NCBI GenBank assembly: GCA_944392275.1
Contig: CALXWA010000004.1
Location: 20,562-84,561 of the forward strand
DNA length: 64,000 nucleotides
From: an uncultured Alphaproteobacteria bacterium
GTDB lineage: Bacteria; Pseudomonadota; Alphaproteobacteria; RF32; CAG-239
Direction of reading: 5' to 3'
Part shown: positions 1-64,000 of the stretch, piece after piece
Layout of the letters: each line of letters opens with the position of its first letter
Position numbering within the stretch: position 1 is the first letter of the stretch
The notes under the pieces: generated by a model
What the model was told of the DNA's origin: nothing
The model's input: the letters and a program-made list of their open reading frames with translations, nothing else
The model's database searches: none
Position numbers and translations under genes: made by a program

Positions 1-352
1 TCCTCATCGGTATCAAAATACAATCCGCCTTCGTTCAGCAACGCATACAAACGCACATAATCTGAAACAAAAGCCCATTTTTTAGCTTGAACCGCCTGTC
101 GCAAATACACATTGTCAAACTTATCCAAACAATCATTTCCCCAACACTTAAGTTCAAAGTCGGGAAAAAACTTCTTCCATGAGGCAATACATCTGTTTTC
201 CAACTCGCCGGTAGGCTTATCGCCAAACCAACAATAATGAATAATCTTAGGAATCATATTTTTCTTTCTGCACTATTTACAAATCAACTGCAAATATCAT
301 ATTACAGTCTTAAAAAAAATAAACAGAAAAGTCTTTCTATACACATCATCCC

Positions 353-904
353 TTAATTTTCTTCAATGGTTATAATTTTATCCTGACGATAAACCATGAA
401 GAATTCAATAATTTCAATAATTCCGTATAAAAAGATATAACTTCCCATTAAAACCGTTAACGTAATTGTCCCAACCAACGGATAAGCTAAGATCCAAAAT
501 CCGAACAACACACCCAAAAGCCCAACCGTCAAAGACCACCCCCACGGCAAAGCAAATTTTCTCAAATTCAAAGCTCCGACAATCTGCACCACACCAACGG
601 CAATACTCCACAATGCAAAAATAACCGGTAACGTTGCAGCACTCACGCCCAAATTAGAAACAAAGACCACCCCGACCAACATGTCCAAAAGACCGACCAA
701 CAAATACCAGCCGGATCGATAAGAAAAAGAAGCCATAAAATAACCGGCCCCGACAACAAGAAAGACAATTCCCAAATACAAGGCCAGAGCCATTAAAGTT
801 GCCACCGGATTAAACCAAACAAAAATTCCGAACACCGCCATAATAACACCGGCCAACAAATGCCATAAACTGGCATTATGATAATTCATATTAAATATCC
901 TCAT
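353..904 (-). CDS. HdeD-family (DUF308) integral membrane protein
   Basis: ORF 353..991 trimmed to the ATG at 904 (MRIFNMNYH...), which is preceded by a GGAGAA RBS. The longer ORF would run into the terminator hairpin at 975-1008. About 6 TM helices with a Gly/Val/Leu-rich pattern typical of HdeD/DUF308. Confidence 0.5.
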   Translation of the reverse strand: MRIFNMNYHNASLWHLLAGVIMAVFGIFVWFNPVATLMALALYLGIVFLVVGAGYFMASFSYRSGWYLLVGLLDMLVGVVFVSNLGVSAATLPVIFALWSIAVGVVQIVGALNLRKFALPWGWSLTVGLLGVLFGFWILAYPLVGTITLTVLMGSYIFLYGIIEIIEFFMVYRQDKIITIEEN

Positions 905-974
905 TGCTTTCTCCACATTAAAATTAAAGATACTTATAAAATAATCGTTCAAAAAACAATTCAAAGAGAACACA

Positions 975-1008
975 AGAAAAAAGTCCTTCAAAAAGAAGGA
1001 CTTTTTTT
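975..1008. terminator. Rho-independent terminator (bidirectional hairpin)
   Basis: Perfect 9-bp stem AAGTCCTTC / GAAGGACTT with loop AAAAA. An A-run precedes it and a T7 run follows it, so it reads as a hairpin plus T-run on both strands. It sits directly 3' of the minus-strand gene that ends at 1031. Confidence 0.7.
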
Positions 1009-1030
1009 AAGTTTCAACACCGCAGAAGGC

Positions 1031-1414
1031 TTAATCAACATAAATAACTTCCGTATCTTCGTTATCCGCGGCATTGACACATTTTTTTGTAACTTTTCCG
1101 CTTGATTTAGAAACCATCACAAAACATTTTTTATCAATTTCCGGATAATACTGGTTAGGTTGATAAACCACATCTCGGGCTTGGTTAGCCACAACATAGC
1201 TGCCAAGAGCCACACCGGTTACACCGGCCAACACACCCCAAGCCAAATCATGACGAGGATGATGCCGAACAACATGCACGACCGGGGGATGAGGCGGATG
1301 ATGCCGAACAACATGCACGACCGGGGGATGAGGCGGATGATGCCACGGTCTGGCATAAGCAAAATCCGGACACATCATCAAAACAGCTAAAAAAGCAACC
1401 CCAAAAATTTTCAT
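1031..1414 (-). CDS. secreted His/Pro-rich repeat protein (putative periplasmic metal-binding protein)
   Basis: N-terminal signal peptide (MKIFGVAFLAVLMMCPDFAYA). A 13-aa unit HHPPHPPVVHVVR is repeated twice perfectly, plus a third partial copy. Last gene of the ECF-sigma cluster, followed by the terminator at 975-1008. Confidence 0.6.
   Translation of the reverse strand: MKIFGVAFLAVLMMCPDFAYARPWHHPPHPPVVHVVRHHPPHPPVVHVVRHHPRHDLAWGVLAGVTGVALGSYVVANQARDVVYQPNQYYPEIDKKCFVMVSKSSGKVTKKCVNAADNEDTEVIYVD
1258..1335. repeat. perfect tandem duplication of a 39-bp unit (GATGATGCCGAACAACATGCACGACCGGGGGATGAGGCG), with a 9-bp partial third copy to about 1344
   Basis: Read directly from the sequence: 1258-1296 is identical to 1297-1335. 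In frame, it encodes the HHPPHPPVVHVVR repeats of the 1031..1414 gene. Confidence 0.9.
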
Positions 1415-1472
1415 AATCCACTCCTTTTAGAAAGAGGTGCTTGCTTTTTATATTCACAAGCACCAAATTGTC

Positions 1473-1940
1473 TTAGTCAATCGGTTTTGGTAAATCTTCA
1501 GGTTTTGGAGCACCTTCAACCGGCGGCAGTTTAGGATGGTGCGGCCCTTTTTTCATCCCCAGACGCGGAGCTTTAGGACCTCTTGGACCTTTATGCTTAT
1601 CCATTTCTGCTTTAATTTTGGCAAACTTTTCTTGTTGTTCCGGCGTAAGAATTTTTTCAAATTCTTTCATATTTTCTTTTCTGAGTTTATCCATCTTTTC
1701 ATGAAGTTTCCGAACCTTTTCCATTAACGGCTTAATTTTTTCTTGCCCATCTTCACGAATTTTATCGGCTTTTTCTCGTTGTTCAGCCGTCAGTCCTAAA
1801 TCATCGGCAAGTCTTTTGGCCATTTGCTCGTGCCGAGGAGGTTCTCCGACCGGTCCGGCATTTTTATGGACACGGGCATTTGCCGTTGCCGCAAAAACCA
1901 TAACGGTTGAACACATTAAAACACATAAAACTTTTTTCAT
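1473..1940 (-). CDS. periplasmic LTXXQ-motif protein, Spy/CpxP/ZraP family
   Basis: Signal peptide. Two LTxxQ motifs (LTAEQREKADKI and LTPEQQEKFAKI) in a helical K/E-rich body, with a Pro/Lys-rich C-terminal tail. Stop is 2 nt from the ECF sigma gene, suggesting an operon. Confidence 0.6.
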   Translation of the reverse strand: MKKVLCVLMCSTVMVFAATANARVHKNAGPVGEPPRHEQMAKRLADDLGLTAEQREKADKIREDGQEKIKPLMEKVRKLHEKMDKLRKENMKEFEKILTPEQQEKFAKIKAEMDKHKGPRGPKAPRLGMKKGPHHPKLPPVEGAPKPEDLPKPID

Positions 1941-1941
1941 A

Positions 1942-2436
1942 TTATTCTCCTTTTAAGATTTGCAATTTTTCACTCAGGATTTTCCGAGCATTAAATAATC
2001 TTGATTTAACCGTTCCGACAGATACGCCTGTTTTTTTTGCAATCTGTTCATAGCTCATATCCTCAAATTCAAACAAAACCACAACCTGTTTCATCTTTTT
2101 AGGCAAAGCATCAACAGCCTTCAAAATCATTTTTTGCCGTACTTTTGCATCGAAAACTTCTTCTTGCGAAGATTGAGCCGGAAGATCATTCAAAGTCTCT
2201 TCGTCATTGAGTTGTCTGGCTTCCATTTTATATTGTCTGGACTTAAAATAATCCCGACAAACATTGGCCGTCAAAGCACTGATCCATTGGGTAAACTTTC
2301 CTTCTTCTTTATAATTACTGAGATTTCGCCATGTTTTAATATAAACTTCTTGCTCAATATCTTCATTATAAGAACCGGTAAGTTTTTTAATAATCGCCTT
2401 AACGCGGCTTTTATTTTCCAAAATTATCTGTTTCAT
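1942..2436 (-). CDS. RNA polymerase ECF-type sigma factor (sigma-70 family, group 4)
   Basis: Region-2 signature (EQEVYIKTWRNLSNY...FTQWISALTANVCRDYFKSRQ) and region-4 HTH (MSYEQIAKKTGVSVGTVKSRLFNARKIL); 164 aa. Confidence 0.8.
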   Translation of the reverse strand: MKQIILENKSRVKAIIKKLTGSYNEDIEQEVYIKTWRNLSNYKEEGKFTQWISALTANVCRDYFKSRQYKMEARQLNDEETLNDLPAQSSQEEVFDAKVRQKMILKAVDALPKKMKQVVVLFEFEDMSYEQIAKKTGVSVGTVKSRLFNARKILSEKLQILKGE

Positions 2437-2700
2437 CTAACCAACCATCAATAATCCGTATTCATCTGTAGGCAAGCCCATGTTTTCAATAACCGATGTA
2501 TTGGTTTCACTCACATACCAATTATCTTGAGCATAATTGGCATAAAAGCTATAATCAATATCTCTCGGATAGAAGCTACCAATCCCGATAATACAAACCA
2601 GCATCGCCAAAACCGTTTTAATTTGATTATTACGGCGTTTTCTTGCCAGATACAACGGCTTGGCTTCTTTCAATAACTGAGATACTTCTTCATACATGTT
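2437..2700 (-). CDS. small single-pass membrane protein, candidate minimal anti-sigma factor
   Basis: ORF 2437..2793 trimmed to the ATG at 2700 (MYEEVSQLL...), preceded by an AAGGAGGA RBS. Cytoplasmic segment of about 30 aa, one TM (VLAMLVCIIGIGSF) and a periplasmic segment of about 35 aa. Its stop abuts the ECF sigma start (2437/2436). Confidence 0.4.
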   Translation of the reverse strand, partial: NMYEEVSQLLKEAKPLYLARKRRNNQIKTVLAMLVCIIGIGSFYPRDIDYSFYANYAQDNWYVSETNTSVIENMGLPTDEYGLLMVG

Positions 2701-2783
2701 GTTCTCCTCCTTACACTTCTTAAAACGACATCGGTATCTCAAAAGTTCAAAAAAAAAATAAAAAAAATTACACAAAAGATATT

Positions 2784-3671
2784 TTATGAACACCCAAACT
2801 TTTCATCAAGTAATTTTTTAGCATAATCCAAAACAACTCTAATCCTTGGATTATCCTTCGTATCACGATGGGCAATCAAATAAATTTTACTGGTAAACTC
2901 AAAATGCAAATGATCCAATGGCATTAAAATTCCTTTATAAGAATACGGACAAATACCAATCCCGACACCGGATTTCAAAACAGATTTTAAGGCCATAATC
3001 GAATTTGTCGTATAAATAATATGCTTAGCCTTGCTTAAAAATTCTCTTGGCTTTTTCAGATTCATCAGATAACCGGTTTTATAACAAACCCGATGATTTT
3101 CATAAAGATCATTCATATTCTTCGGAATACCAAACTCTTCCAAATATTTAGAGGATGCAAACAACCCAAAGCGTACATCTTTTTCAGCAATAATAACCGC
3201 ATCAGCTTCTCTTGGCGGAGCATAATCCACCAAAATATCCGTTTCCATCATAGCAATACTTGGGCGTTTATTTCCGAGAATAGTATATAAATGAATTCCC
3301 GGATACTGCTTAATAAAATCAAACAACTTTTTAGAAGAGATATCTCCGGCCGCCGAATCATTTACCGCAAAACGAACAATTCCCTGATAATTACCAACCT
3401 CATCGGCAATATCATCCAAATTTCTTAAACACTTGATGATATTATCCGCAATACTTAAAAATCTTTCTCCTTCCGGCGTAATAATGCTGCCGCGACCATT
3501 GCCGCTCAACAAAACAATTTTTAACTCTTCTTCCAAATCTCCGATATATTTGTTAATCGTATCAACCGAGACACCCAAATGTTTAGAAGCCTCTCGTTTA
3601 CTGCGACATTCCGTAAAAGCGTCCAAATACAATAAAGCGTTTAGTCGTGCAATATCTTTCTTTGTAACCAT
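2784..3671 (-). CDS. LysR-family transcriptional regulator
   Basis: N-terminal wHTH (LNALLYLDAFTECRSKREASKHLGVSVDTINKYIGDLEEEL) followed by a LysR substrate-binding domain; 295 aa. Confidence 0.75.
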   Translation of the reverse strand: MVTKKDIARLNALLYLDAFTECRSKREASKHLGVSVDTINKYIGDLEEELKIVLLSGNGRGSIITPEGERFLSIADNIIKCLRNLDDIADEVGNYQGIVRFAVNDSAAGDISSKKLFDFIKQYPGIHLYTILGNKRPSIAMMETDILVDYAPPREADAVIIAEKDVRFGLFASSKYLEEFGIPKNMNDLYENHRVCYKTGYLMNLKKPREFLSKAKHIIYTTNSIMALKSVLKSGVGIGICPYSYKGILMPLDHLHFEFTSKIYLIAHRDTKDNPRIRVVLDYAKKLLDEKFGCS

Positions 3672-3870
3672 TGTTTTTACCTTTGCACCAATGTTAAAAA
3701 AGGAAAATAAAAAAACTTGCTAAGAATAGTGAATATGTTATTTTAATATAAAAATACACCATTAAAAATTTTTAATAAAATGCACATACTACTTTAGCTT
3801 ATATCTTAAAAAGACAATATTTTCAACAAAAATAATAAAAAACAACGATTTTACAAATAAGAGTCCACAC

Positions 3871-4644
3871 ATGAAAACAACAAAACTATTTTTGCTATTA
3901 CAAATTTTTATCCTAAGCAGTTGTGTTGCCGCCAACACACCACCAGACAATTTCCACTACCAAGAAATTCAAACATCAACCTTCAAACTGGCCTCTTGGC
4001 AAAAAATAAGCTCAAACAATGCCCCCTACAAAATTTACATTGAAGGAGACGGATACGCCTTCAACCACCGAGGAAAAGCCAGCCACAACCCCACTCCCAG
4101 AAGCACAACCCTACGTGATATTGCCTTCAAAGACCCCTCGCCCAATGTCATCTATCTGGCTCGCCCCTGCCAATTTGTCAAAAACGATCCGATTTGTTCC
4201 ACTCGCCATTGGACAACAGCACGTTTTGCTCCCGAAGTGATAAGAGCAACTTCCGAAAGCGTTGAGAAAATAACCAACAATCAACCAATTATCTTAATCG
4301 GTTTTTCGGGAGGGGCTCAGGTCGCCGGATTAGTTGCCACAACCAACCCTCGCCTCCACATAAAAAAATTAATTACCATCGCCGGCAATCTGGATCACCA
4401 AGCCTGGACCAACTATCATCATCTCCCTCCTTTAAATGAGTCCTTATCTTTGGCCGATTATCAAGAAAGCTACCTCCATTTTCCACAAACACACTATGTA
4501 GGGGAAAAAGACAACGTGATGCCGCCACAATTAATCCATGACTTTGTCGGGACAGCCCATAAACAAGATGTTATTCTTGTTCCCCAAGCCGAACATAATT
4601 CCGGTTTTATGGCAATAGCCCCTCAAATTTGGCAAGAACAATAA
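3871..4644 (+). CDS. lipoprotein, alpha/beta-hydrolase fold (GxSxG serine hydrolase)
   Basis: Lipobox (LSSC) after the signal peptide, and a GFSGG nucleophile-elbow motif. Confidence 0.5.
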   Translation: MKTTKLFLLLQIFILSSCVAANTPPDNFHYQEIQTSTFKLASWQKISSNNAPYKIYIEGDGYAFNHRGKASHNPTPRSTTLRDIAFKDPSPNVIYLARPCQFVKNDPICSTRHWTTARFAPEVIRATSESVEKITNNQPIILIGFSGGAQVAGLVATTNPRLHIKKLITIAGNLDHQAWTNYHHLPPLNESLSLADYQESYLHFPQTHYVGEKDNVMPPQLIHDFVGTAHKQDVILVPQAEHNSGFMAIAPQIWQEQ

Positions 4645-4672
4645 AAAATCCCCTGAATAAAATTCAGGGGAT
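4643..4672. terminator. Rho-independent terminator between convergent genes
   Basis: Hairpin ATCCCCTGAAT-AAA-ATTCAGGGGAT with an 11-bp perfect stem. An A-run lies upstream, which is a T-run on the minus strand, so it serves glmS and probably also the plus-strand lipoprotein gene. Confidence 0.75.
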
Positions 4673-4679
4673 CTTACCA

Positions 4680-6521
4680 TTATTCCACAGTAACCGATTT
4701 TGCCAAATTGCGGGGTTGATCGACTTCTCGTCCTAAAGCATCGGCAATAAAATAAGCCAGAAGCTGTAGCGGAATATTTGCCAGTATCGGAGACAACGCC
4801 TCATCAATTTCTGGAATACGGATAATTTCATCAAAAATCGTTACTAAATGTTCATCTAAAGAAGACGTAACAGCAATCATTTTTGCATGACGAGCCTTAG
4901 CCTCTTCACAATTTGACAACATTTTATCATACGTAACGCCTCCGGGAATAAGGATTGCTAAAACCGGCATATTTTCATCCAACAAAGCAATCGGCCCGTG
5001 TTTTAACTCTCCGGCGGCATAACCGGTAGCATTAATATAGCTGATCTCTTTGAGCTTTAAGGCTCCTTCCATAGCTGTTGGCAAATTAACCCCTCTGGCC
5101 ATATAAACAAAACTTTTATATTGAGCCAAACGTAAAGCCTGCTCTTTAAGAGCGTCCGCCTTACTCAAAACCTCATCCATTTTAGCCGGTAGTTCCAATA
5201 ATTGTTGCTTTAACTCTTTTAGCTTTTTAAGATTAGAACCTGTTTGGTGTTCGGCCCAGGCAATGGCAAACAAGTATAAAGAAATCAACTGTGCCGTATA
5301 AGATTTTGTTGCAGCAACACTCACCTCAATACCGGCATTTAACGGAATAATATTGTCTGAATATCGGACAATGCTTGAATCAACACGGTTGGTTAATGTA
5401 AGAATATGAGCTCCTTTGGCTTTTGCTTGTTTAACCGCCGTAATGGTATCCGCCGTTTCTCCGGACTGTGAAATACCAATCGTTAGCGTATCGGCCCCCG
5501 TAATAGTATCCCGATAAATATATTCGCTGGCTGCCTCTACATTAACACTGACTTTTACCAGAGATTCCAAAAGATACTTGGCCACCATTGCAGCGTGCAA
5601 AGAAGTCCCGCAAGCAATAATCTCAACCTTTGTTTTTTTCAAAATCTCATTCCAATTAATTCCTTGCAAATTCAATGGGCTATCAACCGAGGATATTCTT
5701 TCGGATAACAGATTCCGCACAATATCAGACTGTTCATTAATCTCCTTAAGCATAAAATGTTTATAACCGCGTTTACTGATTGCCTCCGGACTAAAATTAA
5801 CCACCTCGGGATTTTTGTTTAAAATATGTCCGTCAAAATCCTTAACGGTAACTTGGTTTTGCGTCACAAGAGCCATTTCGCCATCATCTAAATAAATAAT
5901 TTTTTGTACTTTGCCGATAATGGCCGGAACATCACTGGCAATAAAATTTTCATGATCCCCAAGCCCGATAATTAACGGAGCATTCTTTCGGACCGCCACA
6001 ATCTTATCCGGCTCGTCCTGATGCATAATACAAAAAGCAAAAGCCCCCTTCAAAAGCCTGACAGCTCTGGCTACTCCTTGCTCTAAAGATTGAGCAAGAT
6101 GATATTCTCGATCCACCAAATGCGTTGCCACTTCCGTATCCGTTTCTGAAACAAAATGATACCCTTGTTTGATCAGTTCTTCCTTTAATTCCTTATAATT
6201 TTCAATAATCCCGTTATGAACCAAAACCAACTTTCCATCATTGGAACGGTGCGGATGAGCGTTTTCAACCGTCGGGCTTCCATGGGTTGCCCAACGGATA
6301 TGACCAATTCCCCGTGTTGAAGACAATAACTGTTTTTTATGTTGTTCTAAAACATCGCATAAATTACAGAGTTTTCCCTTAGCCTTAAAAATATCAATAT
6401 TTTCATTATCATTCAACGCAATACCGGCCGAATCATAACCTCTGTATTCAAGATTTTTCAGACCATTAATCAACTCTTCGGCAACCGCGTTGTTGCCGAT
6501 ATAACCAACAATACCACACAT
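4680..6521 (-). CDS. glmS: glutamine--fructose-6-phosphate aminotransferase (isomerizing)
   Basis: MCGIVGY N-terminal Cys amidotransferase domain, two SIS domains, and the C-terminal ...KSVTVE motif; 613 aa. Confidence 0.95.
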   Translation of the reverse strand: MCGIVGYIGNNAVAEELINGLKNLEYRGYDSAGIALNDNENIDIFKAKGKLCNLCDVLEQHKKQLLSSTRGIGHIRWATHGSPTVENAHPHRSNDGKLVLVHNGIIENYKELKEELIKQGYHFVSETDTEVATHLVDREYHLAQSLEQGVARAVRLLKGAFAFCIMHQDEPDKIVAVRKNAPLIIGLGDHENFIASDVPAIIGKVQKIIYLDDGEMALVTQNQVTVKDFDGHILNKNPEVVNFSPEAISKRGYKHFMLKEINEQSDIVRNLLSERISSVDSPLNLQGINWNEILKKTKVEIIACGTSLHAAMVAKYLLESLVKVSVNVEAASEYIYRDTITGADTLTIGISQSGETADTITAVKQAKAKGAHILTLTNRVDSSIVRYSDNIIPLNAGIEVSVAATKSYTAQLISLYLFAIAWAEHQTGSNLKKLKELKQQLLELPAKMDEVLSKADALKEQALRLAQYKSFVYMARGVNLPTAMEGALKLKEISYINATGYAAGELKHGPIALLDENMPVLAILIPGGVTYDKMLSNCEEAKARHAKMIAVTSSLDEHLVTIFDEIIRIPEIDEALSPILANIPLQLLAYFIADALGREVDQPRNLAKSVTVE

Positions 6522-6538
6522 TTTTAAAATCCTTTAAG

Positions 6539-7057
6539 TTAAATTTGCCCCAATTCCTTCAACACGCGAAGGACGTTTTCCTTATTCCGTTTTTTTATCG
6601 GACGAATAGGTCTTCCGGCATAAACCGTCCACGGCTCAAACTTATAATTTGAGGGAACAAAACTCAAAGCTCCGATACTCACTCCTTCCGGAATATGATT
6701 ATTTGGCATAATAACGGAATTGGTCCCCACTCCGGTATATTTTTCCATAGTAACATCGCCCTGAATCTCCTTAACATTCGGAACAGAGTGCGTCACCAAT
6801 TCATTAACATAGTCATTAGAACTGAGCCAAACCTTAACCCCGGCGGCTAAACTGGAATAACTTCCCATTTTAAACTTATACTTACCATCTCCTCCGGAAA
6901 TATAAGTACCGCTTGCTATTTCACAATCAGACCCAATTTCACAAGCTGAGGAGATCCGGCAAAAATCCGAAATACGTACATTATCACCGGCAGAAACAAG
7001 TTCCGGCTTTTTAATAATTACGTATTCACCCAAGATAAAATTTTTACCACACTTCAT
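6539..7057 (-). CDS. left-handed beta-helix (hexapeptide-repeat) acyl/acetyltransferase
   Basis: Repeated [LIV]-G-x-x-x-x hexapeptide pattern throughout; 172 aa; immediately upstream of glmS. Confidence 0.6.
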   Translation of the reverse strand: MKCGKNFILGEYVIIKKPELVSAGDNVRISDFCRISSACEIGSDCEIASGTYISGGDGKYKFKMGSYSSLAAGVKVWLSSNDYVNELVTHSVPNVKEIQGDVTMEKYTGVGTNSVIMPNNHIPEGVSIGALSFVPSNYKFEPWTVYAGRPIRPIKKRNKENVLRVLKELGQI

Positions 7058-7155
7058 AAATAAACCTCATAAGTAGTCACTTCTAATAGTTTAATATTAG
7101 AAGAAAAAAGAGTGATAACGCAAATCACTTAAAGTTTATTTATATTTCAAAAACC

Positions 7156-8820
7156 CTACACCCGAGAATAAGAACGACCGGAGTACGGAACCTCTCTTGT
7201 ACTTTTTTTCTTTTGTGGAGCAAGCTTTTCCTGAAGTTTTTTGATTTTTGCCAAAGGCTTAAATCGATCTCCCATTCCTTTAACTAAATCAGAACTTAAA
7301 GACAAAAAATTAGAAGTTTTCAACAGATATTTTGTAGGATGGCGTTCTTGACGGTCCCGAAAAGAATCTAAAACAAAATTAGCACTCTCACCTTTGTGCT
7401 CTTCCGCGTGAATATCTACCCCGTCTTTGTTGTACATAATCATAATTCCAAAATTTTCCAACAAATTCTTATCAGCGGCAATTTCATCTCCGCTCGCAGC
7501 CGACAAACGATCCCAGTGGTGAATATCAATTTTATAGGGGATAGAAGAACATCCTGAAACCAATTTTGGATTAAAACTTTTATTTTCCTTCAAACTATGC
7601 GCCCATTGACAAAGAAAATCAGGATCCATTCCATTTTCAACAAAATCTTGTTGCAATTTATTGTATATTGTTGAAACTTTTCGCATACAGAGTTGATAGT
7701 CGACCTTACTTCCGCTATCATTCCAATCCTCAATTTCACTTTTAGAAGCAAAACGTTCGAGCCATATTTTTTGTTTTTCCCGTTCAGTCAGATTTTCAGC
7801 CCCACCCAACATCAAAATATCCCCCATCTTGGACGCCAGTTCCTGATAAGGACTATCACAAACATCGGGAACAACATCAACAAAAGCAACATCTTCCAAA
7901 TTTTTTGGATCGCGTTGCAAAATATAAGCTAAATCATAACTGTTAAATTGATAAGCCTTTTCCGGAGCAATTCCCATTTCCGAAAATTTTTGAGCAAAAA
8001 CCTTTGCCATTTTATGGAAATTAGAACTCCCGTTCACAGCGTTCCAAAGAGTACTAAGTGGTTCTCCTTTGTCATTTTGACCAAAGAAATCATAATCTTC
8101 CGGAGCATATTGTTTAACCTTTTTTGTCTTTTGCCAAGATCGAAATGCCTCAGATAACAAACGTTCATTCAATTGATGATTTTTATCAACAGGGGCATAA
8201 AACTTTCCGGCCGCCATACAGCGTAAAATCTTTGTAACACTAGCATCCGGCAAACTATCTTTTGCAATGATATCGGCAAAATATTTTTTATGAATAAAGT
8301 TAAATTGTGCTTCAGGAATTTCTCCTCGCTCCACCAATCGCAGAAGCTGTTCCATCGTCTCTAAACGAACATCATCATCTCTGAGCAAACTTTCAGGTGT
8401 AGCAGAAGCATAATTGCGGACATCTTCTTTTGCCATCAAACATACATATTGTCGACGAAGAGCCGCATGATATTTTCTTACTAATTCGGCAAAATTACCA
8501 TTTTGTAAAGCTTTGACATCATTCTTGTTTACAATTTTTTGCAAGTAAGATGTAACCCTTGCACGGTGTTTAAGACAACACAAATCCAAATTCGTCAAAA
8601 GCTCTCGCAAAAGATCTTTTTCATCAAGATAATTTCTTTGACTAAATTCTTTACGAGCATCCGGCCTTGTAAAAATTTTTCGGGTTATGCTCCTACTTTC
8701 AAAACTTTTTGCAGCAGAAGGACTTGTAGGTGCAGAAGAAATCGGATTTCCGGTTTCCCGATTAATTCTAATTCTTTGTCTTTTTCTTTTAATGGGAGCA
8801 TTTTCTTCAGACATATCCAC
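7156..8820 (-). CDS. hypothetical protein (554 aa, cytoplasmic, no recognisable domain)
   Basis: Long uninterrupted ORF with a GAGGTGG RBS before the ATG. Basic N-terminus (KRKRQRIRINRE); no signal peptide and no TM segment. Confidence 0.6.
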   Translation of the reverse strand: MDMSEENAPIKRKRQRIRINRETGNPISSAPTSPSAAKSFESRSITRKIFTRPDARKEFSQRNYLDEKDLLRELLTNLDLCCLKHRARVTSYLQKIVNKNDVKALQNGNFAELVRKYHAALRRQYVCLMAKEDVRNYASATPESLLRDDDVRLETMEQLLRLVERGEIPEAQFNFIHKKYFADIIAKDSLPDASVTKILRCMAAGKFYAPVDKNHQLNERLLSEAFRSWQKTKKVKQYAPEDYDFFGQNDKGEPLSTLWNAVNGSSNFHKMAKVFAQKFSEMGIAPEKAYQFNSYDLAYILQRDPKNLEDVAFVDVVPDVCDSPYQELASKMGDILMLGGAENLTEREKQKIWLERFASKSEIEDWNDSGSKVDYQLCMRKVSTIYNKLQQDFVENGMDPDFLCQWAHSLKENKSFNPKLVSGCSSIPYKIDIHHWDRLSAASGDEIAADKNLLENFGIMIMYNKDGVDIHAEEHKGESANFVLDSFRDRQERHPTKYLLKTSNFLSLSSDLVKGMGDRFKPLAKIKKLQEKLAPQKKKSTREVPYSGRSYSRV

Positions 8821-8913
8821 CTCGAAACAAAAACATTTTTTTCTTTATTTTATTGTCCTACAACAGGGCTTTGCTTGTCAAACCCTTTTTTTTAAAAAAA
8901 AGAAAAATTTTAA

Positions 8914-8953
8914 TTGACAAAATAGAGAAAATTTGCTATGTATATTTTGTCAA
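8914..8953. promoter_or_regulatory. perfect 11-bp inverted repeat TTGACAAAATA-N18-TATTTTGTCAA bracketing the ATG at 8938
   Basis: Read directly from the sequence. The left arm also contains a TTGACA -35 hexamer, 17 bp upstream of TATGTA. A third half-site CTTGTCAAA lies at about 8874. Candidate operator or mRNA hairpin. Confidence 0.4.
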
Positions 8954-9330
8954 AAAGAACTATTATGCAAGTATTTACAGATCTATTCTTCTTTGCCACA
9001 CATTTTAATATGGATCCCCAAAAAATCCAATGGTGTATCTTAGAAGACAAAAGCAATCCATGTCGATTTTTACTTGGAATAAAAAACAAAGACTCAAAAA
9101 TCGTCATCAGTGTTGAAGAAAGAAAGTTGCGTCGCCTCAAAAGAGGAAAACTTGTAGCACTTGATGCTATCCTCAAAAAAAACAAAAGAGGATACAAGCT
9201 ACAAAGTATCAAACCACTCGTTGCCACCGGAAAAAAAATAATCCTCTCTTTCAAAGAAAAGGATTTAGCCGATTTGTACTACGACCAATGGTACGACGCA
9301 AGCATGGAACCAAAAAAGCACCGCTCTTAA
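8938..9330 (+). CDS. hypothetical small basic protein
   Basis: 130-aa ORF divergent from the 554-aa orphan; Lys/Arg-rich. Start uncertain: the ATG at 8938 lies inside the palindrome, and alternatives are the ATGs at 8965 and 9010. Confidence 0.4.
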   Translation: MYILSKRTIMQVFTDLFFFATHFNMDPQKIQWCILEDKSNPCRFLLGIKNKDSKIVISVEERKLRRLKRGKLVALDAILKKNKRGYKLQSIKPLVATGKKIILSFKEKDLADLYYDQWYDASMEPKKHRS

Positions 9331-9352
9331 CCAAAAGAGCCGTGCTTTTTTT
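9316..9352 (+). terminator. Rho-independent terminator
   Basis: Imperfect hairpin AAGCACCGCTCTT / AAGAGCCGTGCTT followed by T7. It overlaps the stop codon of the 8938..9330 ORF. Confidence 0.5.
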
Positions 9353-9361
9353 ATTATACTT

Positions 9362-9435
9362 TGGCTGCTTCGCCTGGATTCGAACCAAGATTAACGGAGT
9401 CAGAGTCCGCTGTCCTACCATTAGACGACGAAGCA
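9362..9435 (-). tRNA. tRNA-Gln (anticodon CTG)
   Basis: 74-nt cloverleaf on the minus strand: TGCTTCG acceptor with a U1-A72 pair, anticodon loop CTCTGAC, T-loop TTCGAAT, and 3' GCCA. Confidence 0.85.
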
Positions 9436-9572
9436 ATCTCAAAAACATTGTTTTGTATATACCAACAAAAGATAAAATGCAAACACTTTTTTAGAATAAT
9501 TATACAGACCTTTTTTTAATTTTTTTGTCAAAGTACTTGGAAAATTAAAAAAAATCTGTTACACTGCAAATC

Positions 9573-9902
9573 ATGAGAAGTTTTGGATTAATAATAATAC
9601 TGTTATCTCTTTGCTCATGTGCTTCATATTACTACAAAGGATATGACGAAAATTACTACGCCAGTAATTTTCCGGGTTACCAACACAAACGATACTATTA
9701 CCGAACCTACAAGCCCCAACCGGTCCAAAGTTATCCTATTCCCCAAACGCCCATCAGCGTTCGACCTTTAACAACACAAGATTTTTATATGTTGGATAAT
9801 CATCCGGAAGACTATTTTAATACACAAATGTGGGAAGCATCTTCCGGGATTGGCAGTTATGCCATTCACAATTTTTTTGAAAATATATTTGCCAGATTTT
9901 AA
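9573..9902 (+). CDS. Tyr-rich small lipoprotein, hypothetical
   Basis: Signal peptide with lipobox LSLCSC; mature part rich in Y, P and Q; 109 aa. Confidence 0.5.
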   Translation: MRSFGLIIILLSLCSCASYYYKGYDENYYASNFPGYQHKRYYYRTYKPQPVQSYPIPQTPISVRPLTTQDFYMLDNHPEDYFNTQMWEASSGIGSYAIHNFFENIFARF

Positions 9903-9911
9903 GCAAAAAGC

Positions 9912-9948
9912 TCAAAAAAAAAGCCCCTCAAAAGAGGAGCTTTTTTTA
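9912..9948. terminator. Rho-independent terminator between convergent genes
   Basis: Hairpin AGCCCCTC-AAAA-GAGGAGCT (7 of 8 bp paired), flanked by an A-run and a T7 run. Confidence 0.55.
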
Positions 9949-9959
9949 TACATCCGGAC

Positions 9960-12587
9960 TTAAATCTTACCGTAATAAGCATCCAAATACATCTGTTTAA
10001 TTTCCTTAATCAACGGATAAACAGGATTTGCTCCGGTACACTGATCATCAAAAGCCAATTCCGACAATTCATCCAAACCATCCAAGAAGGTCTTTTCATC
10101 AACCCCCCAAGCCTTGATAGAAGCCGGAATACCAATATCTTTTTTCAGTTTCTCAATAGCTTTGATTAAATGAGCGACTTTTTCTTCGTCATTTTTTCCG
10201 CCCAAATTCAACAAATCAGCAACACGGGCATATCTCTTCCGCCCTTCCGGATAATGGTACTGCGAAAAAGTTCCCTGTTTTGCCGGTTTTTCATTTGAGT
10301 TATATTTAATGACCTGAGAAATCATCAACGCATTGGCAATACCATGCGGAATATTATAAGCACTTCCGAGCTTATGAGCCATCGAGTGGCAAACGCCCAA
10401 GAAAGCTTGTGCAAAGGCCATTCCGGCCATGGTTGCGGCATAGTGCATATTTTCCCGAGCTTTAGGATTATTAGCACCATCATTAACCGATACCGCCAAA
10501 TTCTCAAAAATCATTTTAATTGCTTCCAACGCAATACCGTCGGTAAACGGTGTTGCCATAATAGAAGCCAAAGCCTCTAACGCATGCGTCAAAGAGTCAA
10601 TACCCGATGCCGCCGCCAAACCTCTCGGCATGGTTAAAACCAAATCCGGATCAATAATAGACATATTCGGACTCAAAGCATAATCGGCAATCGGATATTT
10701 AATATGTGTTGCCGAATCCGTAATAACCGCAAACGGTGTAACTTCTGAACCGGTACCCGATGTTGTCGGAATAGCAACCATATAAGCCTTAGAACCCAAA
10801 TCCGGGAACATACAAACACGTTTCCGAATATCCATAAAACGCATTGCCAAATCCTCAAACTTGACTTCCGGATGCTCATACATCAACCATACGATTTTTG
10901 CAGCATCCATCGGAGAACCCCCGCCCAAAGCAATAATAACATCCGGCTCAAAACTTCTGGCCATGACCAAAGCCCGATTAACCGTATCGGTGTCCGGATC
11001 CGGAGCAACTTCCGAAAAGATTTGGAAAGCAATTCCCATTTCTTCCAACACACTGGTAATTTTATTGGTATACCCAAGTTGGAACAAAGATTTATCCGTT
11101 ACAATCAAGGCTTTTTTCTTTCCGCACAATTCACGTAAAGCAAAACCAACGGCTCCTTGCTTAAAATAAATTTTAGGAGGAACTCTGAACCACAACATAT
11201 TTTCGCGTCTTTCTGCAACATTTTTAATATTAATCAAGTGTTTAACTCCTACATTTTCACTGGCCGCATTACCACCCCAAGAACCGCATCCCAAAGTCAA
11301 GGACGGATCCAAACGGAAGTTATACAAATCTCCGATACCTCCTTGAGAAGACGGAGTATTGATCAACAAACGACCGGTTTCAACAATCTTGCTAAAATAC
11401 TCGATTCGATCACGATTGTGGTCCGCCGTATACAAAACAGCCGTATGTCCTCTTCCGGCAAAATCAACCAAAGAAGCCGCATATTGAACACCTTCTTCAA
11501 AAGACTTAACCTTATACATCGCCAAAACCGGGGACAATTTTTCATAAGAAAATTCTTCTTCTTTTCCCACTTTTTGGGCTTCTCCGATCAAAACTTTCGT
11601 ATATTCCGGAACTTTTATACCGGCCATCTCGGCAATTTTGACCGCCGGCTGTCCGACAATGGCAGAGTTGAGCTTTCCACCTTGAATAATCGTCTGAGCA
11701 ACTTTTTCTTTTTCTTTTTTATTCAAGATATAAGCCCCGCGATATTCCAATTCTTCCTTAACGGCATCATAAACATCTTTATGAACAATAATCGATTGTT
11801 CTGAAGCACAAATCATACCGTTATCAAATGTTTTACTCATCAAAACGGAGCTAACAGCCATTTTAATATCAGCGGTTTCATCAATAATAGCAGGAACATT
11901 TCCGGCTCCGACACCTAACGCCGGCTTTCCGGAAGAATAAGCCGATTTAACCATTCCCGGACCACCGGTAGCCAAAATCATATTAATCCCATCATGGCTC
12001 ATCAAATGCTGTGTTAACTCAATTGTCGGATCTTCAATCCACCCGATAATATTTTCCGGAGCTCCGGCTTTAACGGCAGCATCTAATAACAGTTTTGCCG
12101 TATAAACCGTACATTTTTTAGCTCTCGGGTGAGGAGAAAAAATAATACCGTTTCTTGTTTTCAAAGCAATCAAAGTTTTAAAAATTGCCGTAGAAGTCGG
12201 GTTCGTTGTCGGAACAACCCCGGCAATAACGCCCAAAGGTTCGGCAATCTTTGTCAACCCATTGGTAGCATCCCGTTCCAAAATACCACAAGTTTTGGTA
12301 TGACGATATTTATTATAAATTTCTTCTGCGGCAAAATGATTTTTAATAACCTTATCTTCAACCACACCCATTCCGGTTTCTTCAACCGCCATTTTGGCTA
12401 AAGGAATACGAGCCGCATTGGCGGCAATGGCAACCGCCTCAAAAATTTTATCGACCTGTTCTTGCGAATAAGTTGCAAAAACTTTTTGAGCTTCATGTAC
12501 TTTGGCAATGACCGTATTTAAGTCATCAATACTTTTAGCTCCGTTGTCTGCAACAAGATTCGCCTCACAACAAGCTTGTTTTTTCAT
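9960..12587 (-). CDS. adhE: bifunctional acetaldehyde-CoA/alcohol dehydrogenase
   Basis: Full-length ALDH domain plus Fe-ADH domain, co-linear with E. coli AdhE (e.g. IPLAKMAVEETGMGVVEDKVIKNHFAAEEIYNKY). ORF 9960..12617 trimmed to the ATG at 12587 (MKKQACCE...), which has an AGGAGA RBS. Confidence 0.9.
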   Translation of the reverse strand: MKKQACCEANLVADNGAKSIDDLNTVIAKVHEAQKVFATYSQEQVDKIFEAVAIAANAARIPLAKMAVEETGMGVVEDKVIKNHFAAEEIYNKYRHTKTCGILERDATNGLTKIAEPLGVIAGVVPTTNPTSTAIFKTLIALKTRNGIIFSPHPRAKKCTVYTAKLLLDAAVKAGAPENIIGWIEDPTIELTQHLMSHDGINMILATGGPGMVKSAYSSGKPALGVGAGNVPAIIDETADIKMAVSSVLMSKTFDNGMICASEQSIIVHKDVYDAVKEELEYRGAYILNKKEKEKVAQTIIQGGKLNSAIVGQPAVKIAEMAGIKVPEYTKVLIGEAQKVGKEEEFSYEKLSPVLAMYKVKSFEEGVQYAASLVDFAGRGHTAVLYTADHNRDRIEYFSKIVETGRLLINTPSSQGGIGDLYNFRLDPSLTLGCGSWGGNAASENVGVKHLINIKNVAERRENMLWFRVPPKIYFKQGAVGFALRELCGKKKALIVTDKSLFQLGYTNKITSVLEEMGIAFQIFSEVAPDPDTDTVNRALVMARSFEPDVIIALGGGSPMDAAKIVWLMYEHPEVKFEDLAMRFMDIRKRVCMFPDLGSKAYMVAIPTTSGTGSEVTPFAVITDSATHIKYPIADYALSPNMSIIDPDLVLTMPRGLAAASGIDSLTHALEALASIMATPFTDGIALEAIKMIFENLAVSVNDGANNPKARENMHYAATMAGMAFAQAFLGVCHSMAHKLGSAYNIPHGIANALMISQVIKYNSNEKPAKQGTFSQYHYPEGRKRYARVADLLNLGGKNDEEKVAHLIKAIEKLKKDIGIPASIKAWGVDEKTFLDGLDELSELAFDDQCTGANPVYPLIKEIKQMYLDAYYGKI

Positions 12588-12696
12588 AAATTTTCTCCTA
12601 CACAATAAATTTTGCAACGTTAAAAATGTAACATTTAAAATCCGAATTAATAGTTAAAATTTAATAACAAACTGAGTTTTCCGATAACATTTTGTA

Positions 12697-13560
12697 TCAT
12701 TTATTTCTGTTTAAACGCTCCCAACGTTCTTGTTTTTTGCGTTCACGTTCTTCGGCTCTTTGTTTTGCCAATTCGGAAAAGCGAGATTTTCGATTATTTC
12801 TTTCTTCTAAAAGCTTAGCCTTTTTTTCTTCGCGTTTTTTCATACGTTCCCGAGCAAGTTTTTGAAAACGAGAAAGATTTTCTTCTTTCCGTTTTAACTT
12901 TTCCTGCTTTTTCTCTTCTCTTTCCCGTGCTCGTTCATAAGCTTTTTTCCGAAATGATGTTGTCGCTTGAGAACGTTCACGTTTAATCATTTCTTGCTTA
13001 AGTTGAGAGCGTTCTTCCTTAAGAGTTTTAGGCTTGTTTTTTTTGCTTTGTGAAGTGTTAGAAGCCCCCGCCTTCTTAGCACCTTCCTCTTGAGAAGGTT
13101 GACTATTGATTGTCTGCGGTTGTTTTTCCTCTACACTGGGCTGAAGAGTAGCATTTTCCTCTGGCTGAGGCTTAGGAGTAGAATTTTCACCTTCCACATC
13201 AAGAGAGTCTTTCTCTTCATCAGAAGGATTTACGCCCTCTTTTTTTTCATTTTCATTTTGAGGAGAAACATCGGCTAAGTTTTCCGATAAATTATTTTCC
13301 TCTCCTGATACCGGAGCATTTTTCTCAAGAATCTCTGCAGAACCCTCTTGTGGATCCGAATTTTCCTCTTGTTGCAAATTTTCCTGTTGTAATTTTTCTT
13401 CTTGAAGAGCTTCTTGTTTTTCTCTTTTTTCACGGGCTTGCCTTTGCCACATATTTTCCCCGGGAACCCAAGTCGGCTCCACGGCATAAACATCCAATTG
13501 CTTCGCATCAGCGTTAGCAACAATCGCAAACAACGTCAAAAAAGACCAAAAAAACTTCAT
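12697..13560 (-). CDS. secreted low-complexity E/K/Q-rich protein (coiled-coil-like), hypothetical
   Basis: Signal peptide (MKFFWSFLTLFAIVANADA). Acidic Q/E/S/P-rich middle, and a C-terminal array of ER/KK heptad-like repeats. The ORF-track start is a GTG at 13566; the first ATG is at 13560. Confidence 0.5.
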   Translation of the reverse strand: MKFFWSFLTLFAIVANADAKQLDVYAVEPTWVPGENMWQRQAREKREKQEALQEEKLQQENLQQEENSDPQEGSAEILEKNAPVSGEENNLSENLADVSPQNENEKKEGVNPSDEEKDSLDVEGENSTPKPQPEENATLQPSVEEKQPQTINSQPSQEEGAKKAGASNTSQSKKNKPKTLKEERSQLKQEMIKRERSQATTSFRKKAYERAREREEKKQEKLKRKEENLSRFQKLARERMKKREEKKAKLLEERNNRKSRFSELAKQRAEERERKKQERWERLNRNK

Positions 13561-13696
13561 AAACACCTCATTTCAAATATAATCATAAATTCATAAAAAC
13601 AAATGTAAAGACCTCAAACAAAATATACATAGAAAAAAACACAAATTGACATCTTACCCAAAACGTATAAAAATACGCAAAAAAAAGGAGAAACAA

Positions 13697-14092
13697 ATGT
13701 CATACAAACGCGTAGCCGCCGCCATAATCGTTCATAACGGAAAAATATTTATTGCCCAAAGACCGGAAGGAAAATCCTTAGCCCACTATTGGGAACTCCC
13801 CGGCGGCAAACAAGAACAAGGAGAGAGTCTGACCGAATGTTTGCACCGAGAACTATCCGAAGAATTAAATATTGATGCCGTCATTGGCGATTTTTTTATG
13901 CAATCAACCTTCGACTATGACTTTGGAACCATAGAACTCAACGCCTATTTTGCCTTTTTAAAAAATCAAACAGACATAAAATCAAACGAGCATGAAAACA
14001 CCGCTTGGGTAACACCGCAAGAACTTTCGCGTTACCAATTTGCACCGGCAGATATATCAATTATTGAAGCCTTAAAAAAAGCTAAAATTTAA
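13697..14092 (+). CDS. mutT: NUDIX hydrolase, MutT/8-oxo-dGTP diphosphatase-like
   Basis: Nudix box GGKQEQGESLTECLHRELSEELNI. Trimmed to the ATG at 13697, preceded by a GGAG RBS. Confidence 0.75.
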   Translation: MSYKRVAAAIIVHNGKIFIAQRPEGKSLAHYWELPGGKQEQGESLTECLHRELSEELNIDAVIGDFFMQSTFDYDFGTIELNAYFAFLKNQTDIKSNEHENTAWVTPQELSRYQFAPADISIIEALKKAKI

Positions 14093-16134
14093 TTTTTCAT
14101 AGCCAATTGCAAAGCTAAAGAAGCTTTGGTCAAGACAGAGGCATCATAAAGCAAAGCCACTTCTTCATCTCGACTAAGATCCAAAGCAACATTATGGTTA
14201 ATATAGTTTTCAAGCTTAATTTCAGCTTGTTTTAACACTGCGGGGACAAATTCGGGAGCCGGCCCATTTGAAGGCAACATAAAAATATGCAAAGCATTCA
14301 TGACCTTATCATGCAAAATCAATTCAATACCTTTATATTTTTCCTCCAACGCATAAAGTTTTTGCTTAAAACTCCGTGCCAAAACCAAAATCCCCGGCTC
14401 TTGAATTTCCTCCGGAATAATAAAGAACTTGTGATCAAAGCACCATTTTCCGGCCTGTGACCTTGAGGTCAACATTGAAAGAGGCACAGACAAAATTAGC
14501 CCGATTGTTATCGGAGAAATCCACCAAAACAATTCATAGGCATAAAAATAAACAATAACTTCCGTAGAAATTCCAAGCAACGTATGCCACTTATGTCTTT
14601 CCCATGCCAAAGACAAAGATGTTGAAGCATCTTCCCTGTTTTGTGTTTTCCATCCGGCATCTCTTCCGGCAAAAACATCAAACACAAACTTACTTTGAAA
14701 CATCATCATAATCGGAGCCATCAATGCACTGAAAACAATCTCCGTTAACACGGATTTTACGGCCCCGAAAGTTCCCCCGATTTTAGATTTAGAACGATTT
14801 TGCTTCAAATAAACAATCAAGCCTAAAAATTTTGGAAAGATTAACATAAACATAGAAATGACAAATAAAGCAATTGTTCCTAATTTATCAAAAACCGGCC
14901 AAGTCGGAAACAACGTTTTCCCCTCTGTAAAATAAACCGGAGGAAAAAACTCTTTACCCAAAGCAATTGCTAATCCAACCAACAAAAAGCTCAACCACAA
15001 CGGAGAAGACAAATAAGACATAATCCCAATAAGGAAATGGACCCGAGAAACCGGATTCAAGTGCCTGGAAACCAAAATTTTCATATGTTGAATATTTCCC
15101 TGACACCAACGTCTGTCACGTACGGCAAAATCAATCATCGTCGGCGGGCATTCTTCATAACTTCCCTTCAATTCGGGAAGCAACCAAGCATTATATCCGC
15201 CCCGACTAATCAAAGCCGCCTCCACAAAATCATGGCTTAAAATATGCCCGCCAAAAGGAGCCTTACCATCCAAAACCGGCAATCCGCAACACTTCATAAA
15301 AGCCTGCACACGAATAATGGCATTATGCCCCCAATAGTTACTGTCTCCTACTTGCCAATAGGCCAACCCGGCCGCCACAACCGGACCATAAACCTTTCCG
15401 GCAAATTGCTGCATACGAGCAAATAGCGAATGTTGGTTAACACACATTGGCGGAGCTTGAATAATTCCGGCATTTTCGTTGACTTGCATCAACGCCACCA
15501 TTTTCATGATTGTTTTGCCCTCAAGCAAACTATCGGCATCCAAAACAACCATAAAATCGTAATACGCACCCCATTTATGGCAAAAATCCTCAATATTACC
15601 GCTTTTTCTGGCAACATTTTTAGCCCGGCGTCGATAGTAAAGATTAATCCCCTCCGGCATCATCTTTTGCATATCAAGCCAAACTTTTTCTTCCTCAACC
15701 CATAATTTAGGATTGGTCGTATCACTCAAAATAAAAACATCAAAAGCCTTAGCTCCGCCTTCTTTGCTTAAACTTTCGGCAATAGCCAAAACATTCCCGC
15801 CGACACTACGAATATCTTCATTATAAACCGGAGCCAAAATGGCCGTTTTGGTATTGATTTTCACATCTGACGGCGGCCATTTTAAGCCAGGCACATGTTT
15901 TTTACTAAGGAGCTCTAAAAAACCCCATATACTTGAGCAAAAAAACAAAGCAATCCAACCAAAGGTCAAGATAAACAAAAAGATCATCAAAAACTTGGTC
16001 AGAAAATTACTATCCGATGGGATAACCTCAATCCACTTTAAGGTCGCCAAAAGTGTCAAAACTATCATCGAACCGAAAAGTTTAATTCTCCGATTTCGAA
16101 CACGACGAACATTAACAGCCGATACCCCCTGCAT
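14089..16134 (-). CDS. opgH: glucans biosynthesis glucosyltransferase H (GT2 family, polytopic)
   Basis: GT2 catalytic core (VLDADSLLEG...QGNIQHMKIL) flanked by multiple TM helices. About 680 aa. Paired with opgG upstream. Confidence 0.85.
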   Translation of the reverse strand: MQGVSAVNVRRVRNRRIKLFGSMIVLTLLATLKWIEVIPSDSNFLTKFLMIFLFILTFGWIALFFCSSIWGFLELLSKKHVPGLKWPPSDVKINTKTAILAPVYNEDIRSVGGNVLAIAESLSKEGGAKAFDVFILSDTTNPKLWVEEEKVWLDMQKMMPEGINLYYRRRAKNVARKSGNIEDFCHKWGAYYDFMVVLDADSLLEGKTIMKMVALMQVNENAGIIQAPPMCVNQHSLFARMQQFAGKVYGPVVAAGLAYWQVGDSNYWGHNAIIRVQAFMKCCGLPVLDGKAPFGGHILSHDFVEAALISRGGYNAWLLPELKGSYEECPPTMIDFAVRDRRWCQGNIQHMKILVSRHLNPVSRVHFLIGIMSYLSSPLWLSFLLVGLAIALGKEFFPPVYFTEGKTLFPTWPVFDKLGTIALFVISMFMLIFPKFLGLIVYLKQNRSKSKIGGTFGAVKSVLTEIVFSALMAPIMMMFQSKFVFDVFAGRDAGWKTQNREDASTSLSLAWERHKWHTLLGISTEVIVYFYAYELFWWISPITIGLILSVPLSMLTSRSQAGKWCFDHKFFIIPEEIQEPGILVLARSFKQKLYALEEKYKGIELILHDKVMNALHIFMLPSNGPAPEFVPAVLKQAEIKLENYINHNVALDLSRDEEVALLYDASVLTKASLALQLAMKN

Positions 16135-16150
16135 TTCAAATTCTCCGCTA

Positions 16151-16594
16151 TCAAACTATTTTTTTATGATGCAATACCGTCCGCAAAATACTCTTAGGTT
16201 TGGGTGTTACAAAAACCTGCGTCGGCATATTGGCGTATTTATATTGAGGAACAACAAAAAGCCTATGCTCATCAATATTTTTTTGCAAAAGAAGAGATTT
16301 TTCCTGCCCGCAAAAAAAATCATAGCCACAATCAGTCGAAAGATTTTGTGTCAAAAACAAATATTTAATCAAAGCAACTTGTTGCTCAGCATCCAAATTT
16401 TCATCGGCAAAATATTGTTGAGCTTTCCGCTTTGCAAATTGCGTTAAAAACGACATAATATCCTGTCCGGAGCTTTTATGATACGCATCAACCAAAAAGG
16501 CTACAATCTTGTCACAACCCTTTTCTTCAATCCCCATTTCTGACAAAAAGGCTCCAACAATATCTTCGGCACTCTGAATTTTTATGGCAACCAT
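16151..16594 (-). CDS. hypothetical protein encoded between opgG and opgH
   Basis: 147-aa ORF overlapping the opgG 3' end by 13 nt. No recognisable motif and no TM segment. Confidence 0.35.
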   Translation of the reverse strand: MVAIKIQSAEDIVGAFLSEMGIEEKGCDKIVAFLVDAYHKSSGQDIMSFLTQFAKRKAQQYFADENLDAEQQVALIKYLFLTQNLSTDCGYDFFCGQEKSLLLQKNIDEHRLFVVPQYKYANMPTQVFVTPKPKSILRTVLHHKKIV

Positions 16595-18156
16595 TGATAA
16601 CTCCAGACCTCAGAAACAACCTTGCCTTTATATTTTAAGACAACCCGCAATTCAGAAACATCTCGATCCGGCTGAAAGTCCAAATAAACTCTCGGAGCTT
16701 TTGTAATCGGATTAATCATTAAATGCTGTCCCTTAATTACACCTTTGCTAGCAGAAATTTCTGCGGTTAATTCACCGTTTTTAATCAGTTCATCAGCATT
16801 TTTCAATGGTCCGTCAACAAAATCAATAACAAATTTTCTCTTATCGTTTTCCAGCATTCCGGAAACACCGCCAACACCGGTATACGTAGAGGCAACCTTA
16901 AACAAACCGTTTTGAATCGGCACCTGCCAAGCCCAATGGAGACGATAAGAAAATTGATATTCATGTCCTTCTTTGATTTTCCGTTCCGGAACAAAAAAGG
17001 CAACAATATTATCATGGATTTCTTGCTGAGAAGGAATTTCAACCAATTGAATAATCCCTTTGCCCCAATTTTCCAAAGGCTCTACCCACACACTGGGACG
17101 CAACTCGTAAAAAGCTTCAAAATCTTGATAATGATCCGAATCTCTGTCTCTTTGCATCAAACCAAAACCTTTGGGATTATCATCAACAAACGAGCTAATC
17201 CGTAAATGTTTGGAATTATCAAGCGGCCGCCACAACCATTCATCATTTCCGTTCCATACCAAAAGCCCATCGCTGTCATGAACTTCGGGGCGATGATCAT
17301 CAAACTGATATTTGTTATTTTCACCAAACAAAAACATTGAAGTTAACGGAGCAACCCCTAACTTTTCAATATCTCTTCTCGGAAACAAAACCGCGTTAAC
17401 ATCAACGGTTGTGGATAATCCGGGTTGTATAATAAAACTATAAGCTCCCGTAATACTTGGACTGTCAAGCAAAGCATATAACTTAATTTCAGCGGCCCCT
17501 TCTTTAGGCTTTTCAATCCAAAATTCTTTAAAAATCGGAAATTCTTCTCCAATCTGCAGTGCCGTATTAATTGCCAACCCCCGAGCCGAAAGACCGTATT
17601 TTTGCCCCTGCCCTAACGCTCTGAAATAGCTGGCTCCCAAGAAAGAAATCAACTCATCATAATAAGATTCGGTATTAAGCGGATAATGCAACCGAAAACC
17701 GGCATAGCCGATTTTTGCAAACTCTTCGGTATTTAATTTATTTTTACCATAGTCAAAAAAAGCCGGAGAATATTGGATACGACGAACTTTTCCGTTCTCA
17801 ATTTCATTAATTTTTACCGAATTTTGGAAAATAAACCCTAAATGGAAAAGTTGCATTTCAAACGGCAAAGACTTTCCGTACCACGGACCGTTTTCACGAA
17901 CAAAGCGAATATCGCGGTATTGATCATAATCCAAATTTTTCAAACTTCCGGGCAAATCAGAAGCCGGCCCCACATAAGCTTTCCGAGCCAAATCCTTTGC
18001 CAAAGCCGTAATCTGTTCACTGGCAAAATTTCCCTTATCAACCGTAACACTCTTTGTTTTTGTGTTAACAACATACCACCACACTCCGCCGGCAAGAGCC
18101 ATCGCCAACAAAAGTCCTGTTCCGATTTTTAATCCTGTTTTAATTTTTCGATTCAT
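16582..18156 (-). CDS. opgG: periplasmic glucan biosynthesis protein OpgG/MdoG family
   Basis: Signal/TM N-terminus and MdoG-like sequence throughout (FRLHYPLN..., WVEPLENWGKG...). 524 aa. Confidence 0.85.
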   Translation of the reverse strand: MNRKIKTGLKIGTGLLLAMALAGGVWWYVVNTKTKSVTVDKGNFASEQITALAKDLARKAYVGPASDLPGSLKNLDYDQYRDIRFVRENGPWYGKSLPFEMQLFHLGFIFQNSVKINEIENGKVRRIQYSPAFFDYGKNKLNTEEFAKIGYAGFRLHYPLNTESYYDELISFLGASYFRALGQGQKYGLSARGLAINTALQIGEEFPIFKEFWIEKPKEGAAEIKLYALLDSPSITGAYSFIIQPGLSTTVDVNAVLFPRRDIEKLGVAPLTSMFLFGENNKYQFDDHRPEVHDSDGLLVWNGNDEWLWRPLDNSKHLRISSFVDDNPKGFGLMQRDRDSDHYQDFEAFYELRPSVWVEPLENWGKGIIQLVEIPSQQEIHDNIVAFFVPERKIKEGHEYQFSYRLHWAWQVPIQNGLFKVASTYTGVGGVSGMLENDKRKFVIDFVDGPLKNADELIKNGELTAEISASKGVIKGQHLMINPITKAPRVYLDFQPDRDVSELRVVLKYKGKVVSEVWSYQWLP

Positions 18157-18224
18157 ATTCCTCGTCCGATTGCAATTTTCTACTCAGTATATCAATCTAC
18201 TTTAAACAAAAAGTCAATCGGTTT

Positions 18225-18261
18225 AAAAGAAAAAAAGAGAAGCGGGTTTCAACCGCTTCTC
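18225..18261 (-). terminator. Rho-independent terminator
   Basis: Perfect 9-bp stem GAGAAGCGG / CCGCTTCTC with a 7-nt loop, followed on the minus strand by a T-run. It lies 3' of the small gene 18287..18511. Confidence 0.7.
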
Positions 18262-18286
18262 AAAATAGAAAATTTTTTCCTTTAAT

Positions 18287-18511
18287 TTATTGCATCGACG
18301 GAGAAGTTTCCTTTTTTTGATAATCTTGAACTCCTTTGTTGATCTCTGCTTTTGTTTCAGCCGCAATATTCCGAAAGCCGTCATCAACTTGGGTTGAAAC
18401 TTCACCAACGGTTGTCGTTTCTGTAATTTTGCCCTCATAGACACCTTTGCCGATTAAATAAATAACAACAATCAAAATCACATAAAATAAATATTTAATA
18501 AATGTCCCCAT
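18287..18511 (-). CDS. small single-TM membrane protein, hypothetical
   Basis: 74 aa with an N-terminal TM helix (FIKYLFYVILIVVIYLIG). AGGAGGA RBS, and its own terminator. Confidence 0.55.
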   Translation of the reverse strand: MGTFIKYLFYVILIVVIYLIGKGVYEGKITETTTVGEVSTQVDDGFRNIAAETKAEINKGVQDYQKKETSPSMQ

Positions 18512-18581
18512 AATCCTTCCTCCTCTATATTGTTCTATGACTCAAATAATTCTTCTTTATCTTTTTTCAAGCATACACAAC

Positions 18582-18610
18582 AAAAAAAGCCCGAAGATTG
18601 TCCGGGCTTT
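18582..18610 (-). terminator. Rho-independent terminator
   Basis: Hairpin AGCCCG-N9-CGGGCT, followed on the minus strand by T7. It lies 3' of the TPR gene that ends at 18625. Confidence 0.6.
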
Positions 18611-18624
18611 TAATAAAGAACAAC

Positions 18625-19590
18625 TTATTCGGCAGGTTTACTTTCCGGTTTGGGTGCACCTTCTTCAGGAACCAAGCTTTGTAATGTTCCGACCGCTTTT
18701 TTGCGTTTCAGTTTATTAACAAACTTCATGGAACGCTGAGCATCCCATTTCTTTTTACCTTCTTCTCTTTGGAAAATCTGTTGATAAACTTCAATTGCCT
18801 GATCAAATTCGGACAACTTGGTCAAACAACTGGCCAACCCGTCATAGAGCTTGTGATGATAGCGATTTCCGATAATTGTCTGTGCTTTTTTATAACATTT
18901 CAAAGCATCATTAAATTTCATCATTTTTTGATAAACAAATCCGATACTGATCCAAGCCTGAATCTCACGACTATCAATATTCAAAATTTTGGTAAAACAT
19001 TTAATGGCGGAAGCATTATCCCCCATCAACTGATAAGTAACACCAACACCGTTCCAAGCCTTAATATTGTTTTTATCATTAGCTAAGACTTTTTTAAAAA
19101 ACGAGATGGCACGATCATATTGTTTAAGTTTTTGTAACGTAACGGCAATACTGAGAAGAGTCTGGGCATGTTTATTATCAATTTTCATGGCTTGTTCCAA
19201 AACATCCAACGCCTCTTTATAAGCAAACATGTGCTGCAAAGCAATTGCTTTGCCGTTTAAGGCTTCCAAAGATGTCTTATCAATCGCCACCGCCTCATTA
19301 AAGCACATAATCGCGTCTTTATACAAGCCACGCATACTTAACGTAACACCTTTGTTGTTTAACACTTCAACAGATGTTGGATTCAATTCCAAAGCCTTGT
19401 CAAAACATTCAACGGCTTCGGTATAGCGGCTGAGTTTTTGAAAAGCAAATCCCTTTGAGTTTAAGGCTTTCCAAGAATCCGGCTGTTCGGCAATTGCCGC
19501 ATCAAATTGTTCAATTGCCTCTTTGTACATTCCTTGATCGAGCAGTTCTTGCCCTCTTTTATATGCTGTATTATCGTTTGATTTAACCAT
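18625..19590 (-). CDS. tetratricopeptide-repeat protein
   Basis: About 8 tandem 34-aa TPR units (xAxxxGxxxxxxxxYxxAIxxFxxALxLxP pattern); 321 aa. Confidence 0.8.
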   Translation of the reverse strand: MVKSNDNTAYKRGQELLDQGMYKEAIEQFDAAIAEQPDSWKALNSKGFAFQKLSRYTEAVECFDKALELNPTSVEVLNNKGVTLSMRGLYKDAIMCFNEAVAIDKTSLEALNGKAIALQHMFAYKEALDVLEQAMKIDNKHAQTLLSIAVTLQKLKQYDRAISFFKKVLANDKNNIKAWNGVGVTYQLMGDNASAIKCFTKILNIDSREIQAWISIGFVYQKMMKFNDALKCYKKAQTIIGNRYHHKLYDGLASCLTKLSEFDQAIEVYQQIFQREEGKKKWDAQRSMKFVNKLKRKKAVGTLQSLVPEEGAPKPESKPAE

Positions 19591-19671
19591 GATTACTCTC
19601 TTATCAATTATAGTTACAAAATAATTTCAGCTAAGAATGTATCATTATCGCAAATAATTGTCAATATAACC

Positions 19672-20625
19672 CTAGAAAATTTTAATATTTTGCGTGACAT
19701 CCATATCCGTACGAAAATCAATCAATTTACATCCGACCCGTCGGCAAAAATCCTGAAGATTTTTTCTCTTCTGAGCAAAATAAGTACGATAATCTTTTTG
19801 ATAGACTTTGGAGTTAGTATCAAAAATCAAGCGTTTCCCTTCATATTGAGCCATATATTCTCCCGATTTTGGCGGCAACTCTTCCAAAACATCAAAAACA
19901 TTAATCAAAAACAATTCTGTTTTGCGTGCCAAAGCGGCCAATTGAAGTTTTTCCGCCTCGTCCAAAAAATTAAAATCACTCAACAAAAAAACACTAGCCC
20001 GGTTTTTAACACTCTGCTCCAACATCTTAAGAGACCTAAGATGTCCCTCTTTTTCCCCTTGATCTTTTCGAGATAAAATTTCTTCCGACACCTGAGCCGT
20101 CTTTTTTAAAATAGCCATCAACTGAGCCCGATTGTTTTGCGGTTTGAACACATAGGTATTCCGACCATCATAAATCACACAACCAAACCGATCTTTATTT
20201 TCCAAAGAAACCCAGCCTAACAAGGAAGCCAATTTGGCCGCCGTAACGGATTTAAGCTCTTTTTTTGTTCCAAACAACATTTGCCCAGACAAATCAAGCC
20301 ACACATAAATTTCATGATCTTTTTCTTCATTAAAAACTTTAGTGTAGGGCTGTTCTTTTCGGGCAGTAATCCGCCAATCAATATCGCGAACATCATCCCC
20401 AAAGCTATAAGCTCGCACTTCCTCAAGCTCCATTCCTCGCCCCTTAAAGGCGGATTTAATATCTCCACTCTGGTGAGAATAGCTTTTCTTTTTACGGATA
20501 GACCGAACATAAGCCGCACTTTGACGCATTGCCATCAATTCTTCCAAAGAGGCATACAAGCCATTACCGGTTTCCCGCGTTTTTGGCTTAAACAAACGTT
20601 TGGCAATTTTTTTTAACTTAATCAT
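19672..20625 (-). CDS. DUF58 domain protein (MoxR-associated, vWA-like fold)
   Basis: DUF58 core (EVRAYSFGDDVRDIDWRITAR...VWLDLSGQM); sits immediately downstream of the MoxR ATPase gene. Confidence 0.7.
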   Translation of the reverse strand: MIKLKKIAKRLFKPKTRETGNGLYASLEELMAMRQSAAYVRSIRKKKSYSHQSGDIKSAFKGRGMELEEVRAYSFGDDVRDIDWRITARKEQPYTKVFNEEKDHEIYVWLDLSGQMLFGTKKELKSVTAAKLASLLGWVSLENKDRFGCVIYDGRNTYVFKPQNNRAQLMAILKKTAQVSEEILSRKDQGEKEGHLRSLKMLEQSVKNRASVFLLSDFNFLDEAEKLQLAALARKTELFLINVFDVLEELPPKSGEYMAQYEGKRLIFDTNSKVYQKDYRTYFAQKRKNLQDFCRRVGCKLIDFRTDMDVTQNIKIF

Positions 20626-20652
20626 CCTGCGACCTTACACCAATAAAACCTC

Positions 20653-21627
20653 TTAAGGCAAAGGAACCAACTTCAAAATTTTATTAATGACAAGATCCGT
20701 GGTAATGCCCTCGGCCTGAGCCTCAAAAGACAAAATAATGCGGTGCCGTAAAACATCATAAACCACGGCATGAATATCCTCCGGCGTTACAAAATCTTTT
20801 CCCTTCAACCACGCATGAATTTTAGAACACCGATCCAAAGCTAAGGTTGCACGCGGACTGGCCCCAAACATCACATAGCCGGACATTTTTTCATCATAAC
20901 GTTCCACATGACGTGTTGCCATAATCAATTGGACCAAATACTCTTCAACCGCCTCACTCATATGAACCTGCAAAGCCAAACGACGGGCTTCCAAGATATC
21001 GGCAATTTCAACGGCCGGCTTTGCCTCCCCGGCAGTATGATTTTGCTCCTGCAAAATTTCTCCCCGAACCAAACGCAAAATTTTCTTTTCGGCTTCGGCA
21101 TCCGGCTGATCAATTTTAATATACATCAAAAAACGGTCAAGTTGGGCTTCCGGAAGATTGTAAGTCCCTTCATGTTCAATCGGATTTTGCGTTGCCATAA
21201 CCATAAACAATTCCGGCAAGGCGTACTTAACACCGCCAACACTGACCTGGCGTTCGGCCATAGCCTCCAACAAGGCGGATTGAACTTTTGCCGGTGCACG
21301 GTTAATTTCATCAGCCAAAATCAAATTGGCAAAAATCGGTCCGTTCCGAAACTCAAAACATCCCTTAGCGGCAACATAAATCTCACTTCCGGTAATATCT
21401 GAGGGCAACAAATCCGGTGTAAACTGAATTCGATTGTATTTTGCTTTAATTAAAGAAGACAGCGTTTTAATAGCTTTTGTTTTAGCCAAACCGGGAGCCC
21501 CTTCCACCAAAACATGCCCATCCGCCAACAAAGCAATCATCAACTTATCCACCAAATCTTTTTGACCGATAATTTGCGAATTCATATAATTTTTCAGAGA
21601 TAAAATTTTATTTGCAACTTCTGACAT
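20653..21627 (-). CDS. MoxR-family AAA+ ATPase
   Basis: Walker A GAPGLAKT, Walker B LILADEINRA, and the MoxR-specific C-terminal lid; 324 aa. Confidence 0.9.
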   Translation of the reverse strand: MSEVANKILSLKNYMNSQIIGQKDLVDKLMIALLADGHVLVEGAPGLAKTKAIKTLSSLIKAKYNRIQFTPDLLPSDITGSEIYVAAKGCFEFRNGPIFANLILADEINRAPAKVQSALLEAMAERQVSVGGVKYALPELFMVMATQNPIEHEGTYNLPEAQLDRFLMYIKIDQPDAEAEKKILRLVRGEILQEQNHTAGEAKPAVEIADILEARRLALQVHMSEAVEEYLVQLIMATRHVERYDEKMSGYVMFGASPRATLALDRCSKIHAWLKGKDFVTPEDIHAVVYDVLRHRIILSFEAQAEGITTDLVINKILKLVPLP

Positions 21628-21629
21628 TT

Positions 21630-22577
21630 TTACAATCCTGCTCCGTTAATCCGATTTAAAAAATTATAATATTCTTCCAAAACCATTGTTTTCATCATAT
21701 CATTGCCCATAAAGTCAAATAACTCGACTGAACGTTTATAATGAGCTTTGGCACGTTCAAAATCTCCTTTTTCACGATTACAGCTTTCAACTCGTGCCAA
21801 ATACAAAAGAGCTTCAGCCTCTGCATAATGATGAGAAACTTTACCATACAAATAAACCGATTTCATCAAAGCTTTTCTTGCTTTTTCAATATCTTTGATA
21901 ACATAACGCAAACATCCGATCGCCGATAAAGCAGAAGCCTCCCCCAACAAATCGCCGTTTTCCCGATACAAATCACGACATCTTTCCAACACATCATGAG
22001 CATAATCATAATTTTTATTTTTAATTTCGATTCGGGCAATGGCACGCAAAACAGAAGCTTCTTTCAAACTAACATGATCGGCTTTATAATATTCTGCTGC
22101 TTTTTGGTAAGCTTTTAAGGCCTCTTTTTCGTTATTTTCAATTAAAAAAACATACGCTTCTTGGTCACAAACATCGCCGAGCAAATCCGGGTTTCCGACA
22201 TTTTCTAAAATTTTTTTAGCATTCCAAAGGGTTTCTTTTGCTTTTTGCAGCTCATTTTGCGAGGTATAAACTTTAGCCAGTTTAATCAAAATTTCGCCAT
22301 ACGTATTCTGAGCAAAATCCTTATCCGCAACCAATGCTCCGGCCGCCTGCAACGTTTTTTCCGCTTGCTTGTAGTTTTCAAGACTAAGCAACAGTTCTCC
22401 CAAACGGGCTAAAACAAAAGCCTCTCCCTCATCATCCTCTTTTTCATGATACAAAGAAGCGGCCTTTTCATAATTTTTCCGAGCATCTTCATATTGACCG
22501 GCACGCCAGTTATCATCGGCTTTTTGAAAGACTTTTGATGCTTCCGTAACCAGTTTTCCCTGACTTGTTCTAGGCAT
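21630..22577 (-). CDS. tetratricopeptide-repeat protein
   Basis: TPR units throughout. Its stop is 3 nt before the MoxR start. Confidence 0.75.
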   Translation of the reverse strand: MPRTSQGKLVTEASKVFQKADDNWRAGQYEDARKNYEKAASLYHEKEDDEGEAFVLARLGELLLSLENYKQAEKTLQAAGALVADKDFAQNTYGEILIKLAKVYTSQNELQKAKETLWNAKKILENVGNPDLLGDVCDQEAYVFLIENNEKEALKAYQKAAEYYKADHVSLKEASVLRAIARIEIKNKNYDYAHDVLERCRDLYRENGDLLGEASALSAIGCLRYVIKDIEKARKALMKSVYLYGKVSHHYAEAEALLYLARVESCNREKGDFERAKAHYKRSVELFDFMGNDMMKTMVLEEYYNFLNRINGAGL

Positions 22578-22652
22578 TGCAGATTCTCCTTTTCAAACTT
22601 TTAATATTATTATATATATGGTCTAAAAGTTAAAAAAACAAGAAGATTAGCA

Positions 22653-24941
22653 ATGGATGATACTTTTGATTTAGAGGAGCCGTTTACACCGGAAACCAAT
22701 GATAATATCTCGGCTTTAATGCCCACCTGCCCCTGGCTTGACATGCTCAATCCGGAGCAAAAATTAGCCGTGCAAACAACGCAAGGGCCGCTTTTGGTCC
22801 TATCCGGAGCCGGGACCGGAAAAACCAAAGTTTTAACCACACGGTTAGCTTATATTTTAGCCAATCGTTTAGCCAACCCGTGGGAATGTCTGGTGGTAAC
22901 GTTTACCAACCGTGCCGCCCGAGAAATGAAAGAGCGTGTGGAAAACATGATTGGCGAAATTGCCAACTCGGTCTGGCTCGGAACCTTTCACAGCATTTGT
23001 GTCAAAATCCTTCGCAATCATGCAGAACTGGTCGGATTACATTCCAACTTTACCATTCTCGGAGAAGATGACCAAAAAAGGTTAATCAAACAAATTCTTG
23101 AAACACAAGGTATAGATTCGCAAAAATATCCCCCCCAGTCAATTCTGGAAAAAATCAGTCGCTGGAAGGATAAAGGTATCAGTGTTGATAAAATCAGCAA
23201 TGATTTTAAAGAAACAACCGTTACTCAGGTCTACAAACTGTATCAAGCCCGCCTTCTGGAGCTAAACTGCGTTGACTTTGGCGACATTATTCTTTATTGC
23301 CTCAATATTTTAATGTCTGACAAAGACGTGTTGGACAAATACCAAAGCCGTTTCAAGTACATTATGGTCGATGAATATCAAGATACCAATGTCAGTCAAT
23401 ATCTGTTAATCCGGCTTTTGTGCCAAAAATATCGCAACATCTGCTGCGTCGGAGATGATGACCAATCCATCTATTCTTGGCGAGGAGCCGAAATTGAAAA
23501 TATCTTGCGGTTTAACAAAGACTTTGAAGATGCCAAAACCATCCGTTTGGAGCGAAACTATCGTTCCACGGCAAATATTTTGGCGGCGGCCTCAAATCTC
23601 ATCGCCCATAACGAAAGCCGCCTTGGCAAAACCCTAAAAGTTGCCGAAAACTCTCCGGCCAACCAAGCCGAAAACAGCAAAATCAAAATTGTCAGTACCT
23701 ATAACGGAGAAGAAGAAGCCAAATATGTCGTTGATGAAATCGACTCTCTGATTCGCGACGGCTATAATTACTCGGATATTGCCATTTTAGTCCGTACAGC
23801 CGCCCAAACGCGCGAATTTGAAGAAAAATTTATGGCTGAGGCCCTTCCTTACCAAGTCATCGGCGGACTAAAATTCTATGAACGAGCCGAAATTCGCGAT
23901 GCCTTAGCCTATTTTCGAGTTGTCTTGCAACCCCATGATGATCTGGCGTTAGAAAGAATCATCAACAAGCCGGCCCGTGGTATTGGTGCCAAGACGATTG
24001 AAAAACTCGAAACCTTTGCTCGCAACAACCATATTTCGCTTTATATGGCAATTGAACAAATGCTGTCTCTTGGAAGCTTTAGCGGAAAAACACAAAATGC
24101 CCTCTCAAAGTTAATCGAAAATTTTCAATCATGGCGTCAAATAATGCCCGCCATCACTCCGGACGAACTGGCCGAACAAATTTTAGAAGAATGCGGATAC
24201 ATTGAAATGCTAAAAGCCGACAACTCGGCTGAAGCCCCGGGGAGACTTGAAAACCTGAAAGAATTAATCAACGTCATGAGCGACACCGACAAATATCCAT
24301 CGCTTTCAGAGTTTATGGAACACGTCAGTTTAGTAATTGACAAAGACGATATCAGTAATGAAAACAAAGTAAGGCTCATTACACTTCACTCGGCCAAGGG
24401 GTTAGAGTTTAATGTTGTTTTTCTTCCCGGATGGGAGGAAGGTCTTTTCCCGCACCAACGCAGTCTAGATGAAAGTGGCAACGCCGCTTTGGAAGAAGAA
24501 CGCCGTCTTGCCTATGTTGCAATAACCCGGGCCAAACAAAAGCTCTATATCTCAATGGCCATGAACCGCCGTGTCTATGGCCAATGGCAACAAAACCTCC
24601 CTTCTCGCTTTATTAATGAGCTTCCCAAAGCCAATATTGAAATATGCAATCGCTGCAATAACCTTTACAACAGCAATTTCAGTAATTATATCAAACAAAA
24701 ACCCACTTCCTGGTTCAACCAACCCAAGGAGAAATCACATGACTTTCGTTCTGGTATCAACCCTGTTGGGAATTTTAGCCGTCAACCTGTTCATGCAAGT
24801 CTGATTGGCTCAAAAGTATATCACGAAACTTTTGGCTACGGAATGGTCGTTGCGGCAGATGGCGACAAGCTTCAAGTCTGTTTTGAAACAGCCGGCATCA
24901 AAAAACTAATGCGTAATTTTGTGACAAAAGTTTCTAAATAA
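22653..24941 (+). CDS. uvrD: ATP-dependent DNA helicase, UvrD/Rep/PcrA family
   Basis: Motif I (GAGTGKT) and all SF1 motifs; 762 aa. Confidence 0.9.
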   Translation: MDDTFDLEEPFTPETNDNISALMPTCPWLDMLNPEQKLAVQTTQGPLLVLSGAGTGKTKVLTTRLAYILANRLANPWECLVVTFTNRAAREMKERVENMIGEIANSVWLGTFHSICVKILRNHAELVGLHSNFTILGEDDQKRLIKQILETQGIDSQKYPPQSILEKISRWKDKGISVDKISNDFKETTVTQVYKLYQARLLELNCVDFGDIILYCLNILMSDKDVLDKYQSRFKYIMVDEYQDTNVSQYLLIRLLCQKYRNICCVGDDDQSIYSWRGAEIENILRFNKDFEDAKTIRLERNYRSTANILAAASNLIAHNESRLGKTLKVAENSPANQAENSKIKIVSTYNGEEEAKYVVDEIDSLIRDGYNYSDIAILVRTAAQTREFEEKFMAEALPYQVIGGLKFYERAEIRDALAYFRVVLQPHDDLALERIINKPARGIGAKTIEKLETFARNNHISLYMAIEQMLSLGSFSGKTQNALSKLIENFQSWRQIMPAITPDELAEQILEECGYIEMLKADNSAEAPGRLENLKELINVMSDTDKYPSLSEFMEHVSLVIDKDDISNENKVRLITLHSAKGLEFNVVFLPGWEEGLFPHQRSLDESGNAALEEERRLAYVAITRAKQKLYISMAMNRRVYGQWQQNLPSRFINELPKANIEICNRCNNLYNSNFSNYIKQKPTSWFNQPKEKSHDFRSGINPVGNFSRQPVHASLIGSKVYHETFGYGMVVAADGDKLQVCFETAGIKKLMRNFVTKVSK

Positions 24942-24975
24942 TCTCTTGCCAACGAGAATACACATTCCTTTTTAT

Positions 24976-25010
24976 AATAAAAAAGCCCCTTTGGAAAAGG
25001 GGCTAATTTT
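24976..25010. terminator. Rho-independent terminator between convergent genes
   Basis: Hairpin AGCCCCTT-TGGAA-AAGGGGCT with an 8-bp perfect stem. An A-run lies upstream and a T-rich stretch downstream. Confidence 0.7.
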
Positions 25011-25032
25011 AACAATTTTCAAAAAAATCTTT

Positions 25033-26361
25033 CTAAAACGGACTGGAAACATCCGGAACGACTGTCCCCTGAGAGGAAGAACCTTTCTCCGGTTTTATAG
25101 AGACCGTTCCGTCAATCCAATAACGTTCAATTTCTTCCACACTGGGAACTTCTACTTTCTTAACTTCCTCAACCCGTTCAATCGTATTGGTCTGTCCTTG
25201 CGTATTAACCAAGAGATTAACCGGTTGGTTAGAACTTGAAACCGGAAGCTCAACAACACTTACGGACGTTCCGGATTTTTTAGGTTGTTCTACCACCTTG
25301 GAGGAAGAAACGCTTGCCGTCGCAACATTCTTTTTTTGTGTTCCCGTATTTTTTCGAATACCGAGATATCTTTCAACGGCGGCTTTTTCACGAGCTTTTT
25401 CCTTAGCCGTAATCAAATTCAAATCATATAAGGCCTCTAATTTTCGCAAATCCTTAGCCGCACCGAAAATATCACGCGACGGAGCTTTTGGTTTCATTCT
25501 TTCCCGGGGTTCCGGATCCATCAAAGCAATAATAATGGTATCTCTTTCAGCCGAAAACTCTTGCGGAGAAATAGCTCGATTTTCAACAGCCTCTTTCAAA
25601 ACTTCAATTCTCTCCACAATCAAATCCGGAGACGGAACCGGCTCATCAATCCCGGTACCGCCCGGTTTATTGGTCAACGGCAATAAGCCTCCGATATTTG
25701 CCTGCCTTCTCGTCAAAAATTCTTCTTGGGTAATAAGGTCTTTTTCAGCCAATTCCTTTAAGGTCAAAAACCGAGAGATAATATTTTGTTCTTGTGGTGT
25801 AAAGAGCTCTCCGACATCGGGCGTTTTTTTCGCCTTAACGACCGGCTTTTTGTTTAGGGCCTTTTGGATGGCCATAGCCGACTGTTCCGCACTGCTTTGT
25901 TCCGAAATATTAAAAGCCTTAACCCCATCTTTATTTTCAATCAACAATTCACTTTGCTTTACTTCAAGCATCCGGAGCTTTTTCTTGGCAATATCAACAA
26001 TTTTTTCGGGAACATTACTGTCGGTACCGAGGATTGTTGTTTCATTTCCGCCAATGATAATTAAATCCTCATAATACTGACGCGCCCGATTCAACCGCCC
26101 TGTTTTTTCCGCCGTTAAGGCCCCCACCAATAAAGCTTGCTGATTTCTCGGATTAGCTTTCAAAGCTTCCGCGACAAACTCGGCCGCCTTTTTAAAATCC
26201 CCTTGAGAATAGGCAACGGTGGCTTGACTAGCCTCTTCATTACCGTTTTTCTCAAACATTTGCACAAACCAGTTCGATTCCTCATCAGAATCTTTTTTAT
26301 CAATCACGGCACAGGCATTCAGGGCACACGCGGCTGTCAGACCAAGCAACATTGTTTTCAT
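25033..26361 (-). CDS. TPR-containing lipoprotein, hypothetical
   Basis: ORF-track start is a TTG at 26403; trimmed to the ATG at 26361 (MKTMLLGLTAACALNAC, a lipobox). TPR-like N-terminal region and a Pro/Ser-rich C-terminus. Confidence 0.5.
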   Translation of the reverse strand: MKTMLLGLTAACALNACAVIDKKDSDEESNWFVQMFEKNGNEEASQATVAYSQGDFKKAAEFVAEALKANPRNQQALLVGALTAEKTGRLNRARQYYEDLIIIGGNETTILGTDSNVPEKIVDIAKKKLRMLEVKQSELLIENKDGVKAFNISEQSSAEQSAMAIQKALNKKPVVKAKKTPDVGELFTPQEQNIISRFLTLKELAEKDLITQEEFLTRRQANIGGLLPLTNKPGGTGIDEPVPSPDLIVERIEVLKEAVENRAISPQEFSAERDTIIIALMDPEPRERMKPKAPSRDIFGAAKDLRKLEALYDLNLITAKEKAREKAAVERYLGIRKNTGTQKKNVATASVSSSKVVEQPKKSGTSVSVVELPVSSSNQPVNLLVNTQGQTNTIERVEEVKKVEVPSVEEIERYWIDGTVSIKPEKGSSSQGTVVPDVSSPF

Positions 26362-26549
26362 AATACGGGCAGAACTCAAGAGATTGCTCCTCAACAAAAT
26401 CAAAAAAAACTTTTTCTGCTGCTCATAATATATAAGATTGAATTATATTACAATAATTTTGTTTGCTTTGTTAATTTGTGCTTGATTTCTTGCAAATATT
26501 ATGTAGTATTGCAGAAAATTAACAAACAATTAACCATGTTTTAACGATT

Positions 26550-26634
26550 GCGGGTGTGGTGAAATTGGTAGACACGCCAGACTTAGGATCTGGTGCCGCA
26601 AGGTTTAAGAGTTCGAGTCTCTTCACCCGCACCA
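26550..26634 (+). tRNA. tRNA-Leu (anticodon TAG)
   Basis: 85 nt: GCGGGTG acceptor, anticodon loop CTTAGGA, long variable arm, GTTCGAGTC T-arm, and 3' ACCA. Confidence 0.9.
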
Positions 26635-26679
26635 TATTTGAGCATTCAGATATGGATTAACAACGAAAGAAGTGATTTG

Positions 26680-28062
26680 ATGAATATTACCGAATTAAAG
26701 TCTGAAGGCTTGAAAAAAGAATATAAAGTATCGGTTTCTGCTTCTGAATTTGAACAGAAAGTTGACGATAAAATCAAACAAGTTGCCAAAAACGCAAAAC
26801 TTCCGGGCTTCCGTGCCGGCAAAGCACCTTTTGCCATGCTAAAGAAAAAATACAAAGATTCTGTTATGGGCGAAGCTTTGGATGATGTTGTTCGCAACGC
26901 CATTGCCGATTTGGTAAAAGAAAAAAATCTTCGTCCGGCAACCCAACCGGATGTTAAAGTTACTTCTTTTGCTGAAGGTAAAGATGTTGAATTTGAAGTA
27001 TCGGTTGACACACTTCCTGAAATTAAAATTAAAGACTTCTCCGGTATTTCATTAGACAAATACATGGCAGAAGTTCCGGCAGAAGAAGTTGAAAAAGCTT
27101 TGAACTATCTTGCTCAAGCTCGGAAAGAAACATCTCCTGTTAATCGTGCAGCCCAAAAGACCGATGTTGTCATGATTGACTTTACCGGATCCGTAGATGG
27201 GGTTGAATTCAAAGGCGGCAAAGGCAATAACTATCCTTTAGAGCTTGGTTCTAATGCCTTTATCCCTGGTTTTGAGGATCAATTAATCGGGGCTAAAGCC
27301 GGTGATAAAATTGATGTTAAAGTCAAATTCCCCGACAACTATCATGCCAAAGATTTAGCCGGAAAAGATGCTGTTTTTGTAACAGAAGTCAAAGAAGTTC
27401 GTGAACAAAAAACTGTAGAAATCAATGACGATTTTGCCAAATCCATGGGTGAAGAAAATCTTGATAAATTAAAAGAAACAATTTCTAACCGCATTAAAAG
27501 CGATTATGAATCCGCTTCTCGCATGAAAATCAAACGTCAATTGTTGGATACTTTAGACAAAGAATACAACTTTGAAGTTCCGTCTTCTTTGGTTGATGCC
27601 GAATACAAAGCAATTCTTGACCAATATGAGCAAGCAAAAAAATACAATCAATTAGATGAAAATGAAAAGAACAAATCCGAAGACGAATTAAAAGCCGAAT
27701 ACAAAGACATTGCCGTTCGTCGTGTAAAACTCGGCCTTGTTCTTTCGCAAATCGGTCAAGAAGCCGAAGTCAGCATCAAACCGGAAGATATTAATGAAGC
27801 CATTATGAAAGAGGCTAAAAAATACCCCGGACAAGAAAAAATGGTTTTAGATTATTATCTGAAAAACAAATCGGCCGTTGATGCTCTCAAAGCCCCGATT
27901 TTTGAAGAAAAAATTGTTGATCATATCATCAGCAAAGCTAAAGTTTCTGAAAAAATCGTAAGCGTTGAAGATTTATACAACTTTGACGAAGAAAAAAAGG
28001 CTGCTAAAAAAGCCGCTCCGAAAAAAGAAACAAAAACCAAAAGCGAAAAGAAATCCGCTTAA
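26680..28062 (+). CDS. tig: trigger factor (ribosome-associated PPIase chaperone)
   Basis: Trimmed to the ATG at 26680 (MNITELKSEGLKKEYKV...), because the ORF-track N-terminal extension overlaps tRNA-Leu. Has the FKBP-type middle domain and a Lys-rich C-terminal tail. Confidence 0.9.
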   Translation: MNITELKSEGLKKEYKVSVSASEFEQKVDDKIKQVAKNAKLPGFRAGKAPFAMLKKKYKDSVMGEALDDVVRNAIADLVKEKNLRPATQPDVKVTSFAEGKDVEFEVSVDTLPEIKIKDFSGISLDKYMAEVPAEEVEKALNYLAQARKETSPVNRAAQKTDVVMIDFTGSVDGVEFKGGKGNNYPLELGSNAFIPGFEDQLIGAKAGDKIDVKVKFPDNYHAKDLAGKDAVFVTEVKEVREQKTVEINDDFAKSMGEENLDKLKETISNRIKSDYESASRMKIKRQLLDTLDKEYNFEVPSSLVDAEYKAILDQYEQAKKYNQLDENEKNKSEDELKAEYKDIAVRRVKLGLVLSQIGQEAEVSIKPEDINEAIMKEAKKYPGQEKMVLDYYLKNKSAVDALKAPIFEEKIVDHIISKAKVSEKIVSVEDLYNFDEEKKAAKKAAPKKETKTKSEKKSA

Positions 28063-28080
28063 TCGGAAGATATAATAATA

Positions 28081-28110
28081 AAAAAACCGGTTCTAAGAAC
28101 CGGTTTTTTT
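28081..28110. terminator. Rho-independent terminator (bidirectional)
   Basis: Hairpin AAACCGGTTC-TAA-GAACCGGTTT with a perfect stem, flanked by an A6 run and a T7 run. Confidence 0.85.
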
Positions 28111-28111
28111 A

Positions 28112-28615
28112 TTATTTATTTTTCAAACTTTTCCATACCGAACGCCGTGGCAACCATGCATTAACATCCATTTTATAATCAATATATTCCTGTCCAAATT
28201 GGTTAGCCAAAGCAAATTCCTCAAAATGAGCCACGTAATAAACCATAGAAAAAGCAATCAAAACGGCAAAAACGAAAAGCGGAACAGAACTAAAGTACAA
28301 ACTTTCGCCGACAACCAAAACTAAAATACCCAAATACATCGGATTCCGAACATAGCGGTAAGGACCACTGGTCACTAATTTGCGGCTTTTTACAGAAAAG
28401 GTTAAATCGGCCTCGCCGTCTTTAATTAAACTCCGATACGACAAAACCAACAAAAGAACGCCTACAATCATCAAAAAAATTGCCAAAAAATATTTTAAGG
28501 TTGAGAACTCAATGAGCGGAACATTATGATACTGTAACACCAAAATAAAAAACGGGACATAAACCCCTAAAATCATGGGTAGATTATATAAAAAAGCCCA
28601 ATCTTTTTTCTTCAT
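28112..28615 (-). CDS. isoprenylcysteine carboxyl methyltransferase (ICMT/PEMT-like) family membrane protein
   Basis: RNPMYLG motif with multi-TM topology. Trimmed to the ATG at 28615, preceded by an AGGAGGA RBS. Confidence 0.65.
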   Translation of the reverse strand: MKKKDWAFLYNLPMILGVYVPFFILVLQYHNVPLIEFSTLKYFLAIFLMIVGVLLLVLSYRSLIKDGEADLTFSVKSRKLVTSGPYRYVRNPMYLGILVLVVGESLYFSSVPLFVFAVLIAFSMVYYVAHFEEFALANQFGQEYIDYKMDVNAWLPRRSVWKSLKNK

Positions 28616-28735
28616 TTTAACATTCCTCCTCTGGCAAATACAGTCTTTATTTAATCTCAGAAACAAACTTAACAAGTAAGAAGAAATAAAATATTTTTAA
28701 AACAAAAAAACGATGCTAAAGAGCACCGTTTTTAA

Positions 28736-28811
28736 TGGTAGCGGGTGAGGGATTCGAACCCACGACACAAGGATTATGATTCCTCCGCTCTACCGACTGA
28801 GCTAACCCGCC
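28736..28811 (-). tRNA. tRNA-Met (CAT anticodon; an elongator Met or a lysidine-type Ile2 cannot be told apart from the sequence alone)
   Basis: 76 nt on the minus strand: GGCGGGT acceptor, anticodon loop ATCATAA, T-loop TTCGAAT, and 3' ACCA. It lacks the three consecutive G-C pairs of the initiator anticodon stem. A hairpin plus T-run follows it at about 28707-28733. Confidence 0.85.
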
Positions 28812-28963
28812 ATCAAAATTCTTGTACTTTTTAATCTTTATATTTTCCCTTGTCAAGATATATTTTAGTTATCAAATTAAAAAAAACAAAAAATTTAATC
28901 AACTGGACACCAGCAAAATATTTTGCTAACTTAAAGCATCCCAAATAATACAGGAAAAAAAAG

Positions 28964-29335
28964 ATGAACAAACTTTTATTTATAGAATATCCCAAATGTT
29001 CAACTTGCCAAAAAGCAAAACGCTGGCTGGAGGAAAAGCATATCTCGTTTGAAGATCGACATATCATAGAAGAGACCCCAACCGTTGAAGAACTTCGCCA
29101 ATGGCATCAACGCAGCCGACAAGAATTAAAAAAATTTTTTAACACCAGCGGCTTAAAATACAAAGCTCTCAACCTGAAAGAAAAATTACCTCTCCTCTCC
29201 ACGGAAGAACAATTCGCTCTTCTTGCCTCGGACGGCATGCTCATAAAACGACCGCTTTTAATAGGAGATGACTTTGTTTTAACGGGATTCCAACCGCTTT
29301 TATGGGAAAAGGCAATTACTTCTTCCGTAAAATAA
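28964..29335 (+). CDS. ArsC/Spx-family thioredoxin-fold protein (CxxC)
   Basis: N-terminal CSTC motif within a YPKCSTCQKAKRWLEE context typical of the Spx/ArsC family; 123 aa. Confidence 0.65.
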   Translation: MNKLLFIEYPKCSTCQKAKRWLEEKHISFEDRHIIEETPTVEELRQWHQRSRQELKKFFNTSGLKYKALNLKEKLPLLSTEEQFALLASDGMLIKRPLLIGDDFVLTGFQPLLWEKAITSSVK

Positions 29336-29900
29336 AATCAACAATATCCCCACATAAACGATTATGGGTCGATTCGGGACTAAGATAATAATCAATGGAA
29401 CATCCGAGCTTTTGTAAAACCTCATAACTACTCTTTCGATCTTGATTCAAAAACGTATCTTTTCCGGCCTCCACCCACACAATCGGAACATCTTTATTAA
29501 TAGGGACCTCAAAATCAAGATACCTCGGAAAATCGCCGCAAAGACTAATAACTTTTTGCGGCCCCAGAATCAACCCCAAATAACAAGACATCAGACCACC
29601 TTGAGAATGTCCGCATAAAATCACGTCATCAAATGTTTGTGACCTTTTTTTCAACTCTGTTTCAATTTGTTCGACAATAAAATCAACGGATAAATTAAAT
29701 TCTTTAACAATCATCTGTGGTTGACCATCGACCTCTTCCTTATCAAACCACTTAAAACCATCGGGGTGTTGTGAGCTTTTTAACGGGGCATTAAAACGCA
29801 AAACATCGCAATCCAAACCATCAGCAATTTTATCAATCAGCTCATAATGAGCCTCTTTATTGGCACCTTTCCCGTGCAAAAAAACAAGCAACTTTTTCAT
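29316..29900 (-). CDS. alpha/beta hydrolase, phospholipase/carboxylesterase family
   Basis: GHSQGG nucleophile elbow; 194 aa. Confidence 0.7.
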   Translation of the reverse strand: MKKLLVFLHGKGANKEAHYELIDKIADGLDCDVLRFNAPLKSSQHPDGFKWFDKEEVDGQPQMIVKEFNLSVDFIVEQIETELKKRSQTFDDVILCGHSQGGLMSCYLGLILGPQKVISLCGDFPRYLDFEVPINKDVPIVWVEAGKDTFLNQDRKSSYEVLQKLGCSIDYYLSPESTHNRLCGDIVDFILRKK

Positions 29901-30012
29901 TTATAACATTCCTTTCAACAAAGACCTCTACAAACCCCGATATTTAAAACTATATTAACTCCTGAAAAGAATTCAAGTTTAATTCATCCCCTCACAAAAT
30001 AAGGAGAAAAAA

Positions 30013-30369
30013 ATGAAAAAAATATTGTTAACAATGACTTTGGTTTTATCTCTGTTTAGCATCAATGCCATGGCTTCCGGCAATGAAGGCGGTTTTTATA
30101 ATCCATCGGCCGCAACAACAAAAGTCAAAGACCTGGCTCAAAAAAATGATAATGATTTTGTCATTTTGCAAGGCAACATCCAACAAGAAACCGGAGAAGA
30201 TATTTATGTTTTTTCTGACGGAAGCGGAACCATCAACATTGAAATTGACAACGATGACTGGAACGGCCAAACCATAACACCGCAAGATATCGTCTTAATC
30301 AAAGGACAAGTCGACAAAGACGGAAATCTTATTGAAATTGATGTTGATGAAGTTCAGCTTGTCAAATAA
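30013..30369 (+). CDS. YgiW/YdeI (BOF) family periplasmic OB-fold stress protein
   Basis: Signal peptide and a BOF-like core (FVILQGNIQQETGEDIYVFSDGSGTINIEIDNDDW...EIDVDEVQL). Confidence 0.65.
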   Translation: MKKILLTMTLVLSLFSINAMASGNEGGFYNPSAATTKVKDLAQKNDNDFVILQGNIQQETGEDIYVFSDGSGTINIEIDNDDWNGQTITPQDIVLIKGQVDKDGNLIEIDVDEVQLVK

Positions 30370-30436
30370 AACAGAGCTTTTATAATAGACAGTCGGTAAA
30401 ATTATCGACTGTCTTATCTAAAATGGAGATAAAAAA

Positions 30437-31036
30437 ATGACGGATGAATTTCTTAAATTAACCCAACAACGACGTTCCGTATATTCACTCGGCAATGAAA
30501 TGCCGATTTATCCGGAAGAATTAACACGCTTATTCCGCGAATGCATCAAAAACTGCCCCACCCCTTTCAATTCACAATCGGGCAGAATGGTGGTTTTATA
30601 TCGCATAAACAATCGTCGTCTATGGAACTTAACCGAAGATATTCTAAAAGAACTCACTCCGGCAGAATCTTTTACCAAAACCAAACAAAAGCTTGATGGT
30701 TTTTCTTCAGGGATCGGAACAATTTTATTTTTCATTGATGATAGTGTTACGGAAGCCCTGCAAAAAAAATATCCTCTTTATGCCAAACAATTTCCGATTT
30801 GGGCCGAACAATCCATCGGCATGCTCCAATACATGGTATGGACCGCTTTGGCCGAACACAAAATCGGGGCCTCTTTGCAACATTACAATCCTTTGATTGA
30901 TGAGCAAGTCCATCATAGTTTTGATATTCCGTCCACGTGGAAGCTCTCAGCCCAAATGCCTTTTGGTTCGATTGTAGAAGCCCCGCAAGAAAAGACGTAT
31001 GAGCCCCTTGATAAACGTCTGCGTTTTATGGAATAA
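30437..31036 (+). CDS. nitroreductase-family protein
   Basis: N-terminal RRSVY motif and a nitroreductase-fold length of 199 aa. Confidence 0.7.
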   Translation: MTDEFLKLTQQRRSVYSLGNEMPIYPEELTRLFRECIKNCPTPFNSQSGRMVVLYRINNRRLWNLTEDILKELTPAESFTKTKQKLDGFSSGIGTILFFIDDSVTEALQKKYPLYAKQFPIWAEQSIGMLQYMVWTALAEHKIGASLQHYNPLIDEQVHHSFDIPSTWKLSAQMPFGSIVEAPQEKTYEPLDKRLRFME

Positions 31037-31044
31037 GCCCTATT

Positions 31045-31087
31045 CTAAAAAAATCCCTTGCCTTTTCAGACAAGGGATTTTTGTGTT
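31045..31087. terminator. Rho-independent terminator between convergent genes
   Basis: Hairpin AATCCCTTG-N10-CAAGGGATT with a 9-bp perfect stem, flanked by an A7 run and T-rich sequence. Confidence 0.75.
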
Positions 31088-31098
31088 ACGTTTTTTTG

Positions 31099-32433
31099 CT
31101 AAAATTCAAAATACAAAAAGATATTTGCAATAGCTACACTGGTTAACATAACCGGAATAGACCATAGCAAAAACTTCATAAAGTGAATATGCAATCCGTG
31201 ACGCATCGCCATACCGGCAACAACCACGTTAGCCGATGCTCCGACCAAAGTACCATTTCCGCCAAAGCAAGCCCCTAAAGACAAGGACCACCATACCGGC
31301 ATCATCACTTCGCGTCCGCCAACGGCTTCTTCCATTGATTTTAACATCGGAATCATGGTTGCTACAAACGGAATATTGTCAATAGCACTGGAAAGAATAG
31401 CCGAAGACCACAAAATCCAGTAAACCATCTTATCAATACTGCCATCGGTAAATTCAATAAACTTTTGTCCTAAGATAGCAAGCACACCGGTCACTTCAAG
31501 ACCATAAACAATAATGAATAAACCGATAAAGAAGAAAATCGTAATCCAATCCACCATATGGAAAATCTGTTCGATTTTATCTTCTCTTTCGCTACCTTGT
31601 TCGCGGAACGTATATAACAACAACAACAATGCCGCTCCGGTTAAAGCAATTGTACCATTATCCAGATAAATCTGTTTAGCAAAAATAAAACTGATAATCA
31701 CTAATGCTAAAACGCTTAAAGATTTAATCAATAAACCCTTATCGGCAATACATTCGAATTCATTCATTTTCAAAACGGCTTCTTGATTTTTCTTGGTTGT
31801 AACCAATTGTTTTTTCCAGAAGAAATCAAACGCCAAAATCAACACAATCATGGTTGTCACAGCAACCGGCGTTAAACGATAAACAAAATCCATGAATCCG
31901 AGATCCAAAGCCGATCCAATCAAAATATTAGGAGGATCTCCGATTAAAGTTGCCGTTCCGCCGATATTAGAAGCAAAAATTTCTAATACCAGATAAGGAT
32001 ACGGATTTACCTTTAATTTTTCCGTAATCTGAAATGTTACCGGTACAATTAATAAAACCGTCGTAACATTATCCAAAAAACCGGAGAAGACAGCTGTTAC
32101 GGCAGCCAAAACCGCCAACAATCCACGAGGGCTGGCTTTAACTTTCTTAGCTCCCCAAACTGCCACAAATTGAAACAATCCCGATTTTTCGGTAATTGCT
32201 ACTATTATCATCATACCGATTAACAAAGCTAATGTATTAAAATCAATCCCTGCGAGAGCTTGTTTTTGAGACAATAGCCCTGAAACAACCATAACGCCGG
32301 CCCCCAAAAGAGCAACAACCGCACGGTTTACTTTCTCTGTAAAAATAATCACATATGCAATCGATACAACAATAATAGAAAATAACTTAGGATCTAATCC
32401 CCAAATAAGATTTGCCGTATTTGTAATATCCAT
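31099..32433 (-). CDS. ArsB/NhaD-superfamily ion permease
   Basis: 444 aa with about 12 TM helices and a central hydrophilic loop. The two halves resemble the duplicated-repeat architecture of the ArsB/NhaD/CitMHS superfamily. Confidence 0.5.
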   Translation of the reverse strand: MDITNTANLIWGLDPKLFSIIVVSIAYVIIFTEKVNRAVVALLGAGVMVVSGLLSQKQALAGIDFNTLALLIGMMIIVAITEKSGLFQFVAVWGAKKVKASPRGLLAVLAAVTAVFSGFLDNVTTVLLIVPVTFQITEKLKVNPYPYLVLEIFASNIGGTATLIGDPPNILIGSALDLGFMDFVYRLTPVAVTTMIVLILAFDFFWKKQLVTTKKNQEAVLKMNEFECIADKGLLIKSLSVLALVIISFIFAKQIYLDNGTIALTGAALLLLLYTFREQGSEREDKIEQIFHMVDWITIFFFIGLFIIVYGLEVTGVLAILGQKFIEFTDGSIDKMVYWILWSSAILSSAIDNIPFVATMIPMLKSMEEAVGGREVMMPVWWSLSLGACFGGNGTLVGASANVVVAGMAMRHGLHIHFMKFLLWSIPVMLTSVAIANIFLYFEF

Positions 32434-32588
32434 TTTTATTTTCCTTAAAATTAAATCAACACTTTATTACTATCGAATGATAATTAATATTTGGTTTAAG
32501 TTTTAGCCTTTTTATCTAATTAAAAAAGGCTCTTCGCTCTTATATTAAAAGAAAACAGGATCAAAAAACAAGCAACCGGAGGAAAAAA

Positions 32589-33065
32589 ATGACAACAGCA
32601 AAAGCATTATTGGCCGGCGGTTGTTTTTGGGATTTACAAAGTGCCTTCAAAAACAAATCCGGCATTATTTCAACCCGTATCGGCTATACGGGAGGACGAG
32701 TTCCCAACCCAACATTTATGGAAATTTACGGTGGCAAAACCGGACACGTTGAAGCCGTAGAAATCACCTTTAATAACCAGATGATATCCTATAAACAAAT
32801 TCTTGAGATTTTTTTTGCCAATCATGATCCGACAAACCATAATTCGGAAGGAAAACTTTTAGCCTCACAACACCGTTCGACAATTTTTTATTTTGACGAC
32901 ACCCAAAAACAACTCGCTAAAGAAAAAATAACCAAACTTCAAACTCAAAACCAATATACCTTTCCGATTATAACGGAAATCAAAAAGGCAACTATGTTTT
33001 ACCCAGCCTCCCCCTATCATCAAACACCACAACCGGGGATTCATCGTCCCCAACTGCTTTCTTAA
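32589..33065 (+). CDS. msrA: peptide-methionine (S)-S-oxide reductase
   Basis: GGCFW active-site motif and MsrA core; 158 aa. The C-terminal end diverges from the E. coli tail. Confidence 0.85.
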   Translation: MTTAKALLAGGCFWDLQSAFKNKSGIISTRIGYTGGRVPNPTFMEIYGGKTGHVEAVEITFNNQMISYKQILEIFFANHDPTNHNSEGKLLASQHRSTIFYFDDTQKQLAKEKITKLQTQNQYTFPIITEIKKATMFYPASPYHQTPQPGIHRPQLLS

Positions 33066-33155
33066 AAAAACTCCGTTAACAAAAAATATTTTACAATAAT
33101 TTTACCTTTTGCTGATATGAATATAATAATAAATCATACCAAAAGAGGAATAAAA

Positions 33156-34316
33156 ATGGATACCGCTCTTTGTCTGCACAACGCTACGGTTTTAACGGGA
33201 TTTTCCGTTATGAAGAAATGTGCGGTTTATATAAAAGATAACTATATTGCCGATGTTTATAATGAAGAGCGATTTAAACAAAAAAAATTTGATAGCAAAG
33301 TCAAGATTATTGATGTCAAAGGAGCTTATGTTGCTCCCGGATTAATTGATACCCATATTCACGGAATTGGCGGATACAGTGCCGATGATGCCGATTATAA
33401 ATCCATTTTGGCAATGTCCGAGATTTTAGCTCGCTATGGCGTAACATCTTTCATCCCAACGCTTTGTGCCGCCCCGGAAAAAGAATTGGTAAAAAAAATA
33501 AAAGCCGTCGTCAAAGCCATGGGTAAAGAAAAAGGGGCTCACATTCTGGGAATGCACCTGGAAGGACCTTTTTTATCCCCTGACCGAATTGGAGCCCAAG
33601 ACCGCTACGGTATTTGTGATGTTGACTTAAAACTCCTTGATCGTTTATGGAAAGCCTCCAAAGGTAAAATCATTAATATGACCCTTGCTCCCGAACTCAA
33701 AGGGATGAGAGAATTGGCCTTAAATTGCATAAAAAAAGGGATTATCATGCAAGCCGGGCATACCAATGCCACTTATGAGCAAATGATAGAGGGAATGCAA
33801 GTAAACATCATGCATGTTACCCATCTTTTCAATGCCATGAGACCTCTCCATCATCGAGAACCCGGAGTTGTCGGAGCCGCTTTAATTCACCCCGAAATTT
33901 CATGTGAAATTATTGGCGACGGAATTCACGTTAACCCAAACTTAATTGCCTTGTTAATGAAAAGCAAACCGCTCAGCCAATTAGTCTTAATAACCGATGC
34001 TTTTGACTTGGCCAAAACCGAACTGCCTCCGGATTCTCCCTACTATTTTGATGAATGCTTCAAAAGAAAATGTGATGATGTGATTGTCGGCTCCGGAATA
34101 TCCATGTTTGACGGTTTACGCAATCTAGTCCGCTATGAAGTTCCGGTAGAAAAAGCAATTCGGATGGCATCATCAAACCCTGCCAAAATAATGAAACAAG
34201 AGAACAAAGGTTTCATCATCCCGGGCTATGATGCAGACATTATCATATTTGATAAAGAATTCAAAAACGTACAAACAATCATTAACGGACAATTTATAAA
34301 GGACGCAAAACCATGA
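33156..34316 (+). CDS. nagA: N-acetylglucosamine-6-phosphate deacetylase
   Basis: Amidohydrolase motifs (GLIDTHIHG, HLEGPFL). Trimmed to the ATG at 33156, preceded by an AGAGGA RBS. Overlaps nagB by 4 nt. Confidence 0.85.
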   Translation: MDTALCLHNATVLTGFSVMKKCAVYIKDNYIADVYNEERFKQKKFDSKVKIIDVKGAYVAPGLIDTHIHGIGGYSADDADYKSILAMSEILARYGVTSFIPTLCAAPEKELVKKIKAVVKAMGKEKGAHILGMHLEGPFLSPDRIGAQDRYGICDVDLKLLDRLWKASKGKIINMTLAPELKGMRELALNCIKKGIIMQAGHTNATYEQMIEGMQVNIMHVTHLFNAMRPLHHREPGVVGAALIHPEISCEIIGDGIHVNPNLIALLMKSKPLSQLVLITDAFDLAKTELPPDSPYYFDECFKRKCDDVIVGSGISMFDGLRNLVRYEVPVEKAIRMASSNPAKIMKQENKGFIIPGYDADIIIFDKEFKNVQTIINGQFIKDAKP

Positions 34317-35104
34317 GACTGATTATCCAAAACAACTATGACGACTGTTCCCGCTGGGCCGCTCAATATGTCGCTTATAAAATAAAAGCTTTTCGCCCGA
34401 CGGCAAAAAAACCTTTTGTCCTCGGTCTTCCAACCGGTTCCACCCCTTTAGGAATGTACAAACTCTTAATTGAGATGTATCAACAAAAGAAACTCTCTTT
34501 TGAGAATGTTGTGACCTTTAACATGGATGAATATATTGGTCTCGATGGCAAGCACCCGCAAAGTTACCGCCACTTTATGTACGAAAATTTCTTTAACCAT
34601 GTTAACATTCCTGCGGCCAATATCCATATGCTAAACGGAATGACCAAAGATTATGCCAAAGAATGCCAACTTTATGAAAACGCAATCAAAAGCTATGGTA
34701 AAATCCATCTTTTTATCGGTGGTGTCGGAGAAGACGGACATATCGCCTTCAATGAGCCGGGATCATCTCTGAGTTCCCGTACGCGTGTAAAAACTCTCAC
34801 CAAAGAAACAATTGCCGCTAATTCTCGCTTTTTTGACAATGACCCGACAAAAGTTCCGCAAACCGTCTTAACCATTGGGATCGGAACCTTTATGGATGCC
34901 GAGGAAGTCCTGTTGATTGCAACCGGAAACAAAAAAGCACGAGCCATTCACCATGCCGTTGAAGGAAGTATCAACCACATGTGGCCCATAAGCATTACAC
35001 AAATGCATCAACATGGGATTATCCTTTGTGATGAAGCGGCCACAAGCGAGCTCCGTGCCGATACGGTTCGCTATTTCAAAGACATAGAAGCACAAAAATT
35101 CTAA
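34313..35104 (+). CDS. nagB: glucosamine-6-phosphate deaminase
   Basis: NagB signature (LGLPTGSTPLGMYKLL...FNMDEYIGL...GEDGHIAFNEPGSS); 263 aa. Confidence 0.9.
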   Translation: MRLIIQNNYDDCSRWAAQYVAYKIKAFRPTAKKPFVLGLPTGSTPLGMYKLLIEMYQQKKLSFENVVTFNMDEYIGLDGKHPQSYRHFMYENFFNHVNIPAANIHMLNGMTKDYAKECQLYENAIKSYGKIHLFIGGVGEDGHIAFNEPGSSLSSRTRVKTLTKETIAANSRFFDNDPTKVPQTVLTIGIGTFMDAEEVLLIATGNKKARAIHHAVEGSINHMWPISITQMHQHGIILCDEAATSELRADTVRYFKDIEAQKF

Positions 35105-35194
35105 TAACATCAGAAAAAAGTTTATTTTTTTTCAAAATTGTTATATATTATAAAAATCATCCGATAGTCTTTCAAAAGAGGAAAGGAAAATATT

Positions 35195-36046
35195 ATGTTT
35201 GATATTGTAAAAAAAGCTTATCGATTATTTTTTACCAACCTTCCGATTATTCTTTTGCTCTGCATTCCCCTATTCTTATTAAGTGCAATTGATATTGCCT
35301 TGTTTGGAGGAGATGTATTTGCAAACGGGTCATCACTCGCTTGGATCTCGGCATTTGTTGTAGCCCTGGCCGGAGCCGCTACCGACATCTCAATTTATCA
35401 GGTATTTTTTAAATACAAAAAAATCAATCCGCTCCGCTGCCCAAAAGCTTTTTTACAATACTTTGTTACGCAAATCATCATTAGCGTTGTAGCGATTATA
35501 CCGATTTTTGTCTTGCAATATCTCTTGAGCTTCTTTATCAGCTCGAATGGTTATATCTTAACGATTGCATTATTGGCAAATTTCTTTATTGGTTTCTATA
35601 TTTTAATTCGTTTCAATTGTGTTTTGCCAATGATTATTACACAGCAAATACCGAGCTATAAAAACTTTTTAACCATGACCGATAAAAGCTATTCTTCATG
35701 GATTTTGGCAGCCGTAAGCATCTTCACACCCTATATCGTGCTGAATTATTTCATTCCGAATATCTACGCAAATATGCTTTTAACAACCTTGGCATTAGTT
35801 CTGTTTAATTGCTTTGCGGCATCCTTTGTATTAGAAAACAACTTAGTAAAAGTAAGTAGTGTTTCCGTTCCGCTAAAAACGAAAACAGAACCGACATTTT
35901 CTAAAACAGAGCCGGCCTCTTCTCAAAAACAAAGCTCCAAAGAAGAACCCAAGGCTCCGCAAAAAAAACTACCTTCTAAAAAGAAGGCCGAAACCAAAAC
36001 TTCTGCAACCAAAACAAAAGTTGCAAAAAAACAAAATGATAAATAA
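35195..36046 (+). CDS. polytopic membrane protein with K/S/T-rich C-terminal tail, hypothetical
   Basis: About 6 TM helices, then a hydrophilic Lys-rich tail (KKLPSKKKAETKTSATKTKVAKKQNDK). Confidence 0.5.
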   Translation: MFDIVKKAYRLFFTNLPIILLLCIPLFLLSAIDIALFGGDVFANGSSLAWISAFVVALAGAATDISIYQVFFKYKKINPLRCPKAFLQYFVTQIIISVVAIIPIFVLQYLLSFFISSNGYILTIALLANFFIGFYILIRFNCVLPMIITQQIPSYKNFLTMTDKSYSSWILAAVSIFTPYIVLNYFIPNIYANMLLTTLALVLFNCFAASFVLENNLVKVSSVSVPLKTKTEPTFSKTEPASSQKQSSKEEPKAPQKKLPSKKKAETKTSATKTKVAKKQNDK

Positions 36047-36057
36047 ATAACAACAAG

Positions 36058-36122
36058 AAAACCCCGAATTTTTTCGGGGTTTTCTTTAAAATAAAAGCTC
36101 TCCATATTCAAGGAGAGCTTTT
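36058..36122. terminator. tandem pair of Rho-independent terminators between convergent genes
   Basis: Hairpin 1 is AAAACCCCGAA-TTTTT-TTCGGGGTTTT. Hairpin 2 is AAAAGCTCTCC-N8-GGAGAGCTTTT. Both have perfect stems and are followed by T-rich tracts. Confidence 0.75.
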
Positions 36123-36125
36123 ATT

Positions 36126-38516
36126 TTAGTGAGGACGCAATTCGCCACCTGTTTTTTTAGCAACCTCAACAATAACCTTATTCATCAGATTTTCAATATC
36201 CTGATCACTAAAGGTATTTTCAATCGGTTGAAATGTAACAGATAAAGCGAGCGACTTTTTGCCATCCGGAACGTTTTCACCTTCATAGACATCAAATACA
36301 CGAACATCGGTAATATGAGCTCTGTCAGCATTTTTAGCCGCAGCAATGACATCCGTCGCCTTAACATTTTTATTAACAATAAAGGCAAAATCTTTATCCA
36401 AAGGTTGGAATAACGAAAGCTCAAGTTTCTTTCTAGCTTTATCGCTTGATTGACGTGGTGTCGGTAAATTACTGACATAAACCTCAAAAGCCACAACCCT
36501 CTGCTTCAGACCAAACATCTTACAAATCATCGGGTGCAGCTCACCAAAATACGCAATGACATTTTTCCCCAAACGAAGAGCCCCGCTTCTCCCCGGATGA
36601 TAATATTCCGGAGCATCCAAACTGATTTGGGCACTGTCATAAGGACCATTTGCCGCAGCAATAGCAGCTAAAGCATCTGCCTTAACATCAAAAACATCAT
36701 AGGAGCGCTGCTCATTCAACCAATGTTTCTTTGAGGTCAATCCACTTCGAATACCAGCAGCAACCGTCAATTGTTCTTTAGGACGGCGTCCGTAAAATTC
36801 AGGTCCTACCTCAAACAAGCAAACATTGCTATAACCGCGAGCAATATTATTTTTAAGCCCGATTAATAAATTCGGTAAAAGAGAAGGACGCATTTCATCA
36901 AGCTCGGTCGTAATCGGATTATATAGTTTGATAGCCTCTCTTCCCTTGCGAAAAGGTTCCGCCAATTTTGAATCGGTAAAGCTCCAAGTAACGGTTTCCA
37001 ACATTCCGCGATCAGCCAATTCATGTTTGACCGTCACCACGCGTCTTTGTTCCGGAGTCAAAACCTGTTTCGGAAATTTTCCATGCGGCAAAGTTTCGGC
37101 CGGAATATGATCCAAACCAATCATCCGCACAATTTCCTCAATTAAATCCTGTTCCCCTTCAATATCTCCTCTCCAGGTCGGAGAAACAGCTTTAACCCGA
37201 TCCCCCTCATCTGTCGTTTCAAAACCAAGATGATTTAAAATCTCAATAATTTTTTCTTTGCTAACCTCCAAACCGACAAATTCTTTCATACGGCTGGGAC
37301 GAAGGTAAGCAACACGAGGTTGTACATCTTCCTTTCCGCAGACAACAATCTCTGAGGCTTCTCCGCCGCAAATTTCCAAAATCAACTGCGTCGCATATTC
37401 TGATCCCAAAACATTGGATTTTGGATCAACCCAACGTTCATACCGATACCGAGAATCAGAATCAATCTGAAATTTGCGTCCGGTACGGGCTATACACTCC
37501 GGAGAAAACAACGCACATTCCAGAAAAACATTACGTGTATCTTCCGAACACCCTTTGGCCAAACCGCCCATGATTCCGCCCAAACATTGGACACCTTCTT
37601 CATCGCAGATTCCCAAAGACTTATTATCCAACAAATACTCTTTTTCATCCAAAGCGGTAAAGGGTTCGCCATCTTTTGCCATACGAACGGTAATGTTACC
37701 TTTAAGCTTATCCGCATCAAAAACATGCAACGGACGAGCCAAATCATAATTGATATAATTTGTTATATCAACCAACGGAGAAATAGAACGCAAGCCGATA
37801 GCCGTCAAACGATCTTTCATCCATTTTGGAGTTTGAGCATGATTATTCACATTGCGGATATAGCGTCCGGTATAGGTTGGACAAGCCTTAAAATCTTCAA
37901 CACTTACATTAATCGGGGACTGGAAGGTGCTGTTTTGTTTAGAAATATTCAAAGGCTTTAATTTTCCGAGCCCCGCTGCGGCCAAATCTCTGGCCACCCC
38001 GCGTACACCCAAGCATTCGGCCCGATTAGGTGTAATTGAAATTTCAAAAACCGGATCAATTTGCAAAACTTCCGCAGCCGGCAAACCGATTTTGGTCTCT
38101 GAAGGCAATTCAATAATCCCGGTATGATCTTCCCCAACCCCGAGTTCTTTTTCGGAACACATCATGCCAAAACTTTCGACACCACGTATTTTTCCGACTT
38201 TTAAGACTTCATTATAACACGGAATAACGACACCGACCGGAGCAAAGATTCCTTTTAATCCCTGATGACAGTTCGGAGCACCGCAAACAACCTGCAATTT
38301 TTCTTTTCCGGTATTAACGGTCAATAATCCCAAATGATCTGAATCAGGATGCTTTTCATAAGTTTCAACTTCTGCTGTGACAAAACCGTCTAACTTATTG
38401 GCAGGATTATAAACTTCTTCCACTTCCAAACCAATTTTCGTTAATGTTTCGGCAATTTCATCAACACTGGCATTGGTATCCAAATGTTCTTTCAACCATG
38501 ATAATGTAAATTTCAT
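36126..38516 (-). CDS. pheT: phenylalanine--tRNA ligase beta subunit
   Basis: 796 aa, co-linear with PheT (tRNA-binding, B3/B4, B5, catalytic-like and anticodon-binding domains). Confidence 0.95.
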   Translation of the reverse strand: MKFTLSWLKEHLDTNASVDEIAETLTKIGLEVEEVYNPANKLDGFVTAEVETYEKHPDSDHLGLLTVNTGKEKLQVVCGAPNCHQGLKGIFAPVGVVIPCYNEVLKVGKIRGVESFGMMCSEKELGVGEDHTGIIELPSETKIGLPAAEVLQIDPVFEISITPNRAECLGVRGVARDLAAAGLGKLKPLNISKQNSTFQSPINVSVEDFKACPTYTGRYIRNVNNHAQTPKWMKDRLTAIGLRSISPLVDITNYINYDLARPLHVFDADKLKGNITVRMAKDGEPFTALDEKEYLLDNKSLGICDEEGVQCLGGIMGGLAKGCSEDTRNVFLECALFSPECIARTGRKFQIDSDSRYRYERWVDPKSNVLGSEYATQLILEICGGEASEIVVCGKEDVQPRVAYLRPSRMKEFVGLEVSKEKIIEILNHLGFETTDEGDRVKAVSPTWRGDIEGEQDLIEEIVRMIGLDHIPAETLPHGKFPKQVLTPEQRRVVTVKHELADRGMLETVTWSFTDSKLAEPFRKGREAIKLYNPITTELDEMRPSLLPNLLIGLKNNIARGYSNVCLFEVGPEFYGRRPKEQLTVAAGIRSGLTSKKHWLNEQRSYDVFDVKADALAAIAAANGPYDSAQISLDAPEYYHPGRSGALRLGKNVIAYFGELHPMICKMFGLKQRVVAFEVYVSNLPTPRQSSDKARKKLELSLFQPLDKDFAFIVNKNVKATDVIAAAKNADRAHITDVRVFDVYEGENVPDGKKSLALSVTFQPIENTFSDQDIENLMNKVIVEVAKKTGGELRPH

Positions 38517-39616
38517 CGAGCCATACCTCCGTTATTGCTTAATCCTCCGGTCATAGAAGATTCATCCAAGGGCAAAAATCCATAATGCTTTAACCAACGG
38601 ACATCCGATTCAAAGAAAGTTCTCAAATCCGGAATACCATATTTTAACATGGCCAAACGGTCAATTCCGACCCCAAAAGCAAACCCTTGGTATTCATTCG
38701 GATCAATTCCGCCGGCTTCCAAAACTCGCGGATGAACCATCCCGCAACCCAAAATTTCCAGCCAATCCGTTCCGGCACCAATTTTAAGCTCGGTTTTTGT
38801 CTTTTTACAACCGATATCCATCTCAGCTGATGGTTCCGTAAACGGGAAATAAGACGGACGATAACGAACCGGAATTTCATCCAATTCAAAAAACGCTTTT
38901 ACAAAGTCATACAAACACCCCTTAAGATGAGCCATGGTAATATTTTTATCAATTACCAAACCTTCAACCTGATGGAACATGGGGGTATGCGTCGCATCAT
39001 AATCAGAACGATAGGTCCGTCCCGGAGCAATAACCCGAATAGGAGGTCTTTTAGCCTCCATCGTCCGAATTTGGACCGGAGAAGTATGGGTTCTAACCAC
39101 ATAACTATCATCAAAATCATCACTGTCTGGATTAGGAATATAGAAAGTATCCTGCATCTGGCGAGCCGGATGGTTTGCAGGCATATTTAAGGCATTAAAA
39201 TTATGGAATTGGTCTTCAATATCCGGACCTTCTGCAACCTCAAAACCCATTTCACCAAAAATAGCAACAACTTCTTCATAAATTTTGCTAACTGGATGAA
39301 TACGTCCTTGATTTTCCGGCCGAATAGGAAGTGTCACATCAATTGTTTCAGCCGCCAGTTTACGATTCAATTCTTGTGCTTCCAAAACTTTTTTCTGTGC
39401 TTCCAAAGCCGCCTCAACTTCGGACTTTAAGATATTGAGTGTTTTACCCATTTCCTTTTTCTCTTCAACGGATAAAGCCCCCAAACCTTTCATCAGTTCG
39501 GTAATTTTACCTTTTTTACCCAATACGGATACCCTAATCTCCTCCAACGTTTTAATATCGGAGGCATTTTTAATTGCTGTCACAATTTCGGTCTTAAGAT
39601 TTTCTGTATTTTCCAT
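38513..39616 (-). CDS. pheS: phenylalanine--tRNA ligase alpha subunit
   Basis: Class II aaRS motifs (FHNFNALNMPANHPARQMQDTFYI). Trimmed to the ATG at 39616 (MENTENLK...). Overlaps pheT by 4 nt. Confidence 0.9.
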   Translation of the reverse strand: MENTENLKTEIVTAIKNASDIKTLEEIRVSVLGKKGKITELMKGLGALSVEEKKEMGKTLNILKSEVEAALEAQKKVLEAQELNRKLAAETIDVTLPIRPENQGRIHPVSKIYEEVVAIFGEMGFEVAEGPDIEDQFHNFNALNMPANHPARQMQDTFYIPNPDSDDFDDSYVVRTHTSPVQIRTMEAKRPPIRVIAPGRTYRSDYDATHTPMFHQVEGLVIDKNITMAHLKGCLYDFVKAFFELDEIPVRYRPSYFPFTEPSAEMDIGCKKTKTELKIGAGTDWLEILGCGMVHPRVLEAGGIDPNEYQGFAFGVGIDRLAMLKYGIPDLRTFFESDVRWLKHYGFLPLDESSMTGGLSNNGGMAR

Positions 39617-39719
39617 TTTTCCACCATCAAAAAATTTTGCATACCTGCCGGATTTAAAAAAGTAAAAGAGTCTAACCTGATTGCTCAAGCTGACTCTCTT
39701 ACGATAATTTAGAATATTC

Positions 39720-40079
39720 TTATTTGCTCAAAGAAGCCTTAACTTGGTCAACCAATTTAGCGAAAGTTTCGGGCTCTTTAACAGCGATATCTGCCAACAC
39801 TTTACGATCAAGCTCAATCCCTGCTTTGTTGAGCCCGCTCATAAATCGGGAGTATGTCATATCATACATACGTGTTGCAGCATTAATTCTCTGAATCCAC
39901 AAAGAACGGAAATTTCTCTTCTTTGCTCTACGATCACGATAAGCATATTGTAATGCTTTTTCAACTTTTTCAACGGCTACTCTGAAAACATTCTTATTAC
40001 GACCTCTGTAACCTTTAGCCATATTTAAAACTTTTTTATGACGAGCACGAGCCGTTACACCTCTTTTAATACGAGACAT
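39720..40079 (-). CDS. rplT: 50S ribosomal protein L20
   Basis: [16 protein letters not shown]... and the canonical L20 sequence; 119 aa. Confidence 0.95.
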
Positions 40080-40091
40080 CTTTCTTTACTC

Positions 40092-40289
40092 CTACAAATA
40101 CGGTAAAAATTGTTTAACAATCTGAACATCAACATTAGAAACCAATGTTGTGCCGCGAGCTTGTCTTTTCATTTTTTGAGTTTTGCAGAAGAGGCAGTGT
40201 CTCTTTTTAGCAAAATTTCTTTTCAATTTGCCGGTGCCGGTAACGCTGAAACGTTTTTTTACAGCACTTTTTGTTTTTAATTTAGGCAT
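40092..40289 (-). CDS. rpmI: 50S ribosomal protein L35
   Basis: Trimmed to the ATG at 40289: MPKLKTKSAVKKRFSVTGTGKLKR...; 65 aa. Confidence 0.9.
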   Translation of the reverse strand: MPKLKTKSAVKKRFSVTGTGKLKRNFAKKRHCLFCKTQKMKRQARGTTLVSNVDVQIVKQFLPYL

Positions 40290-40379
40290 TTTAATCCCTT
40301 TCAAATTCAATCATTAAACTTGGATTTATCAGGAGTCGTCAGGCATGCCAATTCGCCCGGTGGACTCTCAACGAGAGGA

Positions 40380-40408
40380 TTTATACACTCTAATCCACCC
40401 AATTGCAA
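40380..40408 (-). promoter_or_regulatory. candidate sigma-70 promoter TTGCAA-N17-TATAAA for rpmI-rplT-pheST, with an about 80-nt structured leader
   Basis: Minus-strand -35 at 40408..40403 and -10 at 40385..40380. The leader contains a GGCATGCC palindrome and paired GAGTC...GACTC segments. It may be an L20 autoregulatory leader. Confidence 0.4.
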
Positions 40409-40434
40409 GCATTTTTTGCAAAAAAGCTGTCGTT

Positions 40435-41157
40435 TTAATAAAAATTTTTATCACTGACAAAGGTGCTGGCACGCATATCAATCAACTTTCCGTCTTGCAA
40501 CTTCACACACCGATCCATCCGATCCGCCAATTCAAAATTATGTGTTGCAATCAAGGCCGACAACCCCGTTTCTTTAACAATTCCCAACAATTCGTTCAAG
40601 ACCGTTTCCGATGTCTTAGGGTCCAAATTTCCCGTAGGTTCATCGGCCAATAACAACTTAGGTGCATTTGCCAAAGCTCTGGCAATCGCCACACGTTGTT
40701 GCTCACCGCCCGATAGTTCGGCCGGACGATGCTTAAAACGTTTTTCCAACCCCAAACGACGCAATAACCACTCGGCCCTCTCGCGGGCTTCTTTTACCTT
40801 TGTATTGGCAATAAGCTGCGGCAACATCACATTTTCCACCGCATCAAAATCAGCCAACAAATTATGGTATTGATAAACAAAGCCCAAATAATCCCGCCGA
40901 AGTAATGTTCTCATTCCATCTCCGAGCTTAGAGCAACGTTGTCCGTCTAAATAGATTTCCCCCTTGCTGGGTTGTTCCAACAATCCGGCAATTTGTAATA
41001 AGGTTGACTTTCCCGATCCGGAAGGTCCGATTAAAGCAACCACCTCGCCTTTTTCAATATCCAAACTAACACCGCGTAAAACTTCCAGATTTTGAGAACC
41101 TTGCTTAAAACTGCGATGCACATTTTTAAGCTCTAATGTCGGAGCAATTTTATTCAT
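40435..41157 (-). CDS. lolD: lipoprotein-releasing system ATP-binding protein
   Basis: ABC ATPase (GPSGSGKST, LSGGEQQRVAIARAL, LLLADEPTGNLD) encoded directly after lolC/E. Trimmed to the ATG at 41157. Confidence 0.8.
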   Translation of the reverse strand: MNKIAPTLELKNVHRSFKQGSQNLEVLRGVSLDIEKGEVVALIGPSGSGKSTLLQIAGLLEQPSKGEIYLDGQRCSKLGDGMRTLLRRDYLGFVYQYHNLLADFDAVENVMLPQLIANTKVKEARERAEWLLRRLGLEKRFKHRPAELSGGEQQRVAIARALANAPKLLLADEPTGNLDPKTSETVLNELLGIVKETGLSALIATHNFELADRMDRCVKLQDGKLIDMRASTFVSDKNFY

Positions 41158-42397
41158 AACGCAAAGCCTCCACCGGATCAAATTTTGCAGCCCGATAAGC
41201 CGGGTAAAGTGTTGCCAAGAACGACAAGAGCAACGAAATTAACGCAACTGTCAAAACCTCTAAATTATCAACCCTTGCCGGCAGTTTGGATAAGAAATAA
41301 ATTTCTGCCGAAAATAAATCTCTTCCGGCAATATTTTGCAAAAACTGCCGTATATTTTCAATATTGTGGCAAAACCACAACCCCAAAATCAAACCGATAG
41401 AAGTCCCGACAACCCCGATAAAGGCCCCATCCATAAAAAAGATCCGCATAATCATCCCTTTGCTGGCTCCCATCGTTCTCAACACGGCAATATCTCTTCC
41501 TTTATCCTTAACCAACATAATTAAGCCGGTAATAATGTTAAACGCCGCCACCAAAATAATTAAGGTCAAAATCAAAAACATAACATTGCGTTCAACATCA
41601 ATAGCATTAAAAAACGCCGCATTGGATTGTTTCCAATCATAGACATAAGCCCCGGCTCCGACACTCTCTTCAATGACCTTCCGAACACTGCGTAAGACAC
41701 TCTCATCATCTAACGTAACGTCAATATGAGTAACCGCACCCTTTAAGCCAAAATAGGTTTGAGCCGCCTCTAAAGGCATAAAGATAAAATTAGAATCATA
41801 TTCATACATTCCGACATCAAATGTCCCGATAACCTGATAGGACTTCATTCTCGGCACACTGCCAAACGCCGTAACTTTTCCGTTAGGAGAAATTAACGTA
41901 ATCTTGTCTCCGGGAACAATTCCCATCTTAGTTGCCAAACGCACGCCCATAATAACGTTGTCACCGGAAAAATCCTTCAAATCAACATTTTTCATACTGT
42001 TGGCCAAGATAGGCTTTTTCATCAAATCTTCGGCACGAAGACCTCGTACCATAGCCCCCTCGGCGGCCTTTCCGGCACTAACCAATAATTGATTTTCAAT
42101 CATCGGTATCACAATTTGAACATGTTCAATTTCAGCCAAATCTTTAACAGCTTCTTTGTAATTGTTAAACGGATACCCCAAAGGAGACATAATCCCAATA
42201 TGCCCGTTAATCCCCAAAATTCGAGACAACAACTCATGCCGAAAACCATTCATAACCGACATCACAATAATCAACGTTGCCACCCCCAGAGCAATCCCCG
42301 TAAAAGCAAAACCGGTAATAACAGAGATAAATCCCTCTTTTCTCTTGGCTCGTAAATACCTTTTAGCAACCAATCTCTCAAATTTTGAAAATAACAT
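41150..42397 (-). CDS. lolC: lipoprotein-releasing system transmembrane permease LolC/LolE
   Basis: FtsX-like 4-TM permease with a large periplasmic loop; 415 aa; N-terminal KRYLRAKRKEGFISV motif. Confidence 0.8.
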   Translation of the reverse strand: MLFSKFERLVAKRYLRAKRKEGFISVITGFAFTGIALGVATLIIVMSVMNGFRHELLSRILGINGHIGIMSPLGYPFNNYKEAVKDLAEIEHVQIVIPMIENQLLVSAGKAAEGAMVRGLRAEDLMKKPILANSMKNVDLKDFSGDNVIMGVRLATKMGIVPGDKITLISPNGKVTAFGSVPRMKSYQVIGTFDVGMYEYDSNFIFMPLEAAQTYFGLKGAVTHIDVTLDDESVLRSVRKVIEESVGAGAYVYDWKQSNAAFFNAIDVERNVMFLILTLIILVAAFNIITGLIMLVKDKGRDIAVLRTMGASKGMIMRIFFMDGAFIGVVGTSIGLILGLWFCHNIENIRQFLQNIAGRDLFSAEIYFLSKLPARVDNLEVLTVALISLLLSFLATLYPAYRAAKFDPVEALRYE

Positions 42398-42571
42398 TCT
42401 TCTTCTCCAAACTACTTTTCCGTTATAGTTTGTTTATCTGAAGATGACAACCGCTCCCATTGACAATGTGTATAAAAAAAACACAGTTCCATAAATAATC
42501 CGCCAAAATAAAAATAAAAAAAAGCACCCCGTTAAGACGAAGTGCCTTTTTAACAAAAGAAACGACAACCT

Positions 42572-43255
42572 CTATTTGGTCGATTTAACCGCCATTTTTT
42601 GGTTTGCCAACAATCCTTCAGAAATCTGTAAATTTGTCATAATCAAACTATCCAAAGCTTTATCATTGACTTTATGAACATTTTTACCAATTTCTATCGT
42701 TTTGGAGGAAATATAATCCGCCAATTTAATCAGATTAGATTTTGTTTCATGAGGCATTTGGGTATTTTTGTCATTCACCATGGTTTTTATATAAACCCAT
42801 AAGTTCATGTTATTATCCAAAGCCGCAACCAAATCTTTGGCATCTTTATTTTCTTTAGCATTGGATAAATCGACGGCACATTTCAATAACGAAAAGGCTT
42901 CTTCTTTTGCCAAAGAATTTTTAACGGATTCCAACAAACCTTCTGAGATTTGCATGTTAATATTAATCAGGTTTTCATAATCTCCTTTTGTCATCCGTAT
43001 CCCTTTACTCAAGGTCAAACGTTCGACATATTTGGAAAGACTGATTAAATTCTTTTTAATTTCTTCCGGAAGCAAGTTCTTTGCGTTTTTGAGTGATGTT
43101 TCTATCCCAACCCATAATTTTAAATTTTCATCCAAAACCGTCAACTTAAACACTTCGTCATTGCTTTCGGCAGCCTCGGACAAATGTCTGGCATAATTAA
43201 GCAATACGGCAGCTTCTTTTTCGGCCTGTCTGATTTGATTTGTGGTATTTACCAT
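42572..43255 (-). CDS. flaF: FlaF-like flagellar regulatory protein, internally duplicated (two tandem FlaF-like modules)
   Basis: Two homologous halves, each with L-x-x-N-x-x-LW, a LS/ADY(V/I) segment and NLQISEGLL. Single FlaF proteins are about 110-120 aa. Directly downstream of flgH. Trimmed to the ATG at 43255, preceded by an AAGGAAG RBS. Confidence 0.5.
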   Translation of the reverse strand: MVNTTNQIRQAEKEAAVLLNYARHLSEAAESNDEVFKLTVLDENLKLWVGIETSLKNAKNLLPEEIKKNLISLSKYVERLTLSKGIRMTKGDYENLININMQISEGLLESVKNSLAKEEAFSLLKCAVDLSNAKENKDAKDLVAALDNNMNLWVYIKTMVNDKNTQMPHETKSNLIKLADYISSKTIEIGKNVHKVNDKALDSLIMTNLQISEGLLANQKMAVKSTK

Positions 43256-43492
43256 GTTTGCTTCCTTACAATACATATATTTTTTATTTTAATCTAATAA
43301 GCAGATGCAGATTTTAAACCCTTGCGGTTAAAATTTATTTAAAGACCTGCCTTTAATCGATTGGGGAAATAACTAAAGACAGGTCTTTGGGGAATTTGGC
43401 AGCTTTAGGGAAAAGGCTGCCTTAATTTTAAGAAAAAATGGGGAGATTTTTTCTTAAAAACACTTCATAATAATAAGAAAGGGTTTAAGTCT

Positions 43493-44254
43493 TTAGAACG
43501 GAGCAATAATGTCTAACACCTGACGCCCGTATCTTGGTTGTTGAACATCCGAAACAACACCCTGCCCGCCATAAGAAACGCGAAGTTCGGCAATTTTGCT
43601 TGATTCAATTGTATTATCGGAACTAATATCGGCTCGGCGGATAATGCCGCGGACCAACAAGCGTCTAACCTCATAACTAACGCGAATTTCCTGCGTTCCT
43701 TCAATGACCAAATTACCGTTCGGCAAAACCTGCGTTACAACGGCAGCCATCGTCATATCAATCTTTTCTTGGCGATCCACTTTTCCGTCGGCAGAAATTT
43801 CCCGGTTAGAATTAATATCGAGCATTGCAGACGGCTCAACGGCATCCGGTAAATAATCTTTCAAATAACTTTCATAACCGGCTAACGCTCCGATTCCCAT
43901 AGAATCTTTGTTATCATCCCGATTCTGCTCCATTTCATTTTCCATTAAAGCATTATCTTTGGCAGAAACCTTAACCGTAATAATATCACCGACTTTGGAC
44001 GCTCTCTGATCCTTAAAGAACCCGCTGGAGCCAGCCTTCCATAATGAATTGGGATTATTTTTGGCTTCAACCGTCTTAGGCATCGGCATAGAAACGGGTT
44101 CATAATCTTTTGCCTCAACCGGATTAACAATCGGTGTCAACGGTGGTTCCTGTCCGACTTGTTGTAATCTGGACCACATTCCGCATCCCGATAAGGAAGT
44201 TGTCATCATCAAAATCAACGTTCCCTTTAACAAATTTTGCTTAACTTTTTTCAT
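43493..44254 (-). CDS. flgH: flagellar L-ring lipoprotein
   Basis: Lipobox (SLSGCG) and FlgH core (GNLVIEGTQEIRVSYEVRRLLVRGII...); 253 aa. Confidence 0.9.
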   Translation of the reverse strand: MKKVKQNLLKGTLILMMTTSLSGCGMWSRLQQVGQEPPLTPIVNPVEAKDYEPVSMPMPKTVEAKNNPNSLWKAGSSGFFKDQRASKVGDIITVKVSAKDNALMENEMEQNRDDNKDSMGIGALAGYESYLKDYLPDAVEPSAMLDINSNREISADGKVDRQEKIDMTMAAVVTQVLPNGNLVIEGTQEIRVSYEVRRLLVRGIIRRADISSDNTIESSKIAELRVSYGGQGVVSDVQQPRYGRQVLDIIAPF

Positions 44255-44274
44255 CTCTAATAGTCCCCCAGCTA

Positions 44275-44988
44275 TTATTCTTGAATTTCAACGGTTTCAG
44301 CCCCGGTTACTCTTGCCTGAAACTTTTTGCCGCTTTTTAAGTTTGTCATTCCGATCATTTGACCGGCAGCTCCATCTTCTAAGGCCTCGGCTTTGGTCGT
44401 AATTTGCAACCCTTTTGCTTTATAAACCGCCGTTACGATTTTTCCTTTTTTAATAAGAATAACTTGTCCGATATCTCGATCCGTAAACATCTTTCCGGCT
44501 TTCATTGTCTTTTTAACCTCAGACCCGACAAGCTTTTCCAACTCGGTCACATGAGAACTCTTAATTCTGTTTTCCCGAACCGAAATTGTTTTCAACATAT
44601 CTTCCGTAAGAACGGTCCCTTTTTCAATATCTTCTGCAGGCACCCAAACATTTTGCAAAAGGTAATAACGTCCGTTCAAAATTGTTTTATCTTTTGCAAC
44701 CCCATCGGCAAAAATTTCCGCCGTTGCTGAAAACTTATTTTGTTCCTCATCATATTTTAAATGAGAAACCATCACTTTGAGCTTTTGGACATTTTCAAAA
44801 GAATAAGAGGTTTTTCCGCCAAACAATTCCAATTCCATCGGGGTATCAACACCTTCTTCCGCAAACTCTTTCTTAATTGCAGAGATCATATCATCTTCGG
44901 TTAAAACCGCTAAAGATGCCGCATAAACCGATGAAACAAAAGACAACGCAAAAACGAAAATTCCCCAAAACTTATTCATTTTTCCCAT
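44275..44988 (-). CDS. flgA: flagellar basal-body P-ring formation chaperone
   Basis: Signal peptide and a C-terminal SAF domain (AGQMIGMTNLKSGKKFQARVTGAETVEI). Position between flgG and flgH matches Caulobacter-type operons. Confidence 0.7.
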   Translation of the reverse strand: MGKMNKFWGIFVFALSFVSSVYAASLAVLTEDDMISAIKKEFAEEGVDTPMELELFGGKTSYSFENVQKLKVMVSHLKYDEEQNKFSATAEIFADGVAKDKTILNGRYYLLQNVWVPAEDIEKGTVLTEDMLKTISVRENRIKSSHVTELEKLVGSEVKKTMKAGKMFTDRDIGQVILIKKGKIVTAVYKAKGLQITTKAEALEDGAAGQMIGMTNLKSGKKFQARVTGAETVEIQE

Positions 44989-44995
44989 CCAAAGA

Positions 44996-45784
44996 TTAAC
45001 GCAACTGATTAACCGTATTTAGCATCTGATCGGCCGTCGAAATAATTTTAGAATTCAATTCATAAGCTCGTTGTGCCGAAACAAGCTCCGTCACTTCAGT
45101 AACCGCATCAACGTTTGAAGTTATCAAATACCCTTGCAAAATAGACCCGAAACCTTCCGTATCCGGATTATCTAAAATCGGAGCCCCCGAGGCAACTGTT
45201 TCCGTAAACATATTGTCACCGATGGCTTCCAAACCGGCCTCATTCGGGAAAGTTGCCAATTCCAACTGTCCGACATTGACCTCATCGGTTTCCCCGTCTT
45301 GCTTTACCCATACTTCACCGGAGGCATTAACATATACTTCAACAGCATCATCGGGAATTGTAATTTCAGGTTGAACAATATAACCATCGTGGGTAACAAT
45401 CACACCATCGCCGTTTCTTTGGAAAGCACCATCACGAGTATAGCCAATTCCTTTTCCTTCCGGCAATTCAATCTGAAAATAACCTCTCCCGCGGATAGCC
45501 AAATCCAAAGTATTATCCGTTTTGGTCAAACCGCCCCCTTCGGTAATACGATAAACGGCAGCCGTTCTAACACCAAGTCCCAGTTGAATTCCAGACGGAA
45601 CAATGGTTTGATCTGCGGTAGACGCAGACCCCGGACGTACAATATTTTGATACAACAAATCATTAAATTCGGCACGGCGCTTGGTATAAGCCGTCGTGTT
45701 CATATTAGCAATGTTATTGGAAATTACGTCAACGTTGGTTTGTTGTGCCAACATTCCGGTTGCTCCGATATCTAATGCTCTCAT
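44996..45784 (-). CDS. flgG: flagellar basal-body rod protein
   Basis: Rod-protein N-terminus (DIGATGMLAQQTNVDVISNNIANMNTTAY) and C-terminal SAQRAYELNSKII. The ORF-track start is a TTG; trimmed to the ATG at 45784. Confidence 0.9.
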   Translation of the reverse strand: MRALDIGATGMLAQQTNVDVISNNIANMNTTAYTKRRAEFNDLLYQNIVRPGSASTADQTIVPSGIQLGLGVRTAAVYRITEGGGLTKTDNTLDLAIRGRGYFQIELPEGKGIGYTRDGAFQRNGDGVIVTHDGYIVQPEITIPDDAVEVYVNASGEVWVKQDGETDEVNVGQLELATFPNEAGLEAIGDNMFTETVASGAPILDNPDTEGFGSILQGYLITSNVDAVTEVTELVSAQRAYELNSKIISTADQMLNTVNQLR

Positions 45785-45805
45785 AATTCTTTTCCCCTCC
45801 AAAAA

Positions 45806-46549
45806 TTATGCTAATTCCGCATAAGTTGAAATTGTATTAGAAATTCGATCATGTTCTTCATCAATCATCTGTTGAACATATTCATAACTCCGTTGCAAAT
45901 TAATCAACTTCGTCATTTCACTGATTGGCTCAACATTAGATTTTTCAACTGTTCCCTGAGCCACAATTGCTTGGTTTGACCCATAAATAACCGGATTTCC
46001 CTCAACATTATCAAAGAGAGTACCGGCAATTTTTAACAATTTTTGATTATCTTCAAAATGAGCCAATTTCAAACGGCCGATTAACCCGTTTTCCGTCAGC
46101 ACATCTCCGTTTTCGGCAATGGTAATTTCTTTTTCACCCGGAGCAAAAAAGAAAGGATCATTTGTTTCAGAAAGGACAACCGCCCCGTCATTAGTAACCA
46201 ACTTTCCATCAGCATCTAAAGAAAATTGACCTTTACGAGTGTATTTTTCCCCATTAGCCGTTTCCACACAAAAGAAGGCATCGCCTTTTATGGCAACATC
46301 AAACGTATTTCCCGTATGAACAAGTGCCCCTTCTGCAAAATTCTGAAAGCTTCCAAAATCTTCGGTAAAGAAAAGCGGCTCAGCTCCAAAACCCTCAGCA
46401 TCCGGTGTTTGCACCAAATAAGATGTAAACAAAGCATCATCGGCCTTATACCCGGAAGTATTCATGTTGGCCATATTATTGGAAACAATATCCATCTGTT
46501 TCCACAAAGCCATTTGCCGCGATAAAGCGATATAATTTGTATTATCCAT
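45806..46549 (-). CDS. flgF: flagellar basal-body rod protein
   Basis: Rod-protein N-terminal (SNNMANMNTSGYKADD) and C-terminal (LQRSYEYVQQMI) motifs; 247 aa. Confidence 0.9.
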   Translation of the reverse strand: MDNTNYIALSRQMALWKQMDIVSNNMANMNTSGYKADDALFTSYLVQTPDAEGFGAEPLFFTEDFGSFQNFAEGALVHTGNTFDVAIKGDAFFCVETANGEKYTRKGQFSLDADGKLVTNDGAVVLSETNDPFFFAPGEKEITIAENGDVLTENGLIGRLKLAHFEDNQKLLKIAGTLFDNVEGNPVIYGSNQAIVAQGTVEKSNVEPISEMTKLINLQRSYEYVQQMIDEEHDRISNTISTYAELA

Positions 46550-46599
46550 AATATTCTCCCCAATCTTTTGGATAATTTTTCATCGATGAAAGTATATAT

Positions 46600-46614
46600 G
46601 CAATAGTCGTGCCA
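46600..46614 (-). promoter_or_regulatory. sigma-54 (RpoN) promoter TGGCAC-N5-TTGC upstream of flgF
   Basis: The minus strand reads TGGCACGACTATTGCA (46614..46599), a perfect -24 GG / -12 GC spacing. It lies 51 nt upstream of the flgF ATG. Confidence 0.7.
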
Positions 46615-46639
46615 AGTTTTAAAAAAATATTAAAAAAAA

Positions 46640-46665
46640 CAAAAAAAGGCCACAAAAGGCCTTTT
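46640..46665 (-). terminator. Rho-independent terminator of the lepB-rnc-era operon
   Basis: Hairpin AAGGCC-ACAAAA-GGCCTT, followed on the minus strand by a long T-run. Confidence 0.65.
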
Positions 46666-46765
46666 AAAATTTTGCTTATTCTAAAATCTCACGGATAAAA
46701 ATAAAATAAAAAAACAACCCGCACCTGCATGACAAATGCGACATGTTTTTCTTACGACCTACCTT

Positions 46766-47689
46766 TTAAGCGTTAAAATCCAAATTCCACGTAGAATATC
46801 TGTTGCGGTCTTCTTGCCAATGCTCCCGCACCTTAACAAACAAGAAAAGATGAACTCTTTCTTCCAGCAAATCTTCAATTTCTTTTCGGGCCGCTTGTCC
46901 AATACGTTTAATCATGGAACCACCCTTTCCCAAAACAATAATTTTCTGGTTCTCTTTTTCAACATAAATAGTTATCTCGGCACGAATAGAATGATCATCT
47001 CGACGCTCCCACAGTTCAGGTTCAACCGTCAAAGCATACGGAAGTTCTTGATGTAAAAAAATAAAAAGCTTTTCCCGAACAATTTCCGCCGCCAATAACC
47101 GCAACGGCATATCCGAAATCTGATCCTCGGGATAATACCACGGACTAACCGGAAGATGATCGGCCAGATATTTATACAAATCATCACTGCACTGCCCGGT
47201 TAAAGCCGAAATAAAAAAAGTTTCCTTAAAACATCCGGCCGCATTAATTTGGGCGCTCAAGGTCAATAACTTTTCCTTTTGCACCAAATCAATCTTATTT
47301 AACACCAAAACCGCTTCAATTTTGTTTTGTTTTAATTTGGCAACAATACTTTGTGTTTCCTCATCAAAACCACGCTTGGCATCCACAACCAAGACCACAA
47401 TATCCGCATCCTCAACCCCGTTCCACGCCGATGAAACCATCGCCCGATCCAAGCGACGCTTCGGCTTAAAAATACCGGGAGTATCCAGAAAAATTATTTG
47501 TGTATTTTCATAAATACCAATCCCCTTGACCATGGTCCGAGTGGTCTGAACTTTTGGGGAAACAATAGAGACTTTTGAGCCGACAAAATTATTGGTTATG
47601 GTAGACTTTCCGGCATTCGGAGCCCCGATAAGAGCCACAAAACCACACCGGGTTTCCAAAGGATTATCCGTTGTTGCATCCAAAACCAT
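46766..47689 (-). CDS. era: GTPase Era
   Basis: G1 GAPNAGKST, G3 DTPG, G4 NKID, and a C-terminal KH domain; 307 aa. Confidence 0.95.
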   Translation of the reverse strand: MVLDATTDNPLETRCGFVALIGAPNAGKSTITNNFVGSKVSIVSPKVQTTRTMVKGIGIYENTQIIFLDTPGIFKPKRRLDRAMVSSAWNGVEDADIVVLVVDAKRGFDEETQSIVAKLKQNKIEAVLVLNKIDLVQKEKLLTLSAQINAAGCFKETFFISALTGQCSDDLYKYLADHLPVSPWYYPEDQISDMPLRLLAAEIVREKLFIFLHQELPYALTVEPELWERRDDHSIRAEITIYVEKENQKIIVLGKGGSMIKRIGQAARKEIEDLLEERVHLFLFVKVREHWQEDRNRYSTWNLDFNA

Positions 47690-48378
47690 TATTTAATTTT
47701 CTCCAACATTTTTGCCGCTGCATCAAACTCTGCCAACTTTTTGCTATGCCCTTGCCCGACTTGTTCTTCCATATTCGTCAAACTCACACCGACAAAAAAG
47801 AGAGGATTATGCTCACTTCCTTTTCTTTCTATGACACGGTAAATCGGAGCACCCAAACCTTTGGCATGAGCCAATTCCTGTAAAGCCGATTTTGTATCCT
47901 TGGGAGGAGCAACCCTTTTGTCAATTAACTCTTTCCAATGTTCATTAACAAATTCAATGGCTCCGTCGACACCCCCGTCAATATAAATAGCTCCGATAAC
48001 CGCCTCACAAACATCACAAAGGACATTTTCATTTTGCCGAATATCCTCACTGGCAACAACCATATACTCATCCAGATGCAATCTTTGAGCAACCATGGCA
48101 ACCGTCTCTTTACAAACAAGCCCCGTAAATCGTTGCGAAAGACTTCCTTCCGGCTCACTTGGAAACATTTGATACAACAAAGAGGCGATTGACACTCCCA
48201 AAACACGATCCCCCAAAAATTCCAAACGCTCATAATTTCCGGAAACATGAGGGTTAATACTTCCGTGCGTCAAGGCTTTCATTAATAAATCCGGATGCCT
48301 AAATTTGTGTTTTAATATTTCTTCAAGTTTCTCAATCATTTGTATTTTAACACTTTCTTTTGCTGCCTCACAAGCCAC
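47689..48378 (-). CDS. rnc: ribonuclease III
   Basis: ERLEFLGDRVLG signature and a C-terminal dsRBD. 1-nt overlap with era. Confidence 0.95.
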   Translation of the reverse strand: MACEAAKESVKIQMIEKLEEILKHKFRHPDLLMKALTHGSINPHVSGNYERLEFLGDRVLGVSIASLLYQMFPSEPEGSLSQRFTGLVCKETVAMVAQRLHLDEYMVVASEDIRQNENVLCDVCEAVIGAIYIDGGVDGAIEFVNEHWKELIDKRVAPPKDTKSALQELAHAKGLGAPIYRVIERKGSEHNPLFFVGVSLTNMEEQVGQGHSKKLAEFDAAAKMLEKIK

Positions 48379-49106
48379 TACTCTATTCCGTTAAACAACC
48401 GAGACCAACGAATTTTCTTTGGCCAAAGCCATGGCTTATACCATTCATACTCATCGGAATGAGAAAAGAACAAGAACCGAGCTTTTCCGATTAAATTTTC
48501 AAAGGGAACAAAGCCGACATTAACACGACTGTCATCGGAACGATCCCGATTATCCCCCATAACAAAATATGTTCCTTGCGGGACTTCCACCTCTTGAAAA
48601 TTATCATTCATTTCACTATCGGAAATTTCTATAATCTTATGGGTTACACCTTCTGGCAAAGTTTCAATATATTGGCGATAGCGATCGGCACTGCCATATT
48701 CACTACGCAAAACAAAATCATCAATTCTCTTCCGCTCCAACATTTGACCGTTAATATACAATCGTCCGTTTTTGAGCATAATTTTATCACCGGGAAGACC
48801 AATGATTCGTTTAATATAGTCGGTTTTATTATCCCGCGGATATTTAAACACAACCACATCGCCTCTTTTGGGTAACGAGGACCAGATTCTCCCCTCAAAC
48901 AAAGGAATACTCCATGGCAAAGAATGTTTTGAATAACCGTAAGTATATTTAGAAACAAACAGATAATCCCCCACATACAAGGTCGGATACATTGACCCGG
49001 ATGGAATTTTAAATGGTTCAAACCACACCGTCCGGATAAAAATAGCAATTAAGATTGCGTAAATAACTGTTTTTACGGTATCGGTAAAACTTTCTTCTTT
49101 ATCCAT
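48378..49106 (-). CDS. lepB: signal peptidase I
   Basis: N-terminal TM, SGSMYPTL (catalytic Ser), and GDNRDRSDDSR box E. Confidence 0.9.
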   Translation of the reverse strand: MDKEESFTDTVKTVIYAILIAIFIRTVWFEPFKIPSGSMYPTLYVGDYLFVSKYTYGYSKHSLPWSIPLFEGRIWSSLPKRGDVVVFKYPRDNKTDYIKRIIGLPGDKIMLKNGRLYINGQMLERKRIDDFVLRSEYGSADRYRQYIETLPEGVTHKIIEISDSEMNDNFQEVEVPQGTYFVMGDNRDRSDDSRVNVGFVPFENLIGKARFLFFSHSDEYEWYKPWLWPKKIRWSRLFNGIE

Positions 49107-49168
49107 TTTCTGCCTCTATCTTCCCCAAAAATTCATAAGTGAGTGTCATCATATACGCTTTTTTAGAT

Positions 49169-49576
49169 TTAACAACAACAATTTTCTATAATAACAACTG
49201 CTTGGGCATAAGGATAATCATCGCTCAAAGTCAAATGGATTTGACAAGGACCATCTTCTTGCATTGATTTCAACCTTTGCAGGGCTTTTCCGCTAAGACG
49301 AAGATTAGGTTTTCCAAGTTCATCATGCCCGACCTCGATCTCATGCCAGCTGATACCCCCGCGAAAACCGGTTCCCAAAGCTTTTACCAAAGCCTCTTTT
49401 GCCGCAAAAAATTTTGCCACCTGAGCCGCATACTTAACCTTATTATCATTATATTTGGCAATATAATCTCTTTCCGATTTGGAAAAAGTTCGACACACAA
49501 AAGCCTCTTTGTATTTTAACAAAATTTTTTCCACACGCCCGATATTAATAAGATCACACCCCAAACCGATAATCAT
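49169..49576 (-). CDS. acpS: holo-[acyl-carrier-protein] synthase
   Basis: MIIGLGCDLINIGRV... and the 4'-phosphopantetheinyl transferase fold; 135 aa. Confidence 0.8.
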   Translation of the reverse strand: MIIGLGCDLINIGRVEKILLKYKEAFVCRTFSKSERDYIAKYNDNKVKYAAQVAKFFAAKEALVKALGTGFRGGISWHEIEVGHDELGKPNLRLSGKALQRLKSMQEDGPCQIHLTLSDDYPYAQAVVIIENCCC

Positions 49577-49592
49577 TTTTCAATCCGTTCCG

Positions 49593-50108
49593 TTAAACAA
49601 CACGAGGCTTTTGCAATTTACCTAAAATCGTCTTGACCCCGACATAACACAAAATCCATACCACAAGACAATACGGGATACACCCAATCATCATTGGGTA
49701 TAAAATAGGCCAAATATCTTGAAAAAACAAGTCAAAATCCAAATTCATCAAAGCTTTTAGAGATTTATCAAAAAAATGCACAAAATCAACTTTGGTTGCC
49801 CCTTCATAAGAAGCCCCTAACATAAACCGACCGCTATATAAAACAGCAATCCATATAAGCGGAAACGTCCACGGATTTCCCAATACGGTTCCCAAAGCCG
49901 CCGCCATAGAATTAACCCGAAAAATCCATGCCAAAACCACGGAAAGGATTAAATGCAATCCGACAAAAGGTGTAAACGTCATCGCCGCACCAATAGCAAA
50001 ACCAGCGGCAATTTGTTCCGGAGAACCCTTCATTGCCCTCAATTTCAAGACAAATTTTTGCCACAATTTTGCATACGGATAATGATAAAATTTTGCCAAT
50101 AACTTCAT
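49593..50108 (-). CDS. DUF2062 membrane protein
   Basis: GSPEQIAAGFAIGAAMTFTPFVGLH...GNPWTFP pattern. spoT-adjacent, as in many proteobacteria. Confidence 0.6.
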   Translation of the reverse strand: MKLLAKFYHYPYAKLWQKFVLKLRAMKGSPEQIAAGFAIGAAMTFTPFVGLHLILSVVLAWIFRVNSMAAALGTVLGNPWTFPLIWIAVLYSGRFMLGASYEGATKVDFVHFFDKSLKALMNLDFDLFFQDIWPILYPMMIGCIPYCLVVWILCYVGVKTILGKLQKPRVV

Positions 50109-50167
50109 AAAGCACTCCTTTTTTTCTAAAATATAAGAAGTACCTTAGACTTTTAAAGTTTCAAACA

Positions 50168-52309
50168 TTATGCGGAACGATCAACATAAGAAACAACTTT
50201 AGAAGACTTCAATGTTGCAATAATATCGGTTAAATGCCGCAAATCCTTAACCTCAACATCAATCATAATTTCAAAATAGCTAAGCGTTCGGTTAATAATA
50301 TTCAAGTTGGCAATATTTCCGTTACTGCGAGCAATCAAATTAGACAATTCTCCAAGGGCTCCGGGTTCATTAGCCAACATAACTTTCAATCGACCAACAT
50401 GTGGAGTTTCGGAGGCATCATCTCCCCACGAAATATCCAACCATCTCTCCGGCTCATTGGCAAATTTTTCCAAAAGCTTGCAATCAATCCGGTGAACGGC
50501 AACTCCTTTCCCGGTTGTAACGATTCCAACGATTCGGTCCCCGGGGAGCGGATGGCAACATCCCGCAAAATGCACCGCCATTCCCGGAATCAACCCTTTT
50601 ATCTTTAAGGGTTCGCTTTTACTTTTATTTTTCTTTCCCGTAAAGCTCGGAACAATGGACTTAACAACTTTTTCAAGCTTCGACTGTTTGTAGGCCGGAT
50701 AAACCGCCTTCATAACATCCCAGGCGGTAATCAAACCTTCGCCCACTTTGGCATAAATATCATCTATTGATTCGGCTTCAAAATTCGGAAAAACATTTAC
50801 CAAAGCTTTTTCGTTAAAATCAAGATTTTCACTCTTAAAAGTTCTTTCCAGCAACTGTTCTCCGAGTGTAATAAATTGGTCTCTCTTATGGGCTCGAACA
50901 TAACGACGAATAGCGGCCTTAGCTTTTCCCGTTACCACAAAACGATCCCACTCGGTAGACGGATGCTGAGCCTTAGAAGTCAAAATCTCGACCTGATCCC
51001 CATTTTGCAAAACCGTTCTAAGCGGACGTATTTCGCCATTAATTTTTGCACCGACACACGTATCTCCGACAGAAGAATGGACGGCATAAGCAAAATCAAC
51101 CGGTGTAGAATTGATTGGTAAGCCGATTAAATCTCCTTTTGGTGTAAAACAAAAAACCTGATCATTATACATCTCGAGCTTGGTGTTTTCCAAAAACTCT
51201 TCCGGATTAGAGGCCTGCTCCAAAATTTCCAGCAACTCTCTTATCCAGCGGAAATTCTTGCCGACAACCTTTTCCCCTTGCTTATAGGCCCAGTGAGCCG
51301 CAACACCTTTCTCGGCAACCTCGTGCATTTCATGAGTGCGGATTTGGATTTCAATTCGTGTATTTTCCGGCCCGATAACCCCGGTATGAATAGACTTATA
51401 ACCATTTGGTTTTGGAGTAGAAATATAATCCTTAAACCTCCGCGGAATCATATGATATTTACTGTGAACAATCCCCAAAGCTTGATAACAAGCCCCAACA
51501 TCATCCACAATAATTCGAAAAGCCATAATATCGGAAAGTTGTTCAAAGGAAGCATTTTTTTGCTGCATTTTCCGCCAAATGGAATAAGGCGATTTTTCTC
51601 TTCCGGAAACTTCGGCTTTAATACCGTTTTCCTTCATATCCTTTTCCAGTTGACTAATAATTTTAGGAACAATATTGCTGCCTTGTTCCCGCAAAAAGTT
51701 CAAACGAGCTTGGATAGAATCATAAGCATCCCGATGCAATTCCTTAAAAGCAATATCTTCTAATTCGGTCTTAATTTCTTGCATACCGATACGTTCGGCC
51801 AGCGGGGCATAAATATCAAGAGTTTCTTTGGCTATTCGGGCACGTTTTTCCGGGCTTTTTAAAAAATGAAGCGTCCGCATATTATGCAGACGATCCGCCA
51901 ATTTTATCAATAAGACACGAATATCTTCCGACATTGCCAACAACAATTTACGGAAGTTTTCTGCTTGTTTTTTATCGGTTGACTTCTGTTCAATCATGGC
52001 CAATTTGGTCAGCCCGTCAACCAACTGAGCCACTTGATCCCCAAACAAACCTCTGATTTCTTCAACTGTTGTATCCGTATCTTCTACCGTATCATGCAAT
52101 AACCCCGCAATAACGGAGGCACAATCAAGTTTAAACTGGGTCAAGATACCGGCCACTTCTACCGGATGAGAATAATACGGATCGCCTGAAGCTCTAAGCT
52201 GAGCCCCATGTTTTTTCATAGCAAAGACATACGCTCGGTTTAACGCATCTTCATCAGCGTTTTCATCATAAGATTTAACCAAATCAACCAATTCATATTG
52301 TCTAAGCAT
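50168..52309 (-). CDS. spoT: bifunctional (p)ppGpp synthetase/hydrolase
   Basis: HD hydrolase domain (HDTVEDTD) plus synthetase, TGS and ACT domains; 713 aa. Directly downstream of rpoZ. Confidence 0.95.
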   Translation of the reverse strand: MLRQYELVDLVKSYDENADEDALNRAYVFAMKKHGAQLRASGDPYYSHPVEVAGILTQFKLDCASVIAGLLHDTVEDTDTTVEEIRGLFGDQVAQLVDGLTKLAMIEQKSTDKKQAENFRKLLLAMSEDIRVLLIKLADRLHNMRTLHFLKSPEKRARIAKETLDIYAPLAERIGMQEIKTELEDIAFKELHRDAYDSIQARLNFLREQGSNIVPKIISQLEKDMKENGIKAEVSGREKSPYSIWRKMQQKNASFEQLSDIMAFRIIVDDVGACYQALGIVHSKYHMIPRRFKDYISTPKPNGYKSIHTGVIGPENTRIEIQIRTHEMHEVAEKGVAAHWAYKQGEKVVGKNFRWIRELLEILEQASNPEEFLENTKLEMYNDQVFCFTPKGDLIGLPINSTPVDFAYAVHSSVGDTCVGAKINGEIRPLRTVLQNGDQVEILTSKAQHPSTEWDRFVVTGKAKAAIRRYVRAHKRDQFITLGEQLLERTFKSENLDFNEKALVNVFPNFEAESIDDIYAKVGEGLITAWDVMKAVYPAYKQSKLEKVVKSIVPSFTGKKNKSKSEPLKIKGLIPGMAVHFAGCCHPLPGDRIVGIVTTGKGVAVHRIDCKLLEKFANEPERWLDISWGDDASETPHVGRLKVMLANEPGALGELSNLIARSNGNIANLNIINRTLSYFEIMIDVEVKDLRHLTDIIATLKSSKVVSYVDRSA

Positions 52310-52432
52310 TGTTTTTATACATCCGTAAAATTTAAATAAAAAAAGATCCGGAATTAAACTTACAACATCTTTTGTTAAATAAGTCTAAACTTCCGGAATC
52401 TTAATTGCAACAAATTTTAAGCACAAAGACGA

Positions 52433-52918
52433 TTATTTGTCATCATAATCATCGCCGGCATCAAAACCGTCATCCATATCCAAGTCATCATCTAACGGAG
52501 CATCTAAATCATCACCCTCCAAATCGGCATCACCGTCCGTATCCAACAAATCATCATCTCCGTTATGGATTTGCATACTGTCATCCAGCTCATCGGCCTG
52601 CGGCAACAAACCGCTAAACTGTTCATCCAAATCAGACAATTCTTTTTCAGCGGCAAGGATTTCCATTTCTTCTTCTTCAGGCTCTTCAACCTCAACATAT
52701 TTTTGCAAGCCCATAACCAAAGATTTTTGCAACTCTTCAATACTAACGGTTTCTTCGGCAATTTCACGCAAGGCAATTACCGTATTTTTATCATTATCGC
52801 GATCAACCGTTGGTGTTGCTCCGCTGGATAAATCTTTTGCACGCTGTGCGGCAACCATTAAAAGTTCATAACGATTAGGAATTTTTTCAATACAATCTTC
52901 GACAGTAACACGAGCCAT
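52433..52918 (-). CDS. rpoZ: DNA-directed RNA polymerase subunit omega with long acidic C-terminal extension
   Basis: Trimmed to the ATG at 52918 ([30 protein letters not shown]...). The core of about 90 aa is followed by a D/E-rich tail of about 70 aa. Confidence 0.85.
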
Positions 52919-53048
52919 TTTAAACGATCCTCTCAGCAAAATTAAATCTTCGCTACATGGTATAAACACATCTTTTTAAAATTGCAACAAAAAAAATAAA
53001 AAAATACTAATTTTCAATATGATAGAAAAATAATCTCCGATTCTGTTT

Positions 53049-54305
53049 TTAATCTACTCCGCCGATTGGCGTTCCCACCAGTTTGAAATCATTTTTAAAA
53101 AACTTGTCATGCAAGGTTTTCCGATGTTTTCGGACCTCCATCACGTCTGCAAGCGGAGCCTTATACATTTCAATAATTGCCTGCATGGTTGAATAGCGAA
53201 CCTGTTGCATTTTTGGACTAAGTTTCTTGATTTCATCATCATCCGAGCCGCTTTTATACCTTTTGATCGCCAAAACCATATACCGCGGAATTTGTGATAA
53301 ACGATAAGCTTTCAAGGTTTTGTCACAAGTATACGCCCATTCATTAAGGGTAAAACCCTCTTTGGCAACCACTTTTGCCAACGACAACTCTTCACCCAAA
53401 ATAGAGGCTTTTTGCACCAACCTCTGACACGGATTAACCAGATCTTTCATTCCCGGTGCCGCAACAAAATTTTCCGCCGCCGCATCATAGGCCAACCACA
53501 TGGTTGTCAGTTGATAAACTTTCATTTGATTTCCGTTTTGTTTGGCCCATTCTTCAACCCCGTCTAATGTATTAATAAAAGCCTCTACATCTTTTGCCGT
53601 CAACAATGAGTTTTTTGTCGGGTTAAGGGTTCGCAAATCACTCTTCGTCAATGTTTTGGCTAAATTTCCGTTTTCCATATATTTTTCGGGAGGAACCAAT
53701 TTACGGAGATTTTGGTAAAACTCACCATCATAAACAACCTTGGCAAAAGCCTTTCTCTTAACGGGAAACTCAAAATTTTCCTTAGGCTCTTCCCATACTT
53801 CCGGACGCAATAAATAATAAAGCCCCGGAGACAAAAATTCCAAATCTTCAATATCTTTCAAAGCATCGGCCACCCGAGACGGAAAACGATTTTTAGTTTC
53901 CTTAATCCCCGGCATATTCAAAATTTTTTCGGACATATTCGGTACCGAAAACAATGCCGGTCCGATATATTCATACATCTCTTTCGGTAACGAAGCCAAA
54001 ACTTCTAAAAAAGCATCTTCATCCGGCCATTTCAGACGTTTTTCATTCATTCCGTATGTAATAATCGTCTGCCTAAATTCCGGATTAAAATCACCTTGCA
54101 AATCAAAGACACTTTTGTATTGCGGATTATACAATACCTGCTGTTTATAAAAAAAACTTTTTAATTCTTCTAAAGTCGGAAGTTGGTCTTGCTCCAAATC
54201 AATATCATAAACTTTTTCATAATCGGAAATTCCGGCAGCCAGAGAACTTGCCGCAACAAAAAAGCATCCTCCGATTAAAAAAATCAAAAACAGCTTCAAC
54301 TTCAT
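53049..54305 (-). CDS. secreted hypothetical protein (418 aa)
   Basis: Signal peptide (MKLKLFLIFLIGGCFFVAASSLAAG); no recognisable domain. Confidence 0.55.
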   Translation of the reverse strand: MKLKLFLIFLIGGCFFVAASSLAAGISDYEKVYDIDLEQDQLPTLEELKSFFYKQQVLYNPQYKSVFDLQGDFNPEFRQTIITYGMNEKRLKWPDEDAFLEVLASLPKEMYEYIGPALFSVPNMSEKILNMPGIKETKNRFPSRVADALKDIEDLEFLSPGLYYLLRPEVWEEPKENFEFPVKRKAFAKVVYDGEFYQNLRKLVPPEKYMENGNLAKTLTKSDLRTLNPTKNSLLTAKDVEAFINTLDGVEEWAKQNGNQMKVYQLTTMWLAYDAAAENFVAAPGMKDLVNPCQRLVQKASILGEELSLAKVVAKEGFTLNEWAYTCDKTLKAYRLSQIPRYMVLAIKRYKSGSDDDEIKKLSPKMQQVRYSTMQAIIEMYKAPLADVMEVRKHRKTLHDKFFKNDFKLVGTPIGGVD

Positions 54306-55736
54306 TTAGTTTCGAACCACCTTAACCGTAAACGTTAATGTTTGCTCTCCCTTTGCGGGAATATCAATTGTCCAGATTCGAGTTTGAGCTGTTTTATTTT
54401 TACCGACAATATTTTCTGTCACAATCTCCGAACTGCCATTAAAAGCTTGCTCAAAATCAAGTGTGATTTTTTCTTCTTTTTGGTTAAAGAATTGCACCGC
54501 AACATCGGCCTCAAAAGATTTATCCGACAATTTTTGAACACGAACAATCTTCCCCTTAGCATAGACATCAAAAACTTTTCCGATGCTCAGTTCAATCTCT
54601 TCCCCCGTTGTAATTTGCTCCATTTGATCCGACCCCACAAAAGCCAAATTCTTTGCCTCTCGAGCATCATAAAAACGGACCACTCCTTCGGGCAACGGAA
54701 CACCTAAATGACTCTCCTTATCATTTTTGAAGTGGTAGAAAACTTCCGGATGAAGAGCCTCAAAATCATTTTGATAAGAATTAAATGAAATCATCAATGG
54801 CGATTTTAATTGATATTTTGTCTCATAAGCTACATCTTTGGCTTCCATCAACAAAATCTGTTTTGATTGTTGGTTAATAAGATCGGTTTGGAACGGAACG
54901 GAATATTGATAATACTCCGCCATACTCTCAGCCGAAATATTTTTTGCCATAACCGCACGATCTGCCGCAAAGCTTGCATTTAACAAAGCACCGCGAGCCA
55001 TAGGAGCTACCGGAACCGCATTTTGCACATTATTAACTTGTCCGGATACTAAAGAAATTTTTGCATTTTTATAATCCGTCCCTGAGTTATTGGTAAGGGT
55101 TGCCCACGCCTGCCAGTTTAACTTATCTTTCCCAACAAGCTCGGCAACATAATTGGTTTGCCACGAAAGTCCCGTAGTCAGATAATTGAGTACCAAATTT
55201 TTAGCCCCGGCGGATGCAGCATCTACGGAAACGGAAAAGGTCGGTTTAATCTTTAAGTTTTCCGGAAGGTCATTAAAAACGATTCGTCCGGGAAAATCAC
55301 TTTCAATTCCATAAGAAAATTTCAGCAACGGATTTCCATATCCGGCACTGACAACCGTTGCTTTATCAAAATAATTTTCACCACTGTCCGGATTAAAAAT
55401 TACGGTTTTTACCTCTTTTCCGACAAAATGTTGCAAAAGATTATTCTTATTTAAAAGGTCATAAGCATAATTTTGCTCCAAAACTTGAATTCCCTCACCA
55501 ACCAAAAAAGCGGTTTCGGGTTTCATTTGTTCAGAAACGCCTTCAAAAGCAATAACATTTTTCCCCTTTGCTAAATCCGCCTCCCGAGTATCGGAAACCA
55601 ACGCCAAATTTTGCGGATAAATATGGAGCTCGACACCTTTTACATCTAAAGCATCCAGTTTTAAAAGACTCGCATAGAGCGGAGAAATTCCAACTCCCAT
55701 TCCAAGACAAACCCAAACAGCTAAATATTTTTTCAT
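54306..55736 (-). CDS. secreted hypothetical protein (476 aa), possibly DUF4139/DUF4140-like
   Basis: Signal peptide. Beta-rich composition and a LNYLTTGLSWQTNYVAEL segment reminiscent of the DUF4139 family; this resemblance is unverified. Its stop abuts the start of the downstream secreted gene. Confidence 0.5.
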   Translation of the reverse strand: MKKYLAVWVCLGMGVGISPLYASLLKLDALDVKGVELHIYPQNLALVSDTREADLAKGKNVIAFEGVSEQMKPETAFLVGEGIQVLEQNYAYDLLNKNNLLQHFVGKEVKTVIFNPDSGENYFDKATVVSAGYGNPLLKFSYGIESDFPGRIVFNDLPENLKIKPTFSVSVDAASAGAKNLVLNYLTTGLSWQTNYVAELVGKDKLNWQAWATLTNNSGTDYKNAKISLVSGQVNNVQNAVPVAPMARGALLNASFAADRAVMAKNISAESMAEYYQYSVPFQTDLINQQSKQILLMEAKDVAYETKYQLKSPLMISFNSYQNDFEALHPEVFYHFKNDKESHLGVPLPEGVVRFYDAREAKNLAFVGSDQMEQITTGEEIELSIGKVFDVYAKGKIVRVQKLSDKSFEADVAVQFFNQKEEKITLDFEQAFNGSSEIVTENIVGKNKTAQTRIWTIDIPAKGEQTLTFTVKVVRN

Positions 55737-55832
55737 TTATGCCCCTTTCGGATAACAATCTTTATACAATATACTAAAAAATTTACAAAAAAGAAGCAAT
55801 AAATTAAAAATAAACTAGACTCGGGAAAAATA

Positions 55833-55848
55833 TTAACATATGATTAAC
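55833..55848 (+). promoter_or_regulatory. CtrA-box TTAA-N7-TTAAC upstream of gcrA
   Basis: The exact full consensus TTAACATATGATTAAC lies about 40 nt upstream of the gcrA ATG. Direct CtrA control of gcrA is known in Caulobacter. Confidence 0.55.
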
Positions 55849-55886
55849 CTCAATATAAAAACATTTTGTTTGAAGGAGAAATAAAA

Positions 55887-56414
55887 ATGGCGTGGACAGA
55901 TCAAATGGTCGAAGACCTCAAAAAAATGTGGAAAGAAGGTCTGACAACGGGAGAAATCGGAAAACGGCTTAACGTATCCAAAAACTCTATCGTTGGAAAA
56001 GTTCACCGTCTGGGCTTATCAGGACGTCCTTCACCAATTAAGAAAAAAGAAGAGACCACCCCAAAAGCAACAGAAAACAAATCTGCTTCTCCTAAACCGG
56101 CTCCGGAAAAGGCGGCACCTTCCAAAGCTCCGGCCAAAACAAATGTAAAACAAAAACCAGCAGAAACCCCAAAAGACAATTTTCAAACCTGTCTCAACAA
56201 AGAATTAGAAAAAAACTTTCTTTCTCCCAACAATAAAGAGAAGAAAAACAATGGCTTTGTTACGCTGACGGACTTAGACAGCCATACCTGTCGTTGGCCG
56301 ATAGGTGACCCCAAAGATGAAAACTTTCATTTTTGCGGCAAAAAGGTTAAAATCGGCCAAACATATTGTGAAGAACACGCGGCCATTGCCTATGTGAAAC
56401 CTTCTAAAAAATAA
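55887..56414 (+). CDS. gcrA: cell-cycle regulator GcrA
   Basis: MAWTDQMVEDLKKMWKEGLTTGEIGKRLNVSKNSIVGKVHRLGL, a flexible linker, and the conserved C-terminal domain. Trimmed to the ATG at 55887, preceded by an AAGGAG RBS. Confidence 0.85.
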   Translation: MAWTDQMVEDLKKMWKEGLTTGEIGKRLNVSKNSIVGKVHRLGLSGRPSPIKKKEETTPKATENKSASPKPAPEKAAPSKAPAKTNVKQKPAETPKDNFQTCLNKELEKNFLSPNNKEKKNNGFVTLTDLDSHTCRWPIGDPKDENFHFCGKKVKIGQTYCEEHAAIAYVKPSKK

Positions 56415-56428
56415 CAAAATATTAACTT

Positions 56429-56457
56429 TTGACATGATATATTACAGACAATAGTAA
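56429..56457 (+). promoter_or_regulatory. candidate sigma-70 promoter TTGACA-N17-TAGTAA for motAB
   Basis: A consensus -35 hexamer with a 17-nt spacer, about 25 nt upstream of the motA ATG. Confidence 0.35.
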
Positions 56458-56480
56458 TTATCTTTTAAGGACAAGAACTT

Positions 56481-57287
56481 ATGTCTGTAAGTATGTTGAT
56501 TGCGTTTATCGCAGGCATTGCGGTAGTTATCGGTTCAATTGTCAGTGCAACCGACCGTCCGCAAATGTTTATTGATATTCCGAGTATCATTATTGTTTTT
56601 GGCGGAACATTTGTAACCCTTTTTATATCATATGAACTTAAAACGGCTCTTGGAGCCTTGAAATTGATTGGTCAGTCCTTCAAAAGACATGATGATTCGA
56701 TTAAATCCCTAAAAAATGAAGTTGGTCGCCTTATTCGTTGGGGGTATCTTGTCCAAAAGAACGGACTTCAAGGCCTTGAAAATGAAGTCAATGATGATTT
56801 ACGCAAAGAAAATTCCTTTTTGGCTTATGGTGCCGATTTGGTTATAACCGGCTATACCGGAAATGAAATACGCCAAATTTTACTCGATATGCTGGAAGCA
56901 CAAGCCGAACGCTTGAAACGACCGGTAGATGCCTTAAAAAAGATGGGGGGCGATGCTCCGGCTTTTGGTATGCTCGGGACCTTAATTGGGTTGGTTATTA
57001 TGCTTGGCAGCATGGGTGGAGATCCGGCGGCGATTGGTCCAAGTATGGCTGTTGCGTTAATTACAACATTTTATGGTATTATTCTTGCCCGTATCGTTAT
57101 GATTCCGATTGGTACAAAAATGGCCGCTCGAATGGATGTCACTTTATTTAAGTACAACCTCGAACTGGAAGGTCTGGTTCTTTTAGCCGAAAGAAAAAGT
57201 CCTCGCTACATTCAAGATAAAATCAACTCATTTGTCGATGACAATGAACAATTCTTGATTGATCGCGACATGGACAGAGGCTCTTAG
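56481..57287 (+). CDS. motA: flagellar motor stator protein MotA/PomA
   Basis: 4-TM MotA/TolQ/ExbB family. Conserved PAFGMLGTLIGL in TM3 and a cytoplasmic loop; 268 aa. Followed by motB. Confidence 0.85.
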   Translation: MSVSMLIAFIAGIAVVIGSIVSATDRPQMFIDIPSIIIVFGGTFVTLFISYELKTALGALKLIGQSFKRHDDSIKSLKNEVGRLIRWGYLVQKNGLQGLENEVNDDLRKENSFLAYGADLVITGYTGNEIRQILLDMLEAQAERLKRPVDALKKMGGDAPAFGMLGTLIGLVIMLGSMGGDPAAIGPSMAVALITTFYGIILARIVMIPIGTKMAARMDVTLFKYNLELEGLVLLAERKSPRYIQDKINSFVDDNEQFLIDRDMDRGS

Positions 57288-57302
57288 TTCGGAGAGATAT
57301 AA

Positions 57303-57959
57303 ATGAAAAAAAAGTCTGAAGATAAAATTGATGAAGATTGGATGTCGACCTATGGTGACATGGTCACATTACTTCTGTGCTTTTTTGTCATGATGGTTTC
57401 CGTTTCCAAAACAGATGTTGCTAAATTTGAGATGATTCAAGCCGGCCTAAACGAAAGCATAGGCAAACAAAGCGTCACTCGCCCGATTGAAATGATGTTG
57501 ATGGAACTTGCTGAAGATGTTCAGTCTTTAAGTGCAGAAGACAGCATTGCCTTAGGGAGCGATACGCAAGGAGTTGTAATTGAACTTGGCGATAATCTAA
57601 TTTTTGATCATGGCTCTGCTGAACTCAAACCAGAGGCTATTCCCGTGCTAAAAAGAATTGCGGCCACACTCCAATCCGAAAGATACAGCTCTTTCAATTT
57701 TAGTATTGAGGGACACACCAGTGATGAGCCGTTTTCCAGTGCTTTATACCCTTCCAATTGGGAATTATCTTCCGCACGAGCCGCCGCTGTTGCTCGCTTT
57801 TTGGAAAAAAGAGGGATTCAAAGAATGCGTCTAAAAATAACCGGAATGTATGATATTGCACCTAAATATCCCAATTTAGACCCCTATGGACAACCCATCC
57901 CGCAAAATCGAGAAAAGAACAGACGTGTGGTTATCCATGTTGAACCATCCTTTTTATAA
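57303..57959 (+). CDS. motB: flagellar motor protein MotB (OmpA-like peptidoglycan-binding domain)
   Basis: N-terminal TM with WMSTYGDMVTLLL plug/TM motif, and a C-terminal OmpA-like domain (NWELSSARAAAVARFL). Confidence 0.85.
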   Translation: MKKKSEDKIDEDWMSTYGDMVTLLLCFFVMMVSVSKTDVAKFEMIQAGLNESIGKQSVTRPIEMMLMELAEDVQSLSAEDSIALGSDTQGVVIELGDNLIFDHGSAELKPEAIPVLKRIAATLQSERYSSFNFSIEGHTSDEPFSSALYPSNWELSSARAAAVARFLEKRGIQRMRLKITGMYDIAPKYPNLDPYGQPIPQNREKNRRVVIHVEPSFL

Positions 57960-57984
57960 AAAAAGCCCTTCAGGGCTTTTTTTT
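57958..57984 (+). terminator. Rho-independent terminator of motAB
   Basis: Hairpin AAGCCCT-TCA-GGGCTT followed by T9. Confidence 0.8.
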
Positions 57985-57988
57985 TATT

Positions 57989-57996
57989 TAATAATT
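57989..57996. repeat. left copy of the 8-bp target-site duplication AATAATTA
   Basis: Identical octamer immediately outside both terminal inverted repeats; the other copy is at 60076-60083. Confidence 0.75.
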
Positions 57997-58023
57997 AGGC
58001 TCTATTAAACAATTTTGTTGAAA
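57997..58023. repeat. left terminal inverted repeat of the IS1595-family element (GGCTCTATTAAACAATTTTGTTGAAAT)
   Basis: 27-bp perfect reverse complement of 60049-60075. Confidence 0.85.
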
Positions 58024-58108
58024 TATACTCTAAATAAAATCCTTGCTAAATTATTTGATAAGAATTTACAATGTAATTCTGATTAATAATTTATGAAAAG
58101 GATTTTTA

Positions 58109-58333
58109 TTGCCAAATAATACTTTTGAAGATTTCAAAAAATTTTTAGATAATTTTCCTGAAAAATTTGAATCTTTTAATCTGGATATTAACCTTAATGA
58201 ATGTACAATTACTGTTACAATTCATTATTCCAAAACATTTACTGCTTCATTAGGAAAATTTATATGTACTTCTGATGATTTATTTCAAACATATAATGAA
58301 TTGGCTATTTTTCTTAAAGAGAGAGTTAGATAA
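58109..58333 (+). CDS. passenger ORF, 74-aa hypothetical protein (TTG start)
   Basis: Inside the IS element. AAGGA RBS 7 nt before the TTG. No similarity recognised. Confidence 0.35.
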   Translation: MPNNTFEDFKKFLDNFPEKFESFNLDINLNECTITVTIHYSKTFTASLGKFICTSDDLFQTYNELAIFLKERVR

Positions 58334-58579
58334 TAATCTTTTTATGATATTTGATTCTTTTATTATATCAGTATTGTTATTGATAGTTTGATGAATTTCC
58401 AATTTTGGAATAAATTTTACAATATTTAATTTTCTATTTTTCATAACAAAAATCTCCTAATCTTATACAAGTATTTATAAGGAGATTTTTGTTATTTGTG
58501 AATCAAATAATTTTTTCTTTGACTTTTCATTATTTAAGTTGATAATTTATCATATTGAATATCATTGAAAGGTCTAAAA

Positions 58580-59041
58580 ATGTCATATGTAAAAGGAACT
58601 CTATCAAAAGATGAGGAAATTAAAGAAGTTGTGAAACTGCATTGGTTCAATTATATTTTTACAGGTATTATAGCTTTTGTTGCTCTACTTTTTGTAATTT
58701 CTTATTTTGCAAGTGCTGAATTACAAAAAGACCCAGGAACAAAATGGATTGTTATACTTTTTGTTCTATGGGCATTATATGATTTCCTAAAATTATATAC
58801 AACCGAAATGGTTATAACCAATAAGAGAGTTATATGCAGAAAAGGCATTATTAGCGTAAAAACAGAAGAATTGAAAAATGCAAAAGTTGAGTCTATTGAG
58901 ATTAAACAATCAATATTAGGAAGAATTTTTGGGTATGCTACTATTTGGTTTTCAGGAACAGGAACATCAAAAGTAAAATTTGAAGCTGTTGATGACCCTT
59001 GGGCAATAAAAAGCCGAGTGGAGTCAATCATTGGTGATTAA
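58580..59041 (+). CDS. passenger gene: bacterial PH-domain (bPH_2, YdbS/YdbT-like) membrane protein
   Basis: Two TM helices, then a PH-like module (VITNKRVICRKGIISVKTEELKNAKVESIEIKQSILGRIFGYATIWF). The ORF-track TTG at 58565 was trimmed to the ATG at 58580, which has a GAAAGG RBS. Confidence 0.6.
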   Translation: MSYVKGTLSKDEEIKEVVKLHWFNYIFTGIIAFVALLFVISYFASAELQKDPGTKWIVILFVLWALYDFLKLYTTEMVITNKRVICRKGIISVKTEELKNAKVESIEIKQSILGRIFGYATIWFSGTGTSKVKFEAVDDPWAIKSRVESIIGD

Positions 59042-59077
59042 TTTTTTGAAGTGGTGTATTTTTACACCACTTTTATT

Positions 59078-59986
59078 TTATCCCAATAAACAATCTTTTA
59101 TCAACAAATTATTATCGGCACCTGATTTAATCCAACTAAACCAGTTCAAATAATTAGTTAAATATCGGGTGCTGATTCCGTTAAAATGCCTTACAAAATC
59201 TTTCAAACCTTTGTGATAATTGCTTACATTGTTAATATGATATTCTCCGTTTTTATGCTTACCTCGTGCTATTCTCTTATGTTGTAAATTGTGATTTTTA
59301 GCAAATTGAATATATGATTTATGGGAATCTGTTACCAAAATTGAATCTTCTTCAATCTTATTGCCTAAAACATTTTCTGTTTGTTGGGTTGTTAATCGCC
59401 CTCTACCATAAACATCAGAAATAATATTTTTGTTTCCATCCATAGCAACCATTATACCGATTTGGTAATGAGAAATACCTCTTAATTTTGCTTTACCACC
59501 TCTTTTTCTGCCTTTTATACCCTCAATTTTCTTACCTTTATGAGATTCAAGCAAAAATGTTTCATCTGCTTCTACAACACCTGAAACAGTTGTATTTTGA
59601 AACTGTTTTTTGATAGCATTTAAAACCTTATGTCTCCAACGAAAAGCAGTTAAAACAGATATACCACATTTAGGAGCAATTTTAGCAAGTGATAAACCTG
59701 TCATCATCAATTCAATGTATTTGAACCAAGTGTCATAATCTTTTTTAGTGCTGAAAAATATTGTTTTCGTATATTCAGTAAAGGTCTTACCACAATCTTT
59801 ACATCTATATCTTTGGATACCACTACTGCTACCAAATTTCTGAATATGTTTTTTTCCACAAATGGGACAAACAACACCATTTTCAAATCTTTTTACAGAA
59901 GTTTTAGATTTTTGAACTTTGCTGAAAAGATGTTTCAGTTCTTCCTCTGATAACTTTTTTAATTGCTCTAATAAATCTTGATTCAT
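59078..59986 (-). CDS. IS1595-family (ISXO2-like) transposase
   Basis: N-terminal zinc ribbon (CPICGKK...CKDCGK) and a DDE domain; 302 aa. Flanked by the terminal inverted repeats. Confidence 0.85.
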   Translation of the reverse strand: MNQDLLEQLKKLSEEELKHLFSKVQKSKTSVKRFENGVVCPICGKKHIQKFGSSSGIQRYRCKDCGKTFTEYTKTIFFSTKKDYDTWFKYIELMMTGLSLAKIAPKCGISVLTAFRWRHKVLNAIKKQFQNTTVSGVVEADETFLLESHKGKKIEGIKGRKRGGKAKLRGISHYQIGIMVAMDGNKNIISDVYGRGRLTTQQTENVLGNKIEEDSILVTDSHKSYIQFAKNHNLQHKRIARGKHKNGEYHINNVSNYHKGLKDFVRHFNGISTRYLTNYLNWFSWIKSGADNNLLIKDCLLG

Positions 59987-60048
59987 TTTACCTATCCCTT
60001 TGTTTTATATAAGTATTATAAGGGATTTTATGAAAATTGTCAAGCCAT

Positions 60049-60075
60049 ATTTCAACAAAATTGTTTAATAGAGCC
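60049..60075. repeat. right terminal inverted repeat of the IS1595-family element (ATTTCAACAAAATTGTTTAATAGAGCC)
   Basis: 27-bp perfect reverse complement of 57997-58023. Confidence 0.85.
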
Positions 60076-60083
60076 AATAATTA
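60076..60083. repeat. right copy of the 8-bp target-site duplication AATAATTA
   Basis: It overlaps the TAA stop (60081-60083) of the phosphatase gene, so the duplication regenerates the stop codon. Confidence 0.75.
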
Positions 60084-60668
60084 AAATAAATCACCGTCAA
60101 CGGCAAATTTTTCTCCGTCAAACATAAGGCAAAAAGCCGCACAATTAGGAATTTTAGCAAACGGATAATGAAAATAATTTAATAAAGAAGCCATCGTTCC
60201 GCCATGGATGGCAACACCGACAACATCAAAAGGATTATCCTTTCTTTGTGCTAAATGATGCAAAACGCCCAGAACTCGATCCAAAGCCTCTTGCTTACTC
60301 TCTCCTCCCGGAAAACGAATATCCCAACATTTCGGATTGCTCCAATTGTTAAGGACATCGGGAAACTCTTGTCGAACATTCTCTAAAGCTTCACCTTCGG
60401 CTTTACCATAAAAACATTCACGTAAATTATATTCAACCTCTACAGAAATATTGAGTTCGCGGGCAACAATTTCTGCCGTTTGGCGAGCTCTTAGCAAGGG
60501 AGAAGAATAAATAATTTGCAAATTTTTTCTTCTTAATTTTTGAGCCAAATCAAAAGCTTGCTCTCTTCCCAAAGGATTAAGAGGATAATCCATACCGGAT
60601 CCTTGCATTCTACCCAAAGAATTCAATTCTGTTTCGCCATGACGAAAAATATAAAACGCTTTAACCAT
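60081..60668 (-). CDS. histidine phosphatase (phosphoglycerate mutase) family protein
   Basis: RHGETELN catalytic motif. Trimmed to the ATG at 60668, because the longer ORF would overlap tRNA-Gly. Confidence 0.75.
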   Translation of the reverse strand: MVKAFYIFRHGETELNSLGRMQGSGMDYPLNPLGREQAFDLAQKLRRKNLQIIYSSPLLRARQTAEIVARELNISVEVEYNLRECFYGKAEGEALENVRQEFPDVLNNWSNPKCWDIRFPGGESKQEALDRVLGVLHHLAQRKDNPFDVVGVAIHGGTMASLLNYFHYPFAKIPNCAAFCLMFDGEKFAVDGDLF

Positions 60669-60682
60669 TGAAAAACTTTCAC

Positions 60683-60708
60683 AAAAAAATCCGGAACACG
60701 GTCCGGAT
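60683..60708 (-). terminator. Rho-independent terminator following tRNA-Gly
   Basis: Hairpin ATCCGG-N8-CCGGAT, followed on the minus strand by T7. Confidence 0.5.
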
Positions 60709-60713
60709 AAAAT

Positions 60714-60788
60714 TGGAGCGGGCGGCGAGATTCGAACTCGTGACTTCAACCTTGGGAAGGTCGCACTCTACCGCTGAGTTACGCCCGC
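60714..60788 (-). tRNA. tRNA-Gly (anticodon CCC)
   Basis: 75 nt on the minus strand: GCGGGCG acceptor, anticodon loop TTCCCAA, T-loop TTCGAAT, and 3' TCCA. Confidence 0.85.
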
Positions 60789-60892
60789 AAAAAAGATGAA
60801 ACTATGTATAAAACAAAACTTTTTTTTCTGCAAGTTCTTTTTTAATAATACTCCCCAAACATCTTTTGGCAAACATCCTGGCCTAAAACACC

Positions 60893-61180
60893 TTAATTGT
60901 TGGAATTTTGGTATTTACCAATCAAAATAGCCGTATATTTTGCCGCTTTTTCTTTCTCACTCAAAGCCGTTACATTATACAAATTCAAACACGGAGCTGC
61001 TATTTTTTTGGCACTTTCTTCCCCTCGAACCTCAGCCAATTTACCGATTTCTTTTAACTCGGAAACCTCTCGGGCAATACAAGCATTAACCATTGTTGCG
61101 TTAGAATATTCTTCTGACGTTTCATGGGTTAAAGCACATCCGGTCAACAACAAAACCGCAATCAAATATCTCATTTTCAT
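60893..61180 (-). CDS. small lipoprotein, hypothetical
   Basis: Lipobox LLTGC after the signal peptide; 95 aa. Confidence 0.5.
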   Translation of the reverse strand: MKMRYLIAVLLLTGCALTHETSEEYSNATMVNACIAREVSELKEIGKLAEVRGEESAKKIAAPCLNLYNVTALSEKEKAAKYTAILIGKYQNSNN

Positions 61181-61450
61181 TCTCCATCAATAATAAAATG
61201 ATTATTTCGATTTTGCGACAAGCTGTCAAAAATTTTTAGCCTTTATAAACAAAAAAAGCCGATTCTTTTTTACCTAAAATCAAAGCGGTTAATTGCTTCA
61301 TTTTTTGATGGATTTAAAAAAAATATCGTGATATAAAAACGCGCATAGAAAGATTCTATTTAAAAACTCGGTCGGAAGATGAAGATAAAGCTGTCTGCAT
61401 TGACGACCGTTATTGTGTTAAAACTTAACTAAAATAAGGATAATAAATTT

Positions 61451-64000
61451 ATGTCTGACGTTAAGATGAAAATGATGGATGCCAACGAAGCAGCTGCTTC
61501 AGTTGCACACCGCATGAATGAAGTCTGCGTGATCTATCCGATTACACCGTCCTCCCCGATGGGCGAATGGGCAGATGCTTGGTCCGCAGCAAAACAAAAA
61601 AACCTTTGGGGTGTTATTCCTGAAGTTCAGGAAATGCAATCGGAAGCCGGAGCTGCCGGTGCATGCCACGGTTCTTTACAAGCCGGAGCATTGACCACAA
61701 CCTTTACGGCGTCTCAAGGTTTGTTGTTAATGATCCCGAACATGTACAAAATTGCCGGAGAACTCACACCGTTTGTAATGCATGTTGCCGCTCGTTCTTT
61801 GGCATATCATGCCTTGTCAATTTTTGGCGACCACTCCGATGTTATGTCTTGCCGTCAGACCGGTTTTGCAATGCTTTGCTCCAACTCCGTTCAAGAGGCT
61901 CATGACTTTGCTGCCATTGCACAAACTTCTACTTTACGTTCTCGTGTACCGTTCATGCACTTCTTTGACGGTTTCCGTACATCTCACGAGATTAAAAAGA
62001 TTAAACTTTTGTCTGATGACGATTTAAGAGCAATGCTTGAAGGTGTTGATTATACCTTTAACGCCAAAAATGCTCTTCGTCCGGAAGCTCCGGTTATCCG
62101 TGGTACGGCTCAAAACCCGGATGTATTCTTCCAAGGACGTGAAGCTGCCAATACCTACTATGAAAAAGTAGAAGGCATCGTTCAAGAAGAAATGGATAAA
62201 TTTGCCAAAATCAGTGGTCGTCAGTACAAAACGGTTGAATACGTCGGCCCGGCAGATGCTGAACAAGTTATCGTTATTATGGGTTCTGGAGCAGAAACTG
62301 TTGATGAAACCATTACCTATCTTAACAATAACGGCTACAAAGTCGGCTTGCTTAAAGTTCGTTTGTATCGTCCGTTCCCGTCCAAATCTTTTGTTGCCGC
62401 ATTGCCAAAATCTGTTAAAGTGGTCAATGTTTTGGATCGTACCAAAGAATCCGGTTCTATTGGTGAACCGTTGTATTTGGATGTTGTTGCCACATTAACG
62501 CAAGCTTATGCCAACAACGAAATTTCTTCAATGCCTCGCATTTTGGGTGGCCGTTACGGTTTATCTTCAAAAGAATTTACACCGGGAATGGTTCGTGCCG
62601 TTTATGACAATGGGGCTTCGGCAAAACCCATTAACGGCTTTACCGTTGGTATTAACGATGATGTTACCCACAAATCTTTACCTTACAGTGATGATATTGA
62701 CACCGAGGGCAAAGATGTTGTTCGCGCCGTATTCTATGGCTTAGGAGCAGATGGTACGGTTGGTGCCAACAAAAACTCCATTAAAATCATTGCAGAAGAT
62801 GCCGGCAAATATGGTCAAGGTTATTTTGTTTACGATTCTCGTAAATCGGGTTCCATGACCACATCCCACTTACGTTTTTCTGACCACCCGATTAAAGCGG
62901 CTTATTTGATTAACAAAGCCGACTTTGTCGCTTGCCACCAATTCCCGTTCATGAAAAAAGTTGACATTTTGGGTATTGCAAAACCGGGAGCAACTTTCTT
63001 ATTGAACGCTCCATATGAAGGGAATGAAGTTTGGGATCACTTAACGGCTGAAGTTCAACAAGAAATCATTGATAAAAAATTGAACTTCTATGTTATTAAC
63101 GCCGTTGACGTTGCTCGTCAAACCGGTATGGGACAACGCATTAACACCATTATGCAAACATGCTTCTTTGCAATTTCTAACATTTTGCCCAAAGATGAAG
63201 CAATTGCTCAGATTAAAAATGCCATTAAGAAAACCTACAGCAAAAAAGGCGATGCCATTGTTCAAAAGAACTTTGTTGCCGTAGATGCTTCTTTAGAGCA
63301 TTTGCATAAAGTAGAATATCCTGCAAACGTTACCTCAAAATTACATCGTTTGGCTCCGGTACCGGAAAATGCACCGGAATTCGTCAAGAAATTGACTGCT
63401 GAAATTATTGCCGACCGCGGTAATGAGCTTCCGGTTTCTGCATTCCACGATGTTGTTGACGGTACTTGGCCGACAGGAACAACTCAGTACGAAAAACGTT
63501 GCATTGCAACCGAAATTCCGGTATGGGATGCCGACGCTTGTATCCAATGCGGTAAATGTTCTTTAGTTTGCCCGCACGGTGTAATTCGTATGAAAGTTGC
63601 GACGAAAGAAGAATTAAAGAATGCTCCGGCCGGCTTCAAATCCGCTCCTTACAAAGGTAAAGAATTTTCCGGAAAAGAATTTATTTGGCAAATGTCTCCG
63701 GAAGATTGTACCGGTTGTGGTATCTGCGTCAGTGCATGCCCGGTTAAAAACAAAGTTGATCCAAACAAAAAAGCAATCAATATGGAACACATTGAAAATC
63801 ATTTGGATGAACAAGTTGCAAATTGGAAATTCTTTGAAACTTTGCCGTATGTAAAACGTACCGAAGTTGTTAAGAACCTTCCGAAAACAACCCAGTTAAT
63901 TCAACCTTTGTTTGAATTCTCCGGTGCTTGTGCCGGCTGTGGTGAAACACCATATGTAAAATTGTTGACTCAACTCTTTGGTGACCGCATGGTTGTTGCC
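61451..64000 (+). CDS. nifJ: pyruvate:ferredoxin (flavodoxin) oxidoreductase, NifJ/PorA type (5' partial; continues beyond the window)
   Basis: MSDVKMKMMDANEAAASVAHRMNEVCVIYPITPSSPMGEWAD... matches the PFOR N-terminal domain I. The ferredoxin-like domain with 2x CxxCxxCxxxCP (CIQCGKCSLVCPHG and CTGCGICVSACPV) lies at about 63540-63750. The frame is open to the end of the window. Confidence 0.9.
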   Translation, partial: MSDVKMKMMDANEAAASVAHRMNEVCVIYPITPSSPMGEWADAWSAAKQKNLWGVIPEVQEMQSEAGAAGACHGSLQAGALTTTFTASQGLLLMIPNMYKIAGELTPFVMHVAARSLAYHALSIFGDHSDVMSCRQTGFAMLCSNSVQEAHDFAAIAQTSTLRSRVPFMHFFDGFRTSHEIKKIKLLSDDDLRAMLEGVDYTFNAKNALRPEAPVIRGTAQNPDVFFQGREAANTYYEKVEGIVQEEMDKFAKISGRQYKTVEYVGPADAEQVIVIMGSGAETVDETITYLNNNGYKVGLLKVRLYRPFPSKSFVAALPKSVKVVNVLDRTKESGSIGEPLYLDVVATLTQAYANNEISSMPRILGGRYGLSSKEFTPGMVRAVYDNGASAKPINGFTVGINDDVTHKSLPYSDDIDTEGKDVVRAVFYGLGADGTVGANKNSIKIIAEDAGKYGQGYFVYDSRKSGSMTTSHLRFSDHPIKAAYLINKADFVACHQFPFMKKVDILGIAKPGATFLLNAPYEGNEVWDHLTAEVQQEIIDKKLNFYVINAVDVARQTGMGQRINTIMQTCFFAISNILPKDEAIAQIKNAIKKTYSKKGDAIVQKNFVAVDASLEHLHKVEYPANVTSKLHRLAPVPENAPEFVKKLTAEIIADRGNELPVSAFHDVVDGTWPTGTTQYEKRCIATEIPVWDADACIQCGKCSLVCPHGVIRMKVATKEELKNAPAGFKSAPYKGKEFSGKEFIWQMSPEDCTGCGICVSACPVKNKVDPNKKAINMEHIENHLDEQVANWKFFETLPYVKRTEVVKNLPKTTQLIQPLFEFSGACAGCGETPYVKLLTQLFGDRMVVA

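Follow-up and report, generated by a model that had tools for sequence, protein, structure and literature searches.

Organization of the locus

The window, by which we mean the whole 64-kb stretch of DNA that was analysed, contains four abutting minus-strand genes between positions 2697 and 1031 (Table 1). According to the ORF calls, the gaps between these genes are 0, 1 and 58 nt, and the stop codon of the small-protein gene abuts the start codon of the sigma gene. The sequence-only reading had described four packed minus-strand genes followed by a terminator, and all of these features were recovered where it had placed them. The single-transmembrane (TM) protein at the head of the set is likewise present, although its length is 86 aa from the ATG rather than the 88 aa given originally. 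A mechanical ORF list gives the small protein as a 118-aa GTG ORF.

Table 1. Genes and sequence features at the operon locus (positions within the window).
Feature	Position	Strand	Details
LysR regulator gene	2784..3671		Directly upstream of operon; ORF calls, domain search
ECF-type self-promoter	2724..2749	-	-35 TGAAC (2749-2745), 17-nt spacer, -10 CGTT (2727-2724)
Small single-TM protein	2437..2697	-	86 aa; ATG with AAGGAGG Shine-Dalgarno
ECF sigma factor	1942..2436	-	164 aa; Pfam, TIGR02937
Secreted LTXXQ (Spy-like) protein	1473..1940	-	155 aa; PF07813
Intergenic RNA hairpin, LTXXQ/His-rich gap	1436..1464	-	9-bp stem, 11-nt loop
His/Pro-rich accessory protein	1031..1414	-	127 aa; family alignment
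39-bp tandem repeat, HHPPHPPVVHVVR units	1250..1344	-	TRF: 2.4 copies, 96% matches
Intrinsic terminator, operon end	977..1007	-	13-bp stem and T-run

The terminator at the operon end folds with a dG of -19 kcal/mol (z -5.1), and none of 200 shuffled sequences folds as well. The hairpin between the LTXXQ and His-rich genes (dG -15.6 kcal/mol, z -2.6) is without a clear T-run, and an equivalent hairpin occurs in the same place in the related locus L011 (dG -20.4, z -5.8). This element may serve as a partial terminator or in processing or stability of the transcript. No terminator was seen in the window between the LysR gene and the operon. Judging from the sequence, the operon is probably co-transcribed and induced as a whole, and, as part of the explanation favored below, it is fairly probable that the three core genes are translationally coupled and driven by one ECF-type promoter.

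Distribution and synteny

The arrangement of the genes is not due to chance because the first three recur in the same order (small protein, sigma, LTXXQ) wherever a related locus is long enough to reveal it. Matches to this triad came from at least 302 species-level genomes (80 of them fetched), and the named ones, which include ‘CAG:495’, ‘Azospirillum sp. 51_20’ and Ca. Scatocola, are all gut or rumen Alphaproteobacteria. The operon invariably begins with the small-protein gene, which either abuts the sigma gene or overlaps it, and the genes flanking the triad vary between loci. Conservation of the four-gene set in relatives had been suggested as a check; the first three genes are kept, but the His-rich gene adjoins them in only 26 of the 80 species-level loci. 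The conserved unit is therefore made up of three genes, with the His-rich gene as an accessory in about a third of species. The LysR gene is present only in close relatives and is a lineage-specific neighbor outside the module, and no conserved alternative regulator was seen near the module.

The same gene order occurs in a sister lineage (low-GC, gut and rumen), for which 361 metagenomic stretches matched and 80 were fetched. The promoter type is also the same in 65 of its 67 distinct upstream regions, the anti-sigma factor is of the ZAS type in its long form, and the His-rich gene is absent beside the triad in 80/80 loci.

Promoter and sigma factor

The ECF-type promoter lies about 50 nt 5′ of the ATG of the first gene and is preceded by an A/T tract (about 2750-2770). 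A pattern scan of the 64-kb window found this promoter and one intragenic site. Amongst related loci, GAAC-N16-18-CGT is located 47-62 nt 5′ of the start codon in all 84 distinct upstream regions, with a variable spacer sequence, and the spacing is 17 nt in 89 of 90 loci. A position weight matrix (PWM) built from 73 sites (AAAAAAAAA-TGAACTTT-N13-TCGTTnTA) has its single match in the window at the same promoter (score 30.9), and its matches over 681 kb of related loci are all upstream of the operon or of the His-rich gene. The sequence-only reading had suggested looking for an ECF-type self-promoter upstream of position 2700 and also upstream of the LysR gene. At the first place, the TGAAC-N17-CGTT site was found, and the proposal of one ECF-driven unit agrees with this conserved promoter; for the LysR gene, neither the pattern scan nor the PWM scan of the window found an ECF promoter upstream.

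The sigma factor matches Pfam Sigma70_r2 (38 bits) and Sigma70_r4_2 (64 bits), has no other sigma domains in its 164 aa, and scores 89.3 bits against TIGR02937 (cutoff 42.9). It has the characteristics of the ECF (group 4) class, being small, limited to regions sigma-2 and sigma-4, and matched by the ECF superfamily model. The AAC/CGT-type predicted promoter 5′ of its own operon is in line with the autoregulation typical of this class, and it is rather likely, within the explanation as a whole, that the module is self-regulated through transcription of the operon by its own sigma factor. All NCBIfam equivalog and subfamily models scored below cutoff against the sigma factor, the best being PRK12518 (93 bits against 208). 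Among solved structures, the best matches are of the SigE/RpoE/AlgU type (E 1e-16), and CnrH is weaker (E 1.2e-7). The regulon appears to be very narrow.

The small membrane protein is related to anti-sigma factors

A basic N-terminal stretch leads into the single hydrophobic TM helix of the small protein; the periplasmic part beyond it is variable except for its extreme C-terminus, which is invariant. In the alignment of the family (165 cluster representatives), the cytoplasmic N-terminus of about 25-27 aa carries an invariant S-L-EAKPLY-RK and the C-terminus an invariant S..E.GLP.D.YGLLMV. We know of no counterpart of this C-terminal GLPxDEYGLLMV peptide. Across 31 diverse sequences that are 39-69% identical to the window protein, ten cytoplasmic residues do not vary, which points to a binding partner that is conserved.

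Searches of Pfam, NCBIfam and the PDB with the small protein alone gave no match. Its long-form relatives carry C-x(14-24)-H-x3-C-x2-C in 65 of 67 distinct sequences, and hhalign aligns the short forms to these ZAS-bearing long forms with 99.8% probability, the first ~31 residues being missing from the window form. The long-form profile matches the anti-sigma factor RsiW (E 7.9e-4, aligned to RsiW residues 22-55), while zf-HC2 matches single long-form sequences only below threshold. The cytoplasmic part of the window protein is without Cys or His, and so the class-I ZAS motif (H-x3-C-x2-C with an upstream Cys/His) is absent. As the long forms are homologous and the zinc motif is missing, the window protein is a homologue from which the zinc-binding part that defines the class has been lost. 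This fits the original description of a small TM protein shaped like a minimal anti-sigma factor. Co-location with the sigma gene, abutting ORFs and an invariant cytoplasmic peptide were seen, and the shortened protein may sequester the sigma factor.

The Spy-like protein and the His-rich accessory protein

The LTXXQ protein harbors a signal peptide (judged by eye: MKKVLCVLMCSTVMVFAATANA), a Pro/His-rich N-tail, a 72-aa core with both motifs (LTAEQ and LTPEQ) and a Lys/Pro/His-rich C-tail. The LTXXQ assignment withstood an HMM search, as the protein matches PF07813 with 32.5 bits (cutoff 24.3) and 42/42 family members do likewise. PF13801, in which the CnrX-type sensors fall, is matched by 17 of the 42 members and scores 21 bits against the window protein (cutoff 29.2). 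The protein is not placed among the orthologues of Spy or CpxP, as it scores 20.2 bits with the equivalog model PRK10455 (cutoff 174) and 20.7 bits with PRK12750 (cutoff 148). With the family profile, Spy (3oeo) was the only solved protein found (E 6.9e-5, both motifs aligning), and CpxP, ZraP and CnrX gave no match at E<=1. Of the original likeness to Spy, CpxP and ZraP, the part concerning Spy is thus retained. The core is about 30 residues shorter than that of Spy (72 aa against about 100 aligned). The only invariant core residues are L, Q and F, and there is no conserved His, Cys or other metal ligand in the core. By analogy with its relatives, the protein may have chaperone or feedback activity.

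The His-rich protein has no Pfam or NCBIfam match. Behind its signal peptide lies a disordered region rich in His, Arg and Pro, followed by a hydrophobic, Gly-rich helix at about residues 56-76; in the family alignment, the C-terminus is a two-Cys beta-hairpin that ends in ..YVD. Its AF2 model is of low confidence (pLDDT 58), and only secondary structure was taken from it. The tandem repeat within the gene is a strain-level polymorphism, as contigs L001-L006, from the same species, encode a protein of 114 aa that is shorter by exactly one repeat unit. In 10/10 loci in which the His-rich gene is detached from the triad, it has its own GAAC-N16/17-CGTT promoter. A promoter copy in front of each detached gene places the His-rich gene in the regulon, and its proposed coupling to the same sigma factor is strengthened accordingly.

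Proposed regulation and alternatives

The explanation that we consider the most probable, with reasonable though incomplete confidence, is that uncultured gut Alphaproteobacteria have an envelope-stress module run by an autoregulated ECF sigma factor and made up of an anti-sigma-like protein, this sigma factor and a mini-Spy. At rest, the cytoplasmic peptide of about 25 residues, which would be the remainder of a zinc-binding class-I anti-sigma domain, may hold the sigma factor at the membrane; that so few residues suffice for sigma binding is putative. The invariant C-terminal peptide would receive a periplasmic signal that leads to inactivation or degradation of the small protein. Once free, the sigma factor would transcribe its own operon in a positive feedback and so produce its main outputs, namely the Spy-like protein and, in genomes that have it, the membrane-associated His-rich protein. 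The Spy-like protein is most likely a periplasmic holdase and may also exert negative feedback on the anti-sigma factor, by analogy with CpxP/CpxA and ZraP/ZraS. This explanation draws on the observed gene content, the promoter and its conservation, the synteny, the homology of the parts and the membership of the His-rich gene in the regulon by promoter. As to the nature of the periplasmic signal, which goes beyond these points, we infer that stress from protein folding or from metal could be the input, and the His-rich tails and the Cys-rich tails of the sister lineage lean to a metal component. Counting against the explanation, the structure models made here were uninformative. The window protein is also without the zinc ligands and the first helices of the class-I domain and finds no family or PDB match by itself, and the LTXXQ core is shorter than that of Spy and devoid of conserved metal ligands. 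The Bacteroidales systems described below, which are ordered differently, did not respond to the metal chelator TPEN, heat, acid or bile (bioRxiv 10.64898/2026.08.10.744002).

A dedicated metal-stress response, in which periplasmic Zn, Ni or Cu is the signal, the LTXXQ protein a ZraP/CnrX-like sensor or chaperone and the His-rich protein a metal sponge, is possible but rather unlikely. Within the Alphaproteobacterial lineage, His makes up 7.4% of the LTXXQ tails and 1.3% of the core, and at least three tail His occur in 75 of 78 proteins; CxC-rich tails, e.g., CNCGRPQCNCAKKAPCNCQK, occur in 13 of 47 sister-lineage LTXXQ proteins. The His/Arg/Pro-rich segment of the accessory protein is also kept across its family despite sequence drift, and the ancestral anti-sigma factor was of the zinc-binding type. 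The PF13801 family matched by some LTXXQ members is named ‘heavy-metal resistance’, and such LTXXQ-clan proteins are part of the conserved context of ECF281, ECF290 and ECF291, which ties them to metal stress (PMC7826278). However, the LTXXQ core is without conserved metal ligands, its profile finds Spy rather than ZraP or CnrX, and Spy, a non-metal chaperone, also has His-rich stretches before the first LTxxQ motif in the alignment. Moreover, none of the loci has an efflux pump or metal transporter linked to the module, the putative sponge is not beside the triad in two thirds of species nor in the sister lineage, and the Bacteroidales analogues did not respond to TPEN (bioRxiv 10.64898/2026.08.10.744002). 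The only support for the Zn/Ni/Cu idea lies in tail composition, from which metal binding may be predicted.

More speculatively, the Spy-like protein could be the actual periplasmic sensor as well as an output, by binding and shielding the C-terminal peptide, with the ~25-residue remnant as a new minimal sigma-binding module; this reading is possible but rather unlikely. Unfolded clients or metal would titrate the Spy-like protein away, exposing GLPxDEYGLLMV and releasing the sigma factor. If true, CpxP-style titration logic would have been grafted onto an ECF sigma/anti-sigma switch, and a class-I domain would have been whittled to a peptide.

It is improbable that the small protein, after loss of its zinc-binding domain, has given up an anti-sigma role and become a membrane co-factor or vestige, e.g., a tether or partner of the Spy-like protein, which would leave sigma control mainly at transcription or to an unlinked regulator: its cytoplasmic part of about 27 residues without helices 1-2 and the Zn site, its lack of a family match of its own, and the LysR gene directly upstream without an intervening terminator would agree with this, but the ten invariant cytoplasmic residues, the fixed first position of the gene against the sigma gene and the restriction of LysR to close relatives, with no other candidate regulator conserved nearby, do not. 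Class-II anti-sigma factors such as CnrY also bind sigma factors through short peptides.

Comparison with known systems

The preferred reading, an autoregulated envelope-stress module, has precedents, and the earlier impression of an undescribed architecture did not hold, given ECF281, ECF290 and ECF291 (PMC7826278) and operons of Bacteroidales (PMC13114119; bioRxiv 10.64898/2026.08.10.744002). In gut Bacteroidales, autoregulated sigma/anti-sigma/Spy-like operons were characterised experimentally in 2026 (PMC13114119; bioRxiv 10.64898/2026.08.10.744002), such as the CirY/CirZ-Spy operon (P. vulgatus M0N98_01574-76 / BVU_2338-40; B. thetaiotaomicron BT_4647-49). In P. vulgatus, the sigma gene cirY was induced, together with spy and two genes further downstream, when the anti-sigma gene cirZ was deleted (PMC13114119). 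Promoter activity rose 30-40 fold in B. thetaiotaomicron and P. vulgatus when the genes for the anti-sigma factor and the Spy-like protein were deleted, and the regulon is narrow (bioRxiv 10.64898/2026.08.10.744002). A further Spy-like or neighboring gene is an extra target (PMC13114119; bioRxiv 10.64898/2026.08.10.744002). Compared by gene content, the present locus is of the same type, with three core genes for an ECF sigma factor, a single-pass membrane anti-sigma-like protein and a secreted Spy-like protein, and with a predicted self-promoter. It differs in phylum, in gene order (sigma, anti-sigma, Spy in Bacteroidales; anti-sigma-like gene first here), in its classical GAAC-N17-CGT promoter as opposed to the ‘-33/-7’ motif (bioRxiv 10.64898/2026.08.10.744002), in an anti-sigma factor cut to about 25 cytoplasmic residues, and in the His-rich accessory gene, which is not reported for CirYZ-Spy.

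Among the regulators of gut Bacteroidales, those most strongly induced in colitis have recently turned out to be ECF sigma factors paired with Spy-like proteins, and an equivalent, differently built module is fixed in an uncultured gut Alphaproteobacteria clade (at least 302 species-level genomes) and in a second low-GC gut and rumen lineage. With its sharply defined promoter and apparently tiny regulon, it could provide a portable sensor/promoter pair for an uncultured group. The natural series from a zinc-binding anti-sigma factor to a 25-residue remnant may reveal how little suffices to hold a sigma factor, and the module is a test case for LTXXQ proteins as sensors in sigma/anti-sigma pathways, as in two-component systems.

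ECF281 and ECF290, from the original group ECF20 (Casas-Pastor et al. 2021), share with the locus a sigma neighborhood with an anti-sigma factor (zinc-finger type in ECF281, as the ZAS type of the sister lineage) and a PF13801 periplasmic protein. Compared by described context, these groups have the anti-sigma factor at +1, followed by the periplasmic protein at +2, whereas here the two occupy -1 and +1, an arrangement that also differs from the described context of ECF291. The window protein is above the threshold of PF07813 and below that of PF13801.

CnrYXH of Cupriavidus metallidurans (C. metallidurans; ECF291) also has a very small single-pass anti-sigma factor upstream of the sigma factor and a periplasmic helical partner of the LTXXQ/PF13801 clan. 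Unlike here, its order is Y-X-H, with the sensor between the anti-sigma and sigma factors, and its output is an RND efflux pump, whereas the present module has no such pump linked to it. CnrX, a membrane-anchored protein with defined Ni/Co ligands, is missed by the LTXXQ profile, and CnrH matches the sigma factor only weakly compared to the RpoE/SigE types.

Spy, CpxP and ZraP of Enterobacteria are likewise secreted helical proteins with two LTxxQ motifs, although they are outputs and modulators of two-component systems rather than of an ECF sigma factor. CpxP and ZraP provide precedent for a chaperone that represses its own signalling pathway, ZraP being described as a chaperone and repressor of ZraSR in the account of Appia-Ayme 2012 given in PMC6737893. 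The RsiW/SigW-type ZAS factors share the C...H-x3-C-x2-C motif of the long forms and the single-pass, N-in/C-out topology; the window protein differs in lacking the zinc motif and the first ~31 residues, and the long forms themselves differ in their compact cytoplasmic part (about 55 residues). The module is thus of a kind already described and not a new class of system, and it represents a differently built version of that kind.

Operon Structure and Promoter

The four abutting minus-strand reading frames and the closing terminator described in the sequence-only reading are present as claimed, with intergenic gaps of 0, 1, and 58 nt, and the operon call was correct. The ECF sigma factor also scores well above the TIGR02937 cutoff in an HMM search (89 bits vs. 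42.9), and an ECF-type self-promoter, sought upstream of the operon, was found.

Features of the operon and its immediate surroundings in the window
Feature	Position	Strand	Remarks
LysR gene	3671..2784	-	upstream of operon
ECF-type promoter	2749..2724	-	TGAAC-N17-CGTT; 24 nt upstream of ATG, A/T tract in front
Small protein, 86 aa	2697..2437	-	ATG preceded by AAGGAGG
ECF sigma factor, 164 aa	2436..1942	-	Pfam Sigma70_r2 and Sigma70_r4_2
LTXXQ protein, 155 aa	1940..1473	-	signal peptide; motifs LTAEQ and LTPEQ
Hairpin	1436-1464	-	no T-run; between LTXXQ and His-rich genes
His-rich protein, 127 aa	1414..1031	-	signal peptide; HHPPHPPVVHVVR units
39-bp tandem repeat	1250-1344	-	2.4 copies; encodes HHPPHPPVVHVVR units
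Terminator	1007..977	-	strong; closes operon
DUF308/HdeD-like membrane protein gene	353-907	-	just past operon terminator

In all 84 distinct upstream regions, the same promoter motif precedes the start codon by 47–62 nt, while the spacer sequences diverge. The spacing is 17 nt in 89 of 90 loci; the sites share the consensus AAAAAAAAA-TGAACTTT-N13-TCGTTnTA. A position weight matrix (PWM) derived from 73 sites matches the 64-kb window only once, at the operon promoter, and in 681 kb of related loci it matches nowhere but in front of the operon or a His-rich gene. A second exact TGAAC-N17-CGTT in the window (63081-63106, plus strand) was judged to be a chance match because the PWM does not recover it; it falls within a long reading frame that runs off the window end and presumably resembles pyruvate:ferredoxin oxidoreductase. 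From the classical ECF -35/-10 pair, we naturally infer that the operon would be positively autoregulated, and the genes very probably constitute an ECF operon with its own promoter.

The hairpin between the LTXXQ and His-rich genes is stable and kept at the same position in a related species (L011, about 5241-5268). It may set the expression ratio of the core genes versus the accessory gene.

Distribution and Genomic Context

The exact sigma protein was found on many human-gut metagenome contigs, and its named relatives are “Alphaproteobacteria bacterium” MAGs. Relatives of the small protein occur in at least 302 genomes in an alignment-based scan with one genome per species, and records were fetched for 80 of these. 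Their titles are nearly all uncultured gut or rumen Alphaproteobacteria or proteobacteria, including CAG:495, “Azospirillum sp. 51_20,” and Ca. Scatocola, with a few MAG bins labeled otherwise (Lactobacillaceae, Firmicutes, and Bacteroidaceae). ORFs were called in all fetched loci and classified by jackhmmer seeded with the four window proteins. The order small protein, sigma, LTXXQ protein is found in every fetched locus with enough sequence, and the ORFs of this triad abut or overlap; in the six loci without an LTXXQ match, the sequence stops no more than ~450 nt past the sigma gene, or earlier. The flanking genes (e.g., U32 peptidase, Fe-ADH, and aldolase) vary between lineages, and therefore the triad moves as a unit. 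Conservation thus extends to three members of the four-gene set, whereas the His-rich gene adjoins the triad in only 26 of 80 species-level loci, and all 80 long-form loci described below lack it there.

The sequence-only reading raised a possible ECF promoter in front of the LysR gene. None was found there, and LysR was rejected as part of the module, as only L011 and loci of the same species have it adjoining (in L085 it is located ~3.5 kb upstream). In 14 of 84 other loci, a homologue of the DUF308/HdeD-like protein flanks the module on one side or the other; this gene was left out of the unit because, in the inspected loci, it is set off by a terminator and has no ECF promoter. The region downstream of the module (window 1-256, minus strand, continuing past the window's left edge as 8141-12495 of L001, a locus of the same species) encodes a TcdA/TcdB-type glycosyltransferase (Gly_transf_sug), a PIG-L deacetylase, a large MscS-family channel, and a MerR regulator, for which no connection to the module was found.

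The Small Protein as a Probable Truncated Anti-Sigma Factor

The N-terminus of the small protein is basic (…ARKRRNNQIK), and a single hydrophobic helix comes next. In 31 family members, 39–69% identical to the window protein, two invariant blocks are separated by a variable middle: a cytoplasmic block (S-L-EAKPLY-RK) and the extreme periplasmic C-terminus (S..E.GLP.D.YGLLMV). An exhaustive profile search yielded 165 cluster representatives of the family, including a long-form subgroup (113–131 aa) with ~36 additional N-terminal residues. In these long forms, C5, H23, C27, and C30 are nearly invariant and make up the zinc anti-sigma (ZAS) signature C-x17-H-x3-C-x2-C. Single long-form sequences match Pfam zf-HC2 below threshold only; the long-form profile matches the RsiW anti-sigma domain in the PDB (E 7.9e-4), aligned over HLxxCxxC and the next helix. 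A PDB search with the single small-protein sequence gave coiled-coil or noise matches only, the family profiles alone being informative. Short and long forms align with 99.8% probability in hhalign, the short form beginning at long-form residue ~32. Because the long forms carry the ZAS motif, match RsiW, and are homologous to the short form, the window protein derives, on profile evidence, from a class-I zinc anti-sigma factor. By the same alignments, the zinc site and the first helices are missing from it, and what remains is ~25 cytoplasmic residues, the transmembrane helix, and the C-terminal peptide.

The long forms belong to a sister lineage, for which 361 matching stretches were identified and 80 loci fetched, originating from low-GC (29–44% GC) human gut, rumen, and digester metagenomes. 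Wherever the contig permits, these loci have the order anti-sigma, sigma, LTXXQ protein. The ZAS motif is present in 65 of 67 distinct long-form proteins, GAAC-N16/17-CGT in 65 of 67 distinct upstream regions, and the sigma factor of one such locus (L091) is 39% identical to that of the window. The strongest case for the small protein being, or having been, the cognate anti-sigma factor comes from this association of features in the long-form loci. The proposal of a minimal anti-sigma factor therefore gains ZAS-bearing homologues in the same operon order, but the zinc site itself is lost in the window form. On balance, the small protein probably acts as an anti-sigma factor, and we infer sigma binding by the truncated form solely from the invariance of its cytoplasmic peptide.

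Two fusions were also observed. In the metagenomic protein P0258 (250 aa), small-protein residues up to ~32 run straight into an LTXXQ protein, skipping the sigma gene; this could reflect a natural deletion or a misassembly. In P0207, small-protein residues 1-48 are fused to unrelated sequence.

The LTXXQ Protein

The LTXXQ assignment passed its HMM test: the window protein scores 32.5 bits against the Pfam LTXXQ cutoff of 24.3 (PF13801 is below threshold), and all 42 aligned relatives match PF07813, 17 of them also matching PF13801. The family profile matches Spy structures in the PDB (E 6.9e-5), the two LTxxQ motifs lining up in the alignment, and no CpxP, ZraP, or CnrX chain at E ≤ 1. A single LTXXQ sequence retrieved coiled-coil or noise matches only from the PDB, and a Foldseek search against the PDB with a single-sequence AF2 model (pLDDT 72, one very long helix) was empty. 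In this clade the conserved core comprises 72 residues, vs. 103 in the long-form lineage, and compared with Spy, a central segment of about 25–30 residues is absent in the profile alignment. Because of this missing segment and scores under the Spy and CpxP equivalog cutoffs, the protein is classified, from its sequence, as LTXXQ-family and Spy-like rather than as an orthologue of Spy.

The LTXXQ protein and the C-terminal peptide of the small protein are both nearly invariant. According to Appia-Ayme (2012), as cited in PMC6737893, ZraP is both chaperone and repressor of ZraSR. For the LTXXQ protein, a chaperone role that also gives feedback is about an even prospect.

In this clade, the LTXXQ tails contain 7.4% His vs. 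1.3% in the core, and 75 of 78 proteins have at least three His in the tails. CxC-rich, metallothionein-like N- or C-terminal tails such as CNCGRPQCNCAKKAPCNCQK were observed in 13 of 47 LTXXQ proteins of the long-form lineage (L091-L173; e.g., L166 3862-4452 and L106 3861-4490). The invariant residues of the LTXXQ core are L, Q, and F, none of them a metal ligand. A metal-related signal for the module, to which composition is the only pointer, seems rather unlikely and is retained as a rival reading.

The His-Rich Accessory Protein

The His-rich protein has no family match in Pfam or NCBIfam. In the family alignment, its relatives share architecture rather than sequence: a signal peptide, a His/Arg/Pro-rich stretch, a Gly-rich hydrophobic segment, and C[FY]xxVS+xTGxvtq+CV…YVD. 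In an AF2 model of low confidence (pLDDT 58), used for secondary structure only, the His region is disordered, residues 56-76 form a helix, and the two Cys sit in a beta-hairpin. A word-indexed homology search recovered at least 20 proteins, recall being limited by low complexity, and the distribution figures accordingly refer to fetched loci.

The gene is mostly located downstream of the LTXXQ gene. It is found ahead of the small gene in eight loci (L010, L027, L031, L037, L039, L042, L050, and L052), and in L034 and L045 it is cut off from the triad by an intervening terminator; in all ten it has its own GAAC-N16/17-CGTT promoter. Such a private promoter copy marks the gene as a regulon member by design, and membership in the regulon is very likely. 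The repeat is polymorphic between strains, with one unit fewer in the same-species loci L001-L006 (7023-7367; 114 aa vs. 127 aa in the window). The secreted His/Pro-repeat protein proposed as part of the module is thus retained as a target with its own ECF promoter where detached, but it is accessory and its repeat is strain-specific.

Proposed Function and Comparison With Known Systems

The feature is real, and we read the module as an autoregulated envelope-stress switch. The small protein would keep sigma at the membrane until a periplasmic signal frees it, and the outputs would be the Spy-like protein and, in some species, also the His-rich protein.

The sequence-only reading did not recognize the architecture as a described one, but this kind of system is already known, since comparable ECF groups and Bacteroidales operons have been described. 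In ECF281 and ECF290, position +1 is taken by an anti-sigma and +2 by a PF13801 protein, and ECF291 is described as CnrYXH (Casas-Pastor et al., PMC7826278). The P. vulgatus cirYZ-spy and B. thetaiotaomicron BT_4647-49 (2026) operons are self-activating sigma/anti-sigma/Spy-like operons with strong colitis induction and a narrow regulon, and are derepressed upon deletion of the anti-sigma gene, alone or with the Spy-like gene (PMC13114119; bioRxiv 10.64898/2026.08.10.744002). Neither TPEN nor heat, acid, or bile elicited a response from them (bioRxiv 10.64898/2026.08.10.744002). In comparison with these described systems, the module reported here is found in a different host clade, has the anti-sigma gene first in order and a classical ECF promoter, and combines a truncated anti-sigma with an invariant C-terminal peptide, a shortened Spy-like core, and a His-rich accessory target.

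Follow-up and report, generated by a model that had tools for sequence, protein, structure and literature searches.

Two divergently transcribed genes, here called LARGE and SMALL, form a vertically inherited, fast-evolving two-gene module peculiar to a lineage of uncultured gut Alphaproteobacteria. We studied one copy of this module within a 64-kb stretch of DNA from such a bacterium (the window). The gene pair, its strict co-occurrence and its promoter architecture are established. As the best explanation of the pair we tentatively propose a metal-dependent nuclease (LARGE) that is restrained by a dedicated partner (SMALL), acting as inhibitor and/or autoregulator, the two genes being served by conserved back-to-back sigma-70 promoters.

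Gene pair and intergenic region

The initial annotation described a 554-aa protein and a divergent 130-aa protein, separated by 117 bp and placed next to tRNA-Gln. Divergent pairing, AT-rich spacer, terminator and tRNA-Gln are all present in the sequence and both open reading frames (ORFs) are real; the lengths need correction. The longest LARGE ORF covers 7156..8820 on the minus strand and encodes 554 aa from a GTG. This GTG is itself part of a Shine-Dalgarno sequence (GAGG) that precedes ATG 8814 by 5 nt. Since a 100% identical database protein (P0001) has 552 aa, LARGE most likely starts at ATG 8814 and is a soluble protein of 552 aa (7156..8814, minus strand). Residue numbers given below are those of the 554-aa ORF counted from GTG 8820. 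The longest SMALL ORF (8938..9330, plus strand) encodes 130 aa. Due to the fact that all SMALL homologues start at the position of ATG 8965, and that ATG 8938 falls within the predicted -10 box of SMALL, the gene probably comprises 8965..9330 and encodes a beta-rich protein of 121 aa. The spacer thus probably measures 150 nt (8815..8964) and not 117 nt.

A promoter scan of this AT-rich spacer revealed back-to-back sigma-70-like promoters. The predicted LARGE promoter (minus strand) consists of a -35 box TTGACA at 8881-8876 and a -10 box GACAAT at 8857-8852, the predicted SMALL promoter (plus strand) of a -35 box TTGACA at 8914-8919 and a -10 box TATGTA at 8937-8942. A perfect 9-nt inverted repeat, I9, with the arms TTGACAAAA (8914-8922) and TTTTGTCAA (8945-8953), brackets the SMALL -10 box. 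Spacer length ranges from 141 to 168 nt in the 12 genomes compared, and both -35 hexamers are invariant in an alignment of 10 spacer sequences.

Downstream, a bidirectional intrinsic terminator hairpin (9312..9351, both strands) with 17-nt arms, 94% complementarity and T-runs on both strands overlaps with the stop codon of SMALL; opposite it lies the 3' end of tRNA-Gln(CTG) (9362..9435, minus strand; ARAGORN and Rfam), just as annotated. The tRNA is a convergent neighbour of SMALL. Rfam matches in the window comprise four tRNAs and nothing else. The pair is flanked by glmS, by a hexapeptide acetyltransferase gene downstream of LARGE, by a lipoprotein gene and by adhE.

HNH-like motif and protein architecture

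Scans of LARGE, SMALL and their distant relatives with Pfam, NCBIfam, PADLOC and PHROGs gave nothing usable and named neither protein; with six family members as queries, no PADLOC defence-system model scored better than E=0.04. No HNH model of the curated libraries was significant for the LARGE family, and PDB sequences gave no significant match to profiles of the complete LARGE family, of its C-terminal domain or of the SMALL family. The earlier statement that the large protein has no detectable motif is therefore true for Pfam, NCBIfam, PADLOC and PHROGs; a targeted profile-profile comparison, however, finds an HNH-like (His-Me finger) motif close to the C-terminus (residues 428-480; 7381..7539, minus strand). 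It is made up of PYKIDIHHW with H434 and H435, NFGIMIMY beginning with N456, and DIHAEEHKGES with H471 and H475. Among 22 LARGE-family sequences with 17-50% identity the four histidines are invariant and N456 is at least 90% conserved, and these His/Asn positions are among the few columns conserved in all 22.

In the AlphaFold2 model of LARGE (mean pLDDT 78) the motif residues are borne by a predicted beta-beta-alpha element with strands at 430-435 and 457-462 and a helix at 470-474 (pLDDT about 75-91). The beta-beta-alpha-metal topology of HNH/His-Me finger enzymes is thus found in a prediction, not in a solved structure. In the LARGE family the HH pair stands at the end of strand 1, a putative metal-ligand His preceding the putative general-base His; the Asn lies between the strands and H-x3-H on the helix.

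The LARGE family was aligned by hhalign with seven verified DNase sequences of the colicin/pyocin/klebicin type (P=1.8e-4, probability 49%). HH, N and HxxxH were all in register with the colicin/pyocin DNase motif, H434/H435 being matched to H102/H103 of ColE9, and N456, H471 and H475 to N118, H127 and H131. The score of 28.1 compares with 10.0±2.0 (maximum 19.4) for 200 column shuffles and with 16.0 for a reversed-alignment control. Lesser matches that point the same way were obtained with pyocin S2 (the 'kIeIHHK' strand, E=1.6, in the profile search of PDB sequences), with PF01844 HNH for one LARGE-family member (E=0.1) and, by Foldseek, with ENPP2 (autotaxin) and ENPP3 (34 columns, E about 7.5, matched position not given). 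As no curated HNH model is significant, the HNH call rests on this one targeted profile-profile test, the residue pattern and the predicted secondary structure. The remote-homology and structure check proposed by the initial annotation thus gave nothing significant for SMALL, whereas LARGE aligned in register with the DNase motif.

Two further candidates were rejected. An inverzincin (HxxEH) protease does not fit, since several members have K, Q, M or I in place of the Glu before H475. A mobile element or homing endonuclease does not fit a single copy in the window with neither flanking inverted repeats nor phage, plasmid or viral relatives.

Residues 1-62 of LARGE (8635..8820, minus strand) form a disordered tail (pLDDT <50). 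Its pI of 11.2 over the first 60 residues bears out the highly basic N-terminus described before. It contains a conserved short motif, K-R-K-R-Q-R-I-R-I (nt 8764-8790), which reads [KR]KKRPRI in relatives; among 14 sequences R14 and R16 are invariant, and K12, P15 and I17 at least 90% conserved. Distant relatives keep just the R-x-R-[IVMF] core. The central region (residues 63-413; 7582..8634, minus strand) is mostly alpha-helical, has no recognisable fold and carries a conserved LRCMAAGKFYAP motif (nt 8191-8226); beyond the HNH-like motif no part of LARGE gave a significant structural match. Neither a signal peptide, as already annotated, nor a membrane segment was detected (maximum Kyte-Doolittle 19-residue mean 0.74), and the Pfam scan showed no receptor-binding, translocation or recognisable secretion domain.

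SMALL is indeed rich in Lys and Arg (26 K+R, pI 9.8). The pI lies between 8.4 and 10 in 17 of 18 SMALL proteins, the exception being that of locus L018 with a pI of 4.9; its charge is therefore not conserved among members. No significant match was found among solved structures, Im proteins included, no likeness to any known nuclease inhibitor and no known DNA-binding domain. Known nuclease inhibitors are usually acidic, unlike SMALL, which is basic in most members.

Distribution and evolution of the pair

The proteins had been called orphans, which they are not in a strict sense. LARGE has 14 relatives in a word-indexed search and 25 in an exhaustive HMM search, SMALL has 16 once a profile is used, and the two families are thus of similar size (25 vs 16 proteins in billions searched). 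The adjacent divergent pair is present in 12 of the 12 related species-level MAGs found (GTDB species representatives) and at four more distant loci (L018, L019, L026, L027). Wherever a LARGE homologue was examined, a divergent SMALL homologue lay upstream of it, even where LARGE identity falls to 17-27%. The arrangement seen in the window, tRNA-Gln converging on SMALL and LARGE pointing away from it, recurs in L007, L008 and L015 with tRNA gaps of 395 nt to 3.2 kb, and L018, L009 and L015 have a BOF-RR-HK synteny in common.

Both genes are real and under purifying selection, with dN/dS values in orthologue pairs of 0.10-0.21 for LARGE and 0.11-0.24 for SMALL. Still, they diverge fast against a conserved background. 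Compared with its relatives, L018 shows 59% identity for FSH1, 77% for the response regulator and 59% for BOF, but just 24-28% for LARGE and 25-35% for SMALL; between the window and L007, AdhE is 85% and LARGE 43% identical. In close strain pairs SMALL diverges faster than LARGE (e.g. 73% vs 97% identity between L026 and L027). That both genes evolve so fast is a hint of involvement in conflict, be it with phages, competitors or a host. Moreover, the faster divergence of SMALL in close strain pairs, together with its non-conserved charge, suggests a controller of LARGE rather than a generic DNA binder. Toxin/immunity systems seldom show such conservation throughout a lineage with synteny partly kept. 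The literature on RF32 and gut Alphaproteobacteria yielded no genomic or lifestyle information on the lineage.

Proposed function, alternatives and known systems

In the explanation that we tentatively prefer, LARGE is most likely a His-Me finger (HNH) endonuclease that depends on metal. As in the colicin E7 and E9 DNases, H434, H471 and H475 would hold a divalent metal, H435 would serve as general base and N456 would brace the beta-hairpin, while the novel helical domain and the disordered basic tail may provide binding to substrate or partner. Such a nuclease might act inside the cell or after export. SMALL would be its dedicated partner, expressed from its own conserved consensus-like promoter that faces away from LARGE. 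It most likely binds LARGE and restrains a potentially self-damaging nuclease as an inhibitor or immunity-like protein; within the basic-pI subfamily it may, in addition, autoregulate via the TTGACAAA repeats. Cytotoxic nucleases that are countered by separately, constitutively expressed dedicated inhibitors are known from NucA/NuiA, colicin/Im and barnase/barstar (PMC13522737).

A possible, albeit doubtful, alternative is that of a regulator and its target. SMALL would then be a small basic DNA-binding transcription factor (SH3-like barrel) that binds the TTGACAAA repeats of the spacer and controls LARGE and itself, and LARGE an intracellular DNA-processing enzyme of repair, recombination or restriction-like defence that needs no inhibitor. 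Divergent transcription with an inverted repeat at SMALL's own promoter is explained no less readily by a transcription regulator. The conserved spacer length, the 8-mer shared between the repeat around the SMALL -10 box and the LARGE -35 box, the basic pI of nearly all SMALL proteins and a lineage-wide conservation as expected for a resident cellular function agree with such a regulator. However, the two invariant hexamers are plain consensus sigma-70 -35 boxes, a third repeat is absent in L003, L008, L017 and L018, and the SMALL of L018 is acidic. The searches detected no known DNA-binding domain in SMALL, and strict coupling through such deep divergence is not normal for a regulator and its target.

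It is unlikely that LARGE is an exported weapon, i.e. a nuclease toxin that is released or injected, bacteriocin-like, into rival bacteria or, as a nucleomodulin or genotoxin, into eukaryotic cells, with SMALL as the producer's immunity protein. The layout of LARGE, about 550 aa with the colicin-type HNH motif towards the C-terminus and a conserved linear motif in a disordered N-terminal tail, recalls nuclease bacteriocins; LARGE evolves much faster than the neighbouring genes, SMALL shows allelic replacement between close strains, and genes for an ankyrin-repeat protein and an autotransporter are found near the pair in some loci. The classical monopartite nuclear localisation signal (NLS) has the consensus K-(K/R)-x-(K/R). 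K11-R12-K13-R14, in the exposed disordered segment of the LARGE tail (pLDDT <50), fits this consensus, a match of pattern that need not mean function. Yet LARGE is devoid of a signal peptide and of recognisable secretion, receptor-binding or translocation domains, and neither a lysis gene nor an Im-type immunity gene follows it. The pair is not found on plasmids or phages and is conserved throughout the lineage rather than variable between strains. Distant subfamilies have R-x-R-[IVMF] alone, with no NLS-like cluster, and the charge of the C-terminal tail is not conserved. With mdoGH, motAB, adhE and spoT, the window itself looks like part of a free-living Gram-negative bacterium's chromosome. 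The more specific notion of a new genotoxin or nucleomodulin, an HNH nuclease exported by a gut alphaproteobacterium and led by its KRPR-type motif into the nuclei of host or gut-protist cells, with SMALL as an immunity protein of a fold not seen before, is very improbable.

Similarly, there is little probability that LARGE is not a nuclease at all. The four His may instead bind a zinc ion of purely structural importance; LARGE would then serve otherwise, for instance as scaffold or regulator, and its HNH likeness would be convergent. Curated and structural searches were all negative or non-significant, and the best PDB sequence match of the LARGE C-terminal profile is a C2H2 zinc-finger linker, 'H-x3-H-x-GE' (E=0.87). 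Against this stand the full colicin pattern in register (HH closing strand 1, Asn ahead of strand 2, HxxxH-x-G on the helix), a score about 9 SD above the shuffled controls and the invariance, in 22 of 22 sequences, of the residue that matches the general-base His.

The earlier reading, in which tRNA-Gln was the integration site of a horizontally acquired island or of a phage remnant, is largely refuted and scarcely credible. The position of the pair on the 3' side of the tRNA, the low GC3 of LARGE (0.28 vs 0.35-0.45 for most neighbours) and the inversion of LARGE, SMALL and tRNA-Gln relative to lipo109/adhE, as seen on comparison of the window with L007 and L008, speak for it; but the direct repeat that would mark an island boundary is missing, the tRNA itself being the sole match to its 3' end in the window at up to 3 mismatches, integrase and phage genes are absent from the flanks of the pair (ORF list, Pfam, NCBIfam, PHROGs), tetranucleotide composition is ordinary (z <=1.4), and no relatives of either protein occur in phage, plasmid or viral-contig collections. 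The exact 19-mer of the tRNA-Gln 3' end was not found in the relatives' loci either, as expected from acceptor stems that differ between species. A segment between glmS and tRNA-Gln confined to single strains had been considered as well; the synteny comparison shows the pair in all related genomes found, with synteny partly kept and orthologous flanks. Where relatives carry extra DNA, it sits between tRNA-Gln and the pair, so that the pair is conserved flank and not cargo. Conservation of both genes in the family, named by the initial annotation as grounds for giving up horizontal acquisition, is what the related genomes show. Of the functions proposed along with it, a toxin/immunity-like pair is still plausible in view of the colicin-type HNH motif and the strictly coupled small partner, though without the island origin.

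If the nuclease-and-partner reading is true, these genes represent two families without annotation, one of nucleases and one of partner proteins, confined to little-known uncultured Alphaproteobacteria of the mammalian gut. The catalytic motif would be of colicin type; new would be the surrounding architecture, the fold of the partner and the gene arrangement. The pair would offer a fresh case of how cells tame a dangerous nuclease, possibly with a new inhibitor fold. For annotation, two 'hypothetical proteins' of these MAGs become a testable prediction.

Among known systems, tRNA-linked genomic islands resemble the pair in lying 3' of a tRNA gene. They differ in attachment-site repeat, integrase and compositional signal, which the pair does not have, and in being patchy rather than conserved. 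Like type II toxin-antitoxin systems, the pair is a unit of two genes whose small product may serve both to neutralise the large one and, via an inverted repeat at its own promoter, to control its own expression. Unlike these systems, LARGE and SMALL are divergent, have separate promoters and are not co-transcribed, and the putative toxin has about 550 aa; known toxin-antitoxin or defence models gave no match for either protein.

NucA, a nuclease of the Serratia-type (DRGH) family, is secreted via a signal peptide, which LARGE does not have. Sequence and fold similarity of LARGE or SMALL to NucA or NuiA is absent. The likeness is one of logic: NucA of Anabaena is a beta-beta-alpha-metal nuclease guarded by NuiA, a dedicated protein of about 135 aa with its own constitutive expression (PMC13522737), and this expression fits the logic proposed for SMALL with its own strong promoter.

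The closest comparison is that with the colicin-type DNases and their Im proteins. The alignment extends over about 36-54 columns, and the core of about 100 residues with the Im-binding exosite is not recognisable in LARGE, nor are receptor-binding and translocation domains detected. SMALL is beta-rich and mostly basic, without a significant match among solved structures, and its gene lies upstream and divergent, whereas Im genes are downstream and co-oriented; the pair is chromosomal, lineage-conserved and absent from plasmids, unlike plasmid-borne or variable bacteriocin loci. Even so, LARGE has HH, N and H-x3-H-x-G in the same order and on the same predicted strand-strand-helix as the colicin E2, E7 and E9, pyocin S2 and klebicin B DNases, its motif lies near the C-terminus of a protein of about 550 aa with a disordered N-terminus, and, as in colicin/Im, its gene is coupled to that of a small dedicated partner.

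Gene models, relatives and promoters of the divergent pair

LARGE, the minus-strand protein under study, is encoded by an ORF of 554 aa (7156..8820) and SMALL, its divergent partner, by a plus-strand ORF of 130 aa (8938..9330). Both ORFs are present as initially annotated, but the lengths given for the products and for the spacer between them need correction. GTG 8820 lies within a GAGG ribosome-binding site, 5 nt upstream of ATG 8814, and a database protein 100% identical to LARGE has 552 aa; ATG 8814 is therefore the most likely start. Every SMALL homologue begins at the equivalent of ATG 8965, and ATG 8938 is contained in the predicted -10 box, so that SMALL probably has 121 aa and the spacer 150 nt. 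The basic N-terminus of LARGE (pI 11.2 for the first 60 residues) and the terminator adjoining tRNA-Gln were confirmed. SMALL has a pI of 9.8, and neither protein contains a hydrophobic segment. The hairpin (9312-9351) overlaps the SMALL stop codon and, having T-runs on both strands, can terminate SMALL as well as tRNA-Gln(CTG) (9362-9435, minus strand).

Neither protein is the orphan it was taken for. LARGE has 14 relatives with 33-50% identity in a word-indexed search and 25 when 1.84 billion cluster representatives are searched exhaustively with a profile, none with a name or Pfam domain in any source. With one genome scanned for each GTDB species, 12 loci with LARGE were found, all in metagenome-assembled genomes labelled uncultured Alphaproteobacteria or proteobacterium, with mouse (MGBC) and Hadza human gut catalogues among the record titles; two further loci are in human gut metagenome records. 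All 12 loci also carry, upstream of LARGE and in divergent orientation, a short ORF whose product is a SMALL homologue (36-50% identity). The first search missed these homologues because SMALL is short; a SMALL profile search retrieved 16 proteins and nothing else. The same divergent pair is found in four more distant loci (L018, L019, L026 and L027), whose LARGE shares 17-27% identity with that of the window.

Among the 12 genomes compared, the spacer measures 141-168 nt. An alignment of 10 sequences shows two invariant, outward-facing consensus -35 hexamers (TTGACA) about 35 nt apart, each followed by a conserved -10 element, TAT-type for SMALL and cACAAT for LARGE. The SMALL -10 box of the window is flanked by the two arms of a perfect 9-nt inverted repeat (TTGACAAAA/TTTTGTCAA); the downstream arm is present in about 10 of 12 loci and absent in L018. 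This layout fits separate and probably strong expression of the two genes.

Genomic surroundings and divergence of the pair

The pair lies among glmS, a hexapeptide acetyltransferase, a lipoprotein and adhE, with no integrase among these neighbours, and the remainder of the window is ordinary chromosome (mdoGH, uvrD, tig, pheST, era, spoT, motAB). Tetranucleotide composition at the pair is ordinary (z <= 1.4), and no relatives were found in phage, plasmid or viral-contig collections. Flanking genes vary among the genomes and are shared in part; BOF, response-regulator and histidine-kinase synteny is common to L018, L009 and L015. The initial annotation had raised horizontal acquisition, to be checked by asking whether the segment between glmS and tRNA-Gln is strain-specific and whether a direct repeat of the tRNA-Gln 3' end marks an island boundary. 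No such repeat occurs within the 64-kb window, and the pair is divergent in 12 of 12 species loci and the four distant ones, with partial synteny and no island marks. By the criterion set in the initial annotation, conservation of both proteins across the family at this locus, the island proposal is refuted.

The convergent layout of tRNA-Gln and SMALL recurs in three relatives, L007, L008 and L015. The gap from the tRNA-Gln 3' end to SMALL is 31 nt in the window, 395 nt in L007 (7150-7545), 1.2 kb in L015 (6294-7498) and 3.2 kb in L008 (4221-7471), and the lineage may have an insertion hot spot at tRNA-Gln. The L008 gap encodes a 481-aa unknown protein, an alpha/beta hydrolase and a HAD-like 151-aa protein, with no integrase. 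The window (7156-9902) differs from L007 (7077-9859) and L008 (4148-9897) by an inversion of the block LARGE, SMALL and tRNA-Gln with respect to the lipoprotein gene, adhE and the Nudix gene: the small lipoprotein gene (window 9573-9902) comes after tRNA-Gln in the window and its homologue after LARGE in the other two. No flanking inverted repeat accounting for this inversion was found.

Elsewhere in the window, 57000-60800 has an atypical composition (tetranucleotide z up to 5.4) and holds an IS1595-family transposase ORF (59078-59986, minus strand) beside tRNA-Gly (60714-60788); as a candidate for recent acquisition, this stretch is stronger than the pair. The His_Phos_1 ORF listed there (60081-60749) and tRNA-Gly share 36 nt, so the TTG start of the ORF has probably been set too far upstream. 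A 289-aa protein (12697-13566, minus strand) carries a signal peptide and long low-complexity repeats rich in Glu, Lys and Gln; it has no Pfam match and is conserved only in part in L007. Two large ORFs lie side by side at 53049-55736 (minus strand), one of 418 aa without a Pfam match and one of 476 aa whose only match, DUF4139, is sub-threshold (28.3 bits vs. a 31.8-bit cut-off).

Both genes are under purifying selection, somewhat weaker than in their housekeeping neighbours (dN/dS 0.10-0.21 for LARGE and 0.11-0.24 for SMALL in five syntenic locus pairs, 0.02-0.06 for the neighbours). At greater evolutionary distances, LARGE and SMALL have changed far more quickly than the genes around them. 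Between the window and L007, identity is 85% for AdhE, 64% for Nudix, 43% for LARGE and 50% for SMALL; between L018 and its relatives it is 77% for the response regulator, 59% for the FSH1 hydrolase, 24-28% for LARGE and 25-35% for SMALL. In the closely related human-gut contigs L026 and L027, LARGE and a MlaE-like neighbour are 97% identical, SMALL only 73% (3986-4400; dN 0.135 for SMALL vs. 0.010, dS raised too). Collinearity stops just beyond SMALL, where differing Cys-rich secreted proteins follow; together with the contrast in identity, this points to allelic replacement by recombination with a boundary beside SMALL.

Structural features of LARGE and SMALL

The AlphaFold2 model of LARGE (mean pLDDT 78; numbering of the 554-aa ORF) comprises disordered tails (residues 1-62 and 515-554), a confident, mostly helical body (63-413) and a C-terminal element of two strands (430-435, 457-462) and a helix (470-474). 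In a 22-sequence alignment spanning three subfamilies, M3 (the start Met), R200, D296, P324, W406, H434, H435, H471 and H475 are invariant and N456 is at least 90% conserved. HH ends the first strand, Asn precedes the second and H-x3-H-x-G lies on the helix. Colicin-type H-N-H DNases (ColE7/E9) have the same arrangement; in these, the metal is coordinated by the first His together with both helix His, and the second His serves as general base. We compared the LARGE C-terminal alignment by hhalign with ColE9 (sequence identical to PDB 1bxi_B) and six further colicin, pyocin, klebicin and Bacillus DNases from plasmid records. Five of five residues were in register (P=1.8e-4). The score was 28.1; 200 column-shuffled targets scored 10.0±2.0 (maximum 19.4) and the reversed alignment 16.0. 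Untargeted searches were weak and agreed only in part with the HNH direction: a pyocin S2 'kIeIHHK' match (E=1.6), a Pfam HNH match for one family member (E=0.1) and short Foldseek matches to ENPP2 (autotaxin) and ENPP3 (E about 7.5), the matched part not being given in the output. ENPP2 and ENPP3 contain a nuclease-like domain. We read the C-terminal motif, with reasonable confidence, as a His-Me finger.

The AlphaFold2 model of SMALL (mean pLDDT 84) has seven strands, with one helix at either terminus; SMALL matches nothing known. Its conserved residues form two clusters, N-terminal 'FF-x-x-HFN ... WCI' and a C-terminal 'L-x-x-LY-x-D-x-WY' helix. It is basic in 17 of 18 members and acidic in L018.

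Proposed function and relation to known systems

LARGE is most likely a metal-dependent nuclease, which SMALL, a dedicated partner expressed from its own promoter, would keep under control. Four observations suggest that SMALL partners another protein rather than binding DNA generically: co-occurrence is strict through deep divergence, family sizes match, the charge of SMALL is not conserved and SMALL diverges faster than LARGE in close strain pairs. The main rival is that SMALL is a regulator, for which the spacer layout leaves room in the form of autoregulation; this is compatible with a partner role.

The putative nuclease may act inside the cell, in defence or DNA processing, or after export, as a bacteriocin-like or host-directed agent. 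Conservation throughout the lineage, together with the absence of mobile-element relatives and of export signals, speaks rather for an intracellular role; the fast evolution speaks rather for conflict. Genes hinting at interaction with eukaryotic cells occur in the lineage, namely an ankyrin-repeat protein two genes from the pair in L018 (632-1399) and a pertactin-type autotransporter near it in L003. The close LARGE subfamily keeps [KR]KKRPRI in the disordered tail (IKRKRQRIRI in the window, Q replacing the usual P), matching the classical monopartite nuclear localization consensus. Since conservation in distant subfamilies shrinks to P-x-x-R-x-R-[IVMF], following an acidic helix, the conserved core would be a short binding motif and not necessarily a localization signal; its ligand could be nucleic acid, SMALL or another partner. 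That LARGE is a nucleus-targeted nuclease effector is very improbable.

The catalytic motif of LARGE would work as in the HNH/His-Me finger superfamily and probably belongs to it. Membership of the colicin/pyocin bacteriocins was rejected, since only the motif aligns and LARGE is not plasmid-borne; unlike them, LARGE has neither an Im-type immunity gene nor translocation or receptor domains. LARGE likewise matches no defence-system or phage family. A dangerous nuclease paired with a separately expressed inhibitor is known from NucA/NuiA, colicin/Im and barnase/barstar (PMC13522737). Beside these, LARGE and SMALL would represent an HNH nuclease whose architecture and partner are both new.

Follow-up and report, generated by a model that had tools for sequence, protein, structure and literature searches.

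Was the adhE gene of this uncultured gut bacterium acquired recently by horizontal transfer, and what does its presence on the same DNA as a nifJ-type pyruvate:ferredoxin oxidoreductase (PFOR) gene say about how the organism lives? The preliminary description of the window, by which we mean the whole 64-kb stretch of DNA that was analysed, had read the two genes as the signature of an anaerobic fermentative lifestyle, and the location of adhE close to a tRNA gene, in a region with orphan genes, as compatible with horizontal acquisition. We consider it very probable that AdhE and PFOR are resident enzymes of an anaerobic lineage of gut Alphaproteobacteria. The features on which this discussion relies are collected in Table 1.

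Table 1. Features of the window, with the evidence for each assignment.
Feature	Position	Strand	Evidence
glmS, biosynthetic glutamine-fructose-6-P transaminase	4680..6521	-	TIGR01135 756 bits
tRNA-Gln (CTG)	9362..9435	-	ARAGORN and Rfam
putative lipoprotein ORF, 109 aa, between adhE and tRNA-Gln	9573..9902	+	ORF
terminator-like hairpin and T-run, directly 3' of adhE stop	9924..9937	-	consensus scan
adhE, bifunctional acetaldehyde-CoA/alcohol dehydrogenase, 875 aa	9960..12587	-	NF010378, Pfam, motifs, structure matches
Glu/Lys-rich secreted-looking protein, 289 aa, upstream of adhE	12697..13566	-	without family match
NUDIX hydrolase, conserved adhE neighbour	13646..14092	+	PF00293 on identical gene in L081
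opgH - 147-aa ORF - opgG (periplasmic glucan synthesis)	14089..18156	-	translations; conserved block beside adhE
nagA-nagB, GlcNAc-6-P deacetylase and GlcN-6-P deaminase, overlapping genes	33117..35104	+	TIGR00221, TIGR00502
FlaF-family flagellar regulator, two FlaF stretches	42572..43276	-	PF07309 99.9 bits
gcrA, alphaproteobacterial cell-cycle regulator (lineage marker)	55866..56414	+	PF07750 133 bits
nifJ-type pyruvate:ferredoxin (flavodoxin) oxidoreductase, N-terminal 850 aa out of about 1186	61451..64000	+	TIGR02176, motifs, homologue P0121

Two conserved enzymes and their host chromosome

First, we confirmed that adhE codes for the full-length bifunctional enzyme named in the preliminary description. 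The open reading frame can be started from a TTG (9960-12617) or from an ATG (9960-12587). Since AdhE homologues mostly comprise 872-876 residues (full range 869-891), we take the ATG at 12587 to be the right start. The protein scores 1403 bits against the NCBIfam profile NF010378 (curated equivalog cut-off 951), covers profile positions 9-867 of 872, and contains an Aldedh domain (aa 26-423) followed by Fe-ADH and ADH_Fe_C domains (aa 480-881). Its catalytic cysteine motif NGMICASEQ (aa 256-264) is kept in all 79 of the 79 aligned homologues. GGGSPMD is found at aa 555, and the iron ligands are provided by DSLTH at 664 and HSMAH-x9-H at 734. The protein also matches the solved AdhE structures 8uhw, 6ahc and 6tqh over its full length. 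The placement of the hairpin behind the stop codon suits a terminator of adhE, with the reservation that the count of such sites in this region is not above chance.

The PFOR gene runs for 850 codons without a stop and continues past the window end. Although it covers no more than profile positions 1-833 of 1167, this part reaches 1292 bits with TIGR02176 (curated equivalog cut-off 911). Both CxxCxxCxxxCP [4Fe-4S] motifs of the ferredoxin-like domain that had been pointed out earlier are indeed present, CIQCGKCSLVCP at aa 697 and CTGCGICVSACP at aa 753; of the third cluster, only the first CxxC (GACAGCGE, aa 825) lies inside the window. A homologue of 1186 residues (P0121) is about 100% identical across these 850 residues and carries the PF02775 thiamine pyrophosphate (TPP) domain, from which we infer that the window PFOR would contain the remainder of this domain beyond residue 850.

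GcrA, the FlaF-family protein and the record titles of the nearest genomes all assign the chromosome to the Alphaproteobacteria, as had been proposed. With NF009435, the FlaF-family protein scores slightly below the cut-off (86 versus 91 bits). The other neighbours named earlier were recovered as rpoZ-spoT, nagA-nagB and glmS; the supposed lolCDE operon turned out to be two genes, LolD and one LolC/E-type permease. The closest relatives are dozens of genomes of uncultured Alphaproteobacteria (CAG:495, Ca. Scatocola and the like), assembled from gut samples of humans, ruminants and chickens. CAG:495 is the nearest with a name (AdhE 80% identical), and Ca. Scatocola is placed in the Rhodospirillales by NCBI. 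Record titles that name gut metagenomes of human, roe deer, yak and chicken bear out the suspected host association. The window is best explained as a chromosome segment of an uncultured, flagellated, low-GC (~39%) gut alphaproteobacterium, and "Proteobacteria bacterium CAG:495", the "uncultured Azospirillum sp. UMGS" genomes and Ca. Scatocola are members of the same radiation. We take this radiation to be the GTDB order RF32, family CAG-239. AdhE and PFOR can be called rare in the class only if this large gut radiation is left aside.

Every relative is a metagenome-assembled genome, which raises the concern that assembly or binning joined adhE or the PFOR gene of another organism to alphaproteobacterial DNA. 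The probability of such an artefact is negligible: both genes lie on one 64-kb sequence of uniform composition together with GcrA, FlaF, SpoT and flagellar genes, two ENA samples independently yielded assemblies with an identical adhE locus (L081 and L082), and the synteny described below is repeated in many independent assemblies.

Origin of adhE and the PFOR gene

The adhE gene is native in composition. Its GC3 is 0.365, with 0.367 as the mean of the window (z = -0.04), its codon-usage distance has a z of -0.54, and across metagenome-assembled genomes the GC content of adhE follows that of its own locus from 0.31 to 0.53, as expected for amelioration across hosts. The GC3 of the PFOR gene is equally inconspicuous (z = 0.2). 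A codon-usage distance of 0.21 (z = 1.3) might mark it as a foreign gene, but in this strongly skewed window other genes on the plus strand are equally distant (uvrD 0.218, nagA 0.212, nagB 0.218), so that we attribute the value to strand skew and reject a foreign origin on this ground.

The neighbourhood of adhE is conserved across species. The order opgG-orf147-opgH-nudix-adhE is kept in L034, L008-L011 and L015, with block genes that are 65-73% identical, and the nudix-adhE pair alone is kept in nine further loci, so that the NUDIX gene adjoins adhE in 15 related loci. The names OpgH and OpgG come from reading the translations and from glycosyltransferase Pfam matches in L081. The tRNA-Gln gene lies near adhE in four relatives (L034, L006, L012 and L021). 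The 109-aa putative lipoprotein occupies the equivalent position in L034 (54% identity) and is found near adhE also in L006, L017 and L021; the 289-aa protein has a 40%-identical counterpart at the equivalent position in L034. The shallow relationships of adhE, opgH and opgG are concordant. At depth, AdhE and OpgH arrange the three species groups in slightly different orders: L015 is the farthest by AdhE, not by OpgH. With these neighbours, adhE is present in L034, L008-L011, L015 and others, a result biased towards presence by the retrieval of these loci through AdhE itself, which leaves genomes without adhE unsampled.

In one related species the PFOR gene likewise sits among core genes. There it lies between a spoT-acpS-lepB-rnc-era cluster and bamA/lpxD/fabZ, with a PFOR that is 89% identical and flanking core genes that are 45-74% identical. 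PFOR is 87-90% identical in many relatives labelled "[Alphaproteobacteria bacterium]". One AdhE and one PFOR homologue are each listed with a longest contig of 1,885,872 bp, presumably one and the same contig.

To place AdhE among its relatives we built a neighbour-joining, midpoint-rooted tree from the window protein and its closest genome matches (80 kept, 78 placed). The best 29 matches and 50 of the 78 loci in the tree are gut metagenome-assembled genomes labelled Alphaproteobacteria or Proteobacteria (one "uncultured bacterium"). Together with the window and four Endomicrobiia, these 50 form a clade with bootstrap 100, inside which the window belongs to a subclade of 23 members, also with bootstrap 100. 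The 24 sequences outside the clade are cyanobacterial, Halanaerobiales, PVC, Nitrospirales and others, and the Endomicrobiia are the only foreigners nested inside it. The nesting of AdhE within Firmicutes or other anaerobes, which the preliminary description expected in the event of a horizontal transfer, was not observed in this tree of the closest 78 matches. For PFOR, a library of representatives at 50% identity gave a best match of 59% identity and mostly fragments. Three of the ten PFOR representatives had named clusters, two "Alphaproteobacteria bacterium" (51% and 45%) and one Ca. Lightella (44%). This family is too conserved for such a library to yield a usable labelled tree.

These data speak to the suggestion that adhE arrived recently, together with orphan genes, on a genomic island integrated at tRNA-Gln. 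Several observations invite this idea. Only 525 nt separate the adhE stop codon from the tRNA, close to the 500 nt first estimated; the flanking ORFs of 554, 130 and 289 aa are real and have no Pfam or PHROG match, as the preliminary description had implied; and AdhE is patchily distributed, with a documented gain by horizontal transfer in Endomicrobia (PMC11257099). Nonetheless, we regard a recent import as very improbable. No integrase-like ORF was found between 6.4 and 13.7 kb, and a scan for att-like direct repeats around adhE returned short chance-like matches only, none derived from the tRNA. Moreover, adhE sits 5' of the tRNA, while islands normally integrate on the 3' side. It is on that 3' side that the only piece variable between the window and L034 is found, and this piece consists of the 554-aa/130-aa ORF pair and not of adhE. 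Native GC3 and codon usage, the arrangement of adhE, lipoprotein and tRNA-Gln with nudix-opgH-opgG in species whose flanks are only 65-73% identical, and the position of AdhE inside its well-supported subclade argue in the same direction. For adhE, alphaproteobacterial branching and native composition are the very observations that the preliminary description had named as speaking against a transfer. Hence, adhE and the nifJ-type PFOR gene look native, that is, like long-established genes of this lineage rather than recent imports.

In the course of this comparison we also considered a recent exchange of the hexapeptide acetyltransferase, which is 94% identical to its L034 counterpart at the protein level (glmS: 76%). 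Its DNA is only ~86-88% identical and the differences are mostly synonymous, which points to purifying selection instead, and the exchange was rejected.

A different question is whether the ancestor of the gut radiation received adhE, and perhaps the PFOR gene, from anaerobes of another phylum and has passed them on vertically since. This reading departs from residence in the lineage in the deep origin of the genes only. The sister sequences of the AdhE clade, at 63-68% identity, come from scattered phyla (cyanobacteria, Halanaerobiales, Victivallales, Planctomycetaceae, Lentimicrobiaceae) and not from other alphaproteobacterial orders, and the nested Endomicrobiia show that AdhE of this type does move between phyla. 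To our knowledge, AdhE is generally absent from cultured aerobic Alphaproteobacteria. The alphaproteobacterial relatives are without exception members of gut-associated radiations, so that the data fully accommodate an ancient transfer into their ancestor, and nothing contradicts it directly; direction and timing are not readable from an unrooted tree of top matches. On the other hand, some further Alphaproteobacteria possess PFOR/NifJ as well (Rhodospirillum relatives, Pleomorphomonas; PMC4967309, Table 1), which makes vertical descent of PFOR plausible. In our judgement, the chances for and against such an ancient transfer are evenly balanced.

Predicted metabolism

Having assigned AdhE and PFOR to the resident gene set, we turn to their possible function. 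Sugars would be converted by glycolysis to pyruvate, from whose oxidation by PFOR acetyl-CoA, CO2 and reduced ferredoxin would result. With two NADH, AdhE would then reduce some of this acetyl-CoA to ethanol by way of acetaldehyde, regenerating NAD+, and ferredoxin would presumably be re-oxidised by [FeFe]-hydrogenases, as reported in related genomes. Through NagA and NagB, GlcNAc-6-P could enter the same route in the form of fructose-6-P. We infer these steps from the established biochemistry of the AdhE and PFOR families; the direction of flux, ethanol as the end product, strict anaerobiosis and amino-sugar use are best read as predictions.

An anaerobic fermentative lifestyle, as originally proposed, fits both enzymes and agrees with related gut genomes (PMC4967309, PMC6431628). 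Gut metagenomic alphaproteobacteria have been described as "invariably" possessing PFO, [FeFe]-hydrogenases and their maturases (PMC4967309), and "Azospirillum sp. CAG:239" is reported to have no terminal oxidase at all and to count among the strict anaerobes (PMC6431628). For the window organism, of which 64 kb of genome are covered, the term "strict anaerobe" would be an extrapolation from these relatives. Few proteins of these genomes are as conserved as AdhE and PFOR, which show 85-92% identity as compared to 45-74% for neighbours. The organism might instead lead a facultative or microaerophilic life, or its AdhE might serve mainly in oxidation (use of ethanol or acetaldehyde, or acetaldehyde detoxification) and not as a fermentative sink. 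The reactions are reversible, the facultative anaerobe E. coli has the same enzyme (6ahc), and MsrA and a nitroreductase-like protein in the window suggest some oxidative stress. We nevertheless find this unlikely, given the anoxic gut as source, the reported lack of terminal oxidases in related gut genomes (PMC6431628), and an oxygen-labile PFOR alongside AdhE, the two being conserved at 85-92% beside neighbours at 65-73%, as would fit core catabolic enzymes.

The fermentation of amino sugars had been suggested on the basis of nagA-nagB and glmS. The former pair is present (NagA 372 bits against TIGR00221, NagB 412 bits against TIGR00502, both above cut-off), and no transporter or kinase gene is adjacent to it. 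GlmS is biosynthetic and no pointer to amino-sugar catabolism. Amino-sugar fermentation is only weakly suggested. Scanned with Rfam for riboswitches and leader elements, the surroundings of adhE, glmS and nagAB yielded four tRNAs only.

That gut Alphaproteobacteria include anaerobic fermenters is already known, and for annotation purposes the present observation is correct but ordinary. Beyond annotation, where it matters little, it confirms a conserved module, predicted to lead from pyruvate via acetyl-CoA to ethanol, in a large, common and uncultured group; the conservation of AdhE and PFOR is useful for niche inference or for the design of cultivation conditions. Should the broader donor-pool proposal given in the last paragraph hold, and should the alphaproteobacterial AdhE and PFOR in addition prove sister to ADHE and PFO of anaerobic eukaryotes, the two enzymes would be relevant to the question of whether eukaryotic anaerobic energy metabolism descends from the mitochondrial ancestor.

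Relation to known systems

The window AdhE has the two-domain architecture of E. coli AdhE (PDB 6ahc/6tqh; query 19-874 aligned to chain 7-867), and 8uhw, 13he and 7dag are further solved AdhE structures. The catalytic cysteine, GGGSxxD and the four iron ligands of known AdhEs are all found in it. We detected no structural difference; an N-terminal extension of ~18 residues lies outside the aligned region, and the host lineage, a gut alphaproteobacterium, is different. In sequence it resembles filament-forming AdhEs (6ahc, 6tqh); spirosome formation and the conversion of acetyl-CoA to ethanol are putative properties. The window PFOR matches the homodimeric enzymes of Moorella thermoacetica (6cin, 980 bits) and Desulfovibrio africanus (1b0p, 935 bits), with which it shares the single-chain build, domains I-II-III, the ferredoxin domain and, as far as it reaches, the TPP domain; the comparison extends over residues 1-850 out of about 1186.

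As for organisms, the closest described cases are Azospirillum sp. CAG:239/260 and Acetobacter sp. CAG:977/267, gut "Rhodospirillales" with PFO (Degli Esposti et al. 2016, 2019). These species are reported to contain [FeFe]-hydrogenases and maturases, and CAG:239 to lack terminal oxidases. AdhE is not mentioned in these papers (PMC4967309, PMC6431628). The AdhE of "uncultured Azospirillum sp. UMGS" genomes falls into the same clade as that of the window, whose nearest named relative, CAG:495, represents a different genus-level group from the Degli Esposti species. For the metabolism of RF32 or CAG-495, the literature found consists of microbiome-association papers only.

Endomicrobiellum, endosymbionts of termite-gut flagellates, has been concluded to have obtained AdhE by horizontal transfer from other phyla (Mies et al. 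2024, PMC11257099). This AdhE is 67-68% identical to that of the window and nested in the gut alphaproteobacterial clade (bootstrap 100), and Endomicrobiellum belongs to another phylum (Elusimicrobiota). Here the alphaproteobacteria may have been the donor pool and not the recipient, which provides a concrete candidate donor clade. A broader proposal would place AdhE, and also PFOR, in the ancestor of a broad and deep anaerobic, host-associated alphaproteobacterial radiation that served as donor pool for Endomicrobiellum, among others; we think it quite unlikely.

Genes for AdhE and PFOR

The preliminary description had reported a full-length bifunctional adhE and a nifJ-type PFOR in the window, and both assignments are borne out. 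The adhE gene is an uninterrupted ORF, for which mechanical ORF calling reaches upstream as far as a TTG at 12617. Since homologues are 869–891 aa long (mostly 872–876), the ATG at 12587 chosen initially is the correct start, giving a protein of 875 aa. With the NCBIfam model NF010378 ("bifunctional acetaldehyde-CoA/alcohol dehydrogenase"), whose cut-off is 951 bits, this protein reaches 1403 bits. It contains the Pfam domains Aldedh, Fe-ADH, and ADH_Fe_C, and aligns end to end with the solved AdhE structures 8uhw, 6ahc, and 6tqh. It also keeps the motif with the catalytic cysteine, NGMICASEQ (aa 256), the GGGSPMD motif (aa 555), and the iron ligands in DSLTH (664) and HSMAH-x9-H (734). The PFOR gene runs for 850 stop-free codons up to the window end. 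With TIGR02176, the model for pyruvate:ferredoxin (flavodoxin) oxidoreductase (cut-off 911), the encoded fragment reaches 1292 bits. The two CxxCxxCxxxCP motifs begin at aa 697 and aa 753, and the fragment matches the PFOR structures from Moorella and Desulfovibrio. A homologue of 1186 aa (P0121) is ~100% identical across these 850 residues. AdhE and PFOR are ordinary members of well-known families.

Features of the window discussed in the text
Feature	Position	Strand	Remark
Hexapeptide-repeat acetyltransferase	6539-7057	-	upstream of glmS
554-aa ORF	7156-8820	-	no Pfam/PHROG match
130-aa ORF	8938-9330	+	no Pfam/PHROG match
adhE	9960-12587	-	
289-aa protein	12697-13566	-	directly upstream of adhE; no family match
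FlaF-family protein	42572-43276	-	234 aa, two FlaF stretches
Change of gene orientation and GC skew	~55000-64000		
AT-rich patch	~58000-60000		GC 0.27-0.30
158-aa ORF, "membrane-flanked domain" protein	58565-59041	+	phrog_3707
IS1595-family transposase	59078-59986	-	185 bits
PFOR	61451 onward	+	

The 289-aa protein starts with what resembles a signal peptide, and its body is repetitive and extremely rich in Glu, Lys, and Gln. Its counterpart in L034, the nearest of the AdhE-bearing loci from our genome scan (AdhE 92% identical), is 40% identical and occupies the same position.

Residence of adhE beside tRNA-Gln

The position of adhE about 500 nt from tRNA-Gln had been read as compatible with horizontal acquisition. 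The distance is right (525 nt from the adhE stop to tRNA-Gln(CTG)), and a recent acquisition fails on composition, synteny, island marks, and phylogeny. With a GC content of 0.414 and a GC3 of 0.365, adhE is native among the window's genes for proteins of 200 aa or more (mean GC3 0.367 ± 0.051; z = -0.04), and its codon usage is less distant than average from that of the remaining window (z = -0.54). This test is able to detect foreign DNA here, because the patch with the IS1595 transposase stands out (GC3 z = -3.1). PFOR is also native in GC3 (z = 0.2). In codon usage its distance, 0.21, is somewhat larger and was discarded as a foreign mark; it matches uvrD, tig, nagA, and nagB (0.20–0.22) and every other plus-strand gene of this strongly skewed window. 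The IS1595 patch lies between motB and a histidine phosphatase gene, with PFOR ~1.4 kb downstream of it. No other DNA in the window is compositionally foreign, and the patch is probably a mobile-element insertion.

The block opgG-orf147-opgH-nudix-adhE, in which orf147 encodes 147 aa, recurs in L034, L008–L011, and L015, and nudix adjoins adhE in nine further species. On the other side of adhE, L034 contains the same order as the window: a small lipoprotein ORF, tRNA-Gln, hexapeptide acetyltransferase, and glmS. In L006, L012, and L021, tRNA-Gln(CTG) also lies a few kb or less from adhE. The species sharing this synteny are well diverged (OpgH/OpgG 65–73% identical versus 80–92% for AdhE), in a sample that was retrieved via AdhE itself and hence consists of adhE-bearing relatives. 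Shallow groupings (the window with L034; L008–L011) agree across AdhE, OpgH, and OpgG; the deep order of three species groups differs slightly between AdhE and OpgH.

A scan around adhE and tRNA-Gln found no integrase and no tRNA-derived direct repeats. The adhE gene is located 5' of the tRNA. The 554-aa/130-aa ORF pair (7156–9330) lies 3', between tRNA-Gln and the acetyltransferase, and is the sole inserted segment relative to the otherwise collinear L034. A diverged copy (43% and 50% identity) sits beside tRNA-Gln in L012. Should the site contain a small variable insert at all, the ORF pair would be the candidate, rather than adhE. The neighboring acetyltransferase, preceded by a conserved intergenic block, is 94% identical to its L034 counterpart (glmS 76%). 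The underlying DNA is ~86–88% identical with mostly synonymous changes, which argues for strong purifying selection on this small protein.

Phylogeny leads to the same result. A neighbor-joining tree of AdhE from the window and 78 loci (850 columns, Kimura distances, 100 bootstraps) contains a branch with bootstrap 100 that places all 50 gut MAG proteins, the window, and four Endomicrobiia on one side. The 24 proteins on the opposite side come from cyanobacteria, Halanaerobiales, Victivallales, Planctomycetaceae, Lentimicrobiaceae, Nitrospirales, and Ozemobacteraceae. Within its side, the window AdhE belongs to a 23-member subclade (bootstrap 100). Alphaproteobacterial orthologues and native composition are the two observations that the preliminary description had itself set against horizontal transfer; with both seen for adhE, a recent transfer of this gene fails.

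The top 120 PFOR homologues are 87–100% identical. Those with names are called pyruvate:ferredoxin (flavodoxin) oxidoreductase and attributed to "[Alphaproteobacteria bacterium]", P0184 being attributed to "[bacterium]". In a related species, PFOR lies ~6 kb from spoT-DUF2062-acpS-lepB-rnc-era, a cluster also present in the window, with bamA, lpxD, and fabZ on the other side. This PFOR is 89% identical to that of the window, compared to 45–74% for the flanking core genes (AcpS 45%, Rnc 64%, Era/LepB 74%). The AdhE homologue P0045 and the PFOR homologue P0147 each come with a longest contig of 1,885,872 bp, and presumably lie on one and the same contig.

Lineage and fermentative lifestyle

The window (GC ~39%, with a strong, uniform, negative GC skew) encodes the alphaproteobacterial regulators GcrA and FlaF, flagellar genes (flgF, flgG, flgA, flgH, motAB), and OpgGH. 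The neighbors named initially, namely GcrA, the FlaF-family protein, RpoZ beside SpoT, NagA-NagB, and GlmS, were all verified; the presumed three-gene lolCDE proved to be only two genes, for LolD and a single LolC/E-type permease. The FlaF-family protein, adjoining flgH-flgA-flgG-flgF, is about twice as long as usual (roughly 115 aa) and looks like a tandem-domain FlaF. Gene orientation turns from nearly all minus (1–55 kb) to plus (gcrA, motAB, PFOR), and the negative skew fades to about zero. The cumulative skew flattens at its minimum at 61–64 kb, so a replication origin may be near or just beyond the window end.

The AdhE scan covered one genome per species from 185,579 bacterial and archaeal species; 80 loci were kept, and 78 were placed in the tree. 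The best 29 matches and 50 of the 78 tree loci are metagenome-assembled genomes from human (Hadza, HGUT, UMGS), roe-deer, yak, and chicken gut. They are labeled uncultured Alphaproteobacteria, Proteobacteria, "Azospirillum sp.", or Azospirillaceae, and include Proteobacteria bacterium CAG:495 and Ca. Scatocola faecigallinarum (Rhodospirillales in NCBI taxonomy). The window's AdhE and its locus recur identically in two independent ENA assemblies (L081 and L082). We take CAG-495 to belong to order RF32, family CAG-239, in GTDB. RF32, CAG-239, and CAG-495 have been used as order, family, and genus of gut taxa (PMC9253600). A host-associated alphaproteobacterium is therefore the right reading of GcrA/FlaF and the gut-MAG relatives.

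In the PFOR reaction, pyruvate yields acetyl-CoA, CO2, and reduced ferredoxin; AdhE reduces acetyl-CoA to ethanol using 2 NADH. The two enzymes are sensitive to oxygen and characteristic of fermenters. Their conservation between species, far above that of their neighbors, fits a role as central catabolic enzymes. Gut metagenomic alphaproteobacteria (Azospirillum sp. CAG:239/260 and Acetobacter sp. CAG:977/267) have been found to "invariably" contain PFO, [FeFe]-hydrogenases, and all maturases (Degli Esposti et al. 2016, PMC4967309), and CAG:239 was classed as a strict anaerobe without any terminal oxidases (Degli Esposti et al. 2019, PMC6431628). The anaerobic gut lifestyle of this lineage is thus already described; neither paper mentions AdhE, which NCBI has already annotated in such MAGs (P0102). 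Because hydrogenase, pfl, pta-ack, and respiratory genes are all absent from the 64-kb window, it is from these relatives that we infer strict anaerobiosis.

The suggestion that this organism ferments amino sugars is weak. The nagA and nagB genes are genuine and overlap as an operon, with no transporter or kinase gene adjacent to them. NagA also acts in cell-wall recycling, and glmS, though present, encodes a universal biosynthetic enzyme that carries no catabolic information. Overall, the initial observations on adhE, PFOR, and their neighbors are confirmed. Of the interpretation, the parts on lineage, host association, and anaerobic fermentation are supported, and the part on horizontal acquisition at the tRNA is not.

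Deep origin of AdhE

Across the MAGs, adhE GC tracks locus GC from 0.31 to 0.53, which implies that the gene has long resided in each lineage. Sister sequences to the gut alphaproteobacterial clade belong to scattered phyla (63–68% identity), a patchy distribution that is usual for AdhE. In this unrooted tree of top matches, the chances are about even that the ancestor of the gut radiation acquired adhE long ago. On a more novel but improbable reading, the radiation would be an old reservoir from which AdhE/PFOR genes were passed on, and it might then bear on where the anaerobic metabolism of eukaryotes came from. AdhE from Endomicrobiia (L030–L032 and L053; 67–68% identical to that of the window) nests among the gut alphaproteobacterial proteins in a 12-member subclade (bootstrap 100). 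This is the one clear inter-phylum event, and it points to a transfer that would have involved these Alphaproteobacteria. For Endomicrobiellum, Mies et al. (2024, PMC11257099) report that AdhE was acquired horizontally from a different phylum and that further genes were taken up from uncultured Alphaproteobacteria; our tree agrees with the reported AdhE transfer.
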